Under the pieces are notes generated by a model, which was not told the DNA's origin, did not search any database, and saw nothing but the letters and a program-made list of their open reading frames with translations. A stretch of 64,000 nucleotides of DNA from a virus (lineage: Duplodnaviria; Heunggongvirae; Uroviricota; Caudoviricetes). How positions within the stretch are numbered: position 1 is the first letter of the stretch; each line of letters starts with the position of its first letter. The translations under genes were made by a program, and so were the position numbers. The DNA lies in the IMG/VR virus record IMGVR_UViG_3300046522_000748; one strand, written 5' to 3'. Shown piece by piece: positions 1-64,000 of this stretch.

Positions 1-75
1 CAAGAAGGCATGCCTGCCATGTGATATACATCCGCCGTCCGATTAAGAGCGGCGGATAATTCGCCAAGGGATGAG

Positions 76-1353
76 TCAGTCGTCAAACTCGATATCTTCA
101 GGTTTTCTCAGGTACAAGCGTGCCTGAATATTCACAATTATAACTTGATCGGGGTCTTTCCTCATTCTGGCCAATTTGAGGGCTTCGAAGCTTGCGAAAT
201 CCGCACCGCTTGGATCATCATCGATATAGAGAATCATGTCCGAAAGAATCAGAAAACGCGGATCGAGGCTGGTGATCTTCTTTTCTCGCAATTTTTCGAG
301 CTTGGACAGGTGGAGTTCATTCAGTTCGAAGCCCGGCCCCATGAGTTCAGCGAATCGGTCGCGGATGTCGTAAATCGCATGGTCAATACAGGTATGCAGG
401 TTTTCTGATGGCAAGACGCCCTTAATCAGGTAGCCATCATCCAATACATTCAGTTTTTTTCGCAGGTAGCCAACCGGCATGCCGAATTTGCCGTACCCGG
501 CCAAACCGTCTTGGGGAGCCATGAGCCCGATAATTTCACGTAGTTCAGCTTCGTTGAGTTTTACGTTCATTTGCAGGGCTTTAATATTCTTCTTGATTGC
601 CGCATCCACATCAACCAACTCTTGTCCGGAGCGGACACGGAACTCGGCCAAAACTGTCATCTGGCAGCAGCGCAGTTTTGAATTCCTGTAATCATTTGGC
701 ACGCATACCACATCCCGAGGATGAACCTTTACCAGCACCAGACGGCTGCGGGAATCGCCACCGAAAAAGCCATTCGCCAGATACCCCACTGTGCAGACGT
801 GGAGGCCTGCTGAGCAGCTTTGCTCTGGATCGCTGCAAACATCTTCCCGTGGCATTGATGCGATTGCCCCAGGCTCATAGAAGACGGTCTGGCTATAGTG
901 ATCATAGAAGTCTTTGCGCACGGTTTTGTACGCCAGCATGTAACCATCATCAGTGATTGGCAGCGCGTTGTTTTCGATGAAGCCGTACAGCTCATTGACG
1001 GCCCGCTGAGCCGGGTTTTGTTTCAGGTTTTCCATGAACCGCAGAAATTTAGACGGATCTTCATTACGAGCGATCATTTCAGTAATTTTATCGCGCAGAA
1101 CGCTGTGCAATTCCTCACCGTCAAAAATCAGTGCGCCGTCATCAACGCTCATGCGGCCATTTTGTTGGGCGCAGAAAGCGCGGATGGGGTCAATCAGCGC
1201 CTGCACCTGAGCCACATCATCTTTTTTCAGAGCGAGGACGATTTCTGAGAATTTTGGATGATCTTTTCGAACCATGCACGGGCGTGCTTCGCCTGGAAGC
1301 ATCATGGAAACAACATCGGCGCGGATTACGAAAGAAATATTGGTGTTCGTCAT
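76..1353 (-). CDS. rIIB-like protein (425 aa)
   Basis: Long ORF 31 nt downstream of the rIIA-like GHKL ATPase gene on the same strand, which is the conserved phage rIIA-rIIB arrangement. I cannot name a diagnostic motif. Confidence 0.45.
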   Translation of the reverse strand: MTNTNISFVIRADVVSMMLPGEARPCMVRKDHPKFSEIVLALKKDDVAQVQALIDPIRAFCAQQNGRMSVDDGALIFDGEELHSVLRDKITEMIARNEDPSKFLRFMENLKQNPAQRAVNELYGFIENNALPITDDGYMLAYKTVRKDFYDHYSQTVFYEPGAIASMPREDVCSDPEQSCSAGLHVCTVGYLANGFFGGDSRSRLVLVKVHPRDVVCVPNDYRNSKLRCCQMTVLAEFRVRSGQELVDVDAAIKKNIKALQMNVKLNEAELREIIGLMAPQDGLAGYGKFGMPVGYLRKKLNVLDDGYLIKGVLPSENLHTCIDHAIYDIRDRFAELMGPGFELNELHLSKLEKLREKKITSLDPRFLILSDMILYIDDDPSGADFASFEALKLARMRKDPDQVIIVNIQARLYLRKPEDIEFDD

Positions 1354-1384
1354 TGGGTCTGCCTGTGAAATATGTGGGTTGCCT

Positions 1385-3730
1385 TCAGGCAGCCTTTGAA
1401 ATTGTGAAATTAATGTCGTTTTTTTGAGCCTTAACCATCATCACCATTGCGATGTAATTTCGCACCATGGCCTTGCGCTCTTCTGTGCCCGTACTGACCT
1501 TGTTGATCTCCGGATGCATCTGACTCAGCATTGGAAAGTCACTCAGCATGGTTTTCAGGGGATTCATACGCGTCTTCAGGCGGTTGATCCGATTGGTTGC
1601 TTGGATCGTCGCTTTTTTATTTTGTATCCAAAACGACGAGCCTTCACTGATGTACGATCTCGTATCGTTGCATTTGTCTCTGATGGCTCCGAGCCGTTCA
1701 GCCGCTTTGAATTTCCACGCTTGGGCGCCGAACAGGTCAGCACTCATGGCTTTGAGCTTGATGTGGTGCTCAATTCGCAAATCACCCAATTTGTAACTGT
1801 GACCAATCATTTGCTTGGCCATGGTGCGTACCATGGTCTTGTTCAATGTATGGTTTGGGTCATCACCAATGGTCTTGAGGACTGTATTGATGTCTACCAA
1901 ACAGGTGAAGTCTGACAAAACATCGAGGGTTTTCTTTTCGAGTGCGATGAGCCCCGAAAAGCCTTCAATGTTTTGAATGTTGGGCAAAAAGCCCAAGGTT
2001 GTGGCGACTTCCATCACAATGGCGCACGGTGATTCCCATTTGCTGTTGCTTCTCTTAAGGAAATAATAAACTGGTTCTGCATTCTCAGTGGCATTTTTGA
2101 GAACGTCATACAGATCTGCGGGCTTTATTTCTGTGACATTGCTGATCGAGTAGCGTGAGCTGTACACCTTTTTCACGCGTTCCAGCAATGGCACTGCCTG
2201 GGCCTTGTCAATCATGCGCTTGTGTTCGGCGCGTGCTTGATCAGCCAGGACTTGAATCAATTCTTCAGTCAGTAGCGGAGGATTGCCAAGCTGGCGAATG
2301 AGGTGATTGGCAGCCTCCATTGGAATAGGTTTACCGCGCTCCCCTTCAATAACGAGCAAACTACAGCCTTTCGCGTACATATAGGTGTTGAGCAGCTCGC
2401 GGTTTAGTGTGCGTGTTGTTTTCACCAACACATGCAAATTTGATTTAGGCGTAATTTCCGAAAACACTGATTTGCGCGAACTTCTTTTGATTGGTTCAGC
2501 GAAACGCAGGGTCATCAAGCGCATTTCTTTCGGCTCTACGTAGAGCTTTTTGATCTCCAAATCCCTCAGGCTCAGATCTTGGAAGTCAAAATGAGTCTGT
2601 TGTATCGTATCCAAACCCAGCATCATCAACAAATCGCCAGCCATCTGGTCGTTGATATGCTGCATCAGTTGCCAGTCGGTCATGTCAGTGCTGACGCGTT
2701 CGAGCTTTTTCTTCACGAATTTGACGATTTCGCGCATTCGACGTTCGATGGCACGGCACGTCAGCTCAGTGTATTGCAGCTTCTCGCGGCCAGTATCGAG
2801 GTTCACCGGAGTTTTGCTGATGTCCAGCTCGATGACCAAGCCTTGTAGGCGTTTGATGTTCAGGTCGCCCAGGGTATAGCTGTTTTGAGCCGCCATGGTC
2901 TCAAAATCGAGTGGATAGCTGATGCCACCAATTACAACGCTGTTATGGTTGATATGGTTGTAGGCATCTGAGAACGTTTCTTTACTGCTGTTGTTCGAAA
3001 CTTGCAGGTATTTCCAGCCTTTGCTGGAATGCTTCACCAGTTTATTCAAGCTCCCACGCAAAGCCAAGACTTTATCGGTGATGTCTTTGCCGATGAACAC
3101 AGGAATGGAGGCGGTGTGCTGATACAGCTTAATGGCCTCGATCTCAAAGGTGTCAATGTCGGCAATTTCAACCGGGACGTTCACAATGACGCCATTGGCG
3201 TGATCAGTCGGCCCTTCCGCCAGCAGGGTCATGTGGGGGTAATTCGCCTCATCTTTGTAGCATTGGTAGAGGCAGCGCTGGCCATCTTTGAAAGCTTCCA
3301 CGGTAAACATACTGGAATAGGAAAATGGCGACTTGCTGCCTACTCCAAAAAAGCCGTTGTTCTTTTTGCGTTTCGCCGACAGAGACATGAAAAAGTTGCC
3401 AATGAGTTTTTCCACCTCTGTCCCGAACAGGCCAATCCCTGAGTCTTCGATGATCAGATAGGGTTCTGCGTGCGTGGGCAAATGCACATGAATCGGTTCA
3501 AGGGGTTTGCCAGCATCGATGTGTGAATCCAATGCGTTGGTGGATAGCTCGCGAAGCACGGCTTCCTGGCGACGATGGTGCGAGTAGATGTTGGAAGACA
3601 ACACATGAGCAGCCATGGCGACGTTCGAGAAACCGTAAGCTACCCCCTCCCCCATGTTGCTGCGCTGCACTTCAACGGCTTTTGGATTGATCTGCATGGC
3701 TATCCCGGCGAGTAATTTGATAAACGTCAT
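1385..3730 (-). CDS. rIIA: rIIA-like protein with N-terminal GHKL/HATPase_c domain (781 aa)
   Basis: Bergerat-fold motifs near the N-terminus: N-box ELSTNALDS, G1-box IEDSGIGL, G2-like GVGSKS. The size and the downstream partner gene match phage rIIA. Confidence 0.6.
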   Translation of the reverse strand: MTFIKLLAGIAMQINPKAVEVQRSNMGEGVAYGFSNVAMAAHVLSSNIYSHHRRQEAVLRELSTNALDSHIDAGKPLEPIHVHLPTHAEPYLIIEDSGIGLFGTEVEKLIGNFFMSLSAKRKKNNGFFGVGSKSPFSYSSMFTVEAFKDGQRCLYQCYKDEANYPHMTLLAEGPTDHANGVIVNVPVEIADIDTFEIEAIKLYQHTASIPVFIGKDITDKVLALRGSLNKLVKHSSKGWKYLQVSNNSSKETFSDAYNHINHNSVVIGGISYPLDFETMAAQNSYTLGDLNIKRLQGLVIELDISKTPVNLDTGREKLQYTELTCRAIERRMREIVKFVKKKLERVSTDMTDWQLMQHINDQMAGDLLMMLGLDTIQQTHFDFQDLSLRDLEIKKLYVEPKEMRLMTLRFAEPIKRSSRKSVFSEITPKSNLHVLVKTTRTLNRELLNTYMYAKGCSLLVIEGERGKPIPMEAANHLIRQLGNPPLLTEELIQVLADQARAEHKRMIDKAQAVPLLERVKKVYSSRYSISNVTEIKPADLYDVLKNATENAEPVYYFLKRSNSKWESPCAIVMEVATTLGFLPNIQNIEGFSGLIALEKKTLDVLSDFTCLVDINTVLKTIGDDPNHTLNKTMVRTMAKQMIGHSYKLGDLRIEHHIKLKAMSADLFGAQAWKFKAAERLGAIRDKCNDTRSYISEGSSFWIQNKKATIQATNRINRLKTRMNPLKTMLSDFPMLSQMHPEINKVSTGTEERKAMVRNYIAMVMMVKAQKNDINFTISKAA

Positions 3731-3758
3731 ATTATATGTCGCCGTGCGATTTTGTCAA
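3731..3758 (-). promoter_or_regulatory. sigma70-like promoter (TTGACA-N16-TATAAT) directly upstream of rIIA
   Basis: Minus-strand -35 TTGACA lies at 3753-3758 and -10 TATAAT at 3731-3736. The -10 abuts the annotated ATG, so the true start may be the internal Met (MQINPKAV). Confidence 0.4.
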
Positions 3759-3791
3759 TGCAACTTACGCAAGTCTTTTCGGTAAATGGTA

Positions 3792-3820
3792 TTGACATTT
3801 GTGTCGCATTTGGCTATTAT
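3792..3820 (+). promoter_or_regulatory. sigma70-like promoter (TTGACA-N17-TATTAT), divergent from the rIIA promoter
   Basis: TTGACA at 3792-3797, a 17-nt spacer, then TATTAT at 3815-3820. Confidence 0.45.
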
Positions 3821-3851
3821 GAGCCCATATTCTTCAGCCCATGGATGCCTC

Positions 3852-4625
3852 ATGAAATTCTTGAAACCTGAACACATGCTCTTGCTGAATCAGTCGTGTG
3901 CTGACATTGATGGCATGATTCGCCTGACTGAGCGCATTCATGATCCGGAACAGCGGGAAAACATCGTGCGCAAGCTGGCTGACGCCAAGGATACCTTGGC
4001 GGCACAATACGGGGAGCTTGAGCAGGATGATGGCTCGCTTCTGGTAAAGCACCCGGCCTTCTGCCTGATCTACATTGATGAGGATTTGCTCGATGAGCCG
4101 GTGAAATTGTTTTTCGCCAAGACCAAGGCGCTCAGCTCGATCAAAATCTCCGTTTACCGGGCGGATGCCCGCGTCCTACCCAACGGTAACGTTACTTACG
4201 AGCGACGTGAGCAGTTGGCAGGTGTGGAACTCACTCAGGAAGTGTTTTCAAAGTGGATTACGATTTCTGGCAGTGGCCGTTTCCCAGCGACTATCCGAAA
4301 TTTTGCAGGTCAGAACCTGAGTTATCCAGGTGATGCCTCTGAGCAGTCGTCACGAATGCTGATGGACGCCGCCTACAAGGTGCCCGATGGCTTCGAAAAG
4401 TGGGGGCAGGACATTCTGAACATCGTCAGTACCCGAGCGGCCAAAGGTGGTGTGATGAGCAAGTCGGCGCGTGATGAAATCCGTAATACAAGCAGTACGC
4501 TTGAGAGTTGGATGGCATCCAACCCGAATTTTTATGCCCGAGAACTGGCCAAGCATGTCACTCAGGTGGCAAACAATATTGAGATGGAAGTCGTTGCCGC
4601 CAGCAAGCTTAAGGGGGAGAAATAA
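3852..4625 (+). CDS. hypothetical protein (start set at MKFLKPEH)
   Basis: ORF-track frame 3786..4625. The start is placed downstream of the promoter at the in-frame ATG. Confidence 0.45.
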   Translation: MKFLKPEHMLLLNQSCADIDGMIRLTERIHDPEQRENIVRKLADAKDTLAAQYGELEQDDGSLLVKHPAFCLIYIDEDLLDEPVKLFFAKTKALSSIKISVYRADARVLPNGNVTYERREQLAGVELTQEVFSKWITISGSGRFPATIRNFAGQNLSYPGDASEQSSRMLMDAAYKVPDGFEKWGQDILNIVSTRAAKGGVMSKSARDEIRNTSSTLESWMASNPNFYARELAKHVTQVANNIEMEVVAASKLKGEK

Positions 4626-5539
4626 TGCTTTTTCAAACTGATCTTCGTGTTCTGGGCTTGACCGAGGGCGAAGCAAATTTGCTGATTGGTGCTGCCAATG
4701 ATGCAATGGCTACAGTACGCACACACATCACGCCTCATCAAATGCGTGACGCGGAGTACGCTGACAAGGCGTTGACCGAAAAGGTTAATGGTGGGGTTAT
4801 TGAGGCGGCTGAAAAAGCTGAGCTGTTTTCGGCCTTCATGCTTCACAACCGGGATTGGGGTAGTTTTTCCCCTCGCACCTTGGGCGAAAGAGTTGTCGCT
4901 AGCGGTGATTCCTTCGCCGAGCACCCGAGTTTCGGCAGTATTGACCGCAGTATGTTCACGACCACTGCGCCGCGTGTCTTCGGTTCGCCAAACACCAGCC
5001 GCAGCATGACTGGTCTTCGATTTCACCGTGGAGTCGTTGAGGTGGATGATAAGATGCTTGCAGGGCGTGAGCCGTATCTTCGTGAAGGCATGACATTGCT
5101 GGAGTTGCACCTGTCGCTGGATCAGTTCTCTGGCTTGTTGCGTGACCGCCATAGTAATAGTCCCTGCGCATTGGAGCACTGGAACTATCGTTATCTCGAC
5201 GTTCCGCCTCGGATGCTGTCCACTTTCGACTCCGTTGAAGGGGTGGAAAAGCGTTCCATAGCTGTGTGTAAGCCGGTCATAGATGCAATCAGGTCGATGG
5301 GTGTCTATTTGTCCGAAAAGGCAAAAATCAGCACTCAGGCTGATTATGCTGAGCTTCAGGTATTCGCCAGGGCGATTCAGGATGCGCTCATTCAAGCTCG
5401 TGAGCCCATGCAGCAGGTGTTGAAAGATGCTGCTGGAACCTCGGCAGAAGCAGCGACCCGTCAGTTGATTGCTAATATCGCCGAACCGCTCAAGGCGCTT
5501 GGCATGGATGCAGACTCGCTACTGCTTCAGTTGAAATAG
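4625..5539 (+). CDS. hypothetical protein (304 aa)
   Basis: Start overlaps the upstream stop (TAATG), suggesting translational coupling. Confidence 0.5.
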   Translation: MLFQTDLRVLGLTEGEANLLIGAANDAMATVRTHITPHQMRDAEYADKALTEKVNGGVIEAAEKAELFSAFMLHNRDWGSFSPRTLGERVVASGDSFAEHPSFGSIDRSMFTTTAPRVFGSPNTSRSMTGLRFHRGVVEVDDKMLAGREPYLREGMTLLELHLSLDQFSGLLRDRHSNSPCALEHWNYRYLDVPPRMLSTFDSVEGVEKRSIAVCKPVIDAIRSMGVYLSEKAKISTQADYAELQVFARAIQDALIQAREPMQQVLKDAAGTSAEAATRQLIANIAEPLKALGMDADSLLLQLK

Positions 5540-5711
5540 GTGTGAGTCCAGGGTAATTGTAAACAGCTTGCAGTTACCCTGGGCCTCAATTAATATCGTT
5601 AAAAACTAGCAGACATATTGAGTCTGTCATATCGTTGCACGGTGCCTGATCAACAATCTTGTGGCGCCTCACGTTTTCTTGATGTCAAATTAATCTATCC
5701 AAAGGTGCCTG

Positions 5712-6725
5712 ATGCGTCATATTGCTATTGCTGTGCTGGTCTCTGGTCTGCTTGCGGGCTGTGCTGTGAATCAACCTGAGCAAGCCCCCTCCAATCCTGT
5801 AGTCGCCCCTGTGGCTGCCCCTCAGGACGCCACAAGTAATCTGCCGCAGGTCGCTGTCTCTGAGGCTGACGTTTTGCTTCAGGATGCTTACCGCGCCGAA
5901 GAGCGTAAGGACATGGAGTCAGCATTGCCGCTCTATGAAGAGTCTGCGCGAAAAGGCAGTGCAAAAGCACACTATGAGCTGGCCCGTCTCTATGCACAGG
6001 GCGCTGATGGCGTAGTTAAGGATCTGGCGGTGGCGAACCGTCATTTGATCGAAGCGTCCAGCATGGGTAATGATGAGGCTACGCGTGTTTTGGCGTGGCA
6101 GTACCTGCGTGGAGCCGGTGTTGAAAAAAATCAGGTGAAAGCAGTCGAGCTTTTTGATCAGGCGGCAAAAACCAGCCTGCGAGCACAGCGTGAAGCTGGC
6201 ATGCTGTACGTGAATGCCTACCCGCAATACGCACTGAATGATTCGAAAAAGGGGCTGTCGTACTTGCACACGGCTACTCAAGCAGGTGATGCCGAATCCG
6301 CTTTTTATCTGTACAAAACCGTTACACAAATGGGTGCTCCAACGGATGAGTCCGATGCGGCCCTCGTGATGGCTGTGCAAAAAGGCTATCCAAAGGCATT
6401 GTTTCTGGCGGGCAGCGTGGCCATGAAACAAGGCAAGTACGAGCAGGCTAGTCAGATCTACCTGAAGGCTGCCATGAATGATGATGCGGCATCCATGTAC
6501 GAGTACGCGAACAACGTGCTGCTGAAGAAATTCAAATCCAATGAGCGCGAACTGGAAGCCTGCACATGGTTCGCCATTGCCGCATCAAAAAATAATGAAG
6601 CGTCGATCAATGAGCTGGTGGCTCAGGCAGGCCTGCGTCGTATGCTGGAGAAAAAACAGCCTGGGCGACTCGATAACATGATTGCCAGCACCAAGCAGTT
6701 GATTCGCCCGTGGAAAGCCGAATGA
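5712..6725 (+). CDS. Sel1/TPR-repeat lipoprotein
   Basis: Signal peptide ending in the lipobox LLAGC. Repeated Sel1-like units (AKAHYELARLYAQG; NDEATRVLAWQYLRG). AGGTG Shine-Dalgarno 7 nt before the ATG. Confidence 0.6.
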   Translation: MRHIAIAVLVSGLLAGCAVNQPEQAPSNPVVAPVAAPQDATSNLPQVAVSEADVLLQDAYRAEERKDMESALPLYEESARKGSAKAHYELARLYAQGADGVVKDLAVANRHLIEASSMGNDEATRVLAWQYLRGAGVEKNQVKAVELFDQAAKTSLRAQREAGMLYVNAYPQYALNDSKKGLSYLHTATQAGDAESAFYLYKTVTQMGAPTDESDAALVMAVQKGYPKALFLAGSVAMKQGKYEQASQIYLKAAMNDDAASMYEYANNVLLKKFKSNERELEACTWFAIAASKNNEASINELVAQAGLRRMLEKKQPGRLDNMIASTKQLIRPWKAE

Positions 6726-6860
6726 TAATGCTGTAACATGGTAACCAGAGCGCGCTTGAGCCTTCTCGCTCTTAAAAACCAGATAAGGCCCGCGTAGCAC
6801 CTGTTGTCGGTCGGTTCGTAAAGAGCAAAAGGCAGCCAGTTGGGCAGCGGCCAACTCCTA

Positions 6861-6890
6861 AATCCCGGACTTGTTCCGGGATTTTTGTTT
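6861..6890 (+). terminator. rho-independent terminator
   Basis: Stem AATCCCGGA cttgt TCCGGGATT followed by TTTTGTTT. Confidence 0.6.
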
Positions 6891-6945
6891 GAGTTCGTTT
6901 AGGCTTGGCATTCCGTATCAGGGGTATCTTGGCATGTCATTGTTA

Positions 6946-6974
6946 TTGACATTTTCCGCAAGCATCCATATAAT
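6946..6974 (+). promoter_or_regulatory. consensus sigma70 promoter (TTGACA-N17-TATAAT)
   Basis: TTGACA at 6946-6951, a 17-nt spacer, TATAAT at 6969-6974, 30 nt upstream of the 7005 ATG. Confidence 0.5.
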
Positions 6975-7004
6975 TCACACTATTGAAAACATTGAGTTAG
7001 AAAT

Positions 7005-7856
7005 ATGAACAATATTCAGATTGCCAAGGGCGTGACGTATTTTAAGGTTGAGGTTGTTGGCCATGGTTTGGCTACCCAGCCTGCTACAATCAAGCGCCTT
7101 ATGGCCAAGACGGATTCGTATTTTGACGATAAAGATCAGACCCCGTATTGCGTCTTCCAGGAAGTCGATTCAAATGGCGCTGCAATCAACAAGTCCTTTC
7201 GCGAAGACATGTTGTTTTGGCACATGAACGACACCGTACGGGGAGCAAAAGTCCACTTGTTTGACTCTTCTGAGTTGGCAGTGGCCTTTGCTGCTGCTCT
7301 GGATCTGGAGAAGGATCACAAGATTGCTCGTATCCGAGAGGATGCGATTGCTAATAATCTGATCTTGCTCGAAGAGATGGTTCCAGGCTTTGTTTTCCAT
7401 TGCTCGCACGTCATTGAGAGCATGAGCCGTACATACGTCGAATCCTTTGAGGTTGTCTCCTCGCCAGTGTTCAATGAGGTGGTTGGGTCATACTTCGTAT
7501 TGGTTCGCAATCTTAACGCCGGTCATGAGGTCAGCCGAAGCCTGTGTGATATGTCTATTGGAGAGCTTAACTCCCATAACAAACACCGAAGCTTCAGGCA
7601 GCTAAGGGAGGCAGAGGCCTACGTTGATGAGTTTAATAAGACTCGTACGCAGCTAGATCTTGCTCATGTGTGGTCATCCTTTCATGATCGTTTTTTTGAT
7701 CACACACGTTTTACAGCAATAGACCTTGACCGGCGTGATTCAAGCTCCTTCTTTATGCCGCCACAACGCGAGCGCCTTCCAAAGCGACCACACGGCAAGA
7801 ACAATTTTAAACAGAATCCTTCGCGCAACACTGGGCCAAAAACTGGTCGCTGGTAA
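7005..7856 (+). CDS. hypothetical protein (283 aa)
   Basis: Long ORF downstream of the consensus promoter. Confidence 0.5.
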   Translation: MNNIQIAKGVTYFKVEVVGHGLATQPATIKRLMAKTDSYFDDKDQTPYCVFQEVDSNGAAINKSFREDMLFWHMNDTVRGAKVHLFDSSELAVAFAAALDLEKDHKIARIREDAIANNLILLEEMVPGFVFHCSHVIESMSRTYVESFEVVSSPVFNEVVGSYFVLVRNLNAGHEVSRSLCDMSIGELNSHNKHRSFRQLREAEAYVDEFNKTRTQLDLAHVWSSFHDRFFDHTRFTAIDLDRRDSSSFFMPPQRERLPKRPHGKNNFKQNPSRNTGPKTGRW

Positions 7857-7947
7857 TCCCTGCGAGAGGTCTTCTACACATGCGCCATAATTGACATTTT
7901 GCCATTATTATTGTACAGTTCAGTGATTATTGACCTTGGACTCCATT

Positions 7948-8382
7948 ATGACTAATAGTACAACGCCCCCTGCTGTGGATCAGTTTTTCAATATCGTTGA
8001 GATGCTTGCAGAGGTGGCCAAAGCTGCACACTATCTCTGTGAAGACTCGATGGAAAATGAGCATGGGGCAATTGTTGCCGACGAAAAGAGCTGGGAGGCC
8101 CTCAGTAATAAGCTGGATCAACTGGATACGCTGCCAGAAATTGACGATGGCTATGTGCGTGATGGTTGGCTGCGGGCGCTGAAACACCTTCAGCATCTGA
8201 GAATTGTTGGTTACGCAGTTAAATGGCAGGATGGCAAAATTGAACAACGTGGGCCGTATCTAGAGGCTGCTCAGCAATATGCTGATGCCTGGAATGCGGG
8301 TGTTGAAGACAATAAGGCTCGGGTGATCGAAGTGTACGCCTATGACCCTGTTATCGTTCCAGATAAGGTGACCAGTGAATGA
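7948..8382 (+). CDS. hypothetical protein
   Basis: Start at MTNSTTPP. First gene of a coupled run 7948-9530. Confidence 0.45.
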   Translation: MTNSTTPPAVDQFFNIVEMLAEVAKAAHYLCEDSMENEHGAIVADEKSWEALSNKLDQLDTLPEIDDGYVRDGWLRALKHLQHLRIVGYAVKWQDGKIEQRGPYLEAAQQYADAWNAGVEDNKARVIEVYAYDPVIVPDKVTSE

Positions 8383-8855
8383 GACACTCCTATCACAGTA
8401 ACAACCATGTTGACTGGTCTAAAGCGCCGCAAGAGGCTGTTGGTGTCATGCTTGGCCCGTGCATCACTCGGCAAGGGTTTGATGGAAAGTACACCCATTG
8501 TGAACAGGTTTTCGTCTATTCCTATCCGTACCAGGAATTTGATTACCACAAGGTTGAGAACCAATACGGCGAGATTTCTGGATTTGGTGTTCGGGTCTGG
8601 TCTTTCCGGCCTCATCCTGACTTTGCCAAGCGTATCGGCCAGATCCCCGGCAATGCCGAGTACATGAACCGTGCAAACGGTATGCTTTATCGTAAAAACC
8701 CTCAGGCCCCTCATTCTGACCATGCTAAGGCTGAACGCCTTGAATTGTGTTGGCAAGGTCATACCGGCGCTTGGGTGGACACCTCAATGGCCAATGTGGC
8801 ATTGGATTTTAACAGCAATAAATATGAGAAATTCCCTCAGGGCGTTAATCCATGA
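8379..8855 (+). CDS. hypothetical protein (158 aa)
   Basis: ATGA stop/start overlap with the upstream gene. Confidence 0.45.
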   Translation: MRHSYHSNNHVDWSKAPQEAVGVMLGPCITRQGFDGKYTHCEQVFVYSYPYQEFDYHKVENQYGEISGFGVRVWSFRPHPDFAKRIGQIPGNAEYMNRANGMLYRKNPQAPHSDHAKAERLELCWQGHTGAWVDTSMANVALDFNSNKYEKFPQGVNP

Positions 8856-9235
8856 TGTCGCTTGAGCAGGAGTTGCAATCCTATTTGGTGCTTCCAGCCG
8901 ACTGGGACGGCTATGGCGGTGTGCCCGCCCCAAAGGGCGTAGTTGAGGATGCCTTGAGGTGGTTGGCCACCCTGCCCTCTAGTGACGCCCTGCCCTTGCC
9001 CATGGTGGCCGGTGACGGTGAGGTGTCGCTTTATTGGGATGTCGTCGGTCTGTATCTGGAGGTGTCTTTTCCTGGGGATTCGACTTGTCACTTCATTGCC
9101 GTTTCTGAAAAAGAGCGTTATGGCTGTGACGATCTCAGCATCGCTGAGGCGGCTCGGGATTCGAGGTTTTTGAGGTATTACTCGCTCGCACAGAAAACAA
9201 TTATTGAAAGGCGTGTCAATGAAACGAATTTCTGA
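8852..9235 (+). CDS. hypothetical protein (127 aa)
   Basis: ATGA overlap with the upstream gene. Confidence 0.45.
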   Translation: MMSLEQELQSYLVLPADWDGYGGVPAPKGVVEDALRWLATLPSSDALPLPMVAGDGEVSLYWDVVGLYLEVSFPGDSTCHFIAVSEKERYGCDDLSIAEAARDSRFLRYYSLAQKTIIERRVNETNF

Positions 9236-9530
9236 TGGAATTATTGAGTGTCCCAATACCGGGATCTGTAAAATCGATATTGATAAAATCTGCCAAGCAT
9301 TTCGTGAATCGTCACTGATTTCTGAGTATGACGGTGAGTTTAGACTGTATGACTATACGCCTGTCAGAATGCTTCAGCGTACAAAAATAACCATTTCTCA
9401 ACGTGACGCAGAGACGATCATTGCTCAACTAAGCTTGTTGAAATGTCAAGACGGTGTGTTTGGCAAGGCTTATAAGTACGTATTGACGCATAAACTTGTC
9501 AGAAATACGTATAAGAAAAATAAGGTTTGA
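9219..9530 (+). CDS. hypothetical protein (start at MKRISDG)
   Basis: ORF 9204..9530. The internal ATG gives a shorter overlap with the upstream gene. Confidence 0.35.
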   Translation: MKRISDGIIECPNTGICKIDIDKICQAFRESSLISEYDGEFRLYDYTPVRMLQRTKITISQRDAETIIAQLSLLKCQDGVFGKAYKYVLTHKLVRNTYKKNKV

Positions 9531-9802
9531 TGCGCCTTCCTTTGCGCTCACATCTCTGAGTCCTTCTGCTCATCTATTTCTTTTAGTCGCATTCGTATAA
9601 ACGCTCTGCGCTGCTCGCCAGTAAGTCCAGGTGGAAATGAAATTGTAGGGCCACTCATGGCCTCCTTCATTTTCTCAAGATCGAAATTAAAGGTGTATTC
9701 GGCGTCTGTATTAGCAGTCATTTGATATCCGTAACATTGATTTCTGTTTATAATGACAACAGATATTCTTAATTGCAAGCCAATACCTATGAGGAACTAA
9801 CA

Positions 9803-10264
9803 ATGTGGCAATCAATAATGATACTGGGCCAAGATCACTGGCAGATCGATCTTGTCATCAACACACATGAAACTGAAGACGAGGCTATTCTCTGCGCCAG
9901 CAAGGGAAGATTCTCGCCGCGACTGGTTATTCATGGTGACGATTACGCTTTGGAAATCCAGGTCGATGGTGTTAGCAAATACTATCGAGACAAAGATATT
10001 GTAGTGACGGAAATTTCCAAAGAAAAACGAGCGGTGTTGGGAATGCCGCTCGACCCATCCAATGCCGAGGACTTCAAGCAGATTCAGGCATCCATGGACG
10101 CAATTGAGGCGGGAGAGGATCATCCTCGTATCGTCACGGAAGCAGATATGGTGCCCTCTACTATCCGCTTGGAGCATCTCATTATCATGAATGGTGTCGG
10201 GAGTACCATTGACCACCTCGCTTGGGGCGTTGATCCTGTCCCTCAACTTCCTGAACAAAAATAA
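9803..10264 (+). CDS. hypothetical protein
   Basis: GAGGAA Shine-Dalgarno 5 nt before the ATG (MWQSIMIL). Confidence 0.45.
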   Translation: MWQSIMILGQDHWQIDLVINTHETEDEAILCASKGRFSPRLVIHGDDYALEIQVDGVSKYYRDKDIVVTEISKEKRAVLGMPLDPSNAEDFKQIQASMDAIEAGEDHPRIVTEADMVPSTIRLEHLIIMNGVGSTIDHLAWGVDPVPQLPEQK

Positions 10265-10276
10265 GGACTCTAAATC

Positions 10277-10729
10277 TTGCCATTTCTCCACTCGATTAAC
10301 AGCGATCACTACGGAACCTATCAGGCCCTTTGTGTCGGAATTGTAGACTATGGAAGATTGCTGCGCACTATGGGCGTTTCGGAGTATGAGCGGTGGTATT
10401 GGCGCTATGGCCCTCCTAAGTACTTTAATGCCTTTACGTCTATTACTTTGTATGATTACTTGGATAGCGACGGAAAATCCATGCACCTCGACCGTATGGC
10501 TATCTTTGTATCTACCAAAGAGGCGAACAAGGAATGGGATTCCAGAAATACTGCCTATGGAAGGGCCATCGGCGACAAACGAAAAAGACCATTCCCAGTC
10601 AGCACAACAGTTAAGGATATCGAAAAATGGCAAGCCAGTCTTCCTGCTGGAATACTGGTGCCAGAATGGATGAAAGAGTGTTCAACTCTCGAAGAACTCC
10701 GAATTGCTGACAGGAAAGCGCACGAATGA
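10277..10729 (+). CDS. hypothetical protein (possible TTG start)
   Basis: AAGGA 9 nt upstream of TTG. An ORF in another frame (10350..10673) was judged less protein-like. Confidence 0.3.
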   Translation: MPFLHSINSDHYGTYQALCVGIVDYGRLLRTMGVSEYERWYWRYGPPKYFNAFTSITLYDYLDSDGKSMHLDRMAIFVSTKEANKEWDSRNTAYGRAIGDKRKRPFPVSTTVKDIEKWQASLPAGILVPEWMKECSTLEELRIADRKAHE

Positions 10730-11016
10730 AGACGGCCAATGAGAGGTATCGATCCTCGAAGTCCTATCGGCAACGCTGGATTCTTCGTGAGTTGAATAAA
10801 ACAGGCCCAATCAGGGGTGATGATCCAGGTTTTGTGCTGGAGTTTGCTGAAGCGTGTTGTGCCAAGATTGAAGACGCGGCCAGTGGTACTAGATGTAGTC
10901 TACTCGATACCTATTTTCGGTATCTTCACAGCTTGGGGCAAATAAAGCGAGACATGCAGTGTGAGGCCACCAATGATGGTAAAATGCTGATTCATTGGTG
11001 GTACTCTACACATTAA
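10726..11016 (+). CDS. hypothetical protein (96 aa)
   Basis: ATGA overlap with the upstream gene. Confidence 0.35.
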   Translation: MKTANERYRSSKSYRQRWILRELNKTGPIRGDDPGFVLEFAEACCAKIEDAASGTRCSLLDTYFRYLHSLGQIKRDMQCEATNDGKMLIHWWYSTH

Positions 11017-11018
11017 AT

Positions 11019-11987
11019 TTATGCTTCGTCTAAAAGGTCAAAAGTACTATCTTCACTCTTCTTTTCAGAAAATAGCAGTGATCGAATTCCAAATCTATTT
11101 TTTGGTAAATCTAGCCAATTTACATTCGGGTTGACTTCTTTTAATTCGCTCAAAAATTCAACACCATTAATTACTTCCATTAAGTTTTTGTCCAGTTCTT
11201 CTAAATGCGTTCTAATCTCAAGGCATATATTTAATAACTCCTCGAATGGATGTTCACGATTTGTATTCAGGTTGATTTCAGCAATATTGATGTTTCGAAA
11301 AAATACAGCCAAATAAGAAATGTTGTCTAGGTTACGTATTGTCGCAATAGCCATCTTTTTGTTTATTTGAGTAAATGTCCCATCCTTGAATTCATTCAAG
11401 AGAACGTTTCGAACACTCACCATCAATACAGATACCATTTCTTTCCATTCATCGGTGGAAAAGTTATATGTATCAATATCTGTATTTCCGAATCGAACGG
11501 AGCTTATAGTATTTATTTCTTCATAAGATGCTGCTGCACTAACAAAAGAATCTGCTTGCTTTTCGCTAAGCTGTAATGGATTTAAGTTAATATATGAGTA
11601 GTTAAGAATCCCGGATAGTCGAGAAATCTTTCGTTCATCACCACTTTTGAATATTTTTTCTATAGCCGATCTTACATGACTTTCAACATCATTTGACATT
11701 GGTCGTGTAGTGGCTTGAGCAATTCTATAGATAATTGAAGGGATGTGTCCTGCCAATACACACGCATCGATATCTTCAATTGGAATGATGTGCCCGTATT
11801 TGTAATAATCAATCATCTGATTAACGTTGGATATCAGAGCATGATCCTCAGCGTCCAAGACTTCTTTCGATGAGATTATATTGTGCTGGGTGGATTTTAG
11901 AGCTTGTTCCAGGTGTTCAATATCGCAAGTTTTATAATATTCGGATTGAAGTATGTTTCGCAATTGTTTTACGTATAGTGATTTCAT
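11019..11987 (-). CDS. hypothetical protein, paralog 1 of a tandem pair, AT-rich (322 aa)
   Basis: Clear collinear similarity to ORF 12061..12978 (e.g. [60 protein letters not shown]). Confidence 0.55.
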   Translation of the reverse strand: MKSLYVKQLRNILQSEYYKTCDIEHLEQALKSTQHNIISSKEVLDAEDHALISNVNQMIDYYKYGHIIPIEDIDACVLAGHIPSIIYRIAQATTRPMSNDVESHVRSAIEKIFKSGDERKISRLSGILNYSYINLNPLQLSEKQADSFVSAAASYEEINTISSVRFGNTDIDTYNFSTDEWKEMVSVLMVSVRNVLLNEFKDGTFTQINKKMAIATIRNLDNISYLAVFFRNINIAEINLNTNREHPFEELLNICLEIRTHLEELDKNLMEVINGVEFLSELKEVNPNVNWLDLPKNRFGIRSLLFSEKKSEDSTFDLLDEA

Positions 11988-12060
11988 TTATTTATCCTTT
12001 GTTCTTTATTGTAAAATGAAAAGGCGAAGTCCTTAACAGCTTCGCCTCCTAGTTGGTCAA

Positions 12061-12978
12061 TCATTCAGGTCGAAACAGAGCCGCTATTATGTCCCTATCC
12101 AGTGTAGGCAAATTGAGCCAATCGACGTGTGGGTTTTTGGGTTCAAGTTCACTCACAAAACATATTTCTGGCTCAGCATTCGCTGTCGCCTTTGTATGTT
12201 CTGCCAAATATACTTTTATTCTGCCTATTATATCTGTAATTTCAGAAGCATACGAATCGGTTAAATCGATAGATGTGCTCACGAGCCTGTGGTTCTTGAA
12301 GTAAATATCAAGTTGACCTTCCCATGCCCTTAAATAGAGAATTTTATTTACGTCATAAGTTTTAGCCTCTACTTCATTGAGAGCATTTTCTCGAAGTGCC
12401 TGAAAAAGAGCTATGACAAACAATCTCCAATCAGAAATGGACATTTCATTAACATGTACATAGGTCTCCCCAATCAGTATTTGGGTAATTCCTTTTTCAT
12501 ACGATTGTGCTGCGGCTTCAAATATTCCGCTCTTTCCTGGCGAAAGACTTAAAGGGTTCCCCTCATAATCAATTGATTTCGTTAGGGTGTTTGACAGTCT
12601 GCTTATAATTTTCTTGTTATTACTTTTGAAGATTTTTGACATGGACTCTTTAATGGATTCCACTATTTCTGGAGACAGGCGATCAAATTTTGAAGCTTTA
12701 ATTGCATAATCAATTGCGGAGATGTACCCGCTCAGTACACATCTATCCAACAGGTCGGCTGGAAATGAATAACCGTATTTGTAAAAATTCACTCGATTAC
12801 GAGTGTAGATCAAGAAAACCTTATCTTCTTCATCAAGCTCCTCGCCACTTGAGGCAATATTTTCTTCAGTGGTGTTGATTGCTCTTTCTAGGAAATCAAG
12901 GTCTGATGTTTTAGCATACTGTGGATAAATCTGATCTTTTAATATTTTCACGTGTTTAGATATCATGTGTCGCTCCAT
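12061..12978 (-). CDS. hypothetical protein, paralog 2 of the tandem pair (305 aa)
   Basis: Paralogous to 11019..11987. Both are visibly more AT-rich than their neighbours. Confidence 0.55.
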
Positions 12979-13078
12979 TGTTTTAGGTTAAATTATATAC
13001 CTCATCAGAAAGACTGCGCAATGCGCAAAGAGGCCAGCCGGGTTCCAGTCTTCTCGCTCACCTTGTTTGTCATTTTGA

Positions 13079-13107
13079 TTGACAGCTATCGCGCATATCG
13101 TTATAAT
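13079..13107 (+). promoter_or_regulatory. consensus sigma70 promoter (TTGACA-N17-TATAAT) for dcd
   Basis: TTGACA at 13079-13084, a 17-nt spacer, TATAAT at 13102-13107. Confidence 0.55.
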
Positions 13108-13140
13108 TTCCTCATAAATAAACAACTCACCGGATCGAAA

Positions 13141-13830
13141 ATGAGCATCAAGCCAGACAAGTGGATCAAACGACAGTGCATGACCCCCACCCATATTCGC
13201 CTGGATGGCGCCGGTAAGGCGCATTTCCACAATAGCGACCTTGGTTCTTTGCCGGTCGCCGAAACACTTTGGCACGAGGTTACTCCTGCTGAGCTTGAGC
13301 AATTCTGGCGTCCTATGATCGAGCCTTTCAACTCAGGTCAATGTCGCGGCAAGCCCGGCGAGCCATCAATCAGTTACGGCGTCAGCAGCTATGGCTACGA
13401 CGTTCGATGCACCAATAAATTCAAGGTGTTCACTAATATCAATTCGGCCACGGTCGATCCGAAAAATTTCAACCCAGAAAGCTTCGTGGACGTGGAGAGC
13501 GATGTCTGCATCATTCCTCCAAACTCGTTTGCGCTGGCCAGCACCGTTGAATATTTTCGGATTCCACGTAATGTCCTGACGATCTGCTTGGGGAAAAGCA
13601 CTTACGCTCGCTGTGGTATCATTGTAAACGTAACGCCACTTGAGCCGGAGTGGGAGGGTCATGTGACACTGGAGTTCTCCAACACCACGACTCTGCCTGC
13701 TAAAATTTATGCCAACGAAGGCGTTGCGCAGATGTTGTTTTTTGAGTCCGATGAAGAGTGCGAGGTTTCCTACAAGGATCGAAACGGAAAATATCAAGGT
13801 CAGCGCGGCGTGACGCTGCCAAAGGCTTAA
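13141..13830 (+). CDS. dcd: dCTP deaminase (dUTPase superfamily)
   Basis: The N-terminus resembles E. coli Dcd. Conserved trimeric dUTPase/Dcd blocks are present ([40 protein letters not shown]). The start is taken at MSIKPDKWI inside the longer track ORF. Confidence 0.7.
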
Positions 13831-13859
13831 GGTTTTTGATCTCAAACAAGGGTGACGGC

Positions 13860-14123
13860 ATGCTTAAGGGTCTTGTAAACGCGCTTGGATCGATTGGGGA
13901 AGGTTGGGCGAGCATCATGAATGCTTGTGCGGGCACCAGTCGCTTTGATGACTACAAACATCTGATGCCGCGTGGGCGTGACGTTAAGCTGCTGACGCCT
14001 GAAGAGGTTTTGAACGCTGATAAGACGGCGCTTCAGGGTGACCAAGGCGGTCTTGTTCAGTGGAAAGACATTGGGCAATGGAGTGATATCGGCAAGCAAT
14101 GGGGTGGCCGGGATGGCGACTGA
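13860..14123 (+). CDS. hypothetical small protein
   Basis: In-frame ATG (MLKGLVNA) within ORF 13758..14123. Confidence 0.3.
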   Translation: MLKGLVNALGSIGEGWASIMNACAGTSRFDDYKHLMPRGRDVKLLTPEEVLNADKTALQGDQGGLVQWKDIGQWSDIGKQWGGRDGD

Positions 14124-14670
14124 TGATCCGCTCTCTTATGTAGAGTGGGCCTTCTTGTCATGGGTGGCTGAGAGCCCTAAATCCCATTGTTTTTACATCA
14201 CGGCCAATAAGGTAATTTCGCAGTTCGAGTTCACCGCAGAAGCTGACAAGGCTGCACAGTCGTTGGTCAAGCGTGGCTTTTTCGATGCGACGAGTTATCG
14301 CTGCTACCGAATCAATAATGCTGGGCTGGGTGCCTTGAAGGACGCAGCAAAACCAGAATGGCAGACGCAAAATACTCCGGCATTCAGCGTCAATGAGCAT
14401 GTTGTGCTCAATTCCCTGTACGAGCGCGGTGCTGACTCGGAATGGAAAATGCTTACGTCGGTTGATGGGCTGAGTCGCGCAAAGCTGGTGTCCGCCTTGC
14501 AAGCGCTTGTTGCGCATGGTTTGGCCACGGCAACACCAAAGCCGGGCGCAGAGATTTACACACAGGAGAATGTACGCTGCCCTTCCCTGTTTAAGCATTC
14601 AAGGTTCGGTTGGCACTACATGCTGACCACTCACGGCGTTGAAAAGCTGTGTGAGCTGGATTTGGAATAA
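14113..14670 (+). CDS. hypothetical protein (start MATDDP)
   Basis: ORF 14038..14670; the start is placed so that it does not overlap the upstream gene. Confidence 0.4.
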   Translation: MATDDPLSYVEWAFLSWVAESPKSHCFYITANKVISQFEFTAEADKAAQSLVKRGFFDATSYRCYRINNAGLGALKDAAKPEWQTQNTPAFSVNEHVVLNSLYERGADSEWKMLTSVDGLSRAKLVSALQALVAHGLATATPKPGAEIYTQENVRCPSLFKHSRFGWHYMLTTHGVEKLCELDLE

Positions 14671-14711
14671 TTAACTTTCTGACAATGTGACAAATTAACG
14701 AGTATTCGATC

Positions 14712-15083
14712 ATGATTGGTGTTTTTCTGGATGACGAGCGCGTTCCAAGCGATGTCACTTGGGGTGTTTATCCGCAAGGTATCGTGTGGCGCATCGTTCG
14801 CAACTATGCGGAATTTGTGACGGCTGTTACTGAGCTTGGCAAAGATGAGTTCGTCATCAGCTTTGATCATGACCTTCAGGATTTCGACGCGGACGGCGCC
14901 GAAAAAACCGGTTACACCTGCATGAAAATGCTGGTAGACCTGTGCATCGATACAGGCGCGGAAATTCCTGTGTGTTTCTTCCACTCCAAAAACGGAATCG
15001 GTGGAGACAACATGGCTGGCTACTACCATAACGCGGTCAAACATTTTGGCCTGCGTCCAACTAAATTTGAGGATGAGAACTGA
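14712..15083 (+). CDS. hypothetical protein (123 aa)
   Basis: ORF; its stop abuts the next start. Confidence 0.4.
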   Translation: MIGVFLDDERVPSDVTWGVYPQGIVWRIVRNYAEFVTAVTELGKDEFVISFDHDLQDFDADGAEKTGYTCMKMLVDLCIDTGAEIPVCFFHSKNGIGGDNMAGYYHNAVKHFGLRPTKFEDEN

Positions 15084-15524
15084 ATGAAAGGCGCGGGCGG
15101 AACGGAAGGCGGTGTCGTTAAATTTCTTGTTGGCTTGATCATGATCGCAATCGGCGGCTACATGCTGCTCAACGCGATCCAGGTCACTTCCAGCTTTGGT
15201 CTGGGTTCACGCCTGTATGGCTTCAATGCCATGGGCAGCAACTATGGCCTCACCAGCGGCATGATCATGGTGCCCTTTATGTTTGGTGTGGGCATCATTT
15301 TCTATGACTACAAAAAATGGCTGGGCTGGGTGCTTGCTACAGGCTCCCTCGCCGCGCTGATCGTCGGTGTGATTTCGTCAATTCGTTTTACGTTCAGGAC
15401 GATGACATCTTTCGACCTGATCGTGATTTTGGTGCTGTTCGTGGGTGGAATCGGCCTATTTCTCAACTCATTGAAATCCGCCAAAATTGATGACAAAACG
15501 ACCAAGGAAGCTGGCGGAGCTTGA
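15084..15524 (+). CDS. small integral membrane protein (about 4 TM)
   Basis: Hydrophobic segments LVGLIMIAIGGYMLL, IMVPFMFGVGIIF, VLATGSLAALIVGVI and LIVILVLFVGGIGLF. Confidence 0.45.
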   Translation: MKGAGGTEGGVVKFLVGLIMIAIGGYMLLNAIQVTSSFGLGSRLYGFNAMGSNYGLTSGMIMVPFMFGVGIIFYDYKKWLGWVLATGSLAALIVGVISSIRFTFRTMTSFDLIVILVLFVGGIGLFLNSLKSAKIDDKTTKEAGGA

Positions 15525-15714
15525 AATGAGCCCGGTGAATTTCTACTTGGGTCTGGCGATGGTGCTGATGATTGGGTTTGTGGCAGGATACTTTGTTGCG
15601 CGCATGACTCAATCAAGCGGCCAGGGAAAGCAAGCGCCTCAAGTCCGTCGATCAGAACACCTGGGACGGGTCGCTTCAAGCCATCCGGCTCATGTCGCAA
15701 CCATTGATAATTAA
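15487..15714 (+). CDS. small single-TM protein
   Basis: Hydrophobic segment FYLGLAMVLMIGFVAGYFVA; overlaps the upstream gene. Confidence 0.3.
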   Translation: MMTKRPRKLAELEMSPVNFYLGLAMVLMIGFVAGYFVARMTQSSGQGKQAPQVRRSEHLGRVASSHPAHVATIDN

Positions 15715-15723
15715 GGGGTCAGC

Positions 15724-16116
15724 ATGACTGATAACACGTGTCCGGTATGTGAGGAAGGCTCACTCACTGAAGTGGTTTCGACCCATGAAGTCTCTCACAA
15801 GGGCCGATGCGGGGTTGTCGAGTCGTTTGGCGCAGTCTGTAGTTTCTGTGAGACCTATCAGGCTGGTGGTGATCATCTACGTGAAAATAAACACCGTATG
15901 CTTCGTTTTAAAGCGAGCATTGACTTCGGGCACAAGGCTGACGATATGCCAATGGATTTGCTGCGCGCCATTTATGATCGCAACCCGCATTTCTATGGCA
16001 TCCCTACCCATTTTTGGTCGATGAAGCTGAGCCGCACCCATGGAACATGTCGATTGCCGCGTGGGCTTTGGCGCCAGCAGTTTAAAATTGGCTGGAAAAA
16101 AGCCTCAAGCATGTAA
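15724..16116 (+). CDS. YgiT/MqsA-type zinc-finger protein
   Basis: N-terminal CPVCEEGSL...CSFC pairs are arranged as in the MqsA zinc ribbon. No MqsR-like partner is adjacent. Confidence 0.4.
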   Translation: MTDNTCPVCEEGSLTEVVSTHEVSHKGRCGVVESFGAVCSFCETYQAGGDHLRENKHRMLRFKASIDFGHKADDMPMDLLRAIYDRNPHFYGIPTHFWSMKLSRTHGTCRLPRGLWRQQFKIGWKKASSM

Positions 16117-16236
16117 ATTATCTGAAACAGTTTTGTAAAAAACGCCTCCATGTTCTGAATTGTCCAACAGCTTGTTGGACAAATTGTCTCTCTACGTCTT
16201 GAATCTCATCCTATATCGCCAATCACTTCTTTAAGG

Positions 16237-18009
16237 ATGTGCATTTTGGTCAGGATAAATGAATTTAAGACTTTGGGTCTTTTGGCGCTGACGGCGTGTT
16301 TTGCTTCCTCATCGAGTGCTGACTGGTATATCCCTGGAATCTCTGAGGGACTTAAGGTCATACATGAGGGCGGAAAAGTAATTGGTGTTATTGCTGGCGG
16401 CGCTGTGCAAGTTGTTGGCGGTGTGGTCGATGGTGCAGGTAAAATTATCGACGGAGCAGGTAAGGAGATCAGCATTTTTGGCCAGAACATCAACAGTGAA
16501 GGCAATATTGCAATCTCCAACGCCAGCCGAGAGTTTAACAAGGGGCTCTCCGACATCGCCAAGAATTTGGATATAGCTGGTCAGGACACCGAAAAAACGG
16601 TGGCCCAAGCGGGGAAAGATGTTGAGTCCAACATAGCGAAGTCTGGCAGAGATGTTGAGGACGCCGCGCATGCAGTCGGCACCTATGTGGATCGACAGAC
16701 TCAAAGCACCGTCAGAAATTACGAGAAAGCTTTCGACCGTATTCGTGAAGGGAAATTTGTGGATGCTGTTTGGCATGCCGCATTAGATCCGCTCAATGAT
16801 CAGCAAAAAAACATGGCTATGGCCTCCATGGAAAGTAGCCTCATTCGAACTGTTGGCCAGACTGCGGCGAGTGCCTATGGTGGCCCCCAAGGTGCCGCAG
16901 CTTATGCAGCATGGCTCACCTACCACCAAACGGGCGGAAACATCAATGCGGCGATCCAGGTTGGTTTAATCACTGGCATAACGGCGCAAGCTTACGGTGA
17001 TTTAAATAAGCACATGACAGTTAATGAATACAACATCTATCAAAAGACACTGGTCGTCTCTACGGTAGGCGCTGTGGGTGTTGCAGCGGCTGGCGGCTCG
17101 CCGGACGATATTAAAAACGGCTTCCTTGCGGCTGGCGCCATGGTGTTGGTTCAGGATCATTACAAGAATAAAACGAGCAAGGACTTGGGTAAGCAGAAAG
17201 AGTTACAGGAGTCACAGATGCCATCAAGGGATGGTTATCCCTATTGCACCACAGGCTATGCGGGAGCCTGTACGCCTGTGCCTGAAGATGCAATCCTGGA
17301 ACGCGGTAAAGACGGCCTTCCCTCCAAATTGGATCGGACGAAAATTGATGTTCGAGTGGATTCTGTCGGTGTACAGGGCAGCGCTGGCCTGGGTGGTGAA
17401 TTTTCTAAGCCCATGATAATTGCTTCCAAGATCCCTGGCGTACAAGGGATGTCAGTCATGCACGATCAGTGGGTTCTTGATTATCGCCTTGAGGGTGCTG
17501 CAATACCAACGACAATCGTACCCGCCATCATTGTCTACTACACGGGAACCGGAGCGCCGTACTACGATCTACAGCGTCAAACCGTAATTGAGAAAACGCT
17601 CAGGGCTCAGGTCAAGGCTGATGCTGGAAAAGCCCCTGAAGATCCAAGCGCACAGCTAACTCCTGAGCAGATTGCAGCCGTAAGTCCTGTAGTGAATGAG
17701 ACGAACTTCACTCGCCCAGATCCTACTTCCATCGTGGATTCGTATGTGTGCGCGCTTCCACAGACGGCCAATCAGATGGTGGTCGAGGAGTTTGACACAC
17801 CTAATCCATTTGTCTGCCGTGTGCTGTATCTCAACGGCGCCGCGCAAACTTCCAAGCCGATCTGGTATGCCCGGCATGAGACCGGCTTTTGCGCAAGGGA
17901 AGCCGCAAAGCTATCGAAAAAGCTGGAATGGCTGGGAATGAAGTGCATTCAACAGGATGGCAGCAAGAAGCTGCTGGCAGAGAGTAAGGTGGCTCAAGCC
18001 AGTCCTTAG
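16237..18009 (+). CDS. secreted protein with amphipathic repeats (590 aa)
   Basis: N-terminal signal peptide (LGLLALTACFASSSSA). The start codon is uncertain. Confidence 0.5.
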   Translation: MCILVRINEFKTLGLLALTACFASSSSADWYIPGISEGLKVIHEGGKVIGVIAGGAVQVVGGVVDGAGKIIDGAGKEISIFGQNINSEGNIAISNASREFNKGLSDIAKNLDIAGQDTEKTVAQAGKDVESNIAKSGRDVEDAAHAVGTYVDRQTQSTVRNYEKAFDRIREGKFVDAVWHAALDPLNDQQKNMAMASMESSLIRTVGQTAASAYGGPQGAAAYAAWLTYHQTGGNINAAIQVGLITGITAQAYGDLNKHMTVNEYNIYQKTLVVSTVGAVGVAAAGGSPDDIKNGFLAAGAMVLVQDHYKNKTSKDLGKQKELQESQMPSRDGYPYCTTGYAGACTPVPEDAILERGKDGLPSKLDRTKIDVRVDSVGVQGSAGLGGEFSKPMIIASKIPGVQGMSVMHDQWVLDYRLEGAAIPTTIVPAIIVYYTGTGAPYYDLQRQTVIEKTLRAQVKADAGKAPEDPSAQLTPEQIAAVSPVVNETNFTRPDPTSIVDSYVCALPQTANQMVVEEFDTPNPFVCRVLYLNGAAQTSKPIWYARHETGFCAREAAKLSKKLEWLGMKCIQQDGSKKLLAESKVAQASP

Positions 18010-18051
18010 CGGATGTATCGGCAAGCTGCCATTACCTGCGCAGCTTGCTGA

Positions 18052-18264
18052 TCAGTGAACGGTAGGAACCTTTGCGCCCATCAGCTTCAGCAGTGCCACA
18101 GTCGGCTCAGCAGGTGCGTCCAGGATCTCTTGCAGTCGATCCATCGCCTCATCAGAGAGCACGATTCTTTCAGAGTCGGATGGATCAAGGTGACCCATTC
18201 CCAGCTCCACATAGGTCACATCAGGATCACCTGCGACCGGCTTTTTATCTTTTTTACTGCTCAT
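18052..18264 (-). CDS. hypothetical small acidic protein
   Basis: 70-aa ORF in the gap between plus-strand genes, with a GAGA-type Shine-Dalgarno. Confidence 0.3.
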   Translation of the reverse strand: MSSKKDKKPVAGDPDVTYVELGMGHLDPSDSERIVLSDEAMDRLQEILDAPAEPTVALLKLMGAKVPTVH

Positions 18265-18428
18265 GAGGATTATCTCTTAAATTTAAATTTAAACTGGGTT
18301 GAATCATACCTATAGATAGAAAAAATGTCAATATGATTTTCAGATCGGCCGTCAAGGAGGAGACATCCACCGCTGGCCCACTTCAGGCCGTAGGCATGGA
18401 TTACCTAATGTTGCGCATGTCATTGTGA

Positions 18429-18457
18429 TTGACATCTGTGCAGCGGAGCCCTATACT
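18429..18457 (+). promoter_or_regulatory. sigma70 promoter (TTGACA-N17-TATACT)
   Basis: TTGACA at 18429-18434, TATACT at 18452-18457, followed by an AAGGAG Shine-Dalgarno (18474-18479) and ATG at 18489. Confidence 0.5.
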
Positions 18458-18488
18458 GGCACCATTCACACGCAAGGAGTGTTCCCCC

Positions 18489-18992
18489 ATGGAATTCAAT
18501 GTTGGCGATTCACCTGAATTGGCTGCATACATCTTGGCTTGTTTCACCAATGAGCCTGAAAAGCATCCCGATGTGTTGGCCAACCTGACTCGCACCTTGT
18601 GGAACAGCCTGAGCTATCGTGTGGCCAAGCCTTTTGAGGAAGGTGGAGCTGCCGAGATCATTTCAGGTACTGGCAAGCACTTCGTTTACGACAAGAAGAC
18701 CCAGCTGGTTTTCTTCAACATGAGCGGCGGCACTCATCAGTTGCTGATTTCTTATTTTGCTGCCTTGCACAAAACCGACTTTTCTAAAGACACCGATGGT
18801 TGGTTCACCGAGCATTTCATGGGGTGGAACGCTCAGGGCAAACTGGTTGATTACTACATCGGCTCCGGTTTGGGCCTGTTTGAATCAACAGTGGGTGGTA
18901 AGGATCGAATCTGGGCGTCTAGTGATATTGAGTTCAACTCAATGGAACGTCAGGTTTTCCGGCGTTTTGAGAAGTTCGATCCTAACGACTGA
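18489..18992 (+). CDS. hypothetical protein (167 aa, MEFNVGDSPE...)
   Basis: Strong Shine-Dalgarno plus promoter; internal start within the longer track ORF. Confidence 0.5.
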   Translation: MEFNVGDSPELAAYILACFTNEPEKHPDVLANLTRTLWNSLSYRVAKPFEEGGAAEIISGTGKHFVYDKKTQLVFFNMSGGTHQLLISYFAALHKTDFSKDTDGWFTEHFMGWNAQGKLVDYYIGSGLGLFESTVGGKDRIWASSDIEFNSMERQVFRRFEKFDPND

Positions 18993-19072
18993 TTAATCGT
19001 TAGTGGGGAAGCTTGTGCATTCCCAGCAATGACACGTATGCACTATCTCACTTAACAACAAGGTGACCAAGA

Positions 19073-19297
19073 ATGAATGATGAAGTAATTAAGGCTGAAT
19101 GCCTTCGACGGGATGCGTGCGATGATCACCTCGTTTACAGTATCTCGGTTGATTCGAGAACTTTCAAACTTGTATGGTCAAGCATTTCCTGGCAATCACT
19201 GATCCATGGTGAGCGTTATTGCATGGTGAAAAACGGGAACATTTTCAATTCTGCTGAAGAATGTCAAGCAGCGATAGCGCGAGCACTGAATCGCTGA
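19073..19297 (+). CDS. hypothetical small protein
   Basis: AAGGTGA Shine-Dalgarno before the ATG. Confidence 0.35.
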   Translation: MNDEVIKAECLRRDACDDHLVYSISVDSRTFKLVWSSISWQSLIHGERYCMVKNGNIFNSAEECQAAIARALNR

Positions 19298-19446
19298 TTT
19301 TATGTCCTAGGGGCTTCCAGTGGGCCGCGTCTGCTGGAGGCTTTCTATAATTGATAGTGAAGTTAATCTTCATCTAAATGTCATTATAATGTCACATTAA
19401 AATCGTACCATACATTAAGTATTACCTTTTCTATTAGGGGCTTAGT

Positions 19447-21294
19447 GTGTGTAGAATAAAAATAGCGCTTGGATTAGTGCTGACATTAGCGGCAATGCCC
19501 GCCATTTCTGAATATCGTTATAATTTTACTTTATCTTCCGGTGGATTGGGGGCTCCTCCCCCTCCAGGCAACGGCGAGTGGGTTCCAGCGAACTCGGAAT
19601 TCGGCGAGTGGATTGTTAAAGGCGATATTTACGGTTGTTCAAACTGGTCGCCCTCTCCATCGTCTCAAGGCAAAGGGGTTGTTTTTGAGCAGATAGCAAA
19701 TGATTGCTCACTTGAACAGAATTCTTGGGAACAAAAATACAAGAAGAATACAGTCACAGGTGAGCTTGCCACTGACGGGCCTCGACTTCCTTTGAGCAAG
19801 GTGATCACGACAACTGATTCGCGAGAAGCAATAGGCATCTTGGAAAATTGGCTACCTTTTGATCCATCCTATACCAATTGGATTGACACGAACTCGCTAT
19901 ATGGCTGCACCTCATGGTCGCCTAACCCTGCTACGTTCACTGTAACGAGCAACTTCACCCAAACCTCAAATACCTGTAAAACAGATCAAGAACGTCAGCG
20001 TCAGGAGCGTGAACAGGAGAAGTTCACTGCCGAAATACGCAATGTGGGTTCTCCGATTGTCGAGCAGCAGACTGCGACAAATCAAACGGCTACACGTCCT
20101 TATTCCGTCATTTTGGGTGCCTGGGCGGCTGTGGGTGAGTCCTACGCATGTTCTAATTGGTCGCCAGCTGCGGAAACTGTCGGTAAAGGCATCAAGTTCA
20201 CACAGAGCGCCACTGATTGTAAGCAGGATCAAACACGTACCCGTTCCGAGTCATTTCAAGACCACAAGACCGGTCAGATCGAGCATGTTTCATCTACAAA
20301 TGAAACTCGCACGCTATCTAATCAGGCTGGAAGCAAGGAATCGACTGGCACAATGGAGCAGTGGGTTGCCACCACGCCGACGTATTCTGCATGGGTGACC
20401 ACAAATGCTCAGTATGCTTGCAGTAATTGGTCTCCGACAGGTTCAAGCAAATCTGTTACGACGACGTTCACACAAACTGCTACCGACTGCAAAACAGACC
20501 AGACTCATAATCGACAAGATCGCGAGCAGGAAAGCACCACCTTAGAAATCCGTGACAAGGGCGTTCCTGTCGCTGAAAATCAAACATTGACAGCACAATC
20601 TGCTACCCGTAACTACACAGTTACAGTGGGCTCATGGGCTGACAGTGGGGCCAAATACGCCTGCGCAAATTGGTCGCCGTCTCCGGCCACGATTCCGATG
20701 GGACAAAACTTCACTCAAACAGCGACTGACTGCAAGCAGAACCAAACACGTGCTCGTGCTGAGTCCTATATCGATCACAAAACCGGTGTAACTACTGCCG
20801 TTGTGGTTCCAAACGATACCCAAGTCTTATCGAATGTTACCAATACGCAAACTGCGGTTGGGCAAATGAACTCATGGAGCGTGAAAGATATTGAGTTCAT
20901 TGATGCCGATGATGACAGCATCACTTTCAGTTGCTCTGGATCGAGCTGCGCGTTGACCGATTATCAGACTATGCGATCAAGCCGCACAGGCAGCACACAA
21001 TCCATCAGCCTTATCCTGAATGCGGCTGCTTACTATCAGGGGGCTGCCAACGACGCTCCGGCACTTTCTTACAACGTCGCAATTTCCGGCATGAGTGGTG
21101 CCTCCTGGAGTGGCTCGTGTTCCTATCCGCGTGGATCTTTCCCTTGCCTCAGTATCAACACTACAAACGTAGCTGCTGGATCGTATTCCCCATCGATAAC
21201 AGTGGCAGTAACCAAGCCAGGAGGCTCGGTGCAAACACTGAACCTGTCTGTTCCCAACTGGACGGTTTACCCCAATGACGGCTGGTTGGATTGA
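19447..21294 (+). CDS. secreted tandem-repeat protein (615 aa; ~55-aa Cys-containing repeats)
   Basis: Signal peptide (ALGLVLTLAAMPAISEY). Repeated Y.CSNWSP...FTQ.A.DCK.DQTR.R... units shared with ORF 25200..28862. Probable GTG start with an AGGGG Shine-Dalgarno. Confidence 0.6.
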   Translation: MCRIKIALGLVLTLAAMPAISEYRYNFTLSSGGLGAPPPPGNGEWVPANSEFGEWIVKGDIYGCSNWSPSPSSQGKGVVFEQIANDCSLEQNSWEQKYKKNTVTGELATDGPRLPLSKVITTTDSREAIGILENWLPFDPSYTNWIDTNSLYGCTSWSPNPATFTVTSNFTQTSNTCKTDQERQRQEREQEKFTAEIRNVGSPIVEQQTATNQTATRPYSVILGAWAAVGESYACSNWSPAAETVGKGIKFTQSATDCKQDQTRTRSESFQDHKTGQIEHVSSTNETRTLSNQAGSKESTGTMEQWVATTPTYSAWVTTNAQYACSNWSPTGSSKSVTTTFTQTATDCKTDQTHNRQDREQESTTLEIRDKGVPVAENQTLTAQSATRNYTVTVGSWADSGAKYACANWSPSPATIPMGQNFTQTATDCKQNQTRARAESYIDHKTGVTTAVVVPNDTQVLSNVTNTQTAVGQMNSWSVKDIEFIDADDDSITFSCSGSSCALTDYQTMRSSRTGSTQSISLILNAAAYYQGAANDAPALSYNVAISGMSGASWSGSCSYPRGSFPCLSINTTNVAAGSYSPSITVAVTKPGGSVQTLNLSVPNWTVYPNDGWLD

Positions 21295-21325
21295 TTCTGT
21301 TTAATTGATGCTGTCGCATAAGACA

Positions 21326-21350
21326 AAAACTCGCTAATTGCGAGTTTTTT
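21326..21350 (+). terminator. rho-independent terminator (bidirectional shape)
   Basis: AAAAACTCGC taatt GCGAGTTTTTT. Confidence 0.55.
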
Positions 21351-21360
21351 GTTAATAATA

Positions 21361-21388
21361 TTGACAGTTTTATCGTGCGGATTATAAT
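21361..21388 (+). promoter_or_regulatory. consensus sigma70 promoter (TTGACA-N16-TATAAT)
   Basis: TTGACA at 21361-21366 and TATAAT at 21383-21388, followed by a ~130-nt leader before the operon. Confidence 0.5.
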
Positions 21389-21519
21389 GTCATTAAGGAT
21401 GGCCACCTTCCGCTCCCGCCTGAAAAGGTACGGTAAACCCGCTGAGAATCAAACACCTCACTCATAGCATTCAATGAATCTGTGCGTGGCAAGGGGAGCC
21501 GCTACAAGTTAACGGATTC

Positions 21520-22284
21520 ATGGAGAATGATATGAGCAAGTCTTTTTCAACGTATTCTGATTATTCAGCCTTTGCCCATTCAGTTGTGCGTGCCTCCGAT
21601 GGCCGATTGGGCATTAATGGTAGTGGGCTGCTCTCTTTGTTTGCAAAAGCACGTGGGTTTGATTCACCGCAAGCTTTTAAAGCATCTTTCCCGGTTTCAC
21701 CGGAAGCAGCCCAGTCGGGTGTGGGCCTGACTCACCCTGCGAACTCTCCGCGAGAAAAGATCAGTGCAGAATTTCGATCATCTTTGCATGAGTTCTTCTT
21801 TTCGGAATACGAAGTGTCGATGAAGGTTCGTGCCGCATTGACCCGTATTATTTTTCACGCGGGTGCGCTCCGTAATAATCACGTTCGGAATGAGTTGTGT
21901 GCAGGCTTGGACAATCGGTTCATTGATGAACTTTTCTCCTACCCTCTCACTTCCAGGGAATTTGATCTTGATTACATCGTGAAGGTGTATGGCGATCAGG
22001 CTTATAAGGATCTGTGCAACTCACAAAACGTGGCACATATGCGCTTCACTGATGGCTTGTTGTTCAGGGTGCAGAAAGGCGCTGCGGAGCTGGCATTTCG
22101 GGACATGTTGGATGAAGTGGTGATCTTGCTTCAGCAATTGCTGAGTTCGCCGCTTGAGCGTCAGGCCATCATCAATGGCAACAACGGAAGCGCGGATTCT
22201 GAAAGGCTTTTGCATAATGAGGCTCTTCACCGTCGTATCACTGACATCCTTAATAGCGTTTCAATCAGCGAGTACATGGATTAA
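21520..22284 (+). CDS. hypothetical protein (the ATG at 21532 with GGAG Shine-Dalgarno may be the real start)
   Basis: First gene of the operon 21520-25118. Confidence 0.5.
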   Translation: MENDMSKSFSTYSDYSAFAHSVVRASDGRLGINGSGLLSLFAKARGFDSPQAFKASFPVSPEAAQSGVGLTHPANSPREKISAEFRSSLHEFFFSEYEVSMKVRAALTRIIFHAGALRNNHVRNELCAGLDNRFIDELFSYPLTSREFDLDYIVKVYGDQAYKDLCNSQNVAHMRFTDGLLFRVQKGAAELAFRDMLDEVVILLQQLLSSPLERQAIINGNNGSADSERLLHNEALHRRITDILNSVSISEYMD

Positions 22285-22377
22285 CTGCTGGCCCCTCCTT
22301 GCGAGGGGCTTGCTGCTTTCGCTAAATGAGATCGAATTTCGGATAAACTATTTGAATAATCTACATGGAGTAATCGC

Positions 22378-23007
22378 GTGAATACTGAAGAAAATATGGC
22401 GGGTTTGGCTGGATCTATCTACCCAATGAAATTCAGCGCCAATGCCCTTCGCTCAAAAATTAACGATCCCTCTATTCAGAAAGCGCTTCGCCGCTTTGAG
22501 AAAAGCGAGCAACCGGCTACAAACGTCAGCCTCACTTGGTATGAGTGTGTGATGAAAGAGCTTGATGCCGCACCTGAAGAAGTAATTCAAGAGCATCATA
22601 TTATGTATGCAGAGGCTCGAAAAGCTCTGGCCGAAATGGATAATCCTTCTTGGGTTCGTGTGAGCACGGAACTGTTGAAGACCTTGCTCAGCTTTATTGT
22701 TGTTCGTCGTTCTGTCGAAGGTGTCACTGTTCCTGGCCCTGATTGGGAGCTTTTGCGCAGGCTGATTGCGATGGGTGATACTGGCGCAGTGTGTGAGGCC
22801 CAGAAAGCGATTGATGGCGAGTTCGGGTGGGATAAGTCGCAATGGGATCAATTGAATTTGGGGGTGCCCGAAAATGTAGCTATCTCCAGCTCCAGCAGAA
22901 TGGAGGCGTTTATGCCGCAGCGTGAGCCTATGCGCCCGCTCTCCAGCACAGCTGATGGCGTTTATCCGGTTCGCTCTAAGTTTTTTGAGCGAGGTGAGAA
23001 GGCATGA
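22378..23007 (+). CDS. hypothetical protein (209 aa)
   Basis: GGAG Shine-Dalgarno 8 nt before the GTG/ATG start. Confidence 0.45.
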   Translation: MNTEENMAGLAGSIYPMKFSANALRSKINDPSIQKALRRFEKSEQPATNVSLTWYECVMKELDAAPEEVIQEHHIMYAEARKALAEMDNPSWVRVSTELLKTLLSFIVVRRSVEGVTVPGPDWELLRRLIAMGDTGAVCEAQKAIDGEFGWDKSQWDQLNLGVPENVAISSSSRMEAFMPQREPMRPLSSTADGVYPVRSKFFERGEKA

Positions 23008-23216
23008 TTCGACGCCTGTTCACGAAACTGATGATGCGGTTTTTATTTAAGAAGAGGCTGGAAAACGTCAGTAATCCGTTTGCGTTGCCGCTAACGAGAC
23101 AGTCAAAAAATTTTATGAAAAAGGCGCATGACTCCGTAATAACGGACATGCTTAATCCAAAGAATGTAGATACTTCTCGCCATAGGGCTTTCTGGAGCAG
23201 TTTCAATGACAAGTAA
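23004..23216 (+). CDS. hypothetical small basic protein
   Basis: Fills the gap and overlaps both neighbours at start and stop. Confidence 0.25.
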   Translation: MIRRLFTKLMMRFLFKKRLENVSNPFALPLTRQSKNFMKKAHDSVITDMLNPKNVDTSRHRAFWSSFNDK

Positions 23217-24003
23217 TGACAAGCTTAATGGTCACCCTCCACGTTCAGGGCGCCCTGTGAAACCATCGACTGCAACGTTCGACATTGACGTTTACCCGGT
23301 TATTCACCACCTCGATGCGGCCACCACGCTTGAGCAGGCTGACATCGCTTTTGAGGCTAAGGCCGATGGCGTGTTTCTAATCTCACATCACCGGAACGAC
23401 AGCGCGCTTGTGCCGCTGGCTCATCATATCAAGGCAAAGTACCCAGACAAGCAAGTTGGCTTGAACTTCCTCTCCCAAGGCCCTCTGAAGGCATTGGACG
23501 CTGTTGATATCGCGGGACTGGACATGATGTGGGGTGACTACTGTGGCGTCACCTCAGGTGAGCCGGAAAAGCTGGCGCATGATCTTGACATTCGCAACGA
23601 TGAAATTGGCATGAAGAAAATCTTTGCCTCCGTTGCCTTCAAGTATCAAGCTGAAGACGCCGACCCGCCCCAGGCTGCACGCAATGCCAAAATCTTTGGC
23701 TTTATTCCTACGACCAGTGGCGCAGGAACCGGCGAAGCACCGACCGTGGACAAGATCAAGGCCATGAGCGCAGCTGTTGATGGAAATTTGGCGGTGGCCA
23801 GCGGGATGACGGTGGAAAACATCACCGATTACGCGCCCTATCTTCGCTACGTTCTGGTGGCTACCGGGGTGTCGTTGGACGACCATCATTTCGATTTTGA
23901 GCGTCTGTATCGCTTCATTGCGTTGGCCAAAAAAGCCAAGACAAATCACTTTGTCACCAATGTAATTGGGACTGCTGTAGGACAGCAGAGAGGCGGTGAG
24001 TAA
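23206..24003 (+). CDS. BtpA/SgcQ-like TIM-barrel (phosphate-binding barrel) protein
   Basis: C-terminal glycine-rich phosphate-binding block (IPTTSGAGTGEAPTVDKI...LAVASGMTVENI) and an overall beta/alpha pattern typical of BtpA-family barrels. Confidence 0.4.
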   Translation: MTSNDKLNGHPPRSGRPVKPSTATFDIDVYPVIHHLDAATTLEQADIAFEAKADGVFLISHHRNDSALVPLAHHIKAKYPDKQVGLNFLSQGPLKALDAVDIAGLDMMWGDYCGVTSGEPEKLAHDLDIRNDEIGMKKIFASVAFKYQAEDADPPQAARNAKIFGFIPTTSGAGTGEAPTVDKIKAMSAAVDGNLAVASGMTVENITDYAPYLRYVLVATGVSLDDHHFDFERLYRFIALAKKAKTNHFVTNVIGTAVGQQRGGE

Positions 24004-24848
24004 TGTCGGTTAAGGCGAAGTTTCTGATCGACCGGTATGTCGTCGAGGATAGCTATCACGATGACCTTTATGAGCAGTTGACGCTGCTCGGATTTGAGGT
24101 CGTCTGTGATGGCTACACCTATTTTACCCAGGAGCCTTCGACCAAGCATTTCGATGATGATGACTGTGTTGTTCTATACGGCAGCATGAGCTTTGTGGAG
24201 CAATTTGGCCGTGGGCGCGGGTTTATTCCTGGCGCTTACTACACCAAGAGTCGCTACCTGTGTTCACAGTACATGCACAGACTGCCGGAAGGCATCATGG
24301 CCAACGATGACTATCTGATGCTGCCTTTTGGTGAGTTTGTTCGCCGTCACGAGTCGATTTATCAGTTGTTCAAAAGCAACAAGATTTTCATTCGACCCAA
24401 TTCTGGACACAAAACATTCACGGGCCTTCCGATTCATATTGAGGAATTTACTCACGAAATCAATACGTTGAAGAAGCTTCTTAACGTATCGGATGACACG
24501 TTGATTTTGATAGCGTCCTGTAAGCAAATCACGGCGGAATACCGATTCTTCGTGGTCGGTGGCAAGGTAATTACTGGCTCCAGGTACAAGCTTGGAAATG
24601 AGCTGTCCATCGAGCCGGTCATTGATGAGGCGTGCCTGGAGGTGGCTAATCGCGTTGCCGAGCACCCTTGGCAGGTTGATTTGGCCTATGCGTGCGATGT
24701 CGGCATTGTCGATGGAAAACCGAAGGTCATCGAACTTAATGCGTTTTCTACATCTGGCCTCTATGCCGTTGATATTCCTAGCTTGTTTTCTGCCGTGGCT
24801 GACATCGCTGTGGCTGAATGGCAAGGCGACGTTTCACTGACTGATTAA
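24003..24848 (+). CDS. ATP-grasp family ligase
   Basis: ATP-grasp signature blocks KIFIRPNSGHKTFTG, YRFFVVGGKVITGSRY and KVIELNAFSTSGLY. TAATG overlap with the upstream gene. Confidence 0.5.
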   Translation: MSVKAKFLIDRYVVEDSYHDDLYEQLTLLGFEVVCDGYTYFTQEPSTKHFDDDDCVVLYGSMSFVEQFGRGRGFIPGAYYTKSRYLCSQYMHRLPEGIMANDDYLMLPFGEFVRRHESIYQLFKSNKIFIRPNSGHKTFTGLPIHIEEFTHEINTLKKLLNVSDDTLILIASCKQITAEYRFFVVGGKVITGSRYKLGNELSIEPVIDEACLEVANRVAEHPWQVDLAYACDVGIVDGKPKVIELNAFSTSGLYAVDIPSLFSAVADIAVAEWQGDVSLTD

Positions 24849-24863
24849 TTAAAAGGACAAGCA

Positions 24864-25118
24864 ATGCCCGGCCCCCATAACCACCTCTGCCTGAAACATG
24901 GTGGAGACCGTGAGACGCCCGATGATTTCTGGCTGTGTGATACCTGTGCCCGTAACCACATCAACAACTGTGCCTGTGGAGCGCCTGCTCGCTACTTTGG
25001 CGAGGCTCTGATGTGTGCCGTGAGCTGTGAGCAGTGCAAGGAATTTGTGATGTATGTAGGCTTTGACAAGGACGTTCGCAAGCTGTGGAACGAAGGCGTT
25101 CGAGGCAATGTCGAGTAA
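24864..25118 (+). CDS. Cys-rich small protein (84 aa, 8 Cys in CxxC/CxC/CxxxCxxC spacing)
   Basis: Possible Zn-binding protein or a substrate peptide of the ATP-grasp ligase. Confidence 0.45.
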   Translation: MPGPHNHLCLKHGGDRETPDDFWLCDTCARNHINNCACGAPARYFGEALMCAVSCEQCKEFVMYVGFDKDVRKLWNEGVRGNVE

Positions 25119-25155
25119 ACGAGAAACGAGAAATGAGCGTCTTTTGAAGCATTCA

Positions 25156-25190
25156 TAAAAAAGGCCTTACACAGTAAGGCCTTTTTGTTT
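25156..25190. terminator. bidirectional rho-independent terminator
   Basis: AAAAAAGGCCTTAC acag GTAAGGCCTTTTTGTTT, between convergent genes. Confidence 0.6.
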
Positions 25191-25199
25191 ACGCCATTA

Positions 25200-28100
25200 T
25201 TATTGGTATCTAACCACGATGTACGGATATCCGTTGGTTCCGCTCAGGTAGCTGGCGTTTCCAAGGGTGTCAACACCATACATCCAAATGGCTGGCCCTT
25301 TGTTTGAGCCGCTCATGGCGATTGCGTACGTCAGGGTGTCGCCCTTCAGTATTGTAATGGCGCTGCCGAGTTGAAACAGGATGTTGGCGTTATCTAAGCT
25401 GCCAACTACGTTGGCGGTTCCGGTCGTGCAGCCGCCGCTAGAGCCGCACACATTGAGTGTCATCACGCCGTTAGCTGTATTGTTGTAGTTGCCAATCAGC
25501 ACCGATAGCTGAGTGATCACGCCTTTCTGCATTTGGCTGATTGTGCCGGAGTAGTTCACACCATTGGTTATTTGCAGGGCTGTGTTCGTACCACTTGGGC
25601 CTGTCAGCGGCACTACGCCATGGGCAGAAGGATCATCCACAACGAGGGTTTTGTTGGCAGTCTTTGTCACACCCACGGCGTTTTGCCCGGTGATTGTGTA
25701 GGTGTAGCTGCCAGCAACTGTTGGTGTAATAGCCTTCGAGGTTGCGGTGCCCACATTCACACCTGTTACCGGAACTCCAGAGTTATTCGAGCTTCCGGTG
25801 ATGGTGTACGAGGTTACTCCAGTGCCAGACCAGTTCAGTGTGAAGGCTTGTCCCGTAAACGGGGTGGTTGAAGCCGATATGGTGCCAATAACTGGGTTAT
25901 CGACAACCGTCACATCAATTGATTTCAGGTTGCCTACGTTTGTTACGCCATTCAGCGTTTTGGTCGCTGTCGCGTAATAGGTCGTTGTGCCTGCCACACT
26001 GGCAGCCGAAGGCGGAAGTGTTGCTGCGGCACTGTTGGCTGAGTTGCGGCCTTGAAGCAAAGCACCACTGCTAATGCCGGTGCCCGCAAACGTAAGGGCG
26101 GCTGATGGCGAGACGCTGATGGCAGTAGAAACGCCGTTGACATTCAATCCACCGATGGAGGGTGCCGCTTCAGTTGCTACGACTCGTGTAGCTGTTGCGG
26201 ACACACCAATGGCGTTCGTTGCAGTAAGCGTATAGACGTAAGATCCTGCCGCCGTTGGTGTTGCGGTAGTGCTGCTACCGACCACGGCTTGGTTGGTTGT
26301 TGAAAAACCAGAGCCTGCGGCACTGCCACGTAGCGCGTAGCTTGTGACATTCGTTCCGCTCCAGGTCAGTGTAAGCGGCGTATTGATGAAGGCTGCCGTT
26401 GGGGCTGATAGCGAGGCTGTTGGCGCGGCTGCTGTGCCAGTAGCTGCGCGGGTGTCCGCTTGGCTTCTGAGAGTTTGTGTTTCATTTGTCGGCGTGATCG
26501 CAACAACCTGTCCCGTCAGATGATCCACATATGACTCATTGCGGGTTCTGGATTGATCCAGAGAGCAGTCTGTAGCGTTTTGGGTAAATGCCTCGCCCAT
26601 AGCAACAGTTGTTGTAGCCGGAGACCAGTTGGTGCATCCGTATTTAGCGCCACTGTCTGTCCATGTACCCAGGGTCACGGTATAGCTGCGTGTTGCTGTT
26701 TGACCAGTCAAGGTCTGGCTTTCAGCAACCGCTGTGCCTTTGTTGCGGATAGCCAAGGTGGTGCTTTCCTGTTCACGATCCTGGCGATTGCGCGTCTGAT
26801 CTGTTTCACAGTCGCTTGCGGTCTGCGTGAAGGTTGACGTAGCGGTTTTGCTCGACGGTGCTGGCATCCAGACTGAGCAGCCGTACAAAGCTTTGGTGCT
26901 TGTCCAAGCGGTGTAAGTTGGCGTCGTAGCCGCCCACGTTTCTTTGGTGCCGGTCGCAGGTTGGGTATTGCTCTGCCCCGTCAATGTCTGGGTTTCGCCT
27001 GCGACAGTGACCGCCACCGTAGAGCCGGTTTTATGATCGACGTAGGACTCGGCACGGGTGCGCGTTTGATCCTGCTTGCAGTCAGTGGCTGTCTGCGTAA
27101 AGCTTTGGCCTGTGGTAACCGTCGATGGTGCTGGTGACCAGTTCGAGCAAGCGTACTTCGCGCCATTGTTAGTCCAGGCGCCCAGCGTGACGGTGTAGTT
27201 TCGTGTAGCTGATTGAGCGGTCAGCGTCTGGTTTTCAACAACAGGCGTGCCTTTGTTGCGGATGGCCAGCGTAGTGCTTTCTTGCTCGCGATCCTGGCGA
27301 TTGCGAGTTTGATCGGATTCACAATCGCTGGCGGTCTGCGTAAAAGTTGCTGTAGCGGTTTTGCTCGACGGTGAGGGCGCCCATATTGAGCAACCGTACA
27401 AGGCGTTGGTGTTCGTCCAGGCTGTATAGGTTGGCGTAGTAGCAGCCCACGTTTCTTTGGTGCCGGTGGCGCCTTGCGTATTGCTTTGGCCGGTTAGCGT
27501 CTGTGTTTCACCAGCAACAGTGACGGCCACAGTTGTGCCGGTCTTGTGATCGACGTAAGACTCAGAACGAGTGCGCGTTTGATCCTGCTTACAGTCGGTG
27601 GCGGTCTGGGTGAAGCCTTGACCCACGGTGACGGTCGATGGAGCAGGAGACCAGTTAGAGCACGCGTATTTAGCGCCGCTGTTGATCCAGGTGCCCAGTG
27701 TCACGGAGTAGCTGCGGGTGGCGGTCTGGCTGGTCAGGGTCTGGCTTTCAACAATGGGTGTCCCTTTGTCGCGGATCTCGCCAGTGTTTTGCTCTATCTC
27801 ACGATCCTGACGGGCACGCGATTGATCGGTCGTGCAGTTTGAGGCGGTTTGACTGAACGTAGTGGTGGTCGTTTTGCTGGCGCCAGTCGGCGACCAGTTG
27901 GAACACGCATTTAGAGCGCTTGTGTTGACCCAGGCAGTGTACGTCGGCGTTGTGGCAGACCATTGTTCCATCGTGCCGGTAGATTGCTTACTGCCGCTCT
28001 GGTTGGTCAGTGTGCGGTATTCATTCGGCTTGGTGACCTGCTCATTTTCACCGGTTTTGTGATCTTTGAATGATTCAGCTCGGGTTCGTGTCTGATCAAC

Positions 28101-28862
28101 CTTGCAGTCGGTAGCGGTTTGGGTGAAGGTCGTGCCCTTGCCTATGGTGCTTGCGGCTGGTGACCAGTTCGAGCAGGCGTAGGACTCGCCCACCGCTGTC
28201 CAGCTCCCTAACGTAACCGAGTAAGGTCTGGAGGCATTTTGGTTGCTCAGTGTTTGCTGTTCCGTCACAGGCTCGCCGCTGTTGCGTACCTCTTCAGTGA
28301 AGCGTTCTTGCTCCCTGTCTTGGCGTTGACGTTCTTGATCCGTTTTACAGCTGCTGGAAGTCTGGGTAAAGGTGTTGGTGGTGGTGAATGTTGATGGATT
28401 CGGTGACCACGCCGTACAGCCATACAGGGCGTTTGTATCCGTCCAACTGGTGTAGGTCGGTGCAATGCCCAGCCAATTTTCCAGTACGCCAATCTCATCA
28501 CGCGTTTTTGAGGCGCTGATGGATTTTGATTCTGTGTAGGCGGCGTTTGGAATTGGCTCAACCACACCCGTTTTGTCATTTCGACGTTGTGGATGAACTA
28601 ACCTTGTTTGATCTTGTTTGCAGTCATCCGCTTTTTGTACAAAAGAAATCCCCTTCCCAATGCTTGAGGTTGAAGGAGACCAATTGGAGCAGCCATAGAT
28701 CTCCCCGGAAGATTTCCAGGCGTCATAAGTCGGCTCTACTTTTGTCCACCCATTGCCGGTGGTAGTGGTTAATGTGTAAAGATATCGGTAGTCATTGGCT
28801 TGCGTGAGCGCAGCCTGACTACTGAGTCCAGCTAAAACAAGTAAATGAGGTAGTAGCTTCAT
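25200..28862 (-). CDS. giant secreted tandem-repeat protein with C-terminal Ig-like region (1220 aa)
   Basis: Signal peptide MKLLPHLLVLAGLSSQAALTQA. About nine ~55-aa Cys-pair repeats arranged as ~110-aa super-repeats (TYTAW..NALYGCS.W.P...TFTQTASDC..DQTRNRQDREQE...YACSNWSP...FTQTATDCKQDQTRTR.ESYVDHKTG). C-terminal Thr/Ser/Gly-rich beta-type region. Confidence 0.65.
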   Translation of the reverse strand: MKLLPHLLVLAGLSSQAALTQANDYRYLYTLTTTTGNGWTKVEPTYDAWKSSGEIYGCSNWSPSTSSIGKGISFVQKADDCKQDQTRLVHPQRRNDKTGVVEPIPNAAYTESKSISASKTRDEIGVLENWLGIAPTYTSWTDTNALYGCTAWSPNPSTFTTTNTFTQTSSSCKTDQERQRQDREQERFTEEVRNSGEPVTEQQTLSNQNASRPYSVTLGSWTAVGESYACSNWSPAASTIGKGTTFTQTATDCKVDQTRTRAESFKDHKTGENEQVTKPNEYRTLTNQSGSKQSTGTMEQWSATTPTYTAWVNTSALNACSNWSPTGASKTTTTTFSQTASNCTTDQSRARQDREIEQNTGEIRDKGTPIVESQTLTSQTATRSYSVTLGTWINSGAKYACSNWSPAPSTVTVGQGFTQTATDCKQDQTRTRSESYVDHKTGTTVAVTVAGETQTLTGQSNTQGATGTKETWAATTPTYTAWTNTNALYGCSIWAPSPSSKTATATFTQTASDCESDQTRNRQDREQESTTLAIRNKGTPVVENQTLTAQSATRNYTVTLGAWTNNGAKYACSNWSPAPSTVTTGQSFTQTATDCKQDQTRTRAESYVDHKTGSTVAVTVAGETQTLTGQSNTQPATGTKETWAATTPTYTAWTSTKALYGCSVWMPAPSSKTATSTFTQTASDCETDQTRNRQDREQESTTLAIRNKGTAVAESQTLTGQTATRSYTVTLGTWTDSGAKYGCTNWSPATTTVAMGEAFTQNATDCSLDQSRTRNESYVDHLTGQVVAITPTNETQTLRSQADTRAATGTAAAPTASLSAPTAAFINTPLTLTWSGTNVTSYALRGSAAGSGFSTTNQAVVGSSTTATPTAAGSYVYTLTATNAIGVSATATRVVATEAAPSIGGLNVNGVSTAISVSPSAALTFAGTGISSGALLQGRNSANSAAATLPPSAASVAGTTTYYATATKTLNGVTNVGNLKSIDVTVVDNPVIGTISASTTPFTGQAFTLNWSGTGVTSYTITGSSNNSGVPVTGVNVGTATSKAITPTVAGSYTYTITGQNAVGVTKTANKTLVVDDPSAHGVVPLTGPSGTNTALQITNGVNYSGTISQMQKGVITQLSVLIGNYNNTANGVMTLNVCGSSGGCTTGTANVVGSLDNANILFQLGSAITILKGDTLTYAIAMSGSNKGPAIWMYGVDTLGNASYLSGTNGYPYIVVRYQ

Positions 28863-29034
28863 AATCCCGCCGCTAAAATTGTGTCATGTTGTCATTCTGA
28901 CTAGTATACGACCTTTTTGCCTTAATATTTAAAGTTGACTGGTCATATGTTGGCTCCATACGTCTGCTGATGTCCAGACTCTGGCCGTGATGATAGGCCA
29001 CAGAGGCGCACTGCACGCCCCTGTAGGCACCTTG

Positions 29035-29625
29035 TTAGAGCTTGATGCCCTTCTCTGCCGCTTCTTCTTTGAAGTGTTTGACTTTAGAGTCTTCGCCCAG
29101 ATGCTTGCCGATTTCATCTATCGGGTGCGTGAGCCAACGAATGAGCGAGGAATCTTGTTGCTGGGCGGGCTTTTTCTTCCATTTTCTTTTCAGGTTACCC
29201 TTCCACAATTCCGCTTTTGTGTCGGGATCAAAACGTGTTGCCTCAATGAATTTTGCGCCAACACGTTTGAATTTGACCACCTGAGGTTTGCAGGAACTAT
29301 TACCGGTGCCTTTTTCTTTGTAAACAACACTTTTGTCAGCCTGTTCCCCCATTCTCTCCAGCGGATACCGGCAGTGATGGCGATTGTTCATAGGGCCATC
29401 CCAGACGTGAAAAACGTTGTAGCTGGTCGAGCTTGGGCCGATGTAAGCCTTACCAATGATGTTGCCCTGGCCATTCATTTCACCGCGCCATACGCCTGCC
29501 AGCGAGGTGCTGTCTGTTTGTTTGAAGTTTTGTTGCTCTTTTTGTGTCTGATCTTGTGCCTGGGTCATCATGGGAGTTGAACAAACGATGCCCAATAGGA
29601 TTAATCTTGATAGTTGTCTGATCAT
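29035..29625 (-). CDS. secreted protein (196 aa)
   Basis: N-terminal signal peptide (LILLGIVCSTPMMTQA). Confidence 0.45.
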   Translation of the reverse strand: MIRQLSRLILLGIVCSTPMMTQAQDQTQKEQQNFKQTDSTSLAGVWRGEMNGQGNIIGKAYIGPSSTSYNVFHVWDGPMNNRHHCRYPLERMGEQADKSVVYKEKGTGNSSCKPQVVKFKRVGAKFIEATRFDPDTKAELWKGNLKRKWKKKPAQQQDSSLIRWLTHPIDEIGKHLGEDSKVKHFKEEAAEKGIKL

Positions 29626-29870
29626 TGTTTTTTGGCTTTCTTGGGTTTCTTTTGAATGACCACATTGGCAACGTGTTCAATCGCTACGTTTTTCATCAGT
29701 GAGTAGCCATTTTCACCGCCTTTTGTTCCGCCGCCGAACCACTGCGCCAGCAGCGCAACGGCTTCAGCGCCTTTGACCTCCTCGCCATTTTCAAACTTGT
29801 CCCTGATGCTTTGCTTGACAGTAAGTTCGCCATATTCGCCATCTTCAAACAGTTTTTCAATCTTCATCAC
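29622..29870 (-). CDS. hypothetical small protein with Lys-rich C-terminus
   Basis: Overlaps the downstream start. Confidence 0.4.
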   Translation of the reverse strand: MMKIEKLFEDGEYGELTVKQSIRDKFENGEEVKGAEAVALLAQWFGGGTKGGENGYSLMKNVAIEHVANVVIQKKPKKAKKQ

Positions 29871-29898
29871 GCACCTCGTTGGTTGGAATTACAGGCAT

Positions 29899-29931
29899 AA
29901 AAAAACCGGCAGCCCGATGGACTGCCGGTTT
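29899..29931 (-). terminator. rho-independent terminator downstream of tRNA-Thr
   Basis: Minus strand: CCGGCAG tccatcgggc CTGCCGG followed by TTTTTTT. Confidence 0.5.
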
Positions 29932-29936
29932 GTATG

Positions 29937-30012
<76 letters not shown>

Positions 30013-30329
30013 GTTGATGTGTTCATTGTATATATCTGAGCTAGGCTAGGCAAGCATTATTTCATATTTTCTTGATTATTTTATTGGATGTTTGGTCAGT
30101 TAAAAAAATGAATGCTAATGACATTCAGCCTGTGAACATAGTCGCCTTTCTTATGAATCGTTGGTGATAATGCAGGGAGGTCGCAGCATCTGGTTAGCTC
30201 GTGGCCGTAAAGCCAGGGGTTCCCCGACTGATCGTTGTTGCCTGATCACCGCTTCCACAGCCTTGTAGGCAAAGCTGCCGTCCGCACGTGGGGCCAGTAC
30301 CTACGGCAAGTCCACGCAATGCTCTTACG

Positions 30330-30446
30330 CTGCATTGGGAAAGATCGAAGCACGTCAAGGGTGACTGTTTCGCAGTCAAAAGGGAAGTAGCGACACGTCC
30401 CAGATGGTGCGTCTATCGATGTTTTCCAATGCATCCTCTTTCGAGG
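30330..30446. repeat. hairpin-capped inverted-repeat element (family copy 5)
   Basis: CTGCATTGGGAAA ... TTTTCCAATGCA (12-bp stem) followed by the hairpin CCTCTTTCGAGG. Confidence 0.4.
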
Positions 30447-30526
30447 AAGTTGGTTTTTACTGCAAAGCTTCGGCGTGATTATATGGAGCACTAGGCTATT
30501 TTGTCAATAACGAAAACATCAAGGCT

Positions 30527-30730
30527 TTAAATCGAGCAGGTTTTACGGAGCAATTCTGCCGATGGTACACTTGCCCTCACCTTTTCCTCAATTTCAATAT
30601 CGTATAGACGCATTCTCTCACGACTTTCTGCAAATCGCTTGTCGATTGCCGCAGTTTCTTCCTGTGACAACTTACCTGCATTGTATAGGCGCAATTTTTC
30701 TGTAATTTCAAGCAATGCGGCGAGGGACAT
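30527..30730 (-). CDS. hypothetical small protein
   Basis: 67-aa ORF. Confidence 0.3.
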   Translation of the reverse strand: MSLAALLEITEKLRLYNAGKLSQEETAAIDKRFAESRERMRLYDIEIEEKVRASVPSAELLRKTCSI

Positions 30731-30893
30731 TATTCTTACTTCCTGAGTTTTCGTTTAAAAGTTTAATTATACTCACAAGAAATAGTGGAGAGGCATTAAA
30801 CCGAGACGGGACTTTAACCCGTCGAACTCTGTCGTCATCACAGTGCCCTTTTCGCTCGGCCACCGATCTAATGCCTTTCCAGTACAGCCTGAA

Positions 30894-31316
30894 TTAAGAA
30901 CTTTGTGTCTCTTCTATGGGTGTCCACTTTGTGGCGTCCAACTCATGGGCTTTCCACTGATCGATACTGCCATCACCAAAGATTGTCATAATAATGTAGT
31001 CACCACATTTACGGCCATCAGTAACCTGTAGCTCATCAGGGACATAATGGCTTTTGAGCTTGGCAATTCTCTGTTTATTTTCATCAAGCAGCCAATAAAG
31101 TCCAGCATCGCAGACTTTGTAATACACACGAGCCTCAATTCCGGCTGGCCAGTTTAAAACATGACCTGAACGAAGATCGATAGTTGGCATCCAGCCATCG
31201 CCTTTCCGAAATGGAATCTTGCCTCCGGTATCAGCAACACCGTTGATATAGCCGTCTTCCCAATATCGAACGCCAGCATCTAACTCAATGAATCGCGCTT
31301 GTTTGATGTCAAACAT
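30894..31316 (-). CDS. hypothetical protein (140 aa)
   Basis: ORF with plausible composition. Confidence 0.45.
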   Translation of the reverse strand: MFDIKQARFIELDAGVRYWEDGYINGVADTGGKIPFRKGDGWMPTIDLRSGHVLNWPAGIEARVYYKVCDAGLYWLLDENKQRIAKLKSHYVPDELQVTDGRKCGDYIIMTIFGDGSIDQWKAHELDATKWTPIEETQSS

Positions 31317-31571
31317 ATTCTTGATTAATCCCGCTGCTTTTCACCAGTTTACACTATTTGCATAGGGGATCAGCTTATTACCAAGCTGATCTCCAATACA
31401 ACCTCTTGCGAGGTGATTGGGCGGTCTCTCCCGCCGTCACGGCACTACCTTCCGTCCTCGTGATACCTTTGGCGTTTCAGGTGCGTGGACTTCGATTTAT
31501 CTAATCGTCACCGTACTAAGCACTAGGCATTCTTTAGCATTTGGCCTCATTGCTGAAACCGCATGCGGGTA

Positions 31572-32417
31572 TTACTTCACATTGATGCCTGGGTTAGCGC
31601 CCGGCGCCATGATGATGCAGCTCGCACCCTTGGATTCGCAGGCCGTGGCGTACGCATTGATCGCGGCCAGTTGAATCACCTGCTCAGGGGTGTATTTCAT
31701 TTTATTTGCATACTCCTGGTCAGCATCGGCACGGGAGCCTTCCGCTTTCTTGCGCTTGATTTCAGCCTGATCGGTGGCATCCATCGTTTTCGCACGTTGC
31801 TGCTCTGCTGCTGTTTTGTTCATTTGAGAAAGCACGTCTTCATTAGGACGACCGCGACCCATGTTGAAGTCTGTAATGATAACACTAATACCGTCTTTTT
31901 TGGCGCGATCATTCAGCTCAACAAGCAGATTTTTTTCCATTTCCGCCGCAACTTTTGGATCAGTCATGATCTCTGTCATAGTGTGTGCTTTTGTTTGGTC
32001 GCGGAAGGAACTCGACCAAGGTTGGCGCAGATTGTTGTTGAACCACTCTTCGCCTTTGTTCTGAATCAGCTTACGAGCATCGGTAACCTGTACCTGAATG
32101 GAAGTGGAGAAGTCCAGGAGGATGTTGTCCGAGGTTGGCAGATCGTCAAACTGCATTGGGATTGTTTGTGGAGTCATCTGCACTGGAATCGCGATGGTGG
32201 TGTTCCACTCACGGCTACGAGTGCCTGATTTTTGTGTTTCTGGACGAACGCCTTCATGGCCCCAGAAATACGGTCGATCCACAATCACACTTTCGTAGCC
32301 GTTTTCTGTAATAACGGAATACTGGAATGTCGCCCAAATAAAAGCATAAATCACGGCGAAGATGAGCAGGAAGCCGCCTAAAAGCCCTACTGTCGCATTG
32401 CCACGCTGATTGTTCAT
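31572..32417 (-). CDS. SPFH/band-7 (stomatin/prohibitin-like) membrane protein
   Basis: N-terminal TM helix, then a band-7-like core and a charged coiled-coil tail (AAEQQRAKTMDATDQAEIKRKKAEGSRADADQ). Confidence 0.5.
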   Translation of the reverse strand: MNNQRGNATVGLLGGFLLIFAVIYAFIWATFQYSVITENGYESVIVDRPYFWGHEGVRPETQKSGTRSREWNTTIAIPVQMTPQTIPMQFDDLPTSDNILLDFSTSIQVQVTDARKLIQNKGEEWFNNNLRQPWSSSFRDQTKAHTMTEIMTDPKVAAEMEKNLLVELNDRAKKDGISVIITDFNMGRGRPNEDVLSQMNKTAAEQQRAKTMDATDQAEIKRKKAEGSRADADQEYANKMKYTPEQVIQLAAINAYATACESKGASCIIMAPGANPGINVK

Positions 32418-32612
32418 TAGATTCCCTTAATATATGTCTTCTGTCATCTCATGACGACTTAAGTTACGCGCATATAATATCCAATTATCCAATATATGTA
32501 CATTTATTTTTAGGCCCTCACGAATGACAGCGTGGTTGACTTTTCTTGCAGCTTCCATATAATGGCCTCATTCTTCACAGAGATATCATCTCTGCGCAAA
32601 CCAAGGAGCTTT

Positions 32613-32999
32613 ATGAAATCTGGTTTTCTGTTCACCGCAGCTTTCTGCCTGACAGCTGTCGTCACCCCTGCTCTCGCTGAGCCTACAGTTGTCTCCAAAA
32701 AAGGCCATAAGGTGATGTACATTAGTGATGTACACCCCGGCAACGAAGGCCTGCTGCCTGAAGCTGAGCAGATGGCGAAGCAATTCGGCACCTATGATCA
32801 ATTGGCCAACAGCATTTCGATTGATCAGGCATTCGTTTGGGTCGGGACGATCATTACAAAGGATGCAGATGCCTGCACAGAAAGCACGCATGCCATTGAT
32901 CAGTTTATCGAGAAGGAAATTAAAACCGGTAAGACGGTATCGCGTGTTGGGAAGCCTGTGATGAAGATTACCAACAAGCCGATTGCCTGCCCGGCATGA
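32613..32999 (+). CDS. small secreted protein
   Basis: AAGGAG Shine-Dalgarno, then a signal peptide MKSGFLFTAAFCLTAVVTPALA. Confidence 0.45.
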   Translation: MKSGFLFTAAFCLTAVVTPALAEPTVVSKKGHKVMYISDVHPGNEGLLPEAEQMAKQFGTYDQLANSISIDQAFVWVGTIITKDADACTESTHAIDQFIEKEIKTGKTVSRVGKPVMKITNKPIACPA

Positions 33000-33079
33000 G
33001 GCCGATTTGGCGGGGCGGCGTCCCGCCACATTGAGATCTGTGCCAGTCAACTGATTGTGTTTTCTATTCAATGTGAAAC

Positions 33080-33103
33080 AAAAAGCCCGCTCAATGGCGG
33101 GCT
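33080..33103 (-). terminator. rho-independent terminator
   Basis: Minus strand: AGCCCGC cattga GCGGGCT followed by TTTTT. Confidence 0.45.
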
Positions 33104-33125
33104 AGATTGTGACAGGCGTTCTGCG

Positions 33126-33386
33126 TCACATATTGAACGCGTCCAGGGCCTCTTTACAGGTCATCTGGTAGCCGAGCGAGGCTCCTTCTGAATCACCTCG
33201 CATTGGTCCTGTATCAGTCATGACCCAAGGTACTTCGTTTTCACCCATCGTAAACGCTAGACCGTTCTGGTCACAGGCAACCCATTGTGATCGAGAAGAA
33301 AGCTGGTCGGCTGCGGCATACGCCAATCCACAAAGCCCAAGAGCGATGAGAGCCGCCAAGATGCGCAGCTGAATTCGTATTTTCAT
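33126..33386 (-). CDS. small secreted protein (start at MKIRIQLRIL)
   Basis: Signal peptide ALIALGLCGLAYAA. Confidence 0.4.
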   Translation of the reverse strand: MKIRIQLRILAALIALGLCGLAYAAADQLSSRSQWVACDQNGLAFTMGENEVPWVMTDTGPMRGDSEGASLGYQMTCKEALDAFNM

Positions 33387-33404
33387 GTTTTCACTCGATT
33401 GATG

Positions 33405-33563
33405 TGTACCGGTTCTGCATTGGAAACCCATGTGAAGAGACTCGAACTCTCAGATCTCGGCAGTTTGTCCCGACCGTGGATCGCGCGCCTTCCCGGTTCT
33501 GAGTCCCGGTTTAGGTGCCGCCTGCGTCTACCAATTTCGCCACACATGGGTTTCCAATGCAGC
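33405..33563. repeat. hairpin-capped inverted-repeat element (family copy 1) enclosing a tRNA-like gene
   Basis: 20-bp perfect IR CTGCATTGGAAACCCATGTG (33405-33424 / 33532-33551), then the hairpin CCTCCTAGGAGG (33552-33563). Confidence 0.5.
33417..33538 (-). tRNA. tRNA-Leu-like (type II-like) gene, ~122 nt, with ~35 nt extra between D and T arms; no CCA
   Basis: Minus strand: acceptor CCATGTG/CACATGG (7 bp). 5' TGGCGAAATTGGTAGACGC matches the tRNA-Leu D arm. T arm GAGAG-TTCGAGT-CTCTT. I could not resolve the anticodon arm. Confidence 0.35.
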
Positions 33564-33744
33564 CTCCTAGGAGGATGTTTTGGGCAGGGCTGGAGGCAAA
33601 TTCCAGCTTTTCAAAGTGCCTTGGCCACGGGTTACATCACGTATAGCTTAATGAAAAGCAGCCCCGTTATTATGCGACAGCCGTTGCCGATTGAACGACA
33701 TTCCTGCTTTTGAATTATACAATATTTTCTTAAAAATATTATAT

Positions 33745-33838
33745 GCATCGGCAGAATGATTTGGTGATGGATTCGAACCATCGTCCCGGAATACCGCGCC
33801 GCTGATCAAACGGCCCTGCCAAATCACTCTCCGATGCA
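33745..33838 (-). ncRNA. tRNA-like hairpin element (GCATCGG-stem family, copy A)
   Basis: ~19-bp imperfect stem GCATCGGcAGAaTGATTTGG/CCAAATCAcTCTcCGATGC enclosing a T-arm-like hairpin GATGG-ATTCGAA-CCATC and an anticodon-like hairpin. It cannot be folded into a full cloverleaf. Confidence 0.3.
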
Positions 33839-34678
33839 CTCTCGTGAGAGAGTGTGGTCGGCATACGTATGCCGATTGATGCACATGACCGGTGCTTATC
33901 TCCGGCTTGGCGGATATGCCACTCCCAGGCATTGCTGCCTGCCATTTTCCACCTATGCCATGGTTGGCCCAGAGGCAGTAGCGCTTCAGCTAGCGCATCC
34001 ATATGCATCGGGGAGTGATCAAGCACAAGCCAATCACTTTCCGATGCACTCTCGTGTGAGAATGCAGTAAAACGTGTGACACAAATGACCGGCACTGAAC
34101 TCCGGCTTTAAGGCGCCAAATCCACCATGCCGTTTCGGGTTTGCTTCCAGGTGGCAATTAAGCTCTCAGTTATCTGGGCTGCGCATCAGCCTACGCATTC
34201 ATTCGCATCGGGGTGTGATCTGGCCGGTGCTGGTCTCCGGCATTCGTGGTTATCTGGTGGCCTGCAACCTTCAGGCTCTACGAACTGGGCACAACCCCAA
34301 CGTCAGATTCGCATTACTTGGAATCACCGAACAGCTCCCGGATGTTTGTGGTTACGGGAGTGCCTGTCCGATGTGTTCCCCACGATCAAGCTTGCTTGCG
34401 CATCAGCCTACGCATTCAGATCACACCCCGATGCGCTCTCAAAGAGAGTAATCGGGCAGTTAGCGACAGGCTGTCGTGCAGTGATTCTGTGTCCGAAGGA
34501 GGTCGGACCGGCATGCAAGGCCATTACGCCATTCACCCACCTATCGGGCTCTGTCACCCCTTCATAACGCGTTCGGGGTTTTACGCGGCGATCCAGACTT
34601 ACTTTTATATGGGGTTCCAGGGTCGCATCTCGCCCATTTCGTTTTGGCTTACGCCTAATTCTTGCGGTGCATCTGAAG

Positions 34679-34802
34679 CTGTATTGGAATGTCGGTCCAC
34701 ACCATTTTGTGCAATCAACGTCCGGGTGTTCGCCACAATCCGATTGCTCTGGAGATGCTTTTTTAATGACCCGCCGACATTCCGATACAGCCTCTTTCGA
34801 GG
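34679..34802. repeat. hairpin-capped inverted-repeat element (family copy 2)
   Basis: CTGTATTGGAATGTC (34679-34693) pairs with GACATTCCGATACAG (34776-34790), including one G.U pair. Followed by CCTCTTTCGAGG (34791-34802). Confidence 0.45.
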
Positions 34803-35110
34803 TGATCGGGCCGTCTTTCCGGCTGTCGCAGACCAACGATTGAGCCGGTAGGTCTGAACGGCTATCCCTTTATGCGCTTGGGAGTCCAGCGGCCGGTTAA
34901 CCCCGGTCAGGATTCTTTGTGACACTCATCTTACGTGAGGAGTGTGGTATTCGGGTGACGCTGATGGCCGGTACTGAACTCCGGCTTGACGCTCTCCTGG
35001 GCGTGTTAGCGTATTTCGCCTCGCAAGTGGTCTCTCACCACCTCTTCCCTTTCGGGTTGCCCCAGCCAGTTGCGCATCAGCCTGCGCATTCATCAACATC
35101 GGTGTTGCTA

Positions 35111-35198
35111 TGGAGCGGGTACATGGATTCGAACCATCAGCCGCTAAGCCGCCTTCATCCACTAGTAGGATTTGCCCCCGTTGGGCTCGGTTCCCCGC
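35111..35198 (-). tRNA. aberrant tRNA-like gene (~88 nt) with encoded CCA
   Basis: 3' end ...GATGG-TTCGAAT-CCATG-TACCCGC-T-CCA and 5' GCGGGGA (6/7 acceptor pairs). The D and anticodon arms are non-canonical (anticodon-like loop TACTAGT). Likely a pseudo-tRNA or a type II variant. Confidence 0.3.
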
Positions 35199-35203
35199 AA
35201 ATC

Positions 35204-35274
35204 TGGCGCCCCTACGTGGAGTTGAACCACGCGACTGACGCATGATCAGTGCGACCGTCAATCCCTCCAGGGCA
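35204..35274 (-). tRNA. aberrant short tRNA-like gene (~71 nt) with encoded CCA
   Basis: T arm CGTGG-TTCAACT-CCACG; 3' acceptor TAGGGGC-G-CCA; anticodon-like stem-loop ACTGA-TCATGCG-TCAGT; rudimentary D arm. Confidence 0.3.
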
Positions 35275-35416
35275 AATTCTAATGCAAATGGCCGGTACTG
35301 AACTCCGGCTCAGCCAATCTTTTCTGTTAGGCAGTTTCAACGGCATGCCGTCTCATATACCTGTAAACCCTTTTGGCCCATCCAGTTTCTCAGTGCGCCT
35401 CAGTCGGCGCCAACAT

Positions 35417-35491
35417 CTGCATTGGTAGGTTTACCGAATTGAGCCGCGCTAAACGGTTTCCAGTGAACCTCCAATACAGCCTCTTTCGAGG
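35417..35491. repeat. hairpin-capped inverted-repeat element (family copy 3, short)
   Basis: CTGCATTGGTAGGTT (35417-35431) pairs with GAACCTCCAATACAG (35465-35479), then CCTCTTTCGAGG (35480-35491). Confidence 0.4.
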
Positions 35492-35524
35492 CTAATCCTG
35501 CCAGCCGCTTCTTTGTCTTGCCAT

Positions 35525-35770
35525 TTACACGTGCCGATTGATTTTGAGCGTCCATTCGCGGTCGCCATCTTCTGACAGCGCGACCTCGTGAGACTTTTTC
35601 AGCGCTCTGACAATGACGCTCTCTGTGGCCAGGACAGGCTCTTTGTCTTCATCGTCACCAATTTCCGCAGCCAAATACAGCTTTTCTGCCGCCACTTCCT
35701 TAACCAGCGCTTTGCGGGTCGTATAGACAGTGATCTCGTAGGCTTCGTTAACGGTTGTGTAAATCGTCAT
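35525..35770 (-). CDS. possible small acidic protein (81 aa) inside the RNA island
   Basis: Only sizeable ORF in this region with protein-like composition; weak Shine-Dalgarno. Confidence 0.25.
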   Translation of the reverse strand: MTIYTTVNEAYEITVYTTRKALVKEVAAEKLYLAAEIGDDEDKEPVLATESVIVRALKKSHEVALSEDGDREWTLKINRHV

Positions 35771-35852
35771 CAGAAATTCCGTAATCTGTTTGGTGTGCAA
35801 TCGCACAGTGCATTGGGGTGAAATCTGACCGGATGTGATCCCGGCATGTGCT

Positions 35853-35920
35853 GGTGGACTCGAACCACCGACGCGCCTTTTGCGAGGCCGCTCTACCGAC
35901 TGAGCTACGCACTACGCTAT
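35853..35920 (-). tRNA. tRNA-like pseudogene (5' half GCGTAGCTCAGTCGGTAGAGCG plus T arm GGTGG-TTCGAGT-CCACC)
   Basis: Canonical D arm and T arm, but neither the acceptor nor the anticodon stem can be paired. Confidence 0.3.
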
Positions 35921-36029
35921 CTGTTCACCGGGCCTAGGAATCCCGTCACCGTCAAGCCTATTGAGTCACAAACTCACTTTCAGATTCCACCCCAATGCAT
36001 CCCCAAAGGGGCAGTGGACTTAAAACTGC

Positions 36030-36175
36030 ATTAGTGGAGGCAGCGAAAACTACATGCCATGCTTCGGATATTATCCGAGTCAGGGAATTGAACCCCGGAG
36101 ACACCCAATTTGATGCTTGCCGAGTGTTCGATGCTTCCCTAATGCAGTTTTGTTTACAAGAGCATGTTCTGCTCT
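36030..36175. repeat. inverted-repeat element variant (CTGCATTAG ... CTAATGCAG) enclosing T-arm-like sequence
   Basis: 9-bp IR with the same CTGCATT core. Inside lies CCGGGG-TTCAATT-CCCTG. Followed on the minus strand by the hairpin ACAAGAGC-AGAACAT-GCTCTTGT. Confidence 0.3.
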
Positions 36176-36187
36176 TGTTGGGCTATT

Positions 36188-36216
36188 CTAGCGAGACTAG
36201 ATGTCTGTGTCAATAT
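36188..36216 (-). promoter_or_regulatory. sigma70-like promoter reading into the RNA island (TTGACA-N17-TAGAAT)
   Basis: Minus strand: TTGACA cagacatctagtctcgc TAGAAT. Confidence 0.35.
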
Positions 36217-36257
36217 CATTTTTAGGTTTTTTGAGTGTATTCGTATTTGATACTGAT

Positions 36258-36575
36258 TTAGTGGATGGCAAGCACATTACTTCGCTGAATCATCAAAATA
36301 TCATCTATCTGTAATCCGTGATAATTTGTATTTTTAAGCACGTTGGCAACTGAGCCGTACATGTGAAGTGGCCCTACTGCCAGAAGATCCACCCAGAACG
36401 CTTCACTGCCTTTTTTGCCGTAATCGCCTACGCCCACTTTCACATAATCGCCAACCTCTAATGAATAAAGTTCGTCTGCGTCCGGAAGCGTTATGGCAAT
36501 GTCTGGCTTGCCTGCGATTTCTTGTGCGTCATGGAGATCTGCGTGTTTAACTGAATTTGGGTCAAATGTGGTCAT
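36258..36575 (-). CDS. hypothetical protein (105 aa)
   Basis: ORF. Confidence 0.45.
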   Translation of the reverse strand: MTTFDPNSVKHADLHDAQEIAGKPDIAITLPDADELYSLEVGDYVKVGVGDYGKKGSEAFWVDLLAVGPLHMYGSVANVLKNTNYHGLQIDDILMIQRSNVLAIH

Positions 36576-36634
36576 GGTTCGCTCTAATAATGTGAGTGGT
36601 CGTTAGCGGCAAGTGGTTTGAATTTCATATATTA

Positions 36635-37108
36635 TCAAATGTGCGCTTCAAGCGCCTCTTTCTTGCGTCGGAAGATTTGCTTCTTCCTGCTTAAGACTTC
36701 GTTGTCGATGTCGCCAATGTCATGGCCTCGTTTTTCATGAGTAATCAGCGCCGCAATCATCGCATTATTAAGCTTGGTAAAAGTGCCGATATAAGTGGAT
36801 TCACCCTCATCGTTGGAGAGATATGGCACGGACTCCTCGTAATAAACGGAGAATTCATTGGGGGTGTGGAACAGTCGAACAACCTCGGCATGGCCACCAT
36901 AATGCTCGCCAAAATTATTACCTTGAGTCGGTGTGGTGCAAATGCGCACGCCGACTAGTTCTCCTTCCTCGACGTTCCGATAGTTGTACACGCCCTGATA
37001 GACCGAAAATCCATGAAAATCGTTTGCTGATTTCACGGATGCCAATCGCACAAATTCTTTGTCCTTTAGCATTTCGTCAATTTGTTCGTCATTTATTAAG
37101 TCTTTCAT
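36635..37108 (-). CDS. hypothetical protein (start at MKDLINDEQ with GAGGG Shine-Dalgarno)
   Basis: ORF 36635..37171; the start is placed at the in-frame ATG with a Shine-Dalgarno. Confidence 0.45.
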   Translation of the reverse strand: MKDLINDEQIDEMLKDKEFVRLASVKSANDFHGFSVYQGVYNYRNVEEGELVGVRICTTPTQGNNFGEHYGGHAEVVRLFHTPNEFSVYYEESVPYLSNDEGESTYIGTFTKLNNAMIAALITHEKRGHDIGDIDNEVLSRKKQIFRRKKEALEAHI

Positions 37109-37237
37109 GATTCGCCCTCTGTAGCCTCTGTATTGTTCAATTATACAGGAATCTCGTAACTCATACCTCATGTCACTATCATTGACATATGCCTGGATGA
37201 TGGTTAAAATATCGCTAATTCAACACAGGTGCGGATT

Positions 37238-37633
37238 ATGATTACTCCAGAACTGTTGCAACAAAAGGCTCAACAGGCATCAGGCATAGAACAACATTTT
37301 TTGACCCTGGCTCAGCAATTTATGGTGCGCCAAAACATGAGTGGCGCCGCTGCTGTCGGCTCATTCATCGATCAAAACCTGAAGGTTCCAAAAGCTGGTG
37401 AGCGTGTTTTGATGCCCGCTGGTGTGGAAATTCGAACGACTGGCAAGAAAGGCGTCTTCACGTCGAAGCGCAAGCAGATTGTGACGGTTCACCGGGTAAG
37501 TGATGGCGGTCTCTATGAGGAGCGCGGAGAGGTCGTGGAGATCCCTGCATCCATCATCTGGGCTGGCGCCGGAGGTTATTGGTGCGAGGTCGCTGTCCGT
37601 GACTGGGCGAGCGCTGCGGGTATAGTCGGTTGA
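37238..37633 (+). CDS. hypothetical protein
   Basis: AGGTG Shine-Dalgarno 8 nt before the ATG. Confidence 0.45.
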   Translation: MITPELLQQKAQQASGIEQHFLTLAQQFMVRQNMSGAAAVGSFIDQNLKVPKAGERVLMPAGVEIRTTGKKGVFTSKRKQIVTVHRVSDGGLYEERGEVVEIPASIIWAGAGGYWCEVAVRDWASAAGIVG

Positions 37634-37671
37634 CAGCAGGGTGCTGCCCTACCCTGACTTTAAACTCAAAC

Positions 37672-37714
37672 TAAAAAGCCGATGCCCTTCTTCTGGTCAT
37701 CGGCTTTTGCGTTT
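37672..37714. terminator. bidirectional rho-independent terminator
   Basis: AAAAAGCCGATG ...13 nt... CATCGGCTTTTGCGTTT, between convergent genes. Confidence 0.55.
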
Positions 37715-37723
37715 GGTTGTGTG

Positions 37724-39373
37724 TTAGGAAATCCGGAATTTACCAACCATCTGATTCAGTGAAACAACCACCTTGTCGAGGTCAATCAGGGAGTGTTGAG
37801 CCTCTTGAATGACATCGCGGCTTTGTTGGCTACCGGCGCTGATCGACTCAGCCGCTTTGGCCATCTCGGCGGTGGCTTGTGACTGTTCACTGGTCGCATG
37901 GTTGATGACTTGAATCTTTTCAACAATGGAATTCATGTCGGCGCGAATCCCTTCGATCTGGGTAATGGCCTGATCAGATAGAAGTACCCCATTGTTAACG
38001 GAATGGCTGGTTTTGGCCATCCGCTGGGTGGCCTGTGCGGTTTCCTCACCCACTGCCTTGATCATGTCGGCGATCTGCACGGTCGCTGTGGAGGTGCGGC
38101 TTGCAAGAGTTCTGACCTCATCAGCGACTACAGCAAATCCACGGCCTGATTCACCCGCCCGAGCGGCCTCAATCGCGGCGTTGAGCGCCAGAAGATTTGT
38201 TTGGTCAGCGATGGAGCGAATCACGTCAACGATGTTGCTGATGTCTTTAGAGCGTGCCTGGAGGTTGCTGATAACTTGTGACAGGTCATTGACCTGATTG
38301 CTGATGGCTTCGATCTCTCCCGCTACTGCGCCAACGGCTTTGGAGCTGCTTTGCGACTTCTCACTCGACTCCTGAACCACTCTGGCAGTCTCATGCGTGC
38401 TTTCAGCAATGTTGTGCATGGTGGCCGTAATTTCTTCGATAGTTGCAGCCGTTGTGGTCGCCTTATCGCTCTGCTCCTGAGAGTCGGCATGAATGACTCT
38501 CATCATTTGGCTCATGTCATGAAAGCCGGTTTTGAGCTTAGTGGCCTCATCTCGGATGACTGCAAACATCTCACGCAAGTCGCCAACAAATCTGTTGAAG
38601 GCAACGGCCATTTGGCCGGTTTCATCCTTGCTGTTCACCGGCAGCATGCGGGTCAAATCCCCTTGGCCAGAAGACAGGTCATTGAGTGCCTGGAGAAAGC
38701 TATTCAGTGAGCGAGATACCAGATTTCCAAGCAGGAATGCAGCGAGTAGCGCGATGATGAATGCGACGCCGCCCACCAGGGCCACTTCCATCACGACGCG
38801 TTTGCGTGCTTCGGTCACGTCTTTTAGATCGGCGTCGGCGGCAATCACGTATTTATCACCATTGGGGGCAATGGCGCGCACGTAGAGCGTTCTGAACTCG
38901 CCATCTGCTGATGAGTACTCAAGATTCCCGGTAGCGCCGGTCAGCAGCACGCTTTTGACGATATCCTTGGCTTCCTGATTATCATAGGTGTGCAAGTAGT
39001 AATTAACGCCCTTGCTAAGTTCATCGTCAGTCAGGGATGAGGTGGCGAATACCACATCGCCGCTTTCATTGAGAACAAAGGTATAGAGATAAGGCAGGCC
39101 TAGTTTTTTGGAGAGCTTGGTCAGCATCAGCGACTGGTCGGTGCCAAAAGAGTCGTCTTTCCCTGAGCGACCAACATTTTGGTGAACCTTCGGATCGACA
39201 GAGAATTCAACGGCATGAATTGCAGTCAGCAGCTTTGTGTCAATTTCATCCATCGCCATCTTTTCTGCGTTACCCCAAAAGGCTGATGCGAAAATGGCGA
39301 TGAGAATTAATGACACGGCGATAAATGAAACCCTGACTTTGCTATGAAAGCGCAGATTGTTGAACCACTGCAT
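37724..39373 (-). CDS. methyl-accepting chemotaxis protein (MCP)
   Basis: Two TM helices around a periplasmic domain, a HAMP region, then the highly conserved MCP signalling domain ([35 protein letters not shown]). Confidence 0.8.
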
Positions 39374-39573
39374 GGATGCTCCGATATATTTTATATTTAA
39401 TGATTAAGTTTGGCTGGCGCGGACTATACGCACCGCATTTAAAGGGGTCAACAGAGGACTGAGGGGTGGACTTACCACTGGTCGGCAAAAGGTGCTGGTT
39501 TTTTGTTGAAGTAACAAAAGCGCTGTTGCAGGGCTGATGGCGTGACAAATTCGAGCATGCATTTATGTCGGAA

Positions 39574-39610
39574 ATGAAAAAGCGGATACCAAATTGCTCT
39601 GGTATCCGCT
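39574..39610 (-). terminator. strong rho-independent terminator (minus strand)
   Basis: GCGGATACCA gagcaatt TGGTATCCGC followed by TTTTT on the minus strand. Confidence 0.55.
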
Positions 39611-39905
39611 ACATGTCGGTCGCACTACGCATCCCTATTGCTAGGGGCACTGAGTCTGAATCTCAGCCCGTTGCCAACTCTTTTCCGGTTAACCCACTAC
39701 TACCCGGATTTATCTTCGCCTTATGGGGAAAGCTAAACACAATGGCGTCCGCTGATCTCACGCTTTTGGCCAGTCATCTGTCGAGCGCACGTCGCTCCAA
39801 GCCTTGTGGGCGCAATGGCGGGTCACTTTCACTGGGATGTCCACCGCTATATTTCTCAGGCCGGGCATGGTTACCCATGCGTGATCGCACCTGAACAGCA
39901 CTTCA
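39611..39905 (-). ncRNA. candidate ~300-nt small RNA between IR element copy 4 and the terminator
   Basis: No minus-strand ORF of 60 aa or more. Bounded upstream by the hairpin/IR element and downstream by the terminator. Contains internal hairpins (CATGG-gtaac-CCATG). Confidence 0.3.
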
Positions 39906-39959
39906 TTGTATTGGAATGCGATGCAGTGGCATGACATTCCAATACAACCCCTTACGGGG
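39906..39959. repeat. hairpin-capped inverted-repeat element (family copy 4)
   Basis: TTGTATTGGAATG (39906-39918) pairs with CATTCCAATACAA (39935-39947), a 13-bp perfect stem, followed by CCCCTTACGGGG (39948-39959). Confidence 0.45.
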
Positions 39960-40079
39960 AGTGTTGGGCGTTTTATTCGGCAAGAACCTCGCGGCTCCCG
40001 CAGGCCAGACTACCTCTGGCGCCTTTTGGTAGACGTTTAATATGACCGTCTTGAAAAGACAAAAACCATCCAGTCATTC

Positions 40080-40156
40080 TGGAGCCGGTGACAGGAATCG
40101 AACCTGCATAACGATGATTTGCAATCATCAGCCTAGCCTTTCAGCAACACACCGGC
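40080..40156 (-). tRNA. tRNA-Cys (anticodon GCA), CCA encoded
   Basis: Acceptor GCCGGTG/CACCGGC, anticodon arm GATGA-TTGCAAA-TCATC, T arm GCAGG-TTCGATT-CCTGT, discriminator T plus CCA. Confidence 0.75.
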
Positions 40157-40401
40157 ATGCTCTTTTCAACTGATTAGGCAATCATTTAAGCCGTGCTTTT
40201 ATGATTTCCACTTCAGTCTATATTCTTGAACTTATGGTTAATATTCAGAAGGGTGAGCGTCAAATCTCACCCTCCTCGCCCGTTCTCAGGCGAACAACTG
40301 GATATGTTCAGTTGCCAATCCCTTATTACAGCACAGGGTCTGCCTCCCAATATTATGGCAAACGGGAGCACCTATTCACGGAAACCATCCGCAAAAACTG
40401 G

Positions 40402-40475
40402 CTGGCGATGCTGGGCTCGAACCAGCGACCTAATGATTAACAGTCATTTGCTACTACCAACTGAGCTAATCGCCA
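40402..40475 (-). tRNA. tRNA-Asn (anticodon GUU), no CCA encoded
   Basis: Acceptor TGGCGAT/ATCGCCA, U8-A9, D arm GCTC-AGTTGGTAG-TAGC, anticodon arm AATGA-CTGTTAA-TCATT, T arm GCTGG-TTCGAGC-CCAGC. Confidence 0.8.
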
Positions 40476-40678
40476 ACATAAACTCTAAAGATGTATTCGT
40501 GTAACACCGAGATTGTGGGCCTCCAATCGGCCAAGAAAAACAGTGTTACGCGAATGTTCTTGTCAGAAGTCTTTCAAATGCAAACACGCATAAAACAGAA
40601 CTATCTCCACTATAAGCCAAGTACGAGCCTGGATTATAGTGTGGCCAGAGCTTGCACCCTGACCGGAATAAAATTTCG

Positions 40679-41068
40679 TCAGTCTTCTCGGACAAACCTG
40701 AAGCCTGTAACCGCTGCGAAATCTGGCACATGGTCACCATTATAAATCAGCTTCCACTTTTTGTTCGCCAGCTCTTCCAAATGAAACATACGCTTATCGG
40801 TTTTCACCGCTACGGGCTTGATCATTTCGAATTCGCCCAGACCTTTTATTGAAAATTTGCCGTTTGACAAGTCAATCGACTCAACATCAACAATGTCTTT
40901 TACATCGGATTCGTCGTTCGAGAAAAAGTATGTGTTAAAGGTCAATCGCCATGTCCCATCTGGAAGTTCATCCAAGTGAAACAGGTTTTTCCGGATTTTA
41001 ACTGCTGTTACACCACTCAATTCAAGTGTAATGTCAGTTCCAACCAGCTCAATTGCCCTTCGAAACAT
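40679..41068 (-). CDS. hypothetical protein (129 aa)
   Basis: ORF between tRNA genes. Confidence 0.45.
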   Translation of the reverse strand: MFRRAIELVGTDITLELSGVTAVKIRKNLFHLDELPDGTWRLTFNTYFFSNDESDVKDIVDVESIDLSNGKFSIKGLGEFEMIKPVAVKTDKRMFHLEELANKKWKLIYNGDHVPDFAAVTGFRFVRED

Positions 41069-41116
41069 GCTGATCCCTTAAAAACTAGAGTGGTCATTTA
41101 GACCACTCTTTTTATT

Positions 41117-41204
41117 TGGCGGAGGCGAAGAGATTCGAACTCTTGGACCTGTTACAGTCGGCAGTTTTCAAGACTGCTGCCTTAAGCCACTCGGCCACAC
41201 CTCC
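41117..41204 (-). tRNA. tRNA-Ser (anticodon UGA), type II, CCA encoded
   Basis: Nearly identical in layout to E. coli tRNA-Ser(UGA): GGAGGTG-T-GGCCGAGTGG..., anticodon loop CTTGAAA, long variable arm, T arm AAGAG-TTCGAAT-CTCTT, then CGCCTCC-G-CCA. Confidence 0.85.
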
Positions 41205-41439
41205 AAACTTTTTAGAGCTATTAACTCATCATCAAGAGTTTCTGTTTCCAGTCACTCTGGATCATAAGTCAACTACGCCTATTATTGAACCGGGCGAAGC
41301 GGTTACCTCTTGCTACCACTGGTAGCCGAGCAACAAGAGTTTGGAATTTGCTAGCTGTTTTAATTTCTAGCTGGTTCCGAACCCTATGTCGCTATAATAA
41401 GCATCTAAGCATCGCGTGTCAACAAAAATCTCAACTATT

Positions 41440-42321
41440 TTAATCCTTTAGAAACATTCCGCAGCTCGCTTTTACATCAAAGCCGACTTTTGGCACGATT
41501 CTCCAGCTTTCTGCCTTGATCAGCGAGCGCAGGATCTCGGTATTGCGCTGAATGACCTCTTCGCACGGCTCCTTGCCATATTTTGCCGAATATGGGTTAT
41601 AGCGAACGATGTTCAGGTTCACCTTCAGGTCGCGCTCGTTGATCGCATTGGCAATGGCGACCATATCAGCTTCAGAGTCATTCTCGCCTTCGATGAAGGC
41701 GAAATGAATCTTTGGCACTTTATGGCTGAAATCTTGCCATGCCTTAAGCATATCGAGGCCATGTTCAGCCGTGTGCGCTCGGGCCAGCCAACGCTTACGG
41801 AACGATGGGTTCATGCTGTAGATCGAGTAATAGATCTCTGGATGCACCTCTGGAAAAATGTCTTCCAGTCGCAAGTCACCCATCGAGGTTGGAAAAATAG
41901 ACGACACCAGGAATTTGGATTCCAGGCCATGAGCTTGCGACTTCGCTGCCAGTCCATTGAGCAATTGCGCGCTGTCACTCAGCAGCAATGGGTTGTTCAG
42001 TGGCTCGCCCCTGGCCATGAAGTTCCAGTGGATGAGCTTGGCCGGAGCTTGGGTGTCGTAATGCTCCAAGATGCGTTCGGCCTGCTGCATGAAGTCGTCC
42101 ATTTCAGCATTGTCGAATTGATTCTGGCCGGTCGAGGTCAGGTGGCAAAATCGGCACGCTTGATCGCAGCCAGATTGCGAGGACAGGTAGCCAATGATGT
42201 ACTCAGGCACCCGGCGAACGTAACGGTTTTCATAGCGACCGACATTCGGCGCAGGGTACTCAAAGTTGACAGACTGATCCTGCTGACTGAAGTGGGCTTT
42301 GAAAATGATGTTCTGGCTCAT
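41440..42321 (-). CDS. RlmN/Cfr-family radical SAM RNA methyltransferase homologue, lacking the N-terminal domain
   Basis: SSQSGCDQACRFCHLTSTGQN matches RlmN [21 protein letters not shown]. Further matching blocks: MARGEPLNN, VSSIFPTSMG, IEGENDSEAD, LKVNLNIVRYNPYSAKYG, and the second catalytic Cys in DVKASCGMF. Confidence 0.6.
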   Translation of the reverse strand: MSQNIIFKAHFSQQDQSVNFEYPAPNVGRYENRYVRRVPEYIIGYLSSQSGCDQACRFCHLTSTGQNQFDNAEMDDFMQQAERILEHYDTQAPAKLIHWNFMARGEPLNNPLLLSDSAQLLNGLAAKSQAHGLESKFLVSSIFPTSMGDLRLEDIFPEVHPEIYYSIYSMNPSFRKRWLARAHTAEHGLDMLKAWQDFSHKVPKIHFAFIEGENDSEADMVAIANAINERDLKVNLNIVRYNPYSAKYGKEPCEEVIQRNTEILRSLIKAESWRIVPKVGFDVKASCGMFLKD

Positions 42322-42410
42322 GCGTGCCTCGGTATATTTTGTTTGTGTGATTATAGCTTGGCTTTGAAGATTTTCAATTTTTCATTGAGTCGAGTGCCAG
42401 CGGATAGGAT

Positions 42411-42686
42411 TTAATTCACGGCTTCTGCTGCACTCTCAATTGCATCATTTCTCATGCGCTCAATCGAGGTAATTAGTGCTGCTTTGGTCTCTGTGAATGG
42501 GATATCATCTTCAATGAAATATTGAATAGCCAAACAATGTGCGAAGATCGGTATTTGAGCATCAGTAATATCTTTTAGCCCATTTTCATCCACGGCTAAT
42601 TCTTCCGGGTTCCAGAAAAAAGGCTCCCTGCCCTGCATTGCTGGCATAAGAAGTTCCAATTTTGGAGTGAATGGAATTTTCTGCAT
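42411..42686 (-). CDS. hypothetical small protein
   Basis: 91-aa ORF. Confidence 0.35.
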   Translation of the reverse strand: MQKIPFTPKLELLMPAMQGREPFFWNPEELAVDENGLKDITDAQIPIFAHCLAIQYFIEDDIPFTETKAALITSIERMRNDAIESAAEAVN

Positions 42687-42730
42687 ATTATGGGTGCTCG
42701 TTGAGTGGGTTGATTGAGGTTCTTCGCCGA

Positions 42731-43696
42731 TCAGATTGAGGGCGATGAACGTGTTTGATTAAGTGATTGAGTTTGTTCGTAGCGCTTCGCTGCCTGTGGG
42801 TTCACGTCCAGGCTGGTCATGTCCAGGGCGTTGTGGTCAACGGCACGGTCGTGATCAATCAATTTACGCAGCGCTTGAGGTACATCCACTTCTGCGGTTG
42901 GGCGATATTTCTGCTCAATGTTCTGCATGGCGGTGGCCAGGGTATCGATCTGCGCCTGTAGATCCTTGCAGGACTTTTCAATTTCGTTGTACGGAGTAAC
43001 GAATCTGTTTCGCTGATCAATGCACATACGCTCGGCATCGTCGAGTTTCTGCATATTGAAGATCGACATGAAATCGATGATCGGCTCAATGGTAAAATCC
43101 AGAACGGTGTCAATCACTGACAAGCCCAGCACATTCTTATCGCTGGTGCGCTGTTCTTTGAGGGCGTCTTGAAAGGCATTGGCGTGAGCGAACGCTCTGG
43201 AAACGTCATCTTGAGCGCTGCTGGTATCTAGGGCTGAAATAACGGAGAAGACCTTGTTGCTGGAGATCGCGTCTGTAAATTCGCTCCAATAGGCACTGTT
43301 ACAAGATGCGGCTGCTTTGTCCAGATGTGCCACGGCAGTATCGCCTAGGCCTTTTAGCTCATAAAGCGGTGCAACAGCAGCCTCAAGGTTCTGGCGTTTT
43401 GCAAGCAAATCACCCCATGTCTTGTTGTCGGCTGGTTGAGCTTCGATAAGCTCCACAACGCGCTGATCCAGCCAAAGCTGAGTCGATTCACGGGATGACT
43501 GCTCAATCGTGCTAAATCGCTCCTGAGCGGCCTTCAACCCTTTCTCCGCTGGAGTGTCCATCACCGCATCAACAATTTGCCCCCAGAGGCCAGTCCGAGA
43601 CTGTTTATCTGATACTACGCCCTGCTCTGCTTGAGCAAGTTCTGAAGCAGCCGCACTAAAAGTCTTGCTGATCGCATCAATTGATGGGCTGCTCAT
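42731..43696 (-). CDS. hypothetical protein (321 aa)
   Basis: Long ORF preceded by an AAGGA Shine-Dalgarno and an AT-rich leader. Confidence 0.5.
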   Translation of the reverse strand: MSSPSIDAISKTFSAAASELAQAEQGVVSDKQSRTGLWGQIVDAVMDTPAEKGLKAAQERFSTIEQSSRESTQLWLDQRVVELIEAQPADNKTWGDLLAKRQNLEAAVAPLYELKGLGDTAVAHLDKAAASCNSAYWSEFTDAISSNKVFSVISALDTSSAQDDVSRAFAHANAFQDALKEQRTSDKNVLGLSVIDTVLDFTIEPIIDFMSIFNMQKLDDAERMCIDQRNRFVTPYNEIEKSCKDLQAQIDTLATAMQNIEQKYRPTAEVDVPQALRKLIDHDRAVDHNALDMTSLDVNPQAAKRYEQTQSLNQTRSSPSI

Positions 43697-43728
43697 TAAT
43701 AATCCTTAAATAAAAAAATTATATCACA

Positions 43729-43753
43729 GAAAAAAGGCCGCTTTCGCGACCTT
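43729..43753 (-). terminator. possible terminator (8-bp stem with one mismatch, then T-run)
   Basis: Minus strand: AAGGTCGC gaaa GCGGCCTT followed by TTTTTT. Confidence 0.3.
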
Positions 43754-44165
43754 GGGTATTACAAGCAACCGGGGATTTTCTTAGATCACTCTAAGAACCG
43801 CAATCAAGGCAGGCTCTATGCGGTTTTCTTCCGCATACTATTGAGTGTGCCATGACGCTGCCCCGCTCACCGCCACAACTGAACTTTCGCATGGGCTTGG
43901 TACTTGTTCAATCGTCACTTATCACTAACATTTCCGACAAATAACAAGTGATCACAGTTATCTGACCGTGGCCCACACCAGATTATGGTTGCCTCTTTAA
44001 TTTTCCTGGGATGCTGGCCCAGGCCGTCTTATCTTAACAATGCGGGGAAAAAACGGAACCCAGCCATTGCACACCGTCTTTTATGCTTCACACTCAGATT
44101 GTTTTGACGGTAGTTAGTCAACAATCCATCCCATAGCGTGAAGGTTTGCGGAATACACCGCAAAT

Positions 44166-44510
44166 TCAGATCATGATCCAGCGATACCCATCTGCAATCA
44201 TGGCGTCAATTGTTGCCAGATGTTCTTTGTATTGAGCGCCACCTTTGCCCTCAAAGGAATTCTCAAGAAGCCAATCACGGTAAAACTGAGTGGGGTTTCC
44301 AGAGTTGAGTGCGGCTTTCGTTACAGTGGTAGGTGTCTGAAAAACAACATCAAAATTAACAATCTTGCCCTTTTGCAAAGCGAGATTCATGCTCATGTTG
44401 CTACTACCTCTATAGCGTAAAATTTCGAGCGTGGCGCAGTAGACGCCTTGCTGGTCGAGTATTAGCTCAGCCAGCGCTGGATTGCAATCCCCAGAGTTCT
44501 TAACCACCAT
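44166..44510 (-). CDS. hypothetical protein (114 aa)
   Basis: ORF. Confidence 0.4.
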   Translation of the reverse strand: MVVKNSGDCNPALAELILDQQGVYCATLEILRYRGSSNMSMNLALQKGKIVNFDVVFQTPTTVTKAALNSGNPTQFYRDWLLENSFEGKGGAQYKEHLATIDAMIADGYRWIMI

Positions 44511-44537
44511 CGGCTTTATCTTTACCTTCTAAAAGCC

Positions 44538-44575
44538 GAAAAAACGCCAGCTTTACTTAGAAGCTGATGAAAGCG
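44538..44575 (-). terminator. rho-independent terminator ending the tRNA-Gly/tRNA-Met transcript
   Basis: Minus strand: CAGCTT ctaagta AAGCTG GCG followed by TTTTTT. Confidence 0.5.
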
Positions 44576-44839
44576 TCGATGTTCCTCATCTCAAAGGCCC
44601 CGATTTTCACAGTTCGGGGTTCTGATTTGCTGTCTACTCAGCAAAATTCCGGATGCAGTGTTGCTGCAAACATTGACCAACGCAGAGCCTCCCTAAAGTA
44701 TCGCTATACATAAAACCGAAACTTAATGTACTTACGATGACTCTTCGAGAGGACTGCAAACTTGCCTTGCGGCGAACTTTTACATGGTGCTAAAGTAATA
44801 CTTTATGACCACAACAACTGGTCTTACACCTTTTTAAAA

Positions 44840-44916
44840 TGGTCCGAGAGGAGGGACTTGAACCCCCGACCACCCGTTTATGAGACAGACGCTCTAACCA
44901 ACTGAGCTACCCTCGG
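44840..44916 (-). tRNA. tRNA-Met (anticodon CAU; elongator or Ile2-lysidine type), CCA encoded
   Basis: Acceptor CCGAGGG/CTCTCGG, U8-A9, D arm GCTC-AGTTGGTTA-GAGC, anticodon loop CTCATAA, T arm GGGGG-TTCAAGT-CCCTC, discriminator A plus CCA. Confidence 0.8.
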
Positions 44917-44923
44917 ACAACAC

Positions 44924-44997
44924 TGGAGCGGATAGCGGGAATCGAACCCGCGTCATTAGCTTGGAAGGCTAAGGTTCTACCATTAAACTATATCCGC
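44924..44997 (-). tRNA. tRNA-Gly (anticodon UCC), CCA encoded
   Basis: Acceptor GCGGATA/TATCCGC, anticodon arm TTAGC-CTTCCAA-GCTAA, T arm GCGGG-TTCGATT-CCCGC, discriminator T plus CCA. Confidence 0.85.
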
Positions 44998-45047
44998 TTA
45001 AACCCTGCGAAACTTAGCGTCTGCTTCATCTCGACTTGATGCTGGCT

Positions 45048-45076
45048 ATGATATCGAAGTAACTATCACCTGTCAA
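45048..45076 (-). promoter_or_regulatory. sigma70 promoter (TTGACA-N17-TATCAT), proximal copy, reading into the tRNA-Gly/Met operon
   Basis: Minus strand: TTGACA (45071-45076) ggtgatagttacttcga TATCAT (45048-45053). Confidence 0.45.
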
Positions 45077-45204
45077 CATTTATTTTCTATTAAATTCAAC
45101 AACTTGCGTGAATCTTAAAAATAATGGCCAGACCGTCATCATACTGCGTCCATGAGAGAGGATCTGGCTCTGGCCCTGCTTAAAAGCTCGACTTAGTGTT
45201 GGCT

Positions 45205-45233
45205 ATGATATAGAAGTAACTATCACCTGTCAA
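45205..45233 (-). promoter_or_regulatory. sigma70 promoter (TTGACA-N17-TATCAT), distal duplicated copy
   Basis: Same sequence, 157 bp upstream of the proximal copy. Confidence 0.45.
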
Positions 45234-45362
45234 CATTTATTTTATATTAAACTCAACAGCTTGCGTGAATCTGGAAAAAAATGGCCAGACCGTCATCATG
45301 TTACATCCATGAGAGGGGATCTGGCGCTGTTGGGTTTATCGTAATTATAATTTCGAATTAAG

Positions 45363-46133
45363 TCAACGCTTTGCGACGATTTCCTTGACGGTGTACCCAA
45401 ATCCCGCGACCCACTCTCTGTAGATCGCCGTTTCGTACTGCCGGGTGGCCGTAAGAAAATTCCGGTTCTGCGAACCCAGGTTCTCCAGAAGCGTGGCCAA
45501 GGCAGCGGCAGGCATATCCATCTTTTGGCAAGGGATCGTGTCCATGACCGCATGGCTACTGAGGCCGACCATCACAGCCTGATCAGCTTCGATGCTGCCG
45601 AGGAATTCGATGGTTGAGCTTTGCCCAAATGTCCGCTCGGTTCGCTCGTTTGTTCGAATGCACCTGACGACATCCACCATCAGGTATGGATTGGACTCCA
45701 GTATGTCCAGTGCATCAGTCCAGATGGTGAACAAGTACACGGATGTGCCGCCCTGAGCCTCATGTGACGCAGGATGCTTGCTCTTGGCCATGCTGAGGCC
45801 TTCGTCATGGAAATACTTGCGCATGGGACTGATATACCCTTCAAATCCCCTGCCCTGTTGCGGATTTTTGCCAAACATTGGTGAGAAAAACATCAACATC
45901 TGGTTGTTCACGTACAGGGTCGTTTTCCCGCTGGTATGATAGTGCTGCGAGAACACAATGTTTTTCTCAGCCATATCGACGCGGCGTTCAGATGACCAGG
46001 GCTCGTTGGCATCAAACAGCTTTGGCAGGGCGTCGCTACGGTTCATGTAGTTGTAAATGGTGTGCGAGAAATCGAGCTTTTCGATCTTATCTAGGCCTTC
46101 ATTCCTCACAGCCATTAGCACCAAGTTGCCCAT
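45363..46133 (-). CDS. hypothetical protein (256 aa)
   Basis: ORF. Confidence 0.5.
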   Translation of the reverse strand: MGNLVLMAVRNEGLDKIEKLDFSHTIYNYMNRSDALPKLFDANEPWSSERRVDMAEKNIVFSQHYHTSGKTTLYVNNQMLMFFSPMFGKNPQQGRGFEGYISPMRKYFHDEGLSMAKSKHPASHEAQGGTSVYLFTIWTDALDILESNPYLMVDVVRCIRTNERTERTFGQSSTIEFLGSIEADQAVMVGLSSHAVMDTIPCQKMDMPAAALATLLENLGSQNRNFLTATRQYETAIYREWVAGFGYTVKEIVAKR

Positions 46134-46216
46134 CTGTCCTGCCTCTGATGTTTTTTGACATTATACGTTTCGCCACCTCAGTATCAATAGTAATGACATG
46201 GGCGTGCGTCGTGCAA

Positions 46217-46642
46217 TTAACTCGAATGGGCGGCGCTTACAGAGTCCCATTTCAGGGTTTCTGTAGTTGATGTATTTGAGCGCTGATAATCCTTGAGCAT
46301 TTCGCTGTAACGACAATTACTAAAGTCGTACCGGCAGTGTGCGTTAATTATGTCAAGGAGAAGTGCTTTACTTTTATTACTCGAAAGTTCTTTAAAGGCA
46401 TCGAGGTCTTCCTTTTTCTTTTCAAGAACAAAATTGCTATTGCATTCGATCCCGGAGTTTTGACCGCAAAAAACGCGTTCTACGTTTTGATTGATAAAGG
46501 AGATAACGGCATCTCGATTCTCGGCAGTGTCAGAAAAACCCGATGGACTGATGAGGTCAATGCCTTGCGCTTGGCAGGTTGTCGCGGCCATCATTGAAAT
46601 GAATGCGAATGAAAACGCGGTGATAATATTTTTACCGTTCAA
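46217..46642 (-). CDS. small secreted protein
   Basis: Signal peptide MNGKNIITAFSFAFISMMAATTCQA. Confidence 0.45.
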   Translation of the reverse strand: MNGKNIITAFSFAFISMMAATTCQAQGIDLISPSGFSDTAENRDAVISFINQNVERVFCGQNSGIECNSNFVLEKKKEDLDAFKELSSNKSKALLLDIINAHCRYDFSNCRYSEMLKDYQRSNTSTTETLKWDSVSAAHSS

Positions 46643-46669
46643 AGTCTTTCTCCCAAAAGGCCGTGTTTG

Positions 46670-47341
46670 TTAATCTTTAGATGGTTCATCAATGTCTGAA
46701 ATAGGAGTGCCTGTCTGCTCAAGTCGCTCAGTCAACAATTCCGTCACTTCATCATTATCCTCTGGATCGAAGAGGTCGATGTCCATATAGACCGAAAAAA
46801 GAAGCTGATCGAGCGATATTTCCACAGTGCTTTGCGCAAAAACGGTCGCGATATTTTTCGGCTGCTTGTCACAAAGCATATTGGGATTTGGCTGACGGTC
46901 GATAATCTCGGCGTTCCGAATCTCGATAGGTAGATACAGCAGGTCTTTGAGGTTCAGGAGGCCGAGGGAAACGTCTCCTTGTGGGGTAACGCCCCATAGA
47001 TTGACCTGCTCTTGAACCGAGTAAAGCTCCGTACGAATGACATCCGTTGTTTTTTGCAGTACCAGATGGGTGATTTGATCATTGCCAGGGTTGGCAATTA
47101 GGCCAATGCGCGGTTTCGCTGCGACCGACAGGCGCAAAAACTCATCACCCCAATTGGACAACTTGAGCAAATCCGGATAATTGATCAGGAGCAGTTTTAT
47201 CGTGCGAAGAGTAAATGATGCGGCTTTATCGAACTCGATGTGCTCACCGATGACCGACAGTACATTGTCTTTGTTGACCAGAGTCGCATCGTCATCCAGG
47301 CGGCTCAGCAGGCCGGACTTGCAATCGAGTTTCAGCATCAT
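46670..47341 (-). CDS. hypothetical protein (223 aa)
   Basis: ORF. Confidence 0.45.
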   Translation of the reverse strand: MMLKLDCKSGLLSRLDDDATLVNKDNVLSVIGEHIEFDKAASFTLRTIKLLLINYPDLLKLSNWGDEFLRLSVAAKPRIGLIANPGNDQITHLVLQKTTDVIRTELYSVQEQVNLWGVTPQGDVSLGLLNLKDLLYLPIEIRNAEIIDRQPNPNMLCDKQPKNIATVFAQSTVEISLDQLLFSVYMDIDLFDPEDNDEVTELLTERLEQTGTPISDIDEPSKD

Positions 47342-47441
47342 TTCATCCTCACGTCATCCAACATAGTACGGTTCATCTGGTCATCGCGTCAATTTACTTA
47401 CATTGTGTTTAAACCACCCAGAACCCTTCCGGGTGACAGCC

Positions 47442-48047
47442 TTATAGATCTATGGAGGCGATCAGTTTGGGGGCCAGATCATAACTGTGGACAGCGATCA
47501 TGTGTCCCCAGCTATCAAAGCCTTCATGTGAGGTGTTAGCAAGTACAACTGGGTCGGTCAGCACGATGCTCAGTGCGCGAGCGGCGAAGCTGTCCAGTCG
47601 ATTAAAAAAGCTGTCATCACTGCGCTTGAGTTTTTCAACAAGCATGGCATCAGCCACTTCCGTTGGTTTATCACCAATCAGGCTGCTCCAGTTATTTCCC
47701 TCGCTCCAGTCATGCGTCATCTCTTCGGTATAAACTTGCAGGCTTCGCTCTGCAAAAATGGCCAGCGGGGTCTTGGCTCCATACTTCCCGCACTCTTCGC
47801 CGACAGGCCAAAAATCGCTCAACGGCCAACCATTATATACCTCGGTGGCGTCCATGGAGGCGGAGACATCAATCTCAAAACCTTCGCTGTATCGCCCACG
47901 GGTAATGCCCACGACGAACATGTCATACGGGTAGTCGCTTTGGTACTCAGCATCGAGGTCAAGTTTGACTTGCTGACCAATGAAAGGCGTACAGCCGAAT
48001 CGCTCTTTCCAGAACGCCAACGCCTCGGTAAAATTATTTTTCATCAT
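47442..48047 (-). CDS. hypothetical protein (201 aa)
   Basis: ORF. Confidence 0.45.
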   Translation of the reverse strand: MMKNNFTEALAFWKERFGCTPFIGQQVKLDLDAEYQSDYPYDMFVVGITRGRYSEGFEIDVSASMDATEVYNGWPLSDFWPVGEECGKYGAKTPLAIFAERSLQVYTEEMTHDWSEGNNWSSLIGDKPTEVADAMLVEKLKRSDDSFFNRLDSFAARALSIVLTDPVVLANTSHEGFDSWGHMIAVHSYDLAPKLIASIDL

Positions 48048-48101
48048 GATCCCTAACGTTAATCGATGGGAGAAGGCCGCATGCGCTGCGGCCCTCTGAG
48101 C

Positions 48102-48428
48102 TTAAATGGCGTTGTCGGCTGGACAGGTGATGTCCACTCTGGATTCGGTGGTAACCGGTTCCTGGAGATTGTTTTCACCCTTCTTCTTGTCCTTCAGGTG
48201 ACCGTCAATGGTGACCTTGTAACACTTGTCACCTTCCTTGATCTCTCGAACCCCCGTGAACATCATGGCAGATGTCAGTTCGGTATCGCCGTTTTCAAGG
48301 ATGATCGCATCAGCGAGATAGCCAATTTCATCACCACTCTCACTCAGCACCTGAATGTCAGGAGCCTCGGCAGCATAAACTGCGTTGGCGAACAGCAAAG
48401 CAAAAGCTGAAAAAACCATTTTGATCAT
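48102..48428 (-). CDS. small secreted protein
   Basis: Signal peptide MIKMVFSAFALLFANAVYA. Confidence 0.45.
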   Translation of the reverse strand: MIKMVFSAFALLFANAVYAAEAPDIQVLSESGDEIGYLADAIILENGDTELTSAMMFTGVREIKEGDKCYKVTIDGHLKDKKKGENNLQEPVTTESRVDITCPADNAI

Positions 48429-48472
48429 AAAAACCCCGTGGCTGACCAGACCATCTGGTCAGCGATGTTGTG

Positions 48473-49003
48473 TTATTTGGCGGCGAGGTATTCGTCGGCG
48501 AGTTTCTTGGCCAGCGCGCCGTCGTATAGGCCCTGGAACTGCTTGAGGTGCTTCATCACACCGCCGATGTTGGTCGCCTGCGAGGCTGCGATATGCTGGC
48601 GCAGCGTTTCATCGTCCATCAGGGGCGGAACAAATTGCTTCATGATTTCGTTTTCAGCGGCAAACTTCTCAGGTTCATAGCCGCTTTTGATCGATTCAAT
48701 GTTGCTTTTGATGAACTTGCGAACCTTGGCCTCAACCTTTTCGTCAGTGATCTCACTGTCGTCTTTGACCAGTTCGAATGTGATCAGGTATTCCACGCCA
48801 TCAACGCTCTTGGTAGCGTTTGGATCTTCAGGGCGCTCCATTTCCGCCGTCAGCGGAATCAGCTTTTCTTGATATTCCTTGCCGTTAATAGCGTCTTTTT
48901 CAAGAGCACCCAGAAGCTGGGTGGCAATGCTGCAAGCAATGACTTGATCTGGCTTGCCTCGGGTTTCAGTTCGCAGTTGTTGAATTTTCTGATACAGACT
49001 CAT
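48473..49003 (-). CDS. GatB/YqeY-domain protein
   Basis: C-terminal region (ATNIGGVMKHLKQFQGLYDGALAKKLADEYL) and overall helical layout resemble YqeY (…[32 protein letters not shown]). Confidence 0.4.
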   Translation of the reverse strand: MSLYQKIQQLRTETRGKPDQVIACSIATQLLGALEKDAINGKEYQEKLIPLTAEMERPEDPNATKSVDGVEYLITFELVKDDSEITDEKVEAKVRKFIKSNIESIKSGYEPEKFAAENEIMKQFVPPLMDDETLRQHIAASQATNIGGVMKHLKQFQGLYDGALAKKLADEYLAAK

Positions 49004-49203
49004 GTGCTTCTCCTACTCATTGTCACGATTAACGCCCGCTTATGCGATAGCGTTGCATTTATTTCTACAAAAACTAACCGCTTAAAATCAGCAAAACCCT
49101 TACGAAAAGGGTCTTGTCTTGTGCAATTTTCACAATCGGAACGGCTAGCTTGTTTATGTATTATATGCTTCTTTGTTGCCTATGTCAATTGCAATGACAG
49201 CAA

Positions 49204-49386
49204 TCACTGCTCATCAAGCTCTGCATCGCGCTCTTTCTCAAGCTGGGCTTCATATTCGCTTTGACGTTGTTGGTCTTCCTGGTCTTCAAGCTCCTTGCAC
49301 GGGTCGCAGTATGGAAGGCCAATCGGCCCGCTGTCTGTGATCCAGCAGAGGGGAGTGTTACAACGGAAGCAGTGGAGCCTGTACAT
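49204..49386 (-). CDS. small Cys-rich (zinc-ribbon-like) protein with acidic tail
   Basis: CFRCNTPLC...PYCDPC. The start is set at the in-frame Met downstream of the overlapping gene; the long ORF is 49204..49545. Confidence 0.3.
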   Translation of the reverse strand: MYRLHCFRCNTPLCWITDSGPIGLPYCDPCKELEDQEDQQRQSEYEAQLEKERDAELDEQ

Positions 49387-49441
49387 ATCAAACACCTGGG
49401 CAAATTCAGCAGAATGCTGGTTTATAATTGAAGTCGTTGCA

Positions 49442-50002
49442 TTAGGCTGCGGTGGACGTAATAACGCCTTTGCTAGCCGCTTGGGGTCGCGCCTCATCCG
49501 TGAGTCGGAGTTCTTCCGCCAGTTCAACCAAGTCGAGCGTCTCATAACGTGTAGGCGCTGAAACTGGGTAGGTCTGATACACGGTATCAGTGAGCTGGTT
49601 GAACATCAGGCTGTCGGTTAGCTGGGCGACATAATCCAGAACCGTAATTGCGTCGCCTGATAGATGGTCAAATTCTTCTTTGCCCACAAAACTAACCTCG
49701 ATTCGGTGCGGCCATTGTGTGTCATCGAATGTAGAACGGAAAAGGCGATTTGACGCCATCGACCGGCGCAGGGATTCGGAGTCAGGCCCATGGTGACCAA
49801 ACTTCCAGGTCTCTCCACTGATTGTCTGTCCATAGCGCAGGGCGCTGAGCCAGTCAGCGAGATAGAACATGAAAACGATTCGCTGAGCGGACAGGGTTGA
49901 GGACTGGCTCTTGTGAAGAAGATAGGCGGTAGCCTGTTGAATCTTGGTCATAGGGTTTTCCAGGCGAATATACCGGCAGTAGGCGCTGCGATAGCGCAAC
50001 AC
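49442..50002 (-). CDS. hypothetical protein (186 aa)
   Basis: ORF. Confidence 0.45.
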   Translation of the reverse strand: MLRYRSAYCRYIRLENPMTKIQQATAYLLHKSQSSTLSAQRIVFMFYLADWLSALRYGQTISGETWKFGHHGPDSESLRRSMASNRLFRSTFDDTQWPHRIEVSFVGKEEFDHLSGDAITVLDYVAQLTDSLMFNQLTDTVYQTYPVSAPTRYETLDLVELAEELRLTDEARPQAASKGVITSTAA

Positions 50003-50062
50003 CCATCAATTTGCCGATATTATGACTATGCGAACGACTTATGTCAACCTCAGTGACTTTGT

Positions 50063-51112
50063 TCAGGCAACGGAAAGGCTCATGCTCTGATTGGACACCT
50101 GTTTGGATGGCACGACCAGCGCGTAGCCCAATTTGAAGGCGCCCTCAACGTCTCGCAGGACAGTTCTGTACATGTAAGATGCCTTTTCTTTCATTTCTCG
50201 AATCTGCTGCTCGCTTTTGCCTCGGCCATCATTTTCAATGGTTTTGAAGATTGAGATTTTTGCGGCGACAAGTCCACTGATGACGCTTTTTACATCTCTG
50301 CCATTAACAGCCAATAGGGCTTTTTTCATTAACAGAATGCTGTCCTTATTAAACTCTCTATTTTCCATAATGAAGGAGTCAATAGTCCGCATGGTGGGGA
50401 TGAATGAGCAAACCTGTTTCATGGACGGAATATGCAGTTTGTGCGTAATGGGCTCATTCGCCTTCTTCTGGTCAAGAATGAACTGCTCCATGGAAATAGG
50501 CTTTGGTTCTGTCTCTTTCAGATGCGGCATGTACTTGATGATCATCTCGGCGGCTTGACGCAAATTCGTTGCCTCGGCGTATTCAGCTTGACGAGATTTA
50601 AAGCAATCGGAATAGCTGGCGCCTAGGCTGATAGAGCTGGCAAAGGACTGTTGAAGATCGAGTTCCGCTCGAAGATTATTGCTCTTGATGCAGGTCAATA
50701 TCTCGACTGCCTGGGTTAAACGTCGATCCGAGAGAGCCTGATACTCGGCATGGGCCTTTACATTCTTAATCAGGGTTTGAGTTTCCTGGTTTAGCTCAGA
50801 CGGCAGCGCGTCATAAATCTTGCTCATGATTGTATATTTGAGCTGATCAATCGACATGACATTTTTGTAGCTATCAGCACGCATCTGTGCAACAAACGAT
50901 AACGCCTCGACAGGGTGGTTGGCGTCTTGCTTCTTTAGGGTTTCTGCATAAAAATCATTGAATTTCTGAGAAATGCTAACGACTGAATTGTACATGTTCT
51001 TGATTTCATCAACGATAAAATCACGGTGTCCGTGCATTTCATTAAAGCTCTTTTCGAGAGTATCGTTAATGCTATCTTCCATTATGCATTTAAATTCTTT
51101 CAAACTCGGCAT
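50063..51112 (-). CDS. hypothetical protein (349 aa)
   Basis: ORF. Confidence 0.5.
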   Translation of the reverse strand: MPSLKEFKCIMEDSINDTLEKSFNEMHGHRDFIVDEIKNMYNSVVSISQKFNDFYAETLKKQDANHPVEALSFVAQMRADSYKNVMSIDQLKYTIMSKIYDALPSELNQETQTLIKNVKAHAEYQALSDRRLTQAVEILTCIKSNNLRAELDLQQSFASSISLGASYSDCFKSRQAEYAEATNLRQAAEMIIKYMPHLKETEPKPISMEQFILDQKKANEPITHKLHIPSMKQVCSFIPTMRTIDSFIMENREFNKDSILLMKKALLAVNGRDVKSVISGLVAAKISIFKTIENDGRGKSEQQIREMKEKASYMYRTVLRDVEGAFKLGYALVVPSKQVSNQSMSLSVA

Positions 51113-51194
51113 ACTTTAATCTCGTTTTTGATACAAGTATAACACAGCGAAAGTCAATATTTTTAATCATTAAAAAACCGCCCGAAGGCGGTCT

Positions 51195-51953
51195 TTAAAT
51201 TTCTACTACCAAGAATGGATCAAACTCCTTATTGGGGTATTTATTGGTGCCTCTGGGGTTGGCCACAACACGCGTATCTCCGATCATACAGTCGGTTTTT
51301 GAATGCATATGACCGTGTGCGTAAAAATCAACTTTATTGTACAGCAACATTGAGTCCAATTCAGAGCAATACATATAGTTGTGAGGATGGCCTTGATATA
51401 TGTCAGGCACACTTTTATGGGTAAGTGAGTGATGAGACAGCAACACAGTTTTGCCGTCAAAATCTTTTTCCAACTCACTTTGGAAATAGGACTTCGACTT
51501 CAGATGCTCAGACAAAATGAATTGTGAGTTAATGCGTTCATCTCGCTCATCATTATCGATGTACATGTAGTCCTTGGTAACGCCCATTCCTTGAATAAGG
51601 CACAAGGGATTCTGATTATTAAAATCAGTCCACAGCGTGGCACCGATAAAGCGAACATCGTTAATGACATGGGTGCTGTTTTGCAGCAAGAAAATATTTC
51701 CGTGAGACTTGGCCTTCTCTTCCCAGGCTGCGTAGGTATCTTTAAGCGAGCTGAGGTAGAACTCGTGATTACCCAGCACCAAGAGTACAGGTTTTGTATC
51801 AGCAATCCGGCGCACAAAGTCATAACCACGAGTGCCCTCATGAATATCACCCAGCACTGCGCAGGCGTCCGCCTTGCAGATAGGCGGTTCCATGCCCCAC
51901 ATGTCCAGATGGGGATCGCTAAACAGATGTAGGTTGAACGGTGGGCGGCTCAT
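51195..51953 (-). CDS. calcineurin-like metallophosphoesterase
   Basis: Motifs DPHLD, GDIHEG, GNHEF and GHMH in the canonical order. Confidence 0.65.
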   Translation of the reverse strand: MSRPPFNLHLFSDPHLDMWGMEPPICKADACAVLGDIHEGTRGYDFVRRIADTKPVLLVLGNHEFYLSSLKDTYAAWEEKAKSHGNIFLLQNSTHVINDVRFIGATLWTDFNNQNPLCLIQGMGVTKDYMYIDNDERDERINSQFILSEHLKSKSYFQSELEKDFDGKTVLLSHHSLTHKSVPDIYQGHPHNYMYCSELDSMLLYNKVDFYAHGHMHSKTDCMIGDTRVVANPRGTNKYPNKEFDPFLVVEI

Positions 51954-52019
51954 CGTGTGCTCGAAATTAAAGGATTCTTGAGTATTATGTTTGGGTTGCG
52001 GCCCTGTTTCAAGAGCCGC

Positions 52020-52754
52020 TTAGATTTGCTTGATTTTGACTTCCTTGAAGACAGCCTCTCTCACCGCTTGTGGTACGCCTTTCATGCCTTCATTCAGCAT
52101 GAAGTACAGATCTTTCGAGATCGCACGGGCCTCGTGGTGAATCGATTTCAGCTTTTGCTTATCGGCATCGCTGCTGTATTTGCGATCCTTGATCAGGGCG
52201 TTCACCTGCTCTTGCTTGGCCTTCATCTGAGCGTTCAGCCCCAGGATCTTGGTGACGATCTCGGTTTTCATCGCTTTCGCTTCAGCGGGCTTCAGGGAGC
52301 CGCTCAGCGTAATGTTGAAATGGTTCGCGAAGAGCTTGAGGAACTCTTCGACCTTGGCGAATTGAAAACTCTTAAGCGCTTGTTCGTCGTGATCGACAAA
52401 GAATGCCTTCAACAGCTCCTTGGCTTCGGACACGGAGAATTCACGGGAGTATTCCACCCCGCCGTCTTTGGACATTTTCACGGTGGCGCGCACAGTGTGG
52501 GCTTCCACGTTCTTGAAATTGAAACTGAAGGAGAACGAGGCGCCAGCGTTCACGAAACGATACAGGTAGATGCAATCGAAGGTGATGGGTTTGCGCAGGT
52601 TGGATTCATCCAATCCCCAGCAATTGAACTGATACGATTGACGGTTCAAATTGACCTTGTTGATGTGTGGCAGCGCCATAAAACCTTTCAGATGCGGGCT
52701 CAGCACCTGCATCGGCGTTTGTTGGCGTTGTCCAAATTCATCTTGCTTCATCAT
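52020..52754 (-). CDS. hypothetical protein (244 aa)
   Basis: ORF. Confidence 0.45.
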   Translation of the reverse strand: MMKQDEFGQRQQTPMQVLSPHLKGFMALPHINKVNLNRQSYQFNCWGLDESNLRKPITFDCIYLYRFVNAGASFSFSFNFKNVEAHTVRATVKMSKDGGVEYSREFSVSEAKELLKAFFVDHDEQALKSFQFAKVEEFLKLFANHFNITLSGSLKPAEAKAMKTEIVTKILGLNAQMKAKQEQVNALIKDRKYSSDADKQKLKSIHHEARAISKDLYFMLNEGMKGVPQAVREAVFKEVKIKQI

Positions 52755-52780
52755 GGCGATCAGTTCCTTGTCTTGTTCAA

Positions 52781-53239
52781 TCAGTCTACATCGAAAGGTT
52801 TGAGGCGGTCTTCATCAGTATCGAAGTGATTCATCGGGTGTCGTGCCACCGTCTTTGCGTAGTCGGCATGGAAAACCACCTGCCTGCCACCCTTGATCAC
52901 GTAATTAGGGTCGGCTTCGATGATCTCAAGCACGCCTTCAAAATGGGTGCCCGCATTACGTTCATCCAGCGGAAACCACGACTGGTAATGCTCAAGGCAC
53001 TCAAAACCAAAAAACCAGTTCTCATCGAGCAACGATTTATCGATCTGGTCATTCTCTGGAAGGGGCCTGCGCTCATAGTAGTTCGAGTAATCCATGCACA
53101 TCACAGAGCCAATGTTGCTGTCGAGGGAAGTCTTGTAGCCATATCCTTCCTTATCGACCACGCGGTAGATCCGCACTTTTTCGCTGGCAACCTGACCTTC
53201 GCCATCGCGGATCAGGGACTTTCGTTGTTTCGTCTGCAT
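52781..53239 (-). CDS. hypothetical protein (152 aa)
   Basis: ORF. Confidence 0.45.
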   Translation of the reverse strand: MQTKQRKSLIRDGEGQVASEKVRIYRVVDKEGYGYKTSLDSNIGSVMCMDYSNYYERRPLPENDQIDKSLLDENWFFGFECLEHYQSWFPLDERNAGTHFEGVLEIIEADPNYVIKGGRQVVFHADYAKTVARHPMNHFDTDEDRLKPFDVD

Positions 53240-53307
53240 AGCCTTAACCTCTGCTTGAAATTTAATGCCGTTTTAGGGCCATTTCTCGCTGGGTGGGCTT
53301 GATGTAT

Positions 53308-53856
53308 CTATGTTGCATTGCCAAACGCCTCGTTGAAAAAGCGCAGCTCTTCTTTATATTGACGGTACTCATCAACGATAGTCTTGATGACGCCAAAATG
53401 CTGGTAAACACATGTGTCCATGTCTTTCGACAGATGCTCAAGCGCGCCCAGGATGTTCACCTTCTCCATTTCTCGGCGCGCCTTGTGAATGGCGGTGTAA
53501 ACCTGTAGATCCTCATCCATCAACACCTGATTAATCAGCGCGAATCGATTGTCTGAGACATGAAACGTCGGTTTATACGCGGCGTAGGCATTCTCGAATC
53601 GTCCACGAAGCGCCACCAGCTCCAGTGTTCGGATGCAAGCGAGGCATGCTGCGCCTTTGGTTTCGAGTTCATCAAAAGCCGCACGATCCAGCAGATAGCC
53701 CGGCTGTTCCGCGCTGCACATTGCATGGCCGTGCGCGCCTGCTACATCAACTCGAAGATGATTGTTAGTGGTGGTCATTGCTTGGCTTCCAAAAGGCTGG
53801 CGTCCAGTAGACGCGTTCAATGGGTTTATTTTAGCCATCTTGACCGCGCATGTCAA
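53308..53856 (-). CDS. hypothetical protein
   Basis: ORF; the start is uncertain. Confidence 0.4.
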   Translation of the reverse strand: MTCAVKMAKINPLNASTGRQPFGSQAMTTTNNHLRVDVAGAHGHAMCSAEQPGYLLDRAAFDELETKGAACLACIRTLELVALRGRFENAYAAYKPTFHVSDNRFALINQVLMDEDLQVYTAIHKARREMEKVNILGALEHLSKDMDTCVYQHFGVIKTIVDEYRQYKEELRFFNEAFGNAT

Positions 53857-53877
53857 TGATAATGACAGGCTGCCTCA

Positions 53878-53906
53878 TTGACTGACTACAACATTACTTG
53901 TATATT
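53878..53906 (+). promoter_or_regulatory. sigma70 promoter (TTGACT-N17-TATATT)
   Basis: TTGACT at 53878-53883, a 17-nt spacer, TATATT at 53901-53906, followed by an AAGGAG Shine-Dalgarno (53915-53920). Confidence 0.5.
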
Positions 53907-53928
53907 ATAGGAAAAAGGAGCCCCATTG

Positions 53929-54291
53929 ATGATTTACGCAACGCTGATTCGTCGTTATCTGCTACCGCTTATTGGTTACTCGGTTCTGGCAGCCCTGCTG
54001 GTTGTGGTGTGTGTCTGGAATTTTGAGGGCTTTCTGCCCGTTCTGTCATTTGGCGTGTTTTTGGGTGTCGTACTCTTCTGTATTCCTGTGCTTATTTACA
54101 TTGATTACAAAGAGGTCAAGGGGCACATTCGAAGTCTGAACGACGTGCGAAAAGGCGGCTCAGTGCCTGCTGACTACGTTGAAAAAACAATTGCCTTGGC
54201 GGCTGAAAAGACTGGCGTACCAGAGTTCGTGGTGTCCTACTTCTTCCGCCGAGCAGCTGCGATCAGCAACATCAAACAGCTCCAGGAGTAA
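53929..54291 (+). CDS. small membrane protein (2 TM)
   Basis: Hydrophobic segments; ATG lies 8 nt after the Shine-Dalgarno. Confidence 0.5.
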   Translation: MIYATLIRRYLLPLIGYSVLAALLVVVCVWNFEGFLPVLSFGVFLGVVLFCIPVLIYIDYKEVKGHIRSLNDVRKGGSVPADYVEKTIALAAEKTGVPEFVVSYFFRRAAAISNIKQLQE

Positions 54292-54295
54292 TTCA

Positions 54296-54880
54296 ATGAA
54301 TGCCATGTGGTGGTGTTTTGGTATTTCGGCATTTTGTCTTGCGATGGCCTATCGAGAGGTGGTAATTGAATGCCTGAAAGGTTTGGGGCTCCTCATTGGC
54401 TGGCTTGTGATCGAAGAACCTGTCTATGCATTAATCTTGGTGGTAGGCGGCATTTCGTATTTGATTTATGGCAGTCCTAAAGAGCTACTTGATGAGCCAT
54501 CTGAAGTTCAAAAAGTGGAAGTGCCGATCAAAGACAGCATACGTCTGAGTAATGATATCACTTATAATCTTGGAGAAATTGGCAGCAAATACCGAGTTCA
54601 ACTTGCTAACGGTGGCAATGACTTGGACTTCTCGGCTGATGATGTTATGGGTCAACTTCAGAAGGTATTTCCAAACGACGGTCGGCTTTTTGTAGCACCA
54701 GAAGTCGGTTGGTATTTTATTGGCAAATCCAGTTTGGCCATCCGGTCTGTTGAAGGGCACCCGGTAAACGACGATCTTTGCGTGCTCATTAATGAGCGAG
54801 CCTCAAAAGTGGTTGATAAGACTTTTGGATGCGTCCAGGCGCCTACAGAAAAAGACACTTACATCTGGAAGAAACTTTAA
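54296..54880 (+). CDS. membrane protein (start MNAMWWCFG)
   Basis: AGGAG Shine-Dalgarno and N-terminal TM helices. Confidence 0.45.
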   Translation: MNAMWWCFGISAFCLAMAYREVVIECLKGLGLLIGWLVIEEPVYALILVVGGISYLIYGSPKELLDEPSEVQKVEVPIKDSIRLSNDITYNLGEIGSKYRVQLANGGNDLDFSADDVMGQLQKVFPNDGRLFVAPEVGWYFIGKSSLAIRSVEGHPVNDDLCVLINERASKVVDKTFGCVQAPTEKDTYIWKKL

Positions 54881-55024
54881 GGGCTTGGCGAATGTTGCTG
54901 CATCAGCATCGCTGTCCTGCGCGACCTGAATGCCTCACCACGATCTACTATGGACTCTTTAACGTGCTTGCGTGCTCTTAATTAAATGTTGGATAATGAT
55001 AATTCAACTTTAATTGGAGTAAGT

Positions 55025-55411
55025 ATGCCTTATTATAATATTGTCGATGGTCGTTGTTATGTGGTGAAAGATAAAGACATCCCTGATGAAGACTTGTATG
55101 AAGCACGAGATTTGATTGCTGAGGATGCTGAGTTCAAAAGTCTTACAAGCGATGTTGAGGACGAAGGATTTGTACTCCAGGTTCAAGTAGACAGTGAAAT
55201 AGGTTGGCTTGGCTTGTACCTTGGAAAGTTAATTAATGATGATAATCACAGCTATCAGGGCAAGATCATCACATTTAGGAAAAATGACGCCGACCACATC
55301 GAATTTGAGACCAAAGTGGCTGCCTATGATCAGCGTGTTGAGTCGATCCTGAGCCGCCTGGATCTACCTCATACCAAAGACGTTGGAATTGTTTTCAATC
55401 AGTGGGACTAA
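55025..55411 (+). CDS. hypothetical protein
   Basis: GGAGTAAG Shine-Dalgarno before the ATG (MPYYNIVDG). Confidence 0.45.
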   Translation: MPYYNIVDGRCYVVKDKDIPDEDLYEARDLIAEDAEFKSLTSDVEDEGFVLQVQVDSEIGWLGLYLGKLINDDNHSYQGKIITFRKNDADHIEFETKVAAYDQRVESILSRLDLPHTKDVGIVFNQWD

Positions 55412-55496
55412 AGACAGCAGCCATAATTGTCAATCATGTTGACAGGGGTGGGGTTTTTAGCTATACTCCTCGGCATAAACCAACAGGGGATTATGG

Positions 55497-56540
55497 ATGA
55501 GCAAGAACCAAGCTTACGATGCTTTCACTGGTGAGAGTATTGATGACAAACAGCGTGTGATTGCTTTCCTGTTGGTCGATGAGGGCGCATCGCATCATCA
55601 AGCGCTACTGGAACACTCTGCCTCCAGGCCTCTGAGGCTGTCGAGTTTGCCTGTTCATGGCTATTGGGATGCGAAGTCGTCTGTTGTCGTTCCGGACAAA
55701 ACAAGCAATCTGGACGTACTGGTCTATTCCAGCTTGTTCGAGGGGTGCGCCAGTTTCATCGATGTTCAAAATCTGTTGAACGGTTATGTTAATGGGCCAA
55801 TACAGGAAGAAAACGGCGAAATAAACGTTTATTCCATGATGGTTATTTCCGAGCATACCTTTGAGGACATCAAGAAGATTCCGAAGGTCGCCATGTTCGG
55901 TCGAACATTCGATCCTGATAAATTCGTCACGGAAGTAAATGCCGTCGCTGATTTTTTCATAAAAATTGAGGAAAAGAGCGTCAGCGTTGATGAAAAGGTG
56001 CTCATTGGCATCAGGAACATTTTGGCTTTTAAATCAAAAATCAGGTCTTTTTTTGATGAAGTGCCACTCGAAGTGCCTCACGAAACCGTTCGCTCCGAAT
56101 TCGGCAACAATAGATCTCCATTTTCTGATGAGCTGAAGGCAGTCTTGAGTGATCTTTGTTTGTACGGTGATGGTGTTGTAGGTCATCTGGCGCAGAAACG
56201 TCGTAAACCTGCGCATTACGATGAATGCCTGCGGGGTCTGTTTGATGCCGGGTTTATGAATGAAGCCATGCATGCCATGAACAGGACATTTGCACCATCG
56301 GTGGCTCATACCTGTATTCCATCACCAGAAACTAATTTGGGCCTGATGGCTCCAGCTGTCATTCGGGAAATGGAGTTGATTCTTCGCCAGCAGGCTGATT
56401 ACATTCAGAACAGCGCCAGGGTTCTGGATCTTGAGGATCTAGACCATTCAATTGAGAAAATTCAGCAGGGTTTGGCTGTCGTAATGAGTCGGCGTAATGA
56501 GCTGATTGAAATGCAAAAAGCCAAGGCAAATCCCCTATAA
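55497..56540 (+). CDS. hypothetical protein (347 aa)
   Basis: AGGGGA Shine-Dalgarno before the ATG. Confidence 0.5.
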   Translation: MSKNQAYDAFTGESIDDKQRVIAFLLVDEGASHHQALLEHSASRPLRLSSLPVHGYWDAKSSVVVPDKTSNLDVLVYSSLFEGCASFIDVQNLLNGYVNGPIQEENGEINVYSMMVISEHTFEDIKKIPKVAMFGRTFDPDKFVTEVNAVADFFIKIEEKSVSVDEKVLIGIRNILAFKSKIRSFFDEVPLEVPHETVRSEFGNNRSPFSDELKAVLSDLCLYGDGVVGHLAQKRRKPAHYDECLRGLFDAGFMNEAMHAMNRTFAPSVAHTCIPSPETNLGLMAPAVIREMELILRQQADYIQNSARVLDLEDLDHSIEKIQQGLAVVMSRRNELIEMQKAKANPL

Positions 56541-56555
56541 GTGATCTGAGATAAA

Positions 56556-56590
56556 AACAAACCCGGACATGTCCGGGTTTGTTTATTCTG
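56556..56590. terminator. bidirectional terminator (perfect palindrome)
   Basis: AAACAAACCCGGACATGTCCGGGTTTGTTT. Confidence 0.6.
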
Positions 56591-57194
56591 TGGGTCGCGT
56601 TTTGCGTTCCGGATTTTCCGCCATCAGCCGGTCTATTTCCTTTGCATGCCGGGTAAAGAAAATATTCTTTTGCTCTACATCAATCAGTCTAGCCAGCGCT
56701 GCGTTGAGAAAGTCCTGCAAGCCCCACCCTTTCGCCTCTCGCAACAGATTGACGTAAATGCTCATCAGTTCGCCGACCATCTTGGAGATTTTCGTCAGCG
56801 GTGAATCCATCACCATGTGGTCGATGTCCTCAACCACCTTGGCCAACTCGCCCACAATCCGAATGGCTTTGTCCAGGCAGACCTCGGGCGTCATCTGGTC
56901 GGCACTCAGGTGTTCGTGGGTCTTGTAATTGCAGACATTGGCCATCGACATGGCCACGATGAAGCCATCCAGGCAAGCCCTCTCGACAGCCGGGCCAGTG
57001 AGACTCTCTGGCTCATCATGCAGCGTGCAATACAGGCGTGAAACGTACTTGCACTGGTGAAGCACCAAGTGAACCAACCGCCGTGGTTTGGACAGAGTGT
57101 AGATGTCTGTGTGGAACAGGCGATCATGCAGCTCCTGTCGGTACTGAAGGTCGAACAATTGGGCTTTGATGATATGCGTAATGGGCTTAGTCAC
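56583..57194 (-). CDS. possible MazG-like NTP pyrophosphohydrolase (low confidence)
   Basis: Helical protein with paired VGELAKVVEDIDHM / MVGELMSIYV blocks reminiscent of the EExGE-type MazG/HisE fold. Confidence 0.3.
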   Translation of the reverse strand: MTKPITHIIKAQLFDLQYRQELHDRLFHTDIYTLSKPRRLVHLVLHQCKYVSRLYCTLHDEPESLTGPAVERACLDGFIVAMSMANVCNYKTHEHLSADQMTPEVCLDKAIRIVGELAKVVEDIDHMVMDSPLTKISKMVGELMSIYVNLLREAKGWGLQDFLNAALARLIDVEQKNIFFTRHAKEIDRLMAENPERKTRPTE

Positions 57195-57490
57195 TTTTTT
57201 CTCTTTTTCGCAGTGGCGTCTTTCATCTTGCCGAATTTCCGAATGATTTTCACCTTCAGATCAGGGGCTTTGAGTTCGATGGCCTGCTTGATCAGCTCAA
57301 TATCGAGTTTGTATTTTCTGATTTTATTGCTTTGTTTGGAAATTATTTTTCCTGCGCCAATACGAATACGGGTGTCTTCCTGATCGGCACGACTGATTTG
57401 AGCCTGAAGGTGGTCGTAAATCAGACGTGCTGACGCTCGATGAGCTTCAGGAATGCCGTGCTCCTCGCACATTTTTGTGAAATTATCCAT
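57191..57490 (-). CDS. hypothetical basic protein
   Basis: ORF overlapping its neighbour by 4 nt. Confidence 0.4.
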   Translation of the reverse strand: MDNFTKMCEEHGIPEAHRASARLIYDHLQAQISRADQEDTRIRIGAGKIISKQSNKIRKYKLDIELIKQAIELKAPDLKVKIIRKFGKMKDATAKKRKK

Positions 57491-57499
57491 GTTGGTGCC

Positions 57500-58039
57500 T
57501 CACAGCAGGTTTTTCGCAAAAACCAGTCGCGACAAGTTCGTCGCGTCCACCAATGCGTTGTGCTGACGACCCTCGAACGACAATCCTGCCTCTTCCATGG
57601 CCTTGACCATGCTGACCTGACTGCCGTTATGGCGAACTTTGATCATGTATAGCAATGCAGCATTGATCGAGGTGGTGATTGGGTTTTCGATGCCCTTCCA
57701 CTTGCACTGCTCGCCCAGATATTCGGTGTCATTGCCCCATGCCACGTAGGTTTTTTTGCTGCCACCGAACTTCTGTTTGATGGTTTCCAGCACCTTATGG
57801 AGTGGGCGCCCCTGTTTGCTCACCATGGCTGGTGTAATCCCGGTCAGTTGGGTGCAGAACTCCGACACCCGATCTTCATCTGGTTTGACGTAATAGTGCG
57901 CGTCACGCAATTTCCTGCCGGTGAGCAGGCACAGCTCAACAATGCCGATGGAGATGATCTCGCCGACACGGCGATCCCCTTCATCCCAGCAGCACATTTC
58001 CATGTCGTAACAAACAACCTTGGAGTAATCGGATTTCAC
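57500..58039 (-). CDS. DEDDh-family 3'-5' exonuclease (DnaQ/oligoribonuclease-like)
   Basis: Exo I motif VCYDMEMCCWDEG (D.E), Exo II YVAWGNDTEYL, and Exo III HNALVDATN (H-x4-D). Confidence 0.6.
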   Translation of the reverse strand: MKSDYSKVVCYDMEMCCWDEGDRRVGEIISIGIVELCLLTGRKLRDAHYYVKPDEDRVSEFCTQLTGITPAMVSKQGRPLHKVLETIKQKFGGSKKTYVAWGNDTEYLGEQCKWKGIENPITTSINAALLYMIKVRHNGSQVSMVKAMEEAGLSFEGRQHNALVDATNLSRLVFAKNLL

Positions 58040-58065
58040 GGTAACCTCTTTTCTATTCTGTCGGC

Positions 58066-58533
58066 CTAGTCCAGGCTCGATTTACTGCGACCATATTTGG
58101 GAAGGCTGTCCAGGTCGATACTGGTCACGAAACGATAAAACGCACGGGATGGTGGAACGCCCATCTTGATGTAATTCAAGTAGCCTTCAGGCCACTTCCA
58201 GCCATCACGCTCGAACTCGCGGCTGCCATTCTTTTCGCCGGTCAACCGGTGCAAGGAAAAGCCACGGTATTGAGCCGTCTTTGTAAAAGGCGACTCCTGC
58301 ATCTCCTTGAGTAGCGCCATAAACAGGTCTTGCTCATAACCCTCTGGCTGATAGATCACTGGCCAAGGACAATGCCACGTCGCCCGCTTAGTATCGCTAC
58401 TCCAATCCTCGCCCTCCGGAATCTCTCGACCAGGGCGCCAGTAGCCTTCAATGCCGATGGGGAACGAGTGTTCGCCATTAACATCGACAAACTCGGCGTA
58501 CTGTTCTGCGCGTGATTTGGCTGGATTATTCAT
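58066..58533 (-). CDS. hypothetical protein (155 aa)
   Basis: ORF. Confidence 0.45.
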   Translation of the reverse strand: MNNPAKSRAEQYAEFVDVNGEHSFPIGIEGYWRPGREIPEGEDWSSDTKRATWHCPWPVIYQPEGYEQDLFMALLKEMQESPFTKTAQYRGFSLHRLTGEKNGSREFERDGWKWPEGYLNYIKMGVPPSRAFYRFVTSIDLDSLPKYGRSKSSLD

Positions 58534-59135
58534 GGCTTTATCTCTTCCACTTTGATGAAGTACCCATTGACCGTGGCGCCTGAGCGATTGCGGATCTTTT
58601 GAAGTCGCTCTGCGAGAACGGTATCCAGATCGATGTCATGCTTACTGGCAATGACGCACAGTGTCTGCATCAGCAGCGAGACGGATGGATTGAAGATCAG
58701 GTCGTCTTCGGTGTTGACACCCTTACTCAACCGTCCCATCTGGATCATCGCCAGCAAAACCAGATCGGCTGTCTTGTTCTTGTTGTCGAGTTCTCGACCT
58801 TTGCGGCTGGCAAAAAAGCTTTTTTGAAACTCACTGAACGTCGGATCAACGCCTAGCACCGTGTCCAAGTATTCATTAGCCAGAATATAGCGCATGTCAG
58901 CCCGTCCGTAATGCTCGACGAGAGTCAGCAGGGTGCCGATGAGGCTGCCGATTTTGCGGCCCAGGACATCCATGTCTGGCATGTAGTCATAGACACATTG
59001 TGCAATTTCACCGAGTTTTTCACTGGCGTGAAGCGCAATCGTTTTGGCATTGCTCTCAGCCAAAAGAATGCCATTGTCTCTGGCCCAATCGCTGAAACGA
59101 TCCTGTTGCATGGCAATACTTGGAGAAAGACTCAT
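58530..59135 (-). CDS. MazG-like nucleotide pyrophosphohydrolase
   Basis: LHASEKLGEIAQCV resembles the MazG EExGE helix; size and helical character fit. ATGA overlap with the downstream gene. Confidence 0.45.
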   Translation of the reverse strand: MSLSPSIAMQQDRFSDWARDNGILLAESNAKTIALHASEKLGEIAQCVYDYMPDMDVLGRKIGSLIGTLLTLVEHYGRADMRYILANEYLDTVLGVDPTFSEFQKSFFASRKGRELDNKNKTADLVLLAMIQMGRLSKGVNTEDDLIFNPSVSLLMQTLCVIASKHDIDLDTVLAERLQKIRNRSGATVNGYFIKVEEIKP

Positions 59136-59137
59136 GT

Positions 59138-59566
59138 CTATCGTTCCTTGGTGGCTGAAGAGGCGTCATTAAGCCAGTCGATGGCGTGTTGCGGAAGCCC
59201 TTCAGTGAGCAGATGAGCTTGCTCAAGCCGCTGAAGTGCGTGGAAGGTTGCTACGACATGCAAGGCACGCTCATTGCCGGGCTTGCTCTTCCTGATTGCC
59301 ACGTCCACATGGAGTGTCCTCCAGCTATCGGTGTAGAGCTTCGCAATCAGGGCAATGTCCTGTTCTTTTTGAGTAAAACTGGACATCCACTCGCCCAACT
59401 GCGCGGCGCGAATATCGTGTTCTGAAGACGGCTTGTTCCAGTGCGATGAGTTGGTGTCAAAAACCTCGCTGCTCGACTGAATCCTGGTCGAGGCTATGAC
59501 ATGGCTGATCGACAGTTCTTGCGGTACTTCCTGTGCGGTCAAAACCGCATGTTCGGGTGAATTCAT
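59138..59566 (-). CDS. hypothetical protein (142 aa)
   Basis: ORF. Confidence 0.4.
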   Translation of the reverse strand: MNSPEHAVLTAQEVPQELSISHVIASTRIQSSSEVFDTNSSHWNKPSSEHDIRAAQLGEWMSSFTQKEQDIALIAKLYTDSWRTLHVDVAIRKSKPGNERALHVVATFHALQRLEQAHLLTEGLPQHAIDWLNDASSATKER

Positions 59567-59579
59567 TGTCGTCAGTCCA

Positions 59580-60017
59580 TTATTCCGCAGTCAGCTTTTC
59601 CAGCATGTCCCAGGCTTCACGTTTAATCACACGTGGGCAATTATCAGCGTGCTGAATGCCCTGCTCATCATCAACATCGGCTTCCTGTTGGCAGCCTGCA
59701 CATTTGACCAGATCGGCGTTCCAAGAGCCTTTGGTGTGATATTCATCGGCGCCCTTCCCAGCCACCAAAACCTTGCGCACCAAATCCTTGATATGCGTAA
59801 GCTCAGCAGCCAGTTTTTGGTGGCTGTACGCTTCCGAATGAAGATACGTCGCCAGCGCCCGAATGGCCATCTCGCCGTCACCTTGAGGATGACGCACGGT
59901 AAACTCTTCGGATTGATCTGTACCAGATGTCTGCACATCATATAGGCCATTCTCTAGCTGAATGACTTGAACGACGCCAACCTTGGTTCCTTCTGCTTCC
60001 GCGACAATTTTGCTCAT
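59580..60017 (-). CDS. hypothetical protein (145 aa)
   Basis: ORF. Confidence 0.4.
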   Translation of the reverse strand: MSKIVAEAEGTKVGVVQVIQLENGLYDVQTSGTDQSEEFTVRHPQGDGEMAIRALATYLHSEAYSHQKLAAELTHIKDLVRKVLVAGKGADEYHTKGSWNADLVKCAGCQQEADVDDEQGIQHADNCPRVIKREAWDMLEKLTAE

Positions 60018-60156
60018 AAAGCCCTCCGATTTCCGTTATCATAGCAATTGCCACGACATTTGTCAATACCATTGACCGCTCGTAATTTGCCTGTAGCGCC
60101 ATCATACAGAACATTTTTCTTCTGAAGATGATATTATTTCATAAAAGGAGATGCTT

Positions 60157-61197
60157 ATGATCAGCAAAGAAATTGAATCAACGATTTTAAAAGAAATGAA
60201 AACCACCGTGCTTGTCCATGCGATGGCGAAAGAGCTAACCAAACAGAAAATAACCGATCCTAGCTTGTGGAATCGCGAGTCTTTGATAAATGGCATTTCT
60301 AAACTTTACCCTTTGACAGTTGCCCTTGAGGCCAATTTAATAATAGGGAAGCTTGAGGCTGTACACCGCAAGGGTATCGTTGATGTATACCTTGATGTTC
60401 TGAAGGAGAATGGACTTGAGGATTCAAAAGAACTTCAAAAGGACTTTGGCTATTATATAGCAGACGTCTTTTATCCTGCTCAAATAGATAATGACGACGA
60501 ATTTACAGCCTCTTACCATGTGGAGCCGAGGGATCTTACTCTAGATGAGGACATCATGGAAACTGAGGTGTACCTACATGAATTTGAGCATGAATCAAAG
60601 TTCAAGCCCTGTTTAATGGACTTTATGTCATTGCCTTTCTACAAGGGCCTGAGTCAGAAACAAAAAGATCAGTTGACTTCACAGAATCACTCTAGTGCAT
60701 TTTCTATGCTTTCCCAATATACCGGTTCAGCTACCGACGCCAGCACCTTGCTTGCTCTGACCAGCAGGGTTGTCTCACACACTAACCAAAGAGATCCCGG
60801 TAACTCGTTGTCAAAAGAAGATCTTAGTCCTAAGAACATGGGTATACATGCGTTGGGGCTTTGTACAGCATCTCGTATATTGGGTGGATATTTGTGCAAT
60901 CAAGATGACCGGGCAATGCGTAACTTAGACTTGGTGGCATTGAAAGAAAAATATCTTCCTGAATTTGATGAATTTGTTTCTTCTGGAATCGACGTTGTGG
61001 GTTATGCCAAGGGATTGGCGATTTTCGACGCATCAATCGGGAAGGATGATCAATTCGGTTTAATTGAAAACTCAAACCCCTTTAATGCCAACCCTGAAGA
61101 TGACAAATATTGGCAGGTCAGTGAGACAATATTTGACGATAGAATGATCCGTCGAAACAAATCTTTGGGTACATCCCCTTCCTTCCCGTCGATGTAA
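60157..61197 (+). CDS. hypothetical protein
   Basis: AGGAG Shine-Dalgarno 7 nt before the ATG (MISKEIEST). Confidence 0.5.
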   Translation: MISKEIESTILKEMKTTVLVHAMAKELTKQKITDPSLWNRESLINGISKLYPLTVALEANLIIGKLEAVHRKGIVDVYLDVLKENGLEDSKELQKDFGYYIADVFYPAQIDNDDEFTASYHVEPRDLTLDEDIMETEVYLHEFEHESKFKPCLMDFMSLPFYKGLSQKQKDQLTSQNHSSAFSMLSQYTGSATDASTLLALTSRVVSHTNQRDPGNSLSKEDLSPKNMGIHALGLCTASRILGGYLCNQDDRAMRNLDLVALKEKYLPEFDEFVSSGIDVVGYAKGLAIFDASIGKDDQFGLIENSNPFNANPEDDKYWQVSETIFDDRMIRRNKSLGTSPSFPSM

Positions 61198-61244
61198 ACT
61201 AGCTTGAGGCCGATAGGCAGCCTTCAGGATGTCTACCGGCCTCA

Positions 61245-61895
61245 TCAGCCGCCACAAGTGGCGAATGGGCCAGCAGGTGCTTGTGTCACGCCTCTTGCCG
61301 GACTTTGAGAATCCAATCCTTTCTGTTGGCGCTCAGCGAAAGTCAGCAACTGTCCCAGTTTTCGAGTGGCTATCGTGAACGTTTCTTTGCCCGTTTGGTT
61401 GAACCCCATGTTTTTGTACCATTGATGCAAATTTTCTTTGACGGCGCCGTGCTGCCTGCGAGGGATGTCTTCCAGCTCGATAAGCAAGGGGCTGGCCCGA
61501 AGGAATACCACGGGAGCGATATTTTGGTAGTCGGCCAGCTTGCGCAGCAACTCGGTGCCGTAGCCCATGCCCCGGCACTCATCGTCAATCTTGAGGATGT
61601 CCACGAACACCATGTTCACCCGAGGAATTCCTTTTTTGTCGAGGAAAGGCTTGGCGGCTTTTTGCATGTCCTGGTCAGCGGTAAACAACATGTCAACAAA
61701 GTCATTACCCCACACGGGCGCAAACTCCGCGTGACGCTGTTTGGCGTCACCGGCCAGCACGAGCAGCCCATTCATTTCAGCGATCATCAGATTGTGATGG
61801 TCGTAGGCATTCATTTGGAACTGTTTGAAAAAGCAACTGAGATCCGGCCAGCACGGTCGGTAATCCTTGGTTTCGTGTTCGATTGAAACGATCAT
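61245..61895 (-). CDS. GNAT-family N-acetyltransferase
   Basis: Motif A-like block VFVDILKIDDECRGMGYGTELLRKLADY. The true start may be an internal Met. Confidence 0.45.
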   Translation of the reverse strand: MIVSIEHETKDYRPCWPDLSCFFKQFQMNAYDHHNLMIAEMNGLLVLAGDAKQRHAEFAPVWGNDFVDMLFTADQDMQKAAKPFLDKKGIPRVNMVFVDILKIDDECRGMGYGTELLRKLADYQNIAPVVFLRASPLLIELEDIPRRQHGAVKENLHQWYKNMGFNQTGKETFTIATRKLGQLLTFAERQQKGLDSQSPARGVTQAPAGPFATCGG

Positions 61896-61920
61896 TTCTG
61901 CTTACGCTCCTGGTGCGTGA

Positions 61921-62385
61921 TTATTGGCCATAGCCACAGCTTGTAGAAGGCACAACCCTCAGTTTTGGTGGTGGCATAGTAATCACGAGACCTTCTGCTG
62001 GCGCCCGTTCATGGACTTGGATGTTTGTTTGTTCAAGTGTCTCTTTGGGGATGTAGGCCCAAATGAACTCCTCTCCCCGCCCAATAGCATCACGGTAGCG
62101 ATGATTACCGTCTTCAACCTCAAGATCGTAGCCACAGACAATCGGCGGGCGCGAGAGAGGATTCATTTTTCCATAGCGCGCCTGTTTTTTCTCGGACTTT
62201 TGATTGTGATCGTCATCGCCGGGTTTTAGGTCGTTGATAGCAACCTTCACCAACTCAGCTTGCGAGCCGTGGAAGTATTCCTCGACCATTTCCTCGTTGA
62301 CGTAGGTGGGGCAGTTTTCCGAAATGTAAGCAGCGATCTCACGTTCATCTTTAAGAAGTGCAGGCCATGTGATAGTTTTTGGCAT
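61921..62385 (-). CDS. ParB/Srx-like nuclease-domain protein
   Basis: EVEDGNHRYRDAI matches the ParB N-terminal DGxHR motif. Confidence 0.4.
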   Translation of the reverse strand: MPKTITWPALLKDEREIAAYISENCPTYVNEEMVEEYFHGSQAELVKVAINDLKPGDDDHNQKSEKKQARYGKMNPLSRPPIVCGYDLEVEDGNHRYRDAIGRGEEFIWAYIPKETLEQTNIQVHERAPAEGLVITMPPPKLRVVPSTSCGYGQ

Positions 62386-62487
62386 AGGGAATCCCGATTC
62401 ATTATTTTTTAACTATACTGCTTTATTATCAAATTATATCAGGATTAACAACGGTTTATCCTGCCTTTGCGATCTAGAGGAGATATT

Positions 62488-62806
62488 CATGAGTCTGCAA
62501 AAACTTCCGGAAACTGAAAAGCGCGTTGAAACAGGTGCTGTGCAATTCGGTGAGGACTGGCCGGGTGTTTTCCTGCGGGGCGACAACGCCAGTGCGTCGG
62601 CGTTCATGATGGCGTCCAGGGCCGCTAATATCGCCAGTGCCAGTGAAGACCGAGATGTGCTGTCGATGTGCCTAATGGTCGTGCAACACGCTCAGCTGCT
62701 GTCTGAGGCCGATGTGCATGGGCAAACTCAGAATGCGGTGAATGGTTACGCCAAAACCGTTGAGGATCGTTGTAAATCGTTTCGAGTCAACGCGCTGGGG
62801 ATCTAA
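62488..62806 (+). CDS. hypothetical protein (start MSLQKLPET)
   Basis: GAGGAG Shine-Dalgarno before the ATG. Confidence 0.4.
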
Positions 62807-62821
62807 GCGCTGAGCGTCATG

Positions 62822-63700
62822 CTACCCGGTGAAATACAGCTGGGTAGCAATGATGCTGGTTAGGAGCACAATGTCTCGTGCAGTGAAGATCACCCTCTTG
62901 TCCTGCATGTAGTAATACAGGTAGCCGATGAGTACCATGCCTGCACTGCGCAGGGTCACGTACTGCTCGACAGGTATCTTGGTCACGATCTCGGTGTTCA
63001 GAAACTGGGTGATGCAATAAAGGGTTACCACGACCAGAAGATTGCGCTTGTTGGACATGGAGGCATTGAGCTGTTTTAGCTCCTTGTTTTTCAGCGACAG
63101 CAGCAGGAACACCACGATATTGATGCCATTGGTTGCGATCAAATAACTGTAGGAGTCGAATTCCTGCATCAGTTTGGCATGCAGCACAATCGAAAAGGTG
63201 CCAATCAGGACGTTCAGGATCAGCCAGTGCAGTCGAGTGACGGCGCCAGACTTGAGCTTATTGAAGTAATAGACAATGGTCAGCAACAGGGTAATCGCGC
63301 ACATGGCGATCATCGAAAACAAGCTGTCGTACTGCACCTCCACCGTGTTTTTGAACGGTAGCGCAGTGACTACAATGAAGCTGGCGACCGGTGCCGCAGA
63401 GATGATCAAGAAGCTTGAAAAATTGAACAGTGGCATGTTGTCCTGACACTGTTTACGGCCTTCTATCTGCACCATCACCAGGGCAATCAGTAGTACCTGA
63501 GAGACATAGAACCGAAGGTCACCCAAAAAGGCAAAATCAACGGGTGTTTCGCTCAGCAGTTTCCAGGCGAGAAACACCACGCAGCTACTGCTGCACATCA
63601 TGGCTGCGCTGGTGTATTTGATGTCGTACAAATCAGATTGAAGCTTCTGAAAGTGGACAGTCAGCAGCAGGAAGAAAGGGAAAAGCAGGTAGGCCGTCAT
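62822..63700 (-). CDS. polytopic integral membrane protein
   Basis: About 8-9 hydrophobic helices across the whole length. Confidence 0.5.
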   Translation of the reverse strand: MTAYLLFPFFLLLTVHFQKLQSDLYDIKYTSAAMMCSSSCVVFLAWKLLSETPVDFAFLGDLRFYVSQVLLIALVMVQIEGRKQCQDNMPLFNFSSFLIISAAPVASFIVVTALPFKNTVEVQYDSLFSMIAMCAITLLLTIVYYFNKLKSGAVTRLHWLILNVLIGTFSIVLHAKLMQEFDSYSYLIATNGINIVVFLLLSLKNKELKQLNASMSNKRNLLVVVTLYCITQFLNTEIVTKIPVEQYVTLRSAGMVLIGYLYYYMQDKRVIFTARDIVLLTSIIATQLYFTG

Positions 63701-63754
63701 TCAGGTCTTTGATCAGGCGGATGGAAGAAATGAGAGAAGGCCCGAAGGCCCCTC

Positions 63755-64000
63755 TTAAGTGTTTAATGAATGTGATTCGGCGATTTTTCCCGAAGGATCA
63801 ATCACCGTTGCTTTCAACCAGAAGCCACCGTAGTAACCGTTGTGTTCGTTGTGAGCCTCAAAGGTCACCATGTCTCTGTCGGTCAAGACCTCCAGAAATT
63901 CGACTTCGTGCGCTACGTCGTTGCACGCAGAATCCAACACTACGTTAACCTTCTGTGTAACCCGGATATTCATCAGGGTTTCGCCCACCAGGGAGTTCAA
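63755..64000 (-). CDS. hypothetical protein, 5'-truncated by the window edge
   Basis: The ORF runs to the window end with no start codon inside the window. Confidence 0.35.
   Translation of the reverse strand: MNSLVGETLMNIRVTQKVNVVLDSACNDVAHEVEFLEVLTDRDMVTFEAHNEHNGYYGGFWLKATVIDPSGKIAESHSLNT

Follow-up and report, generated by a model that had tools for sequence, protein, structure and literature searches.

Inverted repeats, each adjoining a short hairpin, recur from 30.3 to 40.0 kb in the 64-kb window (the whole stretch of phage DNA that was analysed), and they raise the question whether DNA elements were inserted here or RNA structures are encoded. Eleven such hairpin-plus-inverted-repeat ("clamp") units were found, all in a single orientation on the minus strand, and five or more units of another type (X) are interspersed among them. 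The inverted repeats form the helices that close a large family of noncoding RNAs, structured and often derived from tRNA; the family is common to this phage and to well above a hundred contigs of Pseudomonas phages and prophages, and apparently has not been described so far. An earlier note on this DNA could match the architecture to no known element; likewise, a search of Rfam 15 with the clamp and X units gave no match, and literature searches for the clamp architecture found no counterpart. On balance, the repeats appear to be minus-strand RNA elements rather than DNA insertions. The reading which we favour, with some reserve, is that the units are cassettes for stable, tRNA-scaffolded RNAs, which would be excised from polycistronic transcripts.

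Architecture of the clamp units

On the RNA strand, a unit consists of a CCCGAnCA motif, a short leader hairpin (frequently CCUC-GAAA-GAGG), a helix opened by UGCAUYGG, a variable "cargo" and a CCRAUGCA closure; the clamp helix has a length of 12–26 bp. The earlier note had listed five copies and a degenerate variant, and the repeat search (D1, I2, I5, I13, I18) recovered the architecture at all six positions. Repeat family D1 (29 nt, 3' arm plus hairpin) has six copies, at 30423, 31390, 33551, 34779, 35468 and 39936; the inverted repeats lie at 33415–33434/33543–33562 (I2, 20 nt, 100%), 34675–34695/34774–34794 (I5), 39906–39924/39929–39947 (I13) and 36022–36039/36134–36151 (I18). The copy number had been underestimated, since further clamps are present at 31359–31400, 33744–33838, 34004–34048, 34204–34435 and 35809–35999; inverted repeats I3, I6 and I16 were detected at positions absent from that list. 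The hairpin and the inverted repeat are real parts of the repeat unit, but its conserved part is asymmetric and extends past the hairpin to a CCCGAnCA or CCCAAnCA motif, often plus another hairpin.

Properly spaced TGYATYGG/CCRATRCA core pairs occur only at 30.3–40.0 kb within the window. Under a strict definition (cores paired at a spacing of 28–330 nt, 12 or more pairs, no more than two mismatches) there are 8 units, whereas 200 first-order Markov simulations of the window averaged 0.2 and never exceeded 2. The bare 11-mer core was only mildly enriched (20 versus 11.1 expected, with up to one mismatch); thus, the signal resides in the architecture and not in the word. Predicted folds of the units had z-scores of -2.1 to -6.6. 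GNRA-type loops, which had been claimed for the leader hairpins as read on the minus strand, were found on that strand only and in 5 of 10 cases (GAAA three times, GCAA, GUAA), the other five loops being CUAG, UCAC, ACAC and, twice, UUU.

Description of the array

All features described in this section are on the minus strand. Unit M1 (30331..30447; z = -3.9) possesses the leader hairpin UCCUCGAAAGAGGA (30434–30447) and the clamp helix UGCAUUGGAAAACAUCGA / UCGAUCUUUCCCAAUGCA with 67 nt of structured cargo inside; about 30 nt upstream of the leader hairpin is a sigma-70-like promoter (30478..30507; TTGACA-18-TATAAT, 12/12). Its 3' core is also the 5' strand of a putative large RNA (30169..30336) with AAUGCAG/CUGCAUU closure, followed by AUCACCA, as judged from complementarity only. 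The minimal unit M2 (31359..31435; I16, D5; z = -6.6), without cargo and flanked by an SPFH gene and a 140-aa ORF, is made up of a clamp hairpin (31359–31400), the leader hairpin CCUCGCAAGAGG (31402–31413), CCCAAUCA (31414–31421) and an upstream hairpin (31420–31435).

Unit M3 (33416..33607; I2) has a perfect 20-bp clamp (33416–33561), a leader hairpin (33563–33574) and an upstream hairpin (33589–33607). The clamp runs into the acceptor stem of a tRNA-Leu-like RNA whose D and T arms are canonical and whose anticodon arm carries an insertion; run with introns permitted, ARAGORN called a tRNA at 33426–33550 with a 47-nt intron. The tRNA-Leu-like cargo and its 20-bp helix, formerly assigned to the first copy, belong to the second one listed (33405–33563). 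M4 (33744..33853; z = -5.3; leader hairpin 33838–33853) has a clamp of 19 bp around a tRNA-like RNA that lacks a D arm; this RNA comprises the T arm GAUGGUUCGAAUCCAUC and two hairpins, a small one and one with a UUGAUCA loop. M5 (34004..34061; z = -4.9) comprises a short clamp hairpin (34004–34048) and a leader hairpin (34050–34061). M6 (34204..34476; I6) contains a 19–20-bp clamp (34204–34435), the leader hairpin CUCUCUUUGAGAG (34436–34448), CCCGAUUA (34449–34456) and an upstream hairpin (34464–34476); its cargo is an X-type RNA (D-like hairpin 34398–34413, T-like hairpin 34223–34241), and the unit is 76% identical to viral locus L093. A conserved noncoding segment, "Z" (34476..34655), with 86% identity to viral contigs L093 and L013, separates it from M7 (34680..34823). 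The latter has a clamp at 34680–34789 with "cargo A", the leader hairpin CCUCGAAAGAGG (34791–34802), CCCGAUCA (34803–34810) and an upstream hairpin (34810–34823).

Unit M9 (35418..35492; z = -5.9) consists of a clamp (35418–35478) and the leader hairpin GCCUCGAAAGAGGC (35479–35492). The 20-bp clamp of M10 (35809..36011; I3; clamp 35809–35999, leader hairpin CCCCUUUGGGG at 36001–36011) has 151 nt inside, with a near-canonical tRNA-like sequence at 35847–35912, which scored 27.7 bits against the Rfam tRNA model (threshold 29) and has a shortened anticodon arm. M11 (36027..36213; I18; z = -5.3), the former degenerate variant, has the core UGCAUUAG/CUAAUGCA, a long irregular helix (36027–36146) holding the T-arm-like CGGGGUUCAAUUCCCUG, a 5' hairpin (36156–36178) and a promoter-like site (TTGACA-17-TAGAAT, 36185–36213). 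M12 (39907..39959; I13; z = -6.0) has a short clamp hairpin (39907–39946) and the leader hairpin CCCCGUAAGGGG (39948–39959), with CCCAAC before it; its 3' core is the 5' strand of a second putative large RNA (39736..39912), with AAUACAAUG/CAUUGUGUU closure, again predicted from complementarity only, upstream of a terminator (39581–39610). M2 and M12, being essentially without cargo, fit a cis-acting role better than the cassette reading.

An X unit resembles a cloverleaf: it combines a 7-bp acceptor helix with two hairpins, one D-like and one T-like, which have mutually complementary loops (GCUGA/UCAGC), and with an RCC(A) 3' tail; about 61 of 77 X variants have an RCC after the acceptor helix (tallied from tail counts and sequences). 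X4 (33878..34009; repeats D2 and D3) is closed by GAUGCAUAUG/CAUGUGCAUC and has its D-like hairpin at 33981–33996 and its T-like hairpin at 33888–33906; the corresponding data are GAUGCGAAUGA/UCAUUUGUGUC, 34181–34196 and 34088–34106 for X3 (34078..34209), and GAUGUUGAUG/CAUCAGCGUC, then ACCC, 35072–35087 and 34967–34985 for X2 (34957..35100). The proposed pairing between the two loops shows a single compensatory change, which is carried by X1 (35281..35423), with the loops GACUGA (D-like hairpin, 35395–35410) and AGUUCAGUA (T-like hairpin, 35291–35309). The 5' strand of the X1 closing helix, AAUGCAGAUG, and the 3' core of M9 overlap; in many cases, one segment is both the 3' core of a clamp and the 5' strand of the acceptor helix in the following unit. 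The interval 35101..35280 contains two more sequences resembling tRNAs, whose T arms are GUGGUUCAACUCCAC and GAUGGUUCGAAUCCAU and whose encoded ends read ...GCCA and ...UCCA; neither ARAGORN nor Rfam made a call there.

Covariation and base pairing

Alignments of clamp and X units were constructs from which the variable interior had been removed. In the clamp helix of 28 distinct units, 92.3% of the cells were paired, compared with 69.8 ± 1.2 in shuffles and 25–43% in slid controls, a percentage which is inflated, since the units were chosen by at least 13 pairs; many are also related by descent. Double-change cells numbered 115 in these 28 units versus 34.6 ± 4.2 in shuffles, a value reached in 0 of 500 shuffles, which bears out the earlier suggestion that differences between the stem arms are compensatory; the arms of each copy co-vary together instead of matching the arms of other copies. 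X units (24 sequences) were paired to 94.7% versus 84.9 in shuffles, all seven pairs of the acceptor helix being always paired, with 10–12 double changes at three of them.

The suggested G.U pairing on the minus strand was also found, with 18 G.U versus 5 A.C outside clamp positions 6 and 9, and 18 versus 19 over the whole helix. These two positions (mismatched in 25 of 61 and 12 of 28 units, respectively) are often C.A or A.C on the minus strand, which equals G.U on the opposite strand. An alternative partner of the 5' core is the CCGA/CCAA motif upstream, the two co-varying, and the 3' core can pair instead with the next unit; therefore, the base of the clamp may be absent from the mature fold.

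Orientation and transcription

Canonical tRNAs and T-arm motifs in the window are on the minus strand, as are all 11 copies, in agreement with the single orientation described before. Promoter-like sites are situated directly upstream of M1 (12/12) and M11 (11/12), with terminators downstream, and at 160 of 192 related loci the units point the same way as the genes beside them. The units are noncoding: ten ORFs overlapping them had no family match in Pfam or PHROG, homologous DNA in deposited phage genomes is unannotated, and the reading frame across cargo A is broken in one subtype. A search for a dedicated protein partner co-occurring with the units found none.

Distribution and cargo diversity

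The family extends beyond this genome: the exact leader-plus-core pattern was present in 64 viral contigs and the X pattern in at least 120, and 10 of 14 genome matches were to Pseudomonas. In the temperate phage Aurca01, units lie downstream of cI in a gap that carries no annotation, and they share the strand of the flanking genes. Altogether, 110 clamp units were found in 90 of 194 sources. Their cargo is hypervariable, with the 90 unique units falling into 48 clusters, and for most units of the window there is no homologue at the sequence level elsewhere. Cargo A, the one that Pseudomonas prophages carry most often (up to 96% identity), has covarying helices of its own (12 pairs with compensatory changes); together with the leader it is conserved at 75–96% identity across dozens of contigs. 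Cargos are often tRNA-like and non-canonical, with canonical T arms, sometimes canonical D arms, and a replaced or expanded anticodon arm. In the same loci, 47 canonical tRNAs are without a flanking helix (at most 7 pairs), and all those listed end in CCA; clamps are specific to non-canonical RNAs.

Proposed processing and other explanations

Of the two interpretations in the earlier note, a conserved RNA module bracketing stable RNAs fits covariation, promoter-to-terminator units, co-orientation and structured cargos, whereas a MITE-like element that captured a tRNA is not supported by the data. As a proposal, which includes processing enzymes and cargo function, strong promoters would yield a polycistronic precursor of the whole array. 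Each cassette would consist of the leader (CCCGAnCA plus short hairpin) and the clamp, which would pair the 5' and 3' ends of the cargo RNA, with a tRNA-type scaffold displaying a variable domain. X and tRNA-like units could be cut by tRNA-processing enzymes (RNase P, 3' trimming, CCA addition), and clamps by a double-strand-specific nuclease such as RNase III, similar to the processing of rRNA operons and T7 early RNA. Every cargo might then be freed as a stable small RNA, for which paired ends and leader hairpin could be protective; the hypervariable cargos would be effectors, probably in phage-host or phage-phage conflict.

Alternatively, the units could be cis-acting elements of mRNAs or operons with incidental cargo, either sites for processing by RNase III or for stability, of the kind seen in T7 early RNA, or anti-termination or insulator structures for traversal of long untranslated stretches, as with put RNA and rrn boxBAC. 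We consider this unlikely, although M2 and M12 are nearly cargo-free, M2 lies between two protein genes, units here and in Aurca01 are within operons with ORFs on either side, and alternative core pairings would suit a switch; also, the leader hairpin is often GAAA-looped, as is boxB. However, most units hold cargos of 40–200 nt with conserved covarying structure of their own, many with tRNA features, which an incidental spacer would not keep. In Aurca01, some 3 kb separate the cI-like repressor gene from the array downstream of it, which is not next to an early promoter, and anti-termination needs far fewer than eleven copies in 10 kb.

A role at the DNA level, as cassette or recombination sites recognized as folded single strands like integron attC sites, or as hot spots of homologous exchange shuffling cargo between phages, seems quite improbable. 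It could account for hypervariable cargo between conserved ends, for the same leader or upstream hairpin joined to differing cargos across contigs, for a 670-bp block (34166–34840) with 76–96% identity between this phage and otherwise unrelated temperate phages, and for the whole-helix balance of G.U and A.C, expected if both strands matter. Yet no integrase or other recombinase co-occurring with the units was found, attC core motifs are absent from them, and RNA is indicated by GNRA loops, T arms, RCC(A) tails and, apart from two positions, a G.U excess specific to one strand; moreover, any conserved flank allows exchange, and a dedicated mechanism is unneeded.

MITE-like elements with terminal inverted repeats, inserted in tRNA regions with capture of tRNA fragments, are very improbable. 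The 8–11 nt core common to the terminal repeats, the 18-nt arm GCAUCGGAGUGUGAUCUG common to many prophage copies and the patchy occurrence among related phages would suit them, but not the uniform orientation (11/11) and gene co-orientation, the conserved sequence beyond the repeat on the leader side only, the within-copy covariation of arms and the unrelated interiors; no target-site duplication is visible at the junctions, and a transposase was searched for without success. That the units are functionless, decaying tRNA pseudogenes with chance palindromes in a tRNA region is scarcely credible, even if several cargos are degenerate tRNAs missed by tRNA detectors and most window units lack sequence-level homologues elsewhere, in view of the excess of strict units over expectation, the strong covariation in clamp and X units and the conservation of cargo A with its leader.

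Clamp units of the window

At least 18 structured RNAs on a common plan are packed into about 2.5 kb of "empty" window DNA. In the clamp units, numbered M1 to M12, a leader, consisting of an optional upstream hairpin, the motif CCCGAnCA (CCCAAnCA in four units of the window) and a short hairpin, precedes the clamp, in which UGCAUYGG extends into a helix of 12–26 bp ending at CCRAUGCA and which encloses a cargo of 4 to about 200 nt. Inspection of the sites of the core TGYATYGG and its complement yielded 11 such units, all in one orientation; properly spaced core pairs were confined to 30.3–40.0 kb in a scan of the window. On the minus strand the units are located at 30331-30433 (M1), 31359-31400 (M2, without cargo), 33416-33561 (M3), 33744-33838 (M4), 34004-34048 (M5), 34204-34435 (M6, which encloses an X-type unit, see below), 34680-34789 (M7), 35418-35478 (M9), 35809-35999 (M10), 36027-36146 (M11) and 39907-39946 (M12, without cargo). 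The candidate M8 (35095-35286) was rejected as a clamp unit; it contains two tRNA-like sequences instead.

Under a strict definition 8 units were observed, with 0.2 expected and a maximum of 2 in 200 Markov simulations; the bare 11-mer was enriched only about twofold. Predicted folds of the units had z-scores of -2.1 to -6.6. An earlier note on this DNA had listed six positions, and the architecture was present at every one of them, the "3' arm + hairpin" being recovered by a repeat search as a six-member family, together with inverted repeats such as the perfect 20-bp pair 33415-33434/33543-33562. Two details need correction: a tRNA-Leu-like cargo had been assigned to the first copy and is actually in the second one listed, and the conserved unit runs on past the hairpin. 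The leader hairpin is mostly CCUC-GAAA-GAGG, with other sequences in some units; the GNRA loops described for these hairpins occur in five of ten and are missing from the remaining five.

The common leader, including that of M7 (34791-34810) and most prophage leaders, contains GAUCACCUC, which is paired with GAGG of the hairpin and which is identical to the 3' end of 16S rRNA (anti-Shine-Dalgarno region). Mimicry of this region was rejected: GAUCACCUC is not kept in leader variants (GAGCA, GACCA and other hairpin sequences), and the identity may thus be a coincidence.

Sequences with complementarity to the 3' cores of M1 and M12 are located 160–170 nt downstream (AAUGCAG/CUGCAUU, 30169-30336, and AAUACAAUG/CAUUGUGUU, 39736-39912, both minus strand). 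This complementarity suggests two more large clamped RNAs, one upstream of tRNA-Thr and the other upstream of a terminator, respectively.

Covariation and alternative pairings of the clamp

The two arms of 28 units were aligned without the interiors; a minimum of 13 pairs had been required of these units, many of which share descent. In this set 92.3% of cells were paired, compared with 69.8 ± 1.2 in shuffles. Cells with double changes numbered 115, a value which none of 500 shuffles reached (34.6 ± 4.2). When the partner strand was slid by 1–3 columns, pairing dropped to 25–43%. Compensatory changes were present at 14 of the 18 pairs. Mismatches of the type C.A or A.C (minus strand) were found at position 6 in 25 of 61 units and at position 9 in 12 of 28; outside these two positions, G.U outnumbered A.C by 18 to 5.

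Several strands of the clamp can enter other helices. Its 3' core is often the 5' strand of the closing helix of the next unit, e.g., CCGAU-GCAGAUG with CAUCUGC, and where the 3' core of M9 has A in place of G, the 3' strand of the neighbouring X unit, X1, has U in place of C. The CCGA motif upstream can pair with the 5' core: CCAA is present upstream of the four window units with UUGG cores, and CCGA upstream of three of the four units with UCGG cores, M5 having no such motif. From these alternative pairings and the mismatches at positions 6 and 9, it appears that the outer 8 bp of the clamp may be transient, or replaced in the mature fold.

X units

Between the clamp units, units of a second type with about 130–150 nt were located on the minus strand at 33878-34009, 34078-34209, 34957-35100 and 35281-35423 (X1). 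They consist of a closing helix of 7 bp, a linker of 3 nt, a D-like hairpin (5-bp stem, loop GGCUGA), a variable centre, estimated from the range of lengths at about 20 to 140 nt, and a T-like hairpin (stem GCCGG/CCGGC, loop AGAUCAGCA). This cloverleaf-like plan is supported by a collapsed alignment of 24 variants: overall pairing amounted to 94.7% of cells, versus 84.9 ± 0.8 in shuffles, and the closing helix was paired in every sequence, with 10–12 double changes at each of three pairs. The loops of the D-like and T-like hairpins are complementary (GCUGA/UCAGC; 96.7% of cells paired), with a single compensatory change, which occurs in X1. Directly after the closing helix, RCC(N), often RCCA, was tallied in about 61 of 77 variants. 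The acceptor helix and the RCC(N) tail identify X as a tRNA-like RNA with an acceptor end and without a standard anticodon arm. X units are absent from Rfam; a pattern for their 5' part was found in at least 120 viral contigs. A relaxed structural search, which returned mostly false positives, served only to list loop combinations.

Cargo and tRNA-like features

The cargo is hypervariable, the 90 unique units falling into 48 clusters. The commonest, cargo A, is that of M7; it has its own covarying helices, with compensatory changes at 12 pairs, and a pseudoknot, recognized by eye, in which CGCCC/GGGCG becomes CGGGU/ACCCG in another subtype. Downstream of cargo A a conserved hairpin (GGCCACUGCCUGCCCAGUGAGC) is present in many loci, including that of Aurca01 (locus positions about 5940-5960); after it come a strong ribosome-binding site and, in Aurca01, the two-codon mini-ORF AUG AAG UAA. 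A role of the cargos as guide or antisense RNAs against other phages was rejected: about 30 representatives were compared with a phage collection by BLAST, which gave homologous units only and no targets.

Parts of tRNAs recur in several units. The cargo of M3 has a D arm of the Leu type, a canonical T arm and an insertion in the anticodon arm, and was called a tRNA by ARAGORN only when introns were allowed (33426-33550, 47-nt intron). M4 contains a tRNA-like RNA without D arm inside a clamp of 19 bp, and one cargo in the related viral contig L093 has an expanded centre flanked by canonical D and T arms. A sequence in M10 (35847-35912), with an anticodon arm of 4 bp and 5 nt, had the best score of any unit against the Rfam tRNA model (27.7 bits); none reached the 29 bits of RF00005, and ARAGORN in default mode called no unit. 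The standard anticodon arm (5-bp stem, 7-nt loop, U33, anticodon) is absent from the units, being altered in X, M3 and M10, and the clamp units have no acceptor stem of 7 bp with discriminator and CCA. Canonical tRNAs of the same loci (n = 47; all ending in CCA among those listed) are without a flanking helix; the clamp therefore goes with the non-canonical RNAs.

The two tRNA-like sequences at 35101-35280 (minus strand) have good T arms and encoded GCCA and UCCA ends, but were not called by ARAGORN or by the Rfam tRNA model.

Strand and coding potential

Several lines of evidence agree that the minus strand is the functional strand of the units. It is the only strand on which T-arm motifs (GGUUCGAAUCC) and GNRA loops are correct; promoter-like sites are present on it directly upstream of M1 (30507-30478, score 12/12) and of M11 (36213-36185, score 11/12), and minus-strand terminators follow at 29931-29903, 33103-33084 and 39610-39581. 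The six canonical tRNA genes of the window are likewise all on the minus strand. Ten ORFs which overlap units matched no Pfam or PHROG family, and a frame of 36 codons across cargo A is broken in one subtype.

Distribution and genomic setting

The plan is shared by well over a hundred contigs of Pseudomonas phages and prophages, among them phages in culture which infect P. syringae and P. protegens, e.g., Aurca01, Medea1 and phiPSA1. An exact-pattern scan of IMG/VR (3' core with CCTCTTTCGAGG) gave 64 contigs, nearly all with the full architecture; when one genome per species was scanned, 14 contigs were obtained, ten of them from Pseudomonas other than P. aeruginosa. Unannotated homologous cargos are also present in the phages Cruim01, Orimi01, Orisa01-03, Medea1, phiPSA1, psageK9 and PseuP_224. 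Sequence-level sharing between the window and related contigs is limited to 34166-34840 (M6, M7 and the noncoding segment between them), with identities of 76–96%; the other units of the window belong to the family by architecture only. This noncoding segment, of about 180 nt (34476-34655), has 86% identity with L093 and L013, both viral contigs, and is a candidate for a further conserved RNA.

The first search gave a single match with annotation, Aurca01, a temperate phage of Pseudomonas syringae. In its genome three units (about 41.0–41.7 kb of PP179334) fill an unannotated gap of 925 nt in the leftward early operon, on the strand of the genes, with a cI-like repressor upstream and erf and ssb downstream. 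A nutL-like anti-termination site was rejected as the main role, since the distance from the repressor gene to the Aurca01 array downstream of it is about 3 kb and the array comprises several units. In 160 of 192 related loci the units have the same orientation as the majority of the long ORFs which flank them. Proteins encoded repeatedly in their vicinity are a CI-type repressor, DUF1654, TerB-like and small hypothetical proteins; by Pfam, the ten recurrent flanking protein clusters included no reverse transcriptase, recombinase or nuclease.

Comparison with known RNAs and elements

Searches of the window and 24 related loci with Rfam 15 at gathering thresholds returned canonical tRNAs only, and permissive scans gave nothing significant; GOLLD, ROOL, HEARO, known ribozymes, Y RNA, C4, TwoAYGGAY and CRISPR repeats were thereby ruled out as Rfam-defined families. 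In the open-access literature, which was also searched for exact sequence strings, no description of the clamp and X architecture was found. By tests of membership, the units are neither tRNAs nor MITEs, attC sites, Y RNAs or retron ncRNAs.

In rRNA operons and at the RNase III sites of T7 early RNA, flanking sequences pair around a stable RNA. The clamps resemble these stems in that a helix of about 20 bp, formed by flanking sequences, brackets an RNA in a polycistronic transcript, with short hairpins before the stems and interspersed tRNAs; helices of 12–26 bp, or roughly two turns of double-stranded RNA, surround structured cargo as in RNase III stems. By this analogy the clamps are predicted to be RNase III cleavage sites. 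In contrast to the rRNA and T7 stems, the base of the clamp helix has the conserved sequence UGCAUYGG/CCRAUGCA, the cargo is small (16–200 nt) and hypervariable, and units are chained by shared strands.

Phage T4 encodes two stable RNAs in its tRNA region, "species 1 and 2", which are tRNA-like and non-decoding and are located among the tRNA genes, as are the units described here. The T4 RNAs are without the clamp-and-leader architecture and are only two, whereas at least 18 units are present here, and the family extends to well over a hundred contigs of Pseudomonas phages; no link to the T4 RNAs by sequence or Rfam was found. Bacterial Y RNAs (YrlA), which occur also in phages, are tRNA mimics bound by Ro/Rsr; their 5' and 3' ends form a long helix which carries a tRNA-like domain with mimicry of the T arm and D arm. 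The ends of a Y RNA leave from the anticodon side, those of M3 from the acceptor side. No Rfam match to Y RNA was obtained up to E = 10, and TROVE/Rsr and RtcB are absent from the 64 window proteins.

In engineered tRNA scaffolds the anticodon arm is replaced by an arbitrary structured domain, which provides stability and correct processing in bacteria. M3, M4, the L093 cargo and the X units look like natural counterparts, to which a long clamp and a leader hairpin are added; stability and processing of the units are putative.

The nearest recent report concerns variable arrays of structurally conserved, sequence-diverse ncRNAs in Bacteroides prophages, which accompany a UG27 reverse transcriptase and template cDNA hairpins (Minerva preprint, 10.64898/2026.09.22.753630). 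The arrays described here are similarly variable, with structured and sequence-diverse ncRNAs in prophages, but are without a reverse transcriptase: the RVT family, and thus a retron-like association, was absent from the window and from the ten recurrent flanking clusters (Pfam). Neither the 64 window proteins (Pfam and PHROGs) nor the ten flanking clusters (Pfam) included a reverse transcriptase, Ro, RtcB, an integrase, a transposase or a dedicated nuclease. Integron attC sites, which are located next to cassette ORFs and near an IntI integrase, were rejected; their required cores are RYYYAAC/GTTRRRY, versus TGCATYGG/CCRATGCA here, and the cassettes are without ORFs.

Interpretation

The architecture is a property of the RNA, with covarying pairs, strand-specific and noncoding, and is wide in Pseudomonas phages, with a cargo which is hypervariable and often tRNA-scaffolded. 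The reading which we favour, as somewhat more likely than not, is that the arrays are polycistronic precursors, which would be cut at the clamps by a double-strand-specific nuclease and at the X and tRNA-like units by enzymes of tRNA processing; the products would be stable because of their paired ends, and the variable cargos would be the functional parts, plausibly in conflicts between phage and host. A further, tentative reading, which we consider possible rather than probable, is a modular RNA-cassette system of phages, in which leader, clamp and tRNA-type scaffolds would serve to express and stabilise a rapidly diversifying set of small structured RNAs as decoys, sponges or inhibitors; phages would exchange cargos through recombination at the clamp and leader, which are conserved. 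One possibility is that cassette RNAs mimic acceptor ends or elbows of tRNAs and titrate tRNA-targeting defences, tRNA-processing enzymes or factors of competitor phages.

M2 and M12, with no cargo, are in favour of a purely cis-acting role in processing, stability or anti-termination, which we regard as rather unlikely. An exchange of cassettes at the level of DNA is improbable. The earlier note had also proposed MITE-like elements. Correia/NEMIS elements and other bacterial MITEs which are transcribed and cut by RNase III are short, with inverted repeats at both ends, and form long RNA hairpins within transcripts, and to this extent the units are alike. In MITEs, however, the interior is common to the copies, both orientations are found and the target is duplicated, whereas the cargos here are unrelated (48 clusters among 90 unique units), the arms differ between copies and are complementary within a copy, no flanking duplication was seen, and the 11 copies of the window have one orientation, with co-orientation to genes in 160 of 192 loci. 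A MITE origin is therefore very improbable, being contradicted by orientation, asymmetry, covariation and conservation. Decay of pseudogenes, against which the same four features speak, hardly deserves consideration.

If the RNA-cassette reading holds, the arrays would be an RNA counterpart of the "accessory" islands of protein anti-defence genes. There is a real chance that the units, which are new within the known tRNA-like or processed stable RNAs of phages, represent a new class of effector RNAs. tRNA regions of phages are usually read as lists of tRNA genes, the remainder being unannotated; with cargos as effectors, they would harbour small phage RNAs of a large and diverse class, for which tRNA scaffolds provide a natural expression system. 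Should the units be processing signals only, they would still define the maturation of long untranslated transcripts in these phages. Covariance models for the family are merited in either case, and with them genome annotation should stop calling spurious ORFs across it. Aurca01, being temperate, offers a tractable experimental system.

Other observations

The window phage encodes rIIA and rIIB. It has no close relative among deposited phages, the identity of its rIIA protein being at most 33%, and a near-identity search with 12 kb against 50,697 phage records gave a match to tRNA-Thr only. Within the tRNA/ncRNA region, on the minus strand, a methyl-accepting chemotaxis protein of 549 aa is encoded at 37724-39373 (HAMP and MCPsignal domains, E = 7e-42; PHROG 8572), which is unusual for a phage. 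Further window proteins include one with a SocA/Panacea antitoxin domain, a radical SAM ORF (41440-42321), and proteins with R2K ATP-grasp, RNase T-type exonuclease and dCTP deaminase domains.

Citrobacter phage phiNP (about 35.9–36.7 kb) and E. coli prophages contain an unannotated region of about 1 kb downstream of a repressor-like gene, with T-arm-like hairpins and a stretch of 115 nt with 74% identity to one Pseudomonas cargo; analogous arrays with a different clamp may exist in enterobacterial prophages. Of 5426 complete E. coli genomes, 1779 contained segments of the phiNP region, for the most part without annotation among the matches listed.

What the first reader, a model, noticed from the sequence alone, without database searches (positions are those of the whole stretch)
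33417..33538. tRNA-Leu-like gene with a ~35-nt insertion and a 20-bp extended acceptor helix
On the minus strand the 5' part CCATGTG-TG-GCGAAATTGGTAGACGC is a textbook type II (Leu-like) acceptor/D arm. The 3' part GAGAG-TTCGAGT-CTCTT-CACATGG is a canonical T arm plus a perfectly complementary acceptor strand. About 72 nt separate the D and T arms, against 30-38 expected. No CCA is encoded. This could be an intron-containing or otherwise interrupted tRNA, a tRNA-like structure used as a processing or mobility signal, or a decaying pseudogene. The flanking 20-bp helix is unusual for a tRNA precursor.
Basis: seen in the sequence. Interest (0 to 1): 0.65.

Follow-up and report, generated by a model that had tools for sequence, protein, structure and literature searches.

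The report
tRNA-Leu mimic on a mobile-element RNA stem
This is not a working tRNA gene or a dying one, but a well-conserved RNA in which the body of a leucine tRNA sits on a long, sequence-conserved stem. That stem recurs in Pseudomonas-type phages and a megaplasmid and has not been described; its function is unknown.

Summary
On the minus strand, 33574-33415 holds a small hairpin and a perfect 20-bp helix. Inside the helix are a tRNA-Leu-grade acceptor stem, D arm and T arm. Between the D and T arms lie 72 nt: a 40-nt anticodon-like arm with loop GACUCAGAA, a 30-nt variable arm, and two single bases (A26, U48). No CCA is encoded.

Standard tRNA finders and all 4227 Rfam models, YrlA included, miss it. 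It is not an intron-bearing tRNA.

It is not decaying. Between strains it is 97.5% identical, against 85-88% for the neighbouring genes.

It ends a 2.8-kb gene-poor array of similar modules. The hairpin plus the invariant 9-bp base (CUGYAUYGG / CCRAURCAG) defines a family. That family occurs in more than 100 phage contigs, in temperate Pseudomonas phages and in a Pseudomonas megaplasmid tRNA array. The helix covaries strongly.

In 40 phage contigs a T arm sits directly on this stem at a near-fixed distance from the motif; the flagged element has that geometry.

Best reading: a non-decoding tRNA "top-half" mimic displayed on a conserved handle of a mobile-element RNA. Its partner and function are inferred, not shown.

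The parts
33563..33574 (-). Small hairpin CCUC-CUAG-GAGG directly 5' of the long helix. It is part of the family signature.
   Evidence: The stem is invariant and the loop varies between strains (CUAG, CUCG, UUCG).
33543..33562 (-). 5' strand of the closing helix. CUGCAUUGG is the family motif, AAAC a linker, and CCAUGUG (33549-33543) the acceptor-stem 5' strand.
   Evidence: (I1, 20 of 20 complementary), (family covariation).
33524..33542 (-). U8 G9 plus the D arm GCG-AAAUUGGUAGA-CGC, of type II tRNA-Leu form.
   Evidence: It matches 16 of 19 positions of the tRNA-Leu(UAG) of megaplasmid CP136011.
33483..33522 (-). Expanded anticodon-like arm of 40 nt. About 11 bp carry internal loops, and the 9-nt loop GACUCAGAA keeps a CUCAGAA (CAG) remnant.
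   Evidence: fold. In one search ARAGORN reads Leu(cag) in this arm once the variable arm is shortened. The arm is invariant in 5 strains.
33453..33482 (-). Expanded variable arm of 30 nt. It is followed by U48 at 33452, the partner of A15.
33435..33451 (-). T arm GAGAG-UUCGAGU-CUCUU.
   Evidence: It matches 16 of 17 positions of a genuine megaplasmid tRNA-Leu T arm. A-U changes to G-C as a compensatory pair in L106.
33415..33434 (-). 3' strand of the closing helix: CACAUGG, then GUUU, then the motif CCAAUGCAG. No CCA follows.
   Evidence: 0-nt spacer to the T stem; T-loop-to-motif gap of 15 nt.
33575..33712 (-). Conserved leader upstream of the element. It holds CUGUCGCAUAAUAACGGGG (33680-33662), which resembles the motif upstream of other units.
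   Evidence: (97.6-100% identity between strains).
33743..33850 (-). Neighbouring scaffold module: hairpin, GCAUCGG helix, and a mini tRNA-like insert with T arm GAUGGUUCGAAUCCAUC on the 3' strand.
   Evidence: z = -5.3. The same design occurs in phage contigs L148 and L149.
33981..36151 (-). Rest of the RNA array: tandem units of about 200 nt, each with a GCGCA-GGCUGA-UGCGC hairpin, a CCGGAGUUCAGUGCCGG hairpin and a scaffold helix. Scaffold modules lie at 34047-34005, 34435-34204, 34802-34675 ('module A'), 35491-35417, 35999-35809 (containing a tRNA-like stretch at 35912-35847) and 36151-36022.
   Evidence: (tRNA model 27.7 bits at 35847-35912).
36185..36213 (-). Promoter-like site TTGACA-17-TAGAAT upstream of the array.
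   Evidence: 11 of 12 matches. This is a consensus match only.
33084..33103 (-). Terminator-like hairpin plus T-run after the 86-aa ORF (33386-33126) that follows the element.
   Evidence: (the 86-aa gene is called in the public assemblies).

Best explanation
The element is a chimeric structured RNA module. The body of a type II tRNA-Leu(CAG) has been grafted onto the conserved closing helix of a family of modular non-coding RNAs carried by Pseudomonas-type phages and megaplasmids.

Retained from the tRNA are the acceptor stem, the D arm, the T arm and the nucleotides that build the elbow.

The 5' and 3' ends are locked in 13 further base pairs with no CCA. The anticodon arm is about twice the normal length. 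The RNA therefore cannot be charged or decode.

It is probably transcribed with the 2.8-kb array upstream of it, and perhaps cut out at the long helix by a double-strand-specific or tRNA-processing nuclease.

It most likely works as a tRNA 'top-half' mimic. The invariant 9-bp base of the stem would be the handle read by a still unknown partner. The L-shaped head would bind, occupy or recruit a factor that recognises the tRNA elbow and acceptor-T helix.

Shown here: the structure, the chimeric ancestry, purifying selection, family membership, helix covariation and the fixed geometry. Inferred: transcription, processing, the partner and the biological role (manipulation of host tRNA metabolism or defence by the mobile element).
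For: - **Fold.** The element folds far better than shuffles. When both middle arms are replaced by canonical ones, default ARAGORN calls a tRNA-Leu(cag), so the acceptor, D and T parts are tRNA-grade.
- **Chimera.** A covariance model built from 4 strains splits cleanly. Its outer part hits scaffold modules in phage contigs. Model positions 25-148 hit genuine tRNA-Leu genes of megaplasmid CP136011 at 30.7 and 26 bits.
- **Selection.** Against L107, identity is 97.5% for the element and 97.6% for the leader. It is 88% for the next ORF, 85.2% for the SPFH gene and 79.5% for the sequence downstream. Most substitutions fall in loops or keep pairing as G-U or by compensation.
- **Family.** The hairpin plus CUGYAUYGG pattern gives 100 stretches in IMG/VR. 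It also lies in unannotated gaps of temperate Pseudomonas phages and among 18 tRNA genes of a 910-kb Pseudomonas plasmid.
- **Helix covariation.** 12 of 19 pairs change on both sides. There are 60 compensated cells against 17.4 in shuffles (0 of 500 reach it). Pairing is 90.6%, against 29-42% when the partners are slid.
- **Geometry.** In 40 phage contigs (32 distinct sequences, at least 10 unrelated inserts) a T arm sits on the 3' strand. In most there is no spacer. The T-loop-to-motif gap is 15-17 nt in 24 of 34 cases, although 12-28 nt was allowed; the flagged element has 15.
- **Closest analogue.** L115 has the same design and lies in a phage tRNA cluster.
- **Strand.** In 33 of 33 phage loci that carry the upstream HTH/CI-like gene, the motif is on the same strand as that gene.
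Against: - There are no expression data. The promoter and terminator are consensus matches only.
- No binding partner is identified, and no conserved RNA-binding or nuclease gene travels with the family.
- No homologue of this particular Leu-like insert was found outside five closely related strains. Covariation inside the tRNA-like head is therefore almost untestable.
- High conservation could partly reflect recent horizontal spread of the whole array.
- In strain L106 the element carries three pair-breaking changes.
Confidence: 0.55

Rival explanations
1. Cis-acting leader of the downstream gene. The structure is the 5' UTR of the 86-aa secreted-protein mRNA. It would act as a processing site (RNase III or RNase P, as with tRNA-like punctuation) or as a 5' stabiliser that uncouples the mRNA from the upstream RNA array.
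For: - The helix ends 28 nt before the ATG at 33386, and a terminator-like site follows the ORF.
- A duplex of about 27 bp formed by the long helix and the T stem is a plausible RNase III substrate (my inference).
Against: - In L106 the ORF is gone but the element is kept.
- In phages and the megaplasmid the same scaffold is followed by unrelated sequences, tRNAs or other modules, not by one gene family.
- A plain hairpin would be enough for processing, yet the 122-nt head is nearly invariant.
Confidence: 0.17
2. Inert relic. This would be a tRNA-Leu pseudogene, left in a tRNA-array region, that looks conserved only because the segment spread recently.
For: - It lies in a region littered with tRNA fragments and odd tRNA-like sequences.
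- No CCA is encoded and the anticodon arm is abnormal.
- L106 shows some pair-breaking changes.
Against: - It is more conserved than the adjacent coding genes in three independent assemblies.
- The 20-bp helix is perfect and the tertiary-contact nucleotides are intact.
- The same stem-plus-T-arm geometry recurs with unrelated inserts in 40 phage contigs.
Confidence: 0.1
3. DNA-level element. The 20-bp arms would be terminal inverted repeats of a miniature mobile element, or a recombination or hairpin site in single-stranded DNA, rather than an RNA helix.
For: - The outer 9 bp are invariant across copies, like a recognition site.
- Modules with different cargo occur in many genomes.
- An IS-like 544-aa gene is inserted next to the element in L106.
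Against: - The inner 10 bp differ between copies but stay complementary within each copy. Inverted repeats drifting apart would not do this.
- Orientation relative to the neighbouring genes is constant (33 of 33).
- The inserts contain covarying internal helices and tRNA-grade arms.
- I saw no flanking direct duplications when reading the sequence.
Confidence: 0.08
4. A true tRNA-Leu that becomes functional after unusual processing and CCA addition.
For: - The acceptor, D and T arms and the A15-U48 pair are tRNA-Leu-like.
- A CAG triplet sits in the distal loop.
Against: - The anticodon arm is 40 nt with a 9-nt loop, and the variable arm is 30 nt.
- The ends are buried in 13 extra base pairs. 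Position 73 is a paired G and there is no CCA, although 6 of 6 real tRNAs nearby encode CCA.
- There is no RF00005 hit at E up to 10, and default ARAGORN finds nothing.
Confidence: 0.03
5. A Y RNA (YrlA-type) partner of a Ro60/Rsr protein.
For: It shares the general logic of a conserved terminal stem plus a tRNA-like module (Chen et al. 2014, PMC4201824).
Against: - The topology differs. In YrlA the stem replaces the anticodon stem and the order is T, acceptor-like hairpin, D. Here the stem extends the acceptor stem and the order is D then T.
- The GNCGAAN0-1G motif is absent.
- No TROVE protein is encoded within 4 kb.
- Rfam YrlA (RF02553) gives no hit at E up to 10, although the model is in the library.
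Confidence: 0.03

Closest known systems
Bacterial type II tRNA-Leu (for example tRNA-Leu(UAG) and tRNA-Leu(GAG) of Pseudomonas sp. FeN3W megaplasmid CP136011)
   Same: The acceptor, D and T arms are nearly identical: 16 of 17 positions in the T arm and 16 of 19 in the D region. U8, G18-G19, A15-U48 and G53-C61 are retained. The inner half of the covariance model matches these genes.
   Different: No free ends and no CCA. The anticodon arm is 40 nt rather than 17, and its loop is 9 nt. The variable arm is 30 nt. tRNA models do not detect it.
YrlA / bacterial Y RNAs (Rfam RF02553; Chen et al. 2014, PMC4201824)
   Same: A non-coding RNA built from a conserved stem formed by the 5' and 3' ends plus a tRNA-mimicking module. 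It also occurs in phages. The tRNA-like part lacks a working anticodon arm.
   Different: The topology is circularly permuted relative to this element. The stem motif differs, there is no neighbouring Ro60/Rsr gene and there is no covariance-model match.
Proteo-phage-1 RNA motif (Rfam RF03044)
   Same: A candidate structured RNA of proteobacterial phages. In five phage contigs it lies exactly 82 nt upstream of a scaffold helix, so it is probably part of the same transcript.
   Different: It is a separate 82-nt two-hairpin motif. It does not cover the closing helix or the tRNA-like inserts, and it gives no hit in the window.
tRNA-like processing signals and RNase P-matured phage RNAs (P4 CI RNA, P1 C4 RNA, MALAT1 mascRNA). 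These are recalled from memory and were not tested here.
   Same: A tRNA-shaped element embedded in a longer transcript. It is recognised by tRNA-processing enzymes rather than by the ribosome.
   Different: Those elements expose a cleavable 5' junction and usually a CCA-like 3' end. Here the acceptor stem continues as a perfect duplex with a sequence-invariant base.
tRNA-like domain of tmRNA
   Same: An acceptor-T coaxial helix with a reduced or altered D and anticodon region.
   Different: ARAGORN finds no tmRNA. There is no tag reading frame, no alanine-type acceptor end and no CCA.

Membership tests
Canonical bacterial tRNA (Rfam RF00005 / ARAGORN) | 7-bp acceptor stem with a free 5' end and a single-stranded 3' N73-CCA or trailer | tested here: not met
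   The helix continues for 13 more perfect pairs and no CCA is encoded. All 6 real tRNAs in the window encode CCA.
Canonical bacterial tRNA (Rfam RF00005 / ARAGORN) | D arm and T arm with the conserved tertiary-contact nucleotides | tested here: met
   U8, A14-A15, G18-G19, U48, G53, UUCGAGU and C61 are present. ARAGORN calls tRNA-Leu once the two middle arms are replaced by canonical ones.
Canonical bacterial tRNA (Rfam RF00005 / ARAGORN) | 5-bp anticodon stem with a 7-nt loop, and detection above threshold | tested here: not met
   The arm is 40 nt with a 9-nt loop. There is no RF00005 match at E up to 10. Default ARAGORN finds nothing.
Intron-containing tRNA (group I intron in the tRNA-Leu anticodon loop, or a bulge-helix-bulge intron) | One insertion in the anticodon loop whose removal restores a canonical cloverleaf, or a group I core | tested here: not met
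   The extra nucleotides are split between the anticodon stem and the variable arm. No Rfam family matches the element. ARAGORN -i places a 47-nt 'intron' before the anticodon arm, which is not a canonical position.
YrlA / Y RNA (RF02553) | Terminal stem in place of the anticodon stem, with the order T arm, acceptor-like hairpin, D arm | tested here: not met
   Here the order is D arm then T arm, and the stem extends the acceptor stem.
YrlA / Y RNA (RF02553) | GNCGAAN0-1G motif near the 5' end, and a Ro60/Rsr (TROVE) gene within about 4 kb on the same strand | tested here: not met
   The motif is absent from CUGCAUUGGAAACCC. Pfam finds no TROVE domain in the 10 ORFs tested around the locus. 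There is no RF02553 hit.
tmRNA | tRNA-like domain with a CCA end plus a tag reading frame | tested here: not met
   ARAGORN's tmRNA search of the window finds none.
Scaffold-stem RNA family (unnamed; defined here) | Small 4-5-bp hairpin directly 5' of a long helix whose first 9 bp are 5' CUGYAUYGG paired with CCRAURCAG | tested here: met
   CCUCCUAGGAGG precedes CUGCAUUGG ... CCAAUGCAG. The covariance model cross-hits family members.
Scaffold-stem RNA family (unnamed; defined here) | Ten or more further base pairs that differ between copies but stay complementary | tested here: met
   The flagged copy pairs at 20 of 20 positions. Family covariation is shown.
Scaffold-stem RNA family (unnamed; defined here) | In the tRNA-like subclass, the T arm is stacked on the 3' strand with no spacer and the T-loop lies 15-17 nt from the motif | tested here: met
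   The flagged element has a gap of 15 nt and a spacer of 0. The gap is 15-17 nt in 24 of 34 sequences.
Proteo-phage-1 RNA (RF03044) | Covariance-model match to the 82-nt two-hairpin motif | tested here: not met
   There is no hit in the window. The motif is present upstream of scaffold helices in some phage contigs.
MITE / REPIN-like DNA repeat | Constant terminal inverted repeats, target-site duplication, empty sites, dispersed copies | tested here: inconclusive
   The outer 9 bp are constant, but the inner arms covary. Orientation follows the neighbouring genes. I saw no duplications, and empty sites were not searched for systematically.

The most novel reading that the evidence does not exclude
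Phages and megaplasmids of Pseudomonas-type hosts encode a previously undescribed class of modular RNAs, analogous in logic to Y RNAs. An invariant 9-bp stem base would dock an unknown protein or nuclease. A plug-in head would recruit or sequester a host factor that reads the tRNA elbow. That head is often a tRNA 'top half' held at a fixed distance from the base. The mobile element could then reprogramme host tRNA processing or blunt tRNA-directed defence early in infection. The flagged element would be the tRNA-Leu version of this device.
Probability: 0.2. Interest if true: 0.85.

Novelty: new variant of a known kind. Interest (0 to 1): 0.66.

Why it matters
tRNA mimicry by non-coding RNAs is known from only a few bacterial systems: tmRNA, YrlA/Y RNAs and some RNase P-matured phage RNAs.

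Here a different solution appears. A tRNA body is locked onto a sequence-invariant stem, and that design recurs with many different heads in phage early regions and in tRNA arrays of megaplasmids.

If these RNAs are expressed, they would be a new handle on how mobile elements interact with host tRNA metabolism and possibly with tRNA-targeting defence systems. They would also add a large family to the catalogue of structured RNAs.

There is a practical point too. Such elements are invisible to tRNA finders and to Rfam 15, so they currently sit in "empty" intergenic gaps of phage and plasmid annotations.

Tried and rejected
- **Y RNA / YrlA.** This was my first idea because of the stem plus tRNA-like module. 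I rejected it on topology, motif, absence of a TROVE gene and absence of a covariance-model hit.
- **Intron-bearing tRNA.** Rejected.
- **RsmA/CsrA sponge.** GGA and related motifs are not enriched in the array (53 observed against 56.9 expected).
- **Small protein encoded by 'module A'.** An apparent 49-codon ORF is not preserved. Variants shift frame, and L048 has a stop at codon 8 (reading).
- **Homologues of the Leu-like insert.** Exact-pattern scans found none in viral contigs or GTDB genomes. They found one unrelated interrupted tRNA-Leu-like sequence in metagenomes. BLAST of the whole 3-kb array against phages and plasmids matched other modules only, never the flagged element. A separate query of the neighbouring units (33740-34200) found nothing in plasmids.
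- **Synteny through the SPFH gene.** There are no relatives in GTDB representative genomes. pMPPla107 has a homologue at 50% identity, but no RNA array lies next to it.
- **Conserved protein partner.** Clustering ORFs around 100 phage loci gave only a CI-like HTH protein, a DUF1654 protein and unannotated small ORFs.
- **Literature.** Seven full-text searches found no description of this stem motif or of Proteo-phage-1.

Full report
**1. The observation**

On the minus strand the sequence reads CCUCCUAGGAGG-CUGCAUUGGAAACCCAUGUG-UG-GCGAAAUUGGUAGACGC ... GAGAGUUCGAGUCUCUU-CACAUGGGUUUCCAAUGCAG.

- The two 20-nt arms, 33543-33562 and 33415-33434, are perfectly complementary.
- The minimum-energy fold has a 22-bp closing helix, a 3-bp D stem with an 11-nt loop, two long internal arms and a 5-bp T stem with a 7-nt loop. 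Its energy is -69.4 kcal/mol, against -50.6 ± 4.3 for shuffles (z = -4.4).
- Exactly 72 nt separate the D and T arms. They divide into A26, a 40-nt anticodon-like arm, a 30-nt variable arm and U48.
- No CCA follows, whereas all six genuine tRNAs of the window encode CCA.

The coordinates are about 11 nt off: the core is 33549-33428 and the whole unit is 33574-33415.

**2. It is not a tRNA gene and not an intron-bearing tRNA**

- Default ARAGORN and Rfam at gathering thresholds find six tRNAs in the window, but not this element.
- A permissive scan of all 4227 Rfam families at E up to 10 reports nothing on the element. That library includes tRNA and YrlA (YrlA is shown to be in the library).
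- In intron mode ARAGORN produces a 'tRNA-Cys(aca)'. It does so by skipping 47 nt before the anticodon arm and reading a hairpin of the variable arm as the anticodon arm. This is an artefact.
- Surgery tests are informative. With both middle arms swapped for canonical tRNA-Leu arms, default ARAGORN calls tRNA-Leu(cag). With only the variable arm shortened, intron mode reads Leu(cag) from the native loop CUCAGAA.

The acceptor, D and T parts are thus of tRNA quality and of leucine type. The T arm matches 16 of 17 positions, and the D region 16 of 19, of a genuine tRNA-Leu on a Pseudomonas megaplasmid. The anticodon and variable arms, by contrast, have been rebuilt.

**3. It is under selection**

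The window belongs to a 1,136,521-bp JGI contig. Four further assemblies carry the locus with sequence differences.

| Region | Identity, window vs L107 |
|---|---|
| Element | 97.5% |
| 138-nt leader | 97.6% |
| RNA array upstream | 94-95% |
| 86-aa ORF | 88.0% |
| SPFH gene | 85.2% |
| Sequence beyond the ORF | 79.5% |

The few substitutions are mostly harmless to the structure:
- changes in the loop of the small hairpin (CUAG, CUCG, UUCG);
- a D-loop U/C change;
- two C-to-U changes that leave G-U pairs in the closing helix;
- one A-U to G-C compensatory pair in the T stem.

Not all are harmless. A C-to-A change that opens the closing pair of the variable arm is present in L107, L113 and L114. 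L106 carries three further pair-breaking changes; in that strain an IS-like gene has been inserted just upstream and the downstream ORF is lost.

**4. Surroundings**

The element is the last unit of a 2.8-kb stretch (33,400-36,200) with few ORFs. That stretch contains:
- tandem units of about 200 nt, built from a GCGCA-GGCUGA-UGCGC hairpin and a CCGGAGUUCAGUGCCGG hairpin;
- a small hairpin followed by a long helix that starts with GCAUCGG or CUGYAUYGG and encloses a variable insert.

Several inserts are tRNA-like:
- 33850-33743, with a T arm on the 3' strand;
- 35912-35847, which scores 27.7 bits on the tRNA model;
- 35190-35105, with an acceptor stem, a T arm and an encoded CCA.

A near-consensus promoter-like site lies at 36213-36185. 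A terminator-like site lies at 33103-33084, after the 86-aa ORF. Both are pattern matches only.

The surrounding proteins are mostly without family matches. The SPFH protein is 50% identical to one on pMPPla107, the 972-kb Pseudomonas megaplasmid. The replicon is therefore probably a giant plasmid of that kind; this is an inference.

**5. The stem is the signature of a widespread family**

Distribution:
- The pattern CCTCNNNNGAGGCTGYATYGG matches 100 stretches in IMG/VR.
- The same modules lie in unannotated gaps of temperate Pseudomonas phages Aurca01, PseuP_224 and Marin. They sit downstream of the cI-like repressor and on the same strand. The strand agrees in 33 of 33 loci that have that gene.
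- They are also interspersed among 18 tRNA genes in 12 kb of the 910-kb plasmid of Pseudomonas sp. FeN3W.

Structure:
- The commonest insert, 'module A' (window 34802-34675), has internal helices with G-C to C-G swaps in 12-13 of 36 sequences.
- In the closing helix the first 9 bp are invariant or change only by transitions. The next 10 bp differ between copies yet stay paired.
- On 27 distinct helices, 12 of 19 pairs show changes on both sides. There are 60 compensated cells against 17.4 ± 3.3 in shuffles (0 of 500). Pairing is 90.6%, against 29-42% when the 3' partners are slid.
- An earlier count on a different set of 63 helices agrees, although that set was selected for pairing.

**6. A tRNA-like head on this stem is a recurrent design**

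I searched viral contigs for the 5' motif, then a T-loop, then the 3' motif 12-28 nt later. This found 40 contigs, with 32 distinct sequences and at least ten unrelated inserts.

- In most of them the T stem continues directly into the 3' strand of the closing helix, with no spacer.
- The T-loop-to-motif gap is 15-17 nt in 24 of 34 cases and 23-24 nt in 7. The flagged element has 15.
- L115 mirrors the flagged element. A D arm (AGCUCAAUUGGUAGAGC) follows the 5' strand, the middle is expanded to about 75 nt, and the T arm sits on the 3' strand. It lies inside a phage tRNA cluster.
- Other heads keep a D arm and a T arm but have a truncated anticodon arm. L134 scores 45.6 bits on the tRNA model, and L111:6082-6153 scores 30.2 bits.

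The anticodon arm is thus either cut down or blown up, while the acceptor-T helix and the elbow are kept.

**7. The chimera shown directly**

I built a covariance model from the four strain variants.
- It finds one full copy in the window (207.5 bits).
- Its outer part matches scaffold modules with other inserts, such as L025, L013, L077 and L017.
- Model positions 25-148 match the genuine tRNA-Leu genes of the FeN3W plasmid at 30.7 and 26 bits.

**8. How it most likely works**

Shown here:
- a stable, selected RNA-type structure;
- a tRNA-Leu ancestry of the head;
- membership of the stem family;
- a fixed geometry between the T-loop and the invariant base.

Inferred: the RNA is made as part of the long array transcript. 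It cannot enter translation, because its ends are buried, it has no CCA and the anticodon-to-elbow distance is wrong. It therefore acts through the tRNA top half.

The invariant base is often followed by an A·C mismatch. It looks like a recognition or cleavage site. The head would bind a factor that reads the tRNA elbow.

The family sits in phage early regions and in tRNA arrays of mobile elements. I therefore favour a role in manipulating host tRNA processing or tRNA-directed defence. This last step is conjecture.

The truncated or expanded anticodon arms argue against a simple decoy for an anticodon nuclease.

**9. Comparison with what is known**

- YrlA/Y RNAs are the nearest in logic. The topology is permuted, the motif differs, no Ro60 gene is near and the covariance model does not match.
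- The Rfam motif Proteo-phage-1 lies 82 nt upstream of the stem in five phage contigs. It is a separate 82-nt motif and is absent from the window.
- No paper in the searchable library describes the stem. That library is incomplete.

**10. Verdict**

The finding is real and not ordinary. It is a new variant of a known kind (tRNA-mimicking non-coding RNAs). It belongs to a sizeable family, apparently undescribed, that is associated with mobile elements. Its function remains unproven.

Noticed in passing
window 35105-35190 (minus); L109:2455-2545: A tRNA-like gene with an acceptor stem (GCGGGGA/UACCCGC), a T arm and an encoded CCA, but no normal D arm. A hairpin loop carries CUAG (UACUAGU or AUCUAGA). 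It is 95.6% identical over 45 nt to an unannotated sequence next to tRNA-Arg in the N4-like Pseudomonas phage 98PfluR60PP. ARAGORN misses both copies.
   Followed up: partly
L109:2670-2870 (Pseudomonas phage 98PfluR60PP, MH179480): Two more uncalled tRNA-like sequences follow the real tRNA-Arg. One has a canonical D arm and T arm with a middle expanded by about 60 nt, like the flagged element but without the scaffold stem.
   Followed up: no
L001:4590-4625, L110:2725-2745 and about 30 IMG/VR loci: In temperate phages the RNA region ends with a conserved Shine-Dalgarno sequence and a two-codon minigene, AUG AAR UAG/UAA (Met-Lys-stop). From memory, this recalls the lambda bar minigenes of the PL operon.
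   Followed up: no
L150:9733-9813, L121:3748-3828: The Rfam motif Proteo-phage-1 (RF03044; 71.7 and 70.6 bits) lies immediately upstream of the scaffold helix in some phage contigs. The window hairpins AAGCCGGAGUUCAGUGCCGG (near 34108, 34987 and 33908) look like diverged versions but give no covariance-model hit.
   Followed up: partly
window 34452-34469 and 33662-33680 (minus); many phage loci: A conserved GACAGCCUGUCGYUAACUGCCCGAU-type sequence precedes scaffold units. It loosely resembles a boxA/nut-like element and sits where a lambdoid nutL would be. This was not tested.
   Followed up: no
L111:4460-4590 (Pseudomonas sp. FeN3W plasmid CP136011): A genuine tRNA-Ser(gct) is preceded by GCUGCAUU, so that leader plus acceptor stem read CUGCAUUGGAAAGU, which is the scaffold 5' motif. 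This may hint that the stem motif derives from a tRNA leader and acceptor, or it may be coincidence. The other 17 tRNAs there lack it.
   Followed up: partly
L106:6657-8291, corresponding to window ~33740: In one strain a 544-aa gene on the opposite strand, probably an insertion sequence, is inserted between the previous module and the leader of the flagged unit. The same strain lacks window 34397-34243 and the 86-aa ORF.
   Followed up: no
L103:1000-1110 (metagenome contig Ga0137433_1041161): An unrelated tRNA-Leu-like sequence (acceptor CGGCGGG, D arm GCGGAAUUGGUAGACGC) with about 68 nt in place of the anticodon and variable arms, in a phage-like contig.
   Followed up: no
window 41440-42321 (minus): A 293-aa protein next to tRNA-Ser matches phrog_27142 (E = 1e-109). 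IMG names it an RlmN-like adenine C2 methylase of rRNA and tRNA A37. It is a possible tRNA-modifying enzyme carried with the tRNA genes.
   Followed up: no
window 1-64000: Most large ORFs have no Pfam, NCBIfam or PHROG match. The contig is 1.14 Mb. The best plasmid relative of the SPFH protein is on pMPPla107 (50% identity). This suggests a poorly sampled giant plasmid of a Pseudomonas-like host, at about 49% GC.
   Followed up: partly
window 40080-40156 (minus): The tRNA-Cys(gca) called by ARAGORN only just passes the Rfam tRNA threshold (32.9 bits against 29) and has an unusual D region. It may be another non-canonical tRNA.
   Followed up: no

Follow-up and report, generated by a model that had tools for sequence, protein, structure and literature searches.

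The 64,000-nt Caudoviricetes sequence analysed here (IMG/VR record IMGVR_UViG_3300046522_000748; hereafter the window) contains an island, without credible genes, in which short sequence motifs recur. The question raised by this locus is what these motifs encode. The original prediction listed four separate families of RNA motif, (a) to (d), regarded the local ORFs as spurious, and likened the island to a cluster of small stable RNAs or pseudo-tRNAs, comparable to the T4 species 1/2 RNAs though unrelated to them in sequence. All four families were found again, at coordinates near those first given. Family (c) is the motif TGCGCATCAGCCTRCGCATTC, with three exact copies at 34180, 34397 and 35071 (first placed at 34177, 34394 and 35064) against 0.01 expected by chance from shuffles; two diverged copies, at 33980 and 35395, belong to direct-repeat families D1/D4. 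Family (b) had been counted four times. Exact copies are present at 33885, 34085, 34964 and 35288, but the count was too low, as a fifth copy with three mismatches, at 34220, had been overlooked (five observed, 0.00 expected from shuffles). Family (a) corresponds to the inverted repeats 33753–33764/33819–33830 (extending to 33745/33838), 34004–34019/34033–34048 and 34204–34222/34417–34435, the last of 19 nt and 100% complementary. More long stems based on TGCAT(C/T)GG lie outside the range or list of the original prediction, at 33415–33434/33543–33562, 34675–34695/34774–34794, ~35418–35434/35462–35478, 35809–35828/35980–35999 and 36022–36039/36134–36151. Two of the family (d) mini-hairpins form direct-repeat family D5, the copy at 34925 is visible in the sequence, and each of four extra copies lies flush against a long stem (Table 1). 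The ORFs of the island do overlap on both strands and none matches a PHROG family: in a scan of ten ORFs in or beside the island, the eight island ORFs gave zero matches, and one of the two flanking ORFs gave a weak match to a family of unknown function.

These families do not stand apart from each other. A single predicted cloverleaf-shaped module, lying on the same (minus) strand as the tRNA genes of the window, accounts for families (b) and (c), which are its two near-invariant hairpins. Family (a) represents the closing stem of this module or a neighbouring hairpin, and family (d) a mini-hairpin adjoining the family (a) stems. The original prediction had missed that the minus strand is the informative one and that the element reaches 35425 and beyond. 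The module is ordered as closing stem P1, three unpaired bases (AAU), hairpin c′, a hypervariable arm, hairpin b′ and the return strand of P1. Stem P1 has at least 7 bp of any sequence and up to 21 bp; the sequence beyond the seventh pair is variable and often prolongs the helix. Hairpin c′ (motif c) consists of a 5-bp stem and the loop GGCUGA, and hairpin b′ (motif b) of a 5-bp stem and a 9-nt loop, AGAUCAGCR or AGUUCAGYR. Hairpin b′ stacks on P1 with no spacer, so that its 5-bp stem and 7 bp of P1 form a coaxial helix of 12 bp, like that of the acceptor/T arm in tRNA. The loop sequences of c′ and b′ are mutually complementary. The middle arm ranges from about 10 to 190 nt and can be a whole tRNA, while the smallest units, of about 80 nt, are four-way junctions.

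This architecture is preserved through sequence change. Among 37 units from other phages, pairs 6–12 of P1 are paired in nearly all, with four to five pair types each, and the observed P1 covariation was reached by none of 500 shuffles. The c′ stem covaries (GCGC, GAGC, GCCC, GCGU, GCGA, GUGC, GCAC) around its invariant loop, and so does the b′ stem (GCCGG or GUCGG). Pairing between the loops is retained despite two-sided changes in three independent cases. In L073, GUGGUGA pairs with GAUCACCU. In window unit U1, GACUGA pairs with AGUUCAGUA, one pair of the loop–loop helix having changed on both sides from G-C to A-U, and other copies show G-U intermediates. In the window unit at 35809–35999, UGUGA pairs with UCACA. 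The variable arms comprise 101 distinct sequences in 111 matches and fall into 88 similarity clusters.

A covariance model (R1), built from other phages only and with zero window sequence, finds five units in the window, spanning 33876–35425, all on the minus strand and scoring 30–57 bits (Table 1). The most complete copy, U3, is closed by the long-range pair of the original prediction, and R1 matches its two ends separately because of its long insert. A divergent sixth unit, which R1 does not match, was recognised from its inverted repeat, fold and architecture. The units share the P1 base sequence TGCAT(C/T)GG, which suggests local duplication. Between and around the units lie long-stem hairpins with other payloads, and degenerate tRNA-like sequences were found, as anticipated, at 33415–33562, 33745–33838, 35115–35196, 35208–35276 and 35847–35912. 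The arrangement of mini-hairpin and long stem also occurs in the temperate Pseudomonas phage Aurca01. A consensus scan places a candidate promoter at the upstream edge of the island and a terminator-like site at its downstream edge, with a weaker minus-strand match further downstream (32978–32995); the same scan gave no terminator-like site between the units. The view of the island as a cluster of small RNAs or pseudo-tRNAs thus stands in part: it is non-coding and dense in conserved RNA structure, with closing and hairpin stems that covary across unrelated phages.

Table 1. Features of the island, in window coordinates.
Feature	Positions	Strand	Evidence	Parts and remarks
Unit U5	33876–34011	−	R1 44.9 bits, E 2e-10; repeat families D1–D4	P1 ~33876–33885 with 34002–34011; b′ 33886–33906 (loop AGAUAAGCA); c′ ~33982–33999 (GCGCU-AGCUGA-AGCGC); loops partly degenerate
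Unit U4	34076–34211	−	R1 52.1 bits, E 3e-12; exact motif matches	b′ 34086–34106 (loop AGUUCAGUG); c′ 34180–34201; short P1 (AAUGA/UCAUU plus extension)
Unit U3, most complete copy	34204–34435	−	Inverted repeat I3, 100% complementary; fold closes on P1; R1 29.7 + 20.9 bits	P1 19 bp, perfect, 34204–34222 with 34417–34435; b′ 34221–34241; c′ 34397–34418; variable arm ~155 nt
Unit U2	34955–35102	−	R1 57.1 bits, E 1e-13	b′ 34965–34985; c′ 35071–35092; P1 7 bp (GUUGAUG/CAUCAGC)
Unit U1	35279–35425	−	R1 37.7 bits, E 2e-8	b′ 35289–35309 (loop AGUUCAGUA); c′ ~35395–35411 (GCGCC-GACUGA-GGCGC)
Divergent sixth unit	35809–35999	−	Inverted repeat I2; fold; architecture read from sequence	P1 20 bp, then AAG; c′-like hairpin UGAG-UUUGUGA-CUCA; b′-like hairpin GCCGG-GAUCACAU-CCGGU abutting P1; tRNA-like sequence in variable region 35847–35912 (sub-threshold Rfam tRNA match, 27.7 bits)
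Long-stem hairpin, family (a)	33745–33838	−	Inverted repeat I17 plus extension; fold −54 kcal/mol	Encloses 56-nt tRNA-like payload; canonical T-arm (GAUGG-UUCGAAU-CCAUC) abuts 3′ strand
16-bp hairpin, family (a)	34004–34048	−	Inverted repeat I11; fold	13 nt between arms; 3′ arm overlaps 5′ strand of U5 P1 (R1 alignment)
Mini-hairpin, family (d)	33839–33856	−	Family D5; fold	Immediately precedes the long stem (5′ side) on the RNA
Other mini-hairpins, family (d)	34049–34064, 34436–34448, 34925–34947, 35479–35492, 36001–36011, 33563–33574	−	Folds	34049–34064 in D5; extra copies 34436–34448, 35479–35492, 36001–36011, 33563–33574
Long-stem module without b′/c′	34675–34794	−	Inverted repeat I4; blastn	21-bp stem, 78-nt payload; ~92% identity to Aurca01 (its inverted repeat I2)
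Degenerate tRNA-like sequences ending in CCA (two, between U1 and U2)	35115–35276	−	Read from sequence	35208–35276: anticodon loop CUGAUCA, reduced D-arm; 35115–35196: loop with CUA; ARAGORN calls at relaxed thresholds only, no Rfam match
Stem with class-II-tRNA-like cloverleaf	33415–33562	−	Inverted repeat I1; fold	Perfect 20-bp stem; canonical D-arm (GCGAAAUUGGUAGACGC) and T-arm; ~70-nt insert with b′-like hairpin CCGG-GACUCAGAA-CCGG; ARAGORN call only with introns allowed
Candidate sigma-70-like promoter	36185–36213	−	Consensus scan only	TTGACA-17-TAGAAT, 11/12; upstream island edge
Terminator-like site	33084–33103	−	Consensus scan only	6-GC stem and T-run; downstream island edge

It is somewhat probable (roughly 0.55) that the island is a single minus-strand transcription unit with at least five canonical copies and a divergent one arranged in tandem, and that in these a tRNA-shaped scaffold carries an RNA cargo. 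The conserved frame of P1, c′ and b′ would form the scaffold, and the pairing of the c′ and b′ loops could stand in for the D-loop/T-loop elbow of tRNA. Host nucleases that process tRNA or rRNA may excise each module from a polycistronic tRNA-type precursor, after which the scaffold would protect the excised RNA. The variable arm, different in each copy, would then do the work, for example as an sRNA that acts by base pairing or by binding a protein. It is doubtful that RNase P would recognise the module in the classical way, since a CCA end is lacking and P1 often extends well past 7 bp. The variable arms of U1–U5 are no more complementary to other parts of the window than shuffled sequences are.

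The motifs are not confined to this phage, nor do they map to coding sequence in homologues; they are kept in many unrelated genomes, in unannotated gaps. The module is present in at least 120 IMG/VR contigs, in at least 263 phage records (hosts Klebsiella, Escherichia, Pseudomonas, Burkholderia, Aeromonas and others), in at least 120 bacterial species from four proteobacterial classes (Alpha-, Beta-, Gamma- and Deltaproteobacteria), and in 1589 of the 5426 complete E. coli genomes (nearly one third), where no annotated feature lies beneath the module among the matches listed. Lytic phages of several families also carry it. At inspected loci it is found mostly in unannotated gaps, often within tRNA arrays, and the Klebsiella Ackermannviridae phage UPM 2146 and the N4-like phage IME11, both inspected, have blank islands of 2–3 kb by their tRNA genes. 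In IME11, weak "permuted tmRNA" matches (33 bits, below threshold) adjoin the unit. No close relative of the window phage exists in the phage collection, which gave only tRNA-sized matches and an RIIA at most 33% identical. The 16-mer core of the module is absent from the literature searched, in which 11–12-mers occur only in unrelated papers, and nothing came from the supplementary data of the Pas and 10,006-csRNA papers.

The proposed link with tRNAs was well founded: the island belongs to a minus-strand transcription unit rich in tRNAs, and relatives are found within tRNA arrays. A tRNA is found within 1 kb of 19 of 129 units, compared with 7.6 ± 2.1 at random positions, and all 19 have the nearby tRNA on the inferred RNA strand. 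The tRNA starts 0–15 nt past a unit or ends 2–7 nt ahead of it, and one unit encloses a tRNA. Long flanking ORFs are co-oriented with the module in 61 cases and opposite in 16 (77 loci); in at least one phage, Bas79, it runs counter to the annotated genes on either side. Because G-U wobble counts do not choose a strand (20 on the proposed strand and 16 on the other, an earlier, cruder count having leaned the opposite way), the strand was assigned from context alone.

These positions, including the 0–15 nt spacing within tRNA slots, would also suit cis-acting processing signals. By this account the modules are "punctuation", tRNA look-alikes that steer cleavage by RNase P, Z, E or III, separate tRNAs, leaders and mRNAs and set transcript ends, with no RNA function of their own. 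The stems of rRNA precursors work as cis-acting cleavage signals of this kind, and the perfect 19–21-bp P1 stems of the window resemble RNase III processing stems. The 12-bp helix of P1 and the b′ stem is also compatible with such a role, as is the occurrence of units in long untranslated leaders. In mEp460 and the Stx2 phages the module is located in the early-left leader, in HK620 in the late leader between pR′/qut and tQ, and in phage P1 in the ban operon, where the opposite-strand ORFs upl and plp are annotated over it. A precedent, the t-elements of plant mitochondria, is described in PMC1920247. However, this account leaves unexplained the near-invariance of the loops across proteobacterial classes, with their compensatory pairing, as well as the hypervariable insert, which can reach 190 nt, and the run of five copies, and the P1 of many members, at just 7 bp, is too short for RNase III. 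We therefore regard it as rather unlikely.

A second alternative is a DNA-level cassette or recombination linker, MITE-like or boundary-sequence-like, that spreads without RNA function, P1 being its inverted repeats and b and c recombination or nuclease sites. Window positions 34428–34810 are 92% identical to Aurca01 with the modules in a different order, pointing to shuffling between unrelated phages, and exact 19–20-mers are common to distant hosts. In E. coli prophages homology ends exactly at the module border, and the slot holds inserts of 795, 816 or 873 bp or a module of another type. The G-U counts given above, favouring neither strand, are also in keeping with a DNA element. Transposon ends, however, behave in the opposite way to P1, whose repeats differ wholly between copies while each pair remains complementary. 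Loop–loop complementarity maintained by compensatory changes and strict co-orientation with tRNAs (19/19) also argue against such an element. A unit-free junction was found in none of 40 sampled E. coli loci, the slot being filled by alternative modules, and no common transposase or recombinase is evident beside the element in the inspected contexts. A purely DNA-level element is consequently improbable.

The leader positions raise a third alternative, a cis-acting RNA that confers termination resistance on RNA polymerase or blocks Rho over long untranslated stretches, analogous to HK022 put and to the boxA-type elements of rrn operons. In lambdoid phages the module lies just past early or late promoters and ahead of terminators; mEp460 and Stx2a_1447 have no N gene annotated there, and the HK620 copy is located between pR′/qut and tQ. 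The untranslated tRNA arrays that also carry the module would be exposed to Rho. Nevertheless, HK022 itself lacks the b and c motifs across positions 24000–32000, and HK620 has its own Q protein, with the module more than 400 nt past the annotated qut site. Such a role does not need five tandem copies and leaves the hypervariable arm unexplained, and the terminator found directly after P1 in 14 of 125 units looks like the 3′ end of an sRNA and not like a read-through device. For these reasons antitermination appears quite improbable. That the modules are functionless, decayed tRNA genes multiplied by recent local duplication, as the degenerate tRNA-like sequences and the shared TGCAT(C/T)GG might suggest, is hardly credible, because neutral decay would not preserve compensatory stem changes, or a structure with two near-invariant loops kept in hundreds of unrelated phages and at least 120 bacterial species.

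The scaffold-and-cargo interpretation can be carried further, though only tentatively. It is possible that proteobacterial phages share a natural "tRNA scaffold", a cloverleaf with a Watson-Crick loop–loop helix in place of the elbow. The sole conserved task of this frame would be recognition by a universal host machine for tRNA shape, so that any cargo could be excised, stabilised and delivered. The host machine might be RNase P or another elbow-reading factor, and the near-invariance of the loops from Alpha- to Gammaproteobacteria would reflect its binding. The cargo at the position of the anticodon arm could be an sRNA seed or a decoy, or indeed a tRNA, and the tandem array of the window would be a programmable battery of cargos. 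If the interpretation is correct, an abundant structured RNA has been overlooked in well-studied phages (P1, HK620, mEp460 and the Stx2 phages), and the large ORF-free islands beside phage tRNA genes are explained. A covariance model of the module would also purge spurious ORF calls in annotation.

The module is absent from Rfam. Scans at gathering thresholds and with permissive cmscan (E up to 10) covered window positions 29000–46000 and the mEp460 leader, other relatives also being scanned, and gave no match on the units to Rfam 15 families, including hammerhead, twister and other ribozymes, C4, isrK, YrlA, GOLLD/ROOL and tmRNA. Similarity of the b′ loop to the 3′ end of 16S rRNA (L073 variant GAUCACCUCC) was judged a coincidence because the canonical b′ loop differs.

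In overall shape the module resembles tRNA (RF00005), with which t-elements and mascRNA, other tRNA-like processing elements, were compared together. The module shares with tRNA the four-way cloverleaf, a coaxial acceptor/T-like helix of 7 + 5 bp (the seven always-paired P1 positions and b′), a short linker ahead of a D-like hairpin, interacting D-like and T-like loops, and a position in arrays on the tRNA strand. It differs in its loops, which are GGCUGA and AGAUCAGCR instead of a D-loop GG and a T-loop UUCRANY, in a loop contact of 5–6 Watson-Crick pairs, in a P1 often of 12–21 bp, and in the absence of a CCA or free acceptor end and of an anticodon-like loop. Neither Rfam nor ARAGORN detects a tRNA in U1–U5. 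YrlA (RF02553) is likewise carried by phages or prophages and combines a long terminal stem with a tRNA-like domain, but the long stem of the module joins at the acceptor position and not at the anticodon position. YrlA gave no match on the units, its only weak match being the true tRNAs at 44891–44955, and no Rsr/Ro (TROVE) domain was found in 20 window ORFs scanned against Pfam.

Variable arrays of RNA units are also known from the UG27 reverse-transcriptase ncRNAs, which were described in Bacteroides prophages and are tied to an RT operon (bioRxiv 10.64898/2026.09.22.753630). The UG27 units, of about 150 nt, resemble the module in combining varied sequences with a conserved structure, which in each unit has a basal hairpin and a pseudoknot. 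An RT domain was absent from the 20 larger window ORFs scanned, and no reverse transcriptase is annotated in the inspected stretches of P1, HK620 and mEp460. HK022 put is a structured RNA with two conserved hairpins in lambdoid early-operon leaders, but has no closing stem and no variable insert. Identity with put was rejected, as positions 24000–32000 of HK022 (the early operons) contain neither the b nor the c motif.

The closest relative is the core domain of the prophage sRNAs STnc100 (RF02076) and PasD, to which the module appears to be a sister. In Salmonella and E. coli, lambdoid and Stx prophages carry STnc100 and PasD, sRNAs that associate with Hfq. The module is not recognised by RF02076, which gave no match in window positions 29000–46000 even at E up to 10, and none at E up to 0.1 on the b′/c′ units of mEp460, HK620, P1 and other annotated phage loci, so the Rfam gathering threshold of 47 bits is not reached. 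Because of this, the relationship rests on architecture and slot, not on score. The consensus and structure lines of RF02076, set against alignments A1 (pair counts) and A3, show the same core architecture. The RF02076 consensus has the same P1 (UGGUG...CACCA) as enterobacterial copies, AAU and a 5-bp hairpin with a 6-nt loop; a variable middle follows, and a 5-bp hairpin of CCGG type then adjoins the closing stem at its 3′ strand. Both types occupy the early-left leader, the late leader close to Q/holin and the ban operon of phage P1. Where E. coli prophages have identical flanks and an identical P1 stem, the slot is taken in some by this module and in others by one of STnc100 type, and in phage P1 the two stand in tandem.

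There are also clear differences between the two. The terminal hairpin loop is AGGCA in STnc100 and the 9-nt AG-AUCA-GCR in the module, whose first-hairpin loop is GGCUGA. The loops of the module are complementary and co-varying, whereas no such complementarity is seen in STnc100, and the module has a far wider host range, including lytic phages, where it lies within tRNA arrays. A Rho-independent terminator follows in part of the module family (e.g. mEp460 and HK620), as in STnc100, whose model places it at ~148–206. The window units are without terminators of their own, and a simple scan found a terminator-like site within 160 nt downstream of only 24 of 125 units elsewhere, so the Hfq-type sRNA layout seen in STnc100 does not apply generally. 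Expression and Hfq association are known for STnc100/PasD only (PMC8550237; PMC12370729), PasD being a reported structural homologue of STnc100 and a Northern-verified, Hfq-dependent sRNA (PMC8550237; bioRxiv 10.64898/2026.05.13.724894). Should the scaffold-and-cargo interpretation hold, the poorly understood STnc100/PasD would join a much larger superfamily of tRNA-like design, and the combination of scaffold and variable arm would provide a structural hypothesis for these sRNAs.

The repeats in the ORF-free island of the window are real: motif (c) has three exact occurrences where 0.01 are expected and motif (b) has five where 0.00 are expected, and a repeat finder recovered all four motif families of the original prediction. 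Their interpretation as structured RNA modules tied to tRNAs holds, but they form one module rather than four families, and that module has a relative in the STnc100 core. Among the matches listed, the 20-mer of motif (c) is found in more than 120 viral contigs, with motif (b) 40–180 nt to one side in 86 of 122 cases. When 80 distinct b-to-c segments were folded, the flanks just outside b and c paired, and the pairing sequences were entirely different from phage to phage.

Covariation was assessed in an alignment of 37 non-redundant units, all from phages other than that of the window, with pairs counted on the structure closing stem – AAU – c′ hairpin – variable region – b′ hairpin – closing stem. 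The seven junction-proximal pairs of the closing stem are formed in almost all sequences, and each shows four or five pair types. Pairing extends to 89% of all cells, versus about 30–45% when partners are slid by 1–3 columns, and none of 500 shuffles reached the observed covariation. The c′ stem also covaries, while its loop is invariant and complementary to that of b′ (GCUGA(U) with (A)UCAGC). This loop–loop pairing is maintained despite two-sided changes in three independent cases, namely two units of the window (Table) and locus L073 (GUGGUGA with GAUCACCU). The b′ stem (5 bp) directly abuts the 3′ strand of the closing stem (at least 7 bp) with zero spacer, and the two therefore form a 12-bp stack with the geometry of a tRNA acceptor/T arm. 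The smallest units, four-way junctions of about 80–90 nt, likewise match tRNA in size. The middle is hypervariable: 111 matches carry 101 distinct arms, which group into 88 similarity clusters and have folding z-scores that are only modest.

From the 37-unit alignment, which contains no window sequence, a covariance model was built that detected five units in the window, U1–U5 (Table). Families (b) and (c) are their b′ and c′ hairpins. In family (a), the “long-range pair” corresponds to the closing stem of U3 (19 bp), and the remaining two members are hairpins situated immediately 5′ on the RNA. Family (d) is a mini-hairpin of 4–6 bp that directly abuts long stems in at least seven places. A divergent sixth unit has the same order of parts, with loops that are altered and still complementary, and its variable region includes a tRNA-like sequence (27.7 bits on the Rfam tRNA model). 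Four other long-stem modules have tRNA-like or unrelated payloads. The hairpin just 5′ of many units repeats the 5′-strand sequence of the closing stem, so its base and that stem would be mutually exclusive or branch-migrating, a possible switch.

Features of the window and of comparison loci (L-handles)
Feature	Coordinates	Strand	Remarks
U1	35279-35425	-	37.7 bits; loops GACUGA with AGUUCAGUA (G-U intermediates in other copies)
U2	34955-35102	-	57.1 bits
U3	34204-34435	-	29.7 + 20.9 bits, split by a 155-nt insert
U4	34076-34211	-	52.1 bits
U5	33876-34011	-	44.9 bits
Sixth unit	35809-35999		Loops UGUGA with UCACA
Long-stem module	33415-33562		
Long-stem module	33745-33838		
Long-stem module	34675-34794		
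Long-stem module	36022-36151		
5′ hairpin	34004-34048		3′ arm overlaps closing stem of U5
5′ hairpin	35418-35478		
5′ hairpin, phage P1 (L126)	2530-2610		
tRNA-like sequence	35115-35196	-	
tRNA-like sequence	35208-35276	-	
Sigma-70-like promoter	36213 to 36185	-	Strong
Terminator-like site	33103 to 33084	-	
ORF, 93 aa	35525-35806	-	GTG start
SPFH/Band-7 protein	31572-32417	-	
Radical-SAM protein, weak	41440-42321	-	28 bits, just below Pfam cut-off
Methyl-accepting chemotaxis protein	37724-39373	-	549 aa; HAMP and MCP-signalling domains
RIIA/RIIB	76-3730		
Low-GC segment	11001-13000		GC 0.34–0.38
Similarity to Aurca01 (L001 4001-4565)	34428-34810		About 92% nt identity
Unit with nested tRNA (L107)	7011-7206	+	tRNA-Ser (gct), ARAGORN
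upl and plp, phage P1 (L126)	2304-2873		
ORF-free island, UPM 2146 (L202)	300-3635		
STnc100 copy, UPM 2146 (L202)	897-1110		47 bits
tmRNA-like matches, IME11 (L203)	2638-2840	-	33 bits (permuted tmRNA)
Hairpin and boxA-like site, mEp460 (L122)	3440-3500	-	

The island, at about 33400-36200, harbors only short ORFs that overlap one another on both strands; those scanned matched no PHROG family. The sole non-overlapped ORF, of 93 aa, has no match in Pfam or PHROG. The repeat finder also recovered a series of inverted repeats of 16–21 nt, nearly all perfect, that start with TGCAT(C/T)GG. Their arms are complementary within each pair yet differ in sequence from pair to pair, a pattern that speaks for selection on a folded single strand and not for copied sequence. 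Consensus scans place a promoter and a terminator-like site at the two edges of the island and none of the latter between units, suggesting a single precursor of about 3 kb. ARAGORN finds six tRNA genes in the window, each of them on the minus strand. Default ARAGORN and Rfam miss two further, degenerate tRNA-like sequences that end in CCA and could be pseudogenes or odd functional tRNAs; in one, the anticodon loop is CUGAUCA (GAU) and the D-arm is reduced, and the other carries CUA in its loop and is amber-suppressor-like. Among the tRNA genes lie an SPFH/Band-7 protein and a weak radical-SAM candidate. The genome, otherwise that of a phage, also encodes a methyl-accepting chemotaxis protein, an unusual phage cargo. 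A segment of low GC (about 0.50 elsewhere) may be foreign DNA; its two minus-strand ORFs (322 and 305 aa) have no Pfam match.

Wobble pairs (20 on the proposed strand, 16 on the opposite) do not decide the strand of the module, which was assigned from genomic context. A tRNA lies within 1 kb of 19 of 129 units (124 IMG/VR loci), against 7.6 ± 2.1 at random positions (maximum 12 in 200 trials), and all 19 share the strand on which c′ is read first. Flanking long ORFs agree with this strand in 61 cases and disagree in 16. Adjacent tRNAs start 0, 1, 3 or 15 nt after a unit or end 2 or 7 nt before it. One unit (L107) has a complete tRNA nested between c′ and b′, and in Pseudomonas phage ZC03 the unit is found within an array of ten tRNAs.

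The module scores 53–83 bits in several named phages. In HK620 it is located between pR′/qut and the late terminator tQ; in phage P1, following tRNA-Asn and tRNA-Thr within the ban operon; in mEp460 and Stx2a_1447, in an ORF-free leader of about 700 nt between cI and the first early-left gene; and in the Klebsiella phage UPM 2146 (Ackermannviridae) and the N4-like phage IME11, in ORF-free islands of 3.3 and 2.1 kb that adjoin or contain tRNAs. It is also present in Pseudomonas phages phi2 and Aurca01 and Burkholderia phage phi644-2. The c motif occurs in 263 phage records, the enterobacterial version in 1589 of 5426 complete E. coli genomes (no annotated features underlie the matches listed), and, among the matches listed, an exact 19-mer in more than 120 species spread over the Gamma-, Beta-, Alpha- and Deltaproteobacteria. 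A terminator often directly follows the closing stem, for example in mEp460 and HK620; elsewhere, a ribosome-binding site with a start codon comes next.

Several of these loci have further features. In phage P1, upl (function unknown) and plp (putative lipoprotein) jointly cover the module and run antisense to the ban operon; plp also overlaps tRNA-Thr, and the two are probably not genes. The UPM 2146 island, beside tRNA-Arg and tRNA-Met, has the same design as that of the window in an unrelated lytic phage family, with at least six further perfect long stems (12–19 bp, payloads of 50–190 nt). Immediately 5′ of the IME11 unit are weak, sub-threshold Rfam matches to permuted tmRNA and alpha-tmRNA. 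The mEp460 unit is followed by a hairpin and then CGCUCUUUUUACAA, boxA-like as in rrn and lambda nut sites, which may be a Nus-dependent antitermination site instead of or besides a terminator. Part of the window closely resembles an unannotated 900-nt gap in Aurca01, a temperate P. syringae phage, with shared modules in a different order; for the rest, the phage collection searched offers no close relative. This likeness suggests that the host is Pseudomonas-like and that phages exchange modules.

The conserved frame of closing stem, c′, b′ and loop–loop pairing, which occupies tRNA slots, would most likely be a tRNA-shaped scaffold allowing the RNA to be excised from tRNA-type precursors and stabilised, with the hypervariable arm as effector. 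By analogy with PasD and STnc100, the effector could be a base-pairing sRNA; the variable arms have no complementarity to the window above chance. Less probably, the modules could serve purely as processing punctuation, act at the DNA level as a cassette or linker, or be an antitermination or anti-Rho element. That they are decay products is the least likely reading.

We read the module as a very widespread and so far uncatalogued variant of an already known kind of phage sRNA. With E values of up to 10 allowed, Rfam 15 still gave no match to the units. The 16-mer core occurs in none of the papers searched, shorter pieces appearing only in unrelated papers. The closest catalogued family is STnc100 (RF02076), whose consensus core, which precedes a terminator, is caUGGUG – AAUC – hairpin (5 bp, 6-nt loop) – variable hairpins – CCGGG-AGGCA-CCCGG – CACCAug. 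STnc100 is expressed, one copy lying 75 nt downstream of stx2 (PMC12370729), and its reported structural homologue PasD is a Northern-verified, Hfq-dependent sRNA with many RIL-seq partners (PMC8550237; bioRxiv 10.64898/2026.05.13.724894). Several observations tie the module to the STnc100 core. The plan is the same, as is the junction sequence in enterobacteria. Phage P1 has an STnc100-like copy (33 bits) just downstream of its b′/c′ unit, also touched by our model (18.6 bits). The Klebsiella phage island harbors both types. E. coli prophages that share the same flanks (yfdP and a downstream hairpin) and an identical closing stem (GUUGUGGUG/CACCACAAC) carry in this slot either the b′/c′ module or one of STnc100 type (RF02076 scores of 35.6 and 45.4 bits), an allelic replacement of one type by the other. 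The window module, however, does not reach the family score, its terminal loop is different, and the terminator is absent here; we therefore regard it as a sister of the STnc100 core rather than a member of the family.
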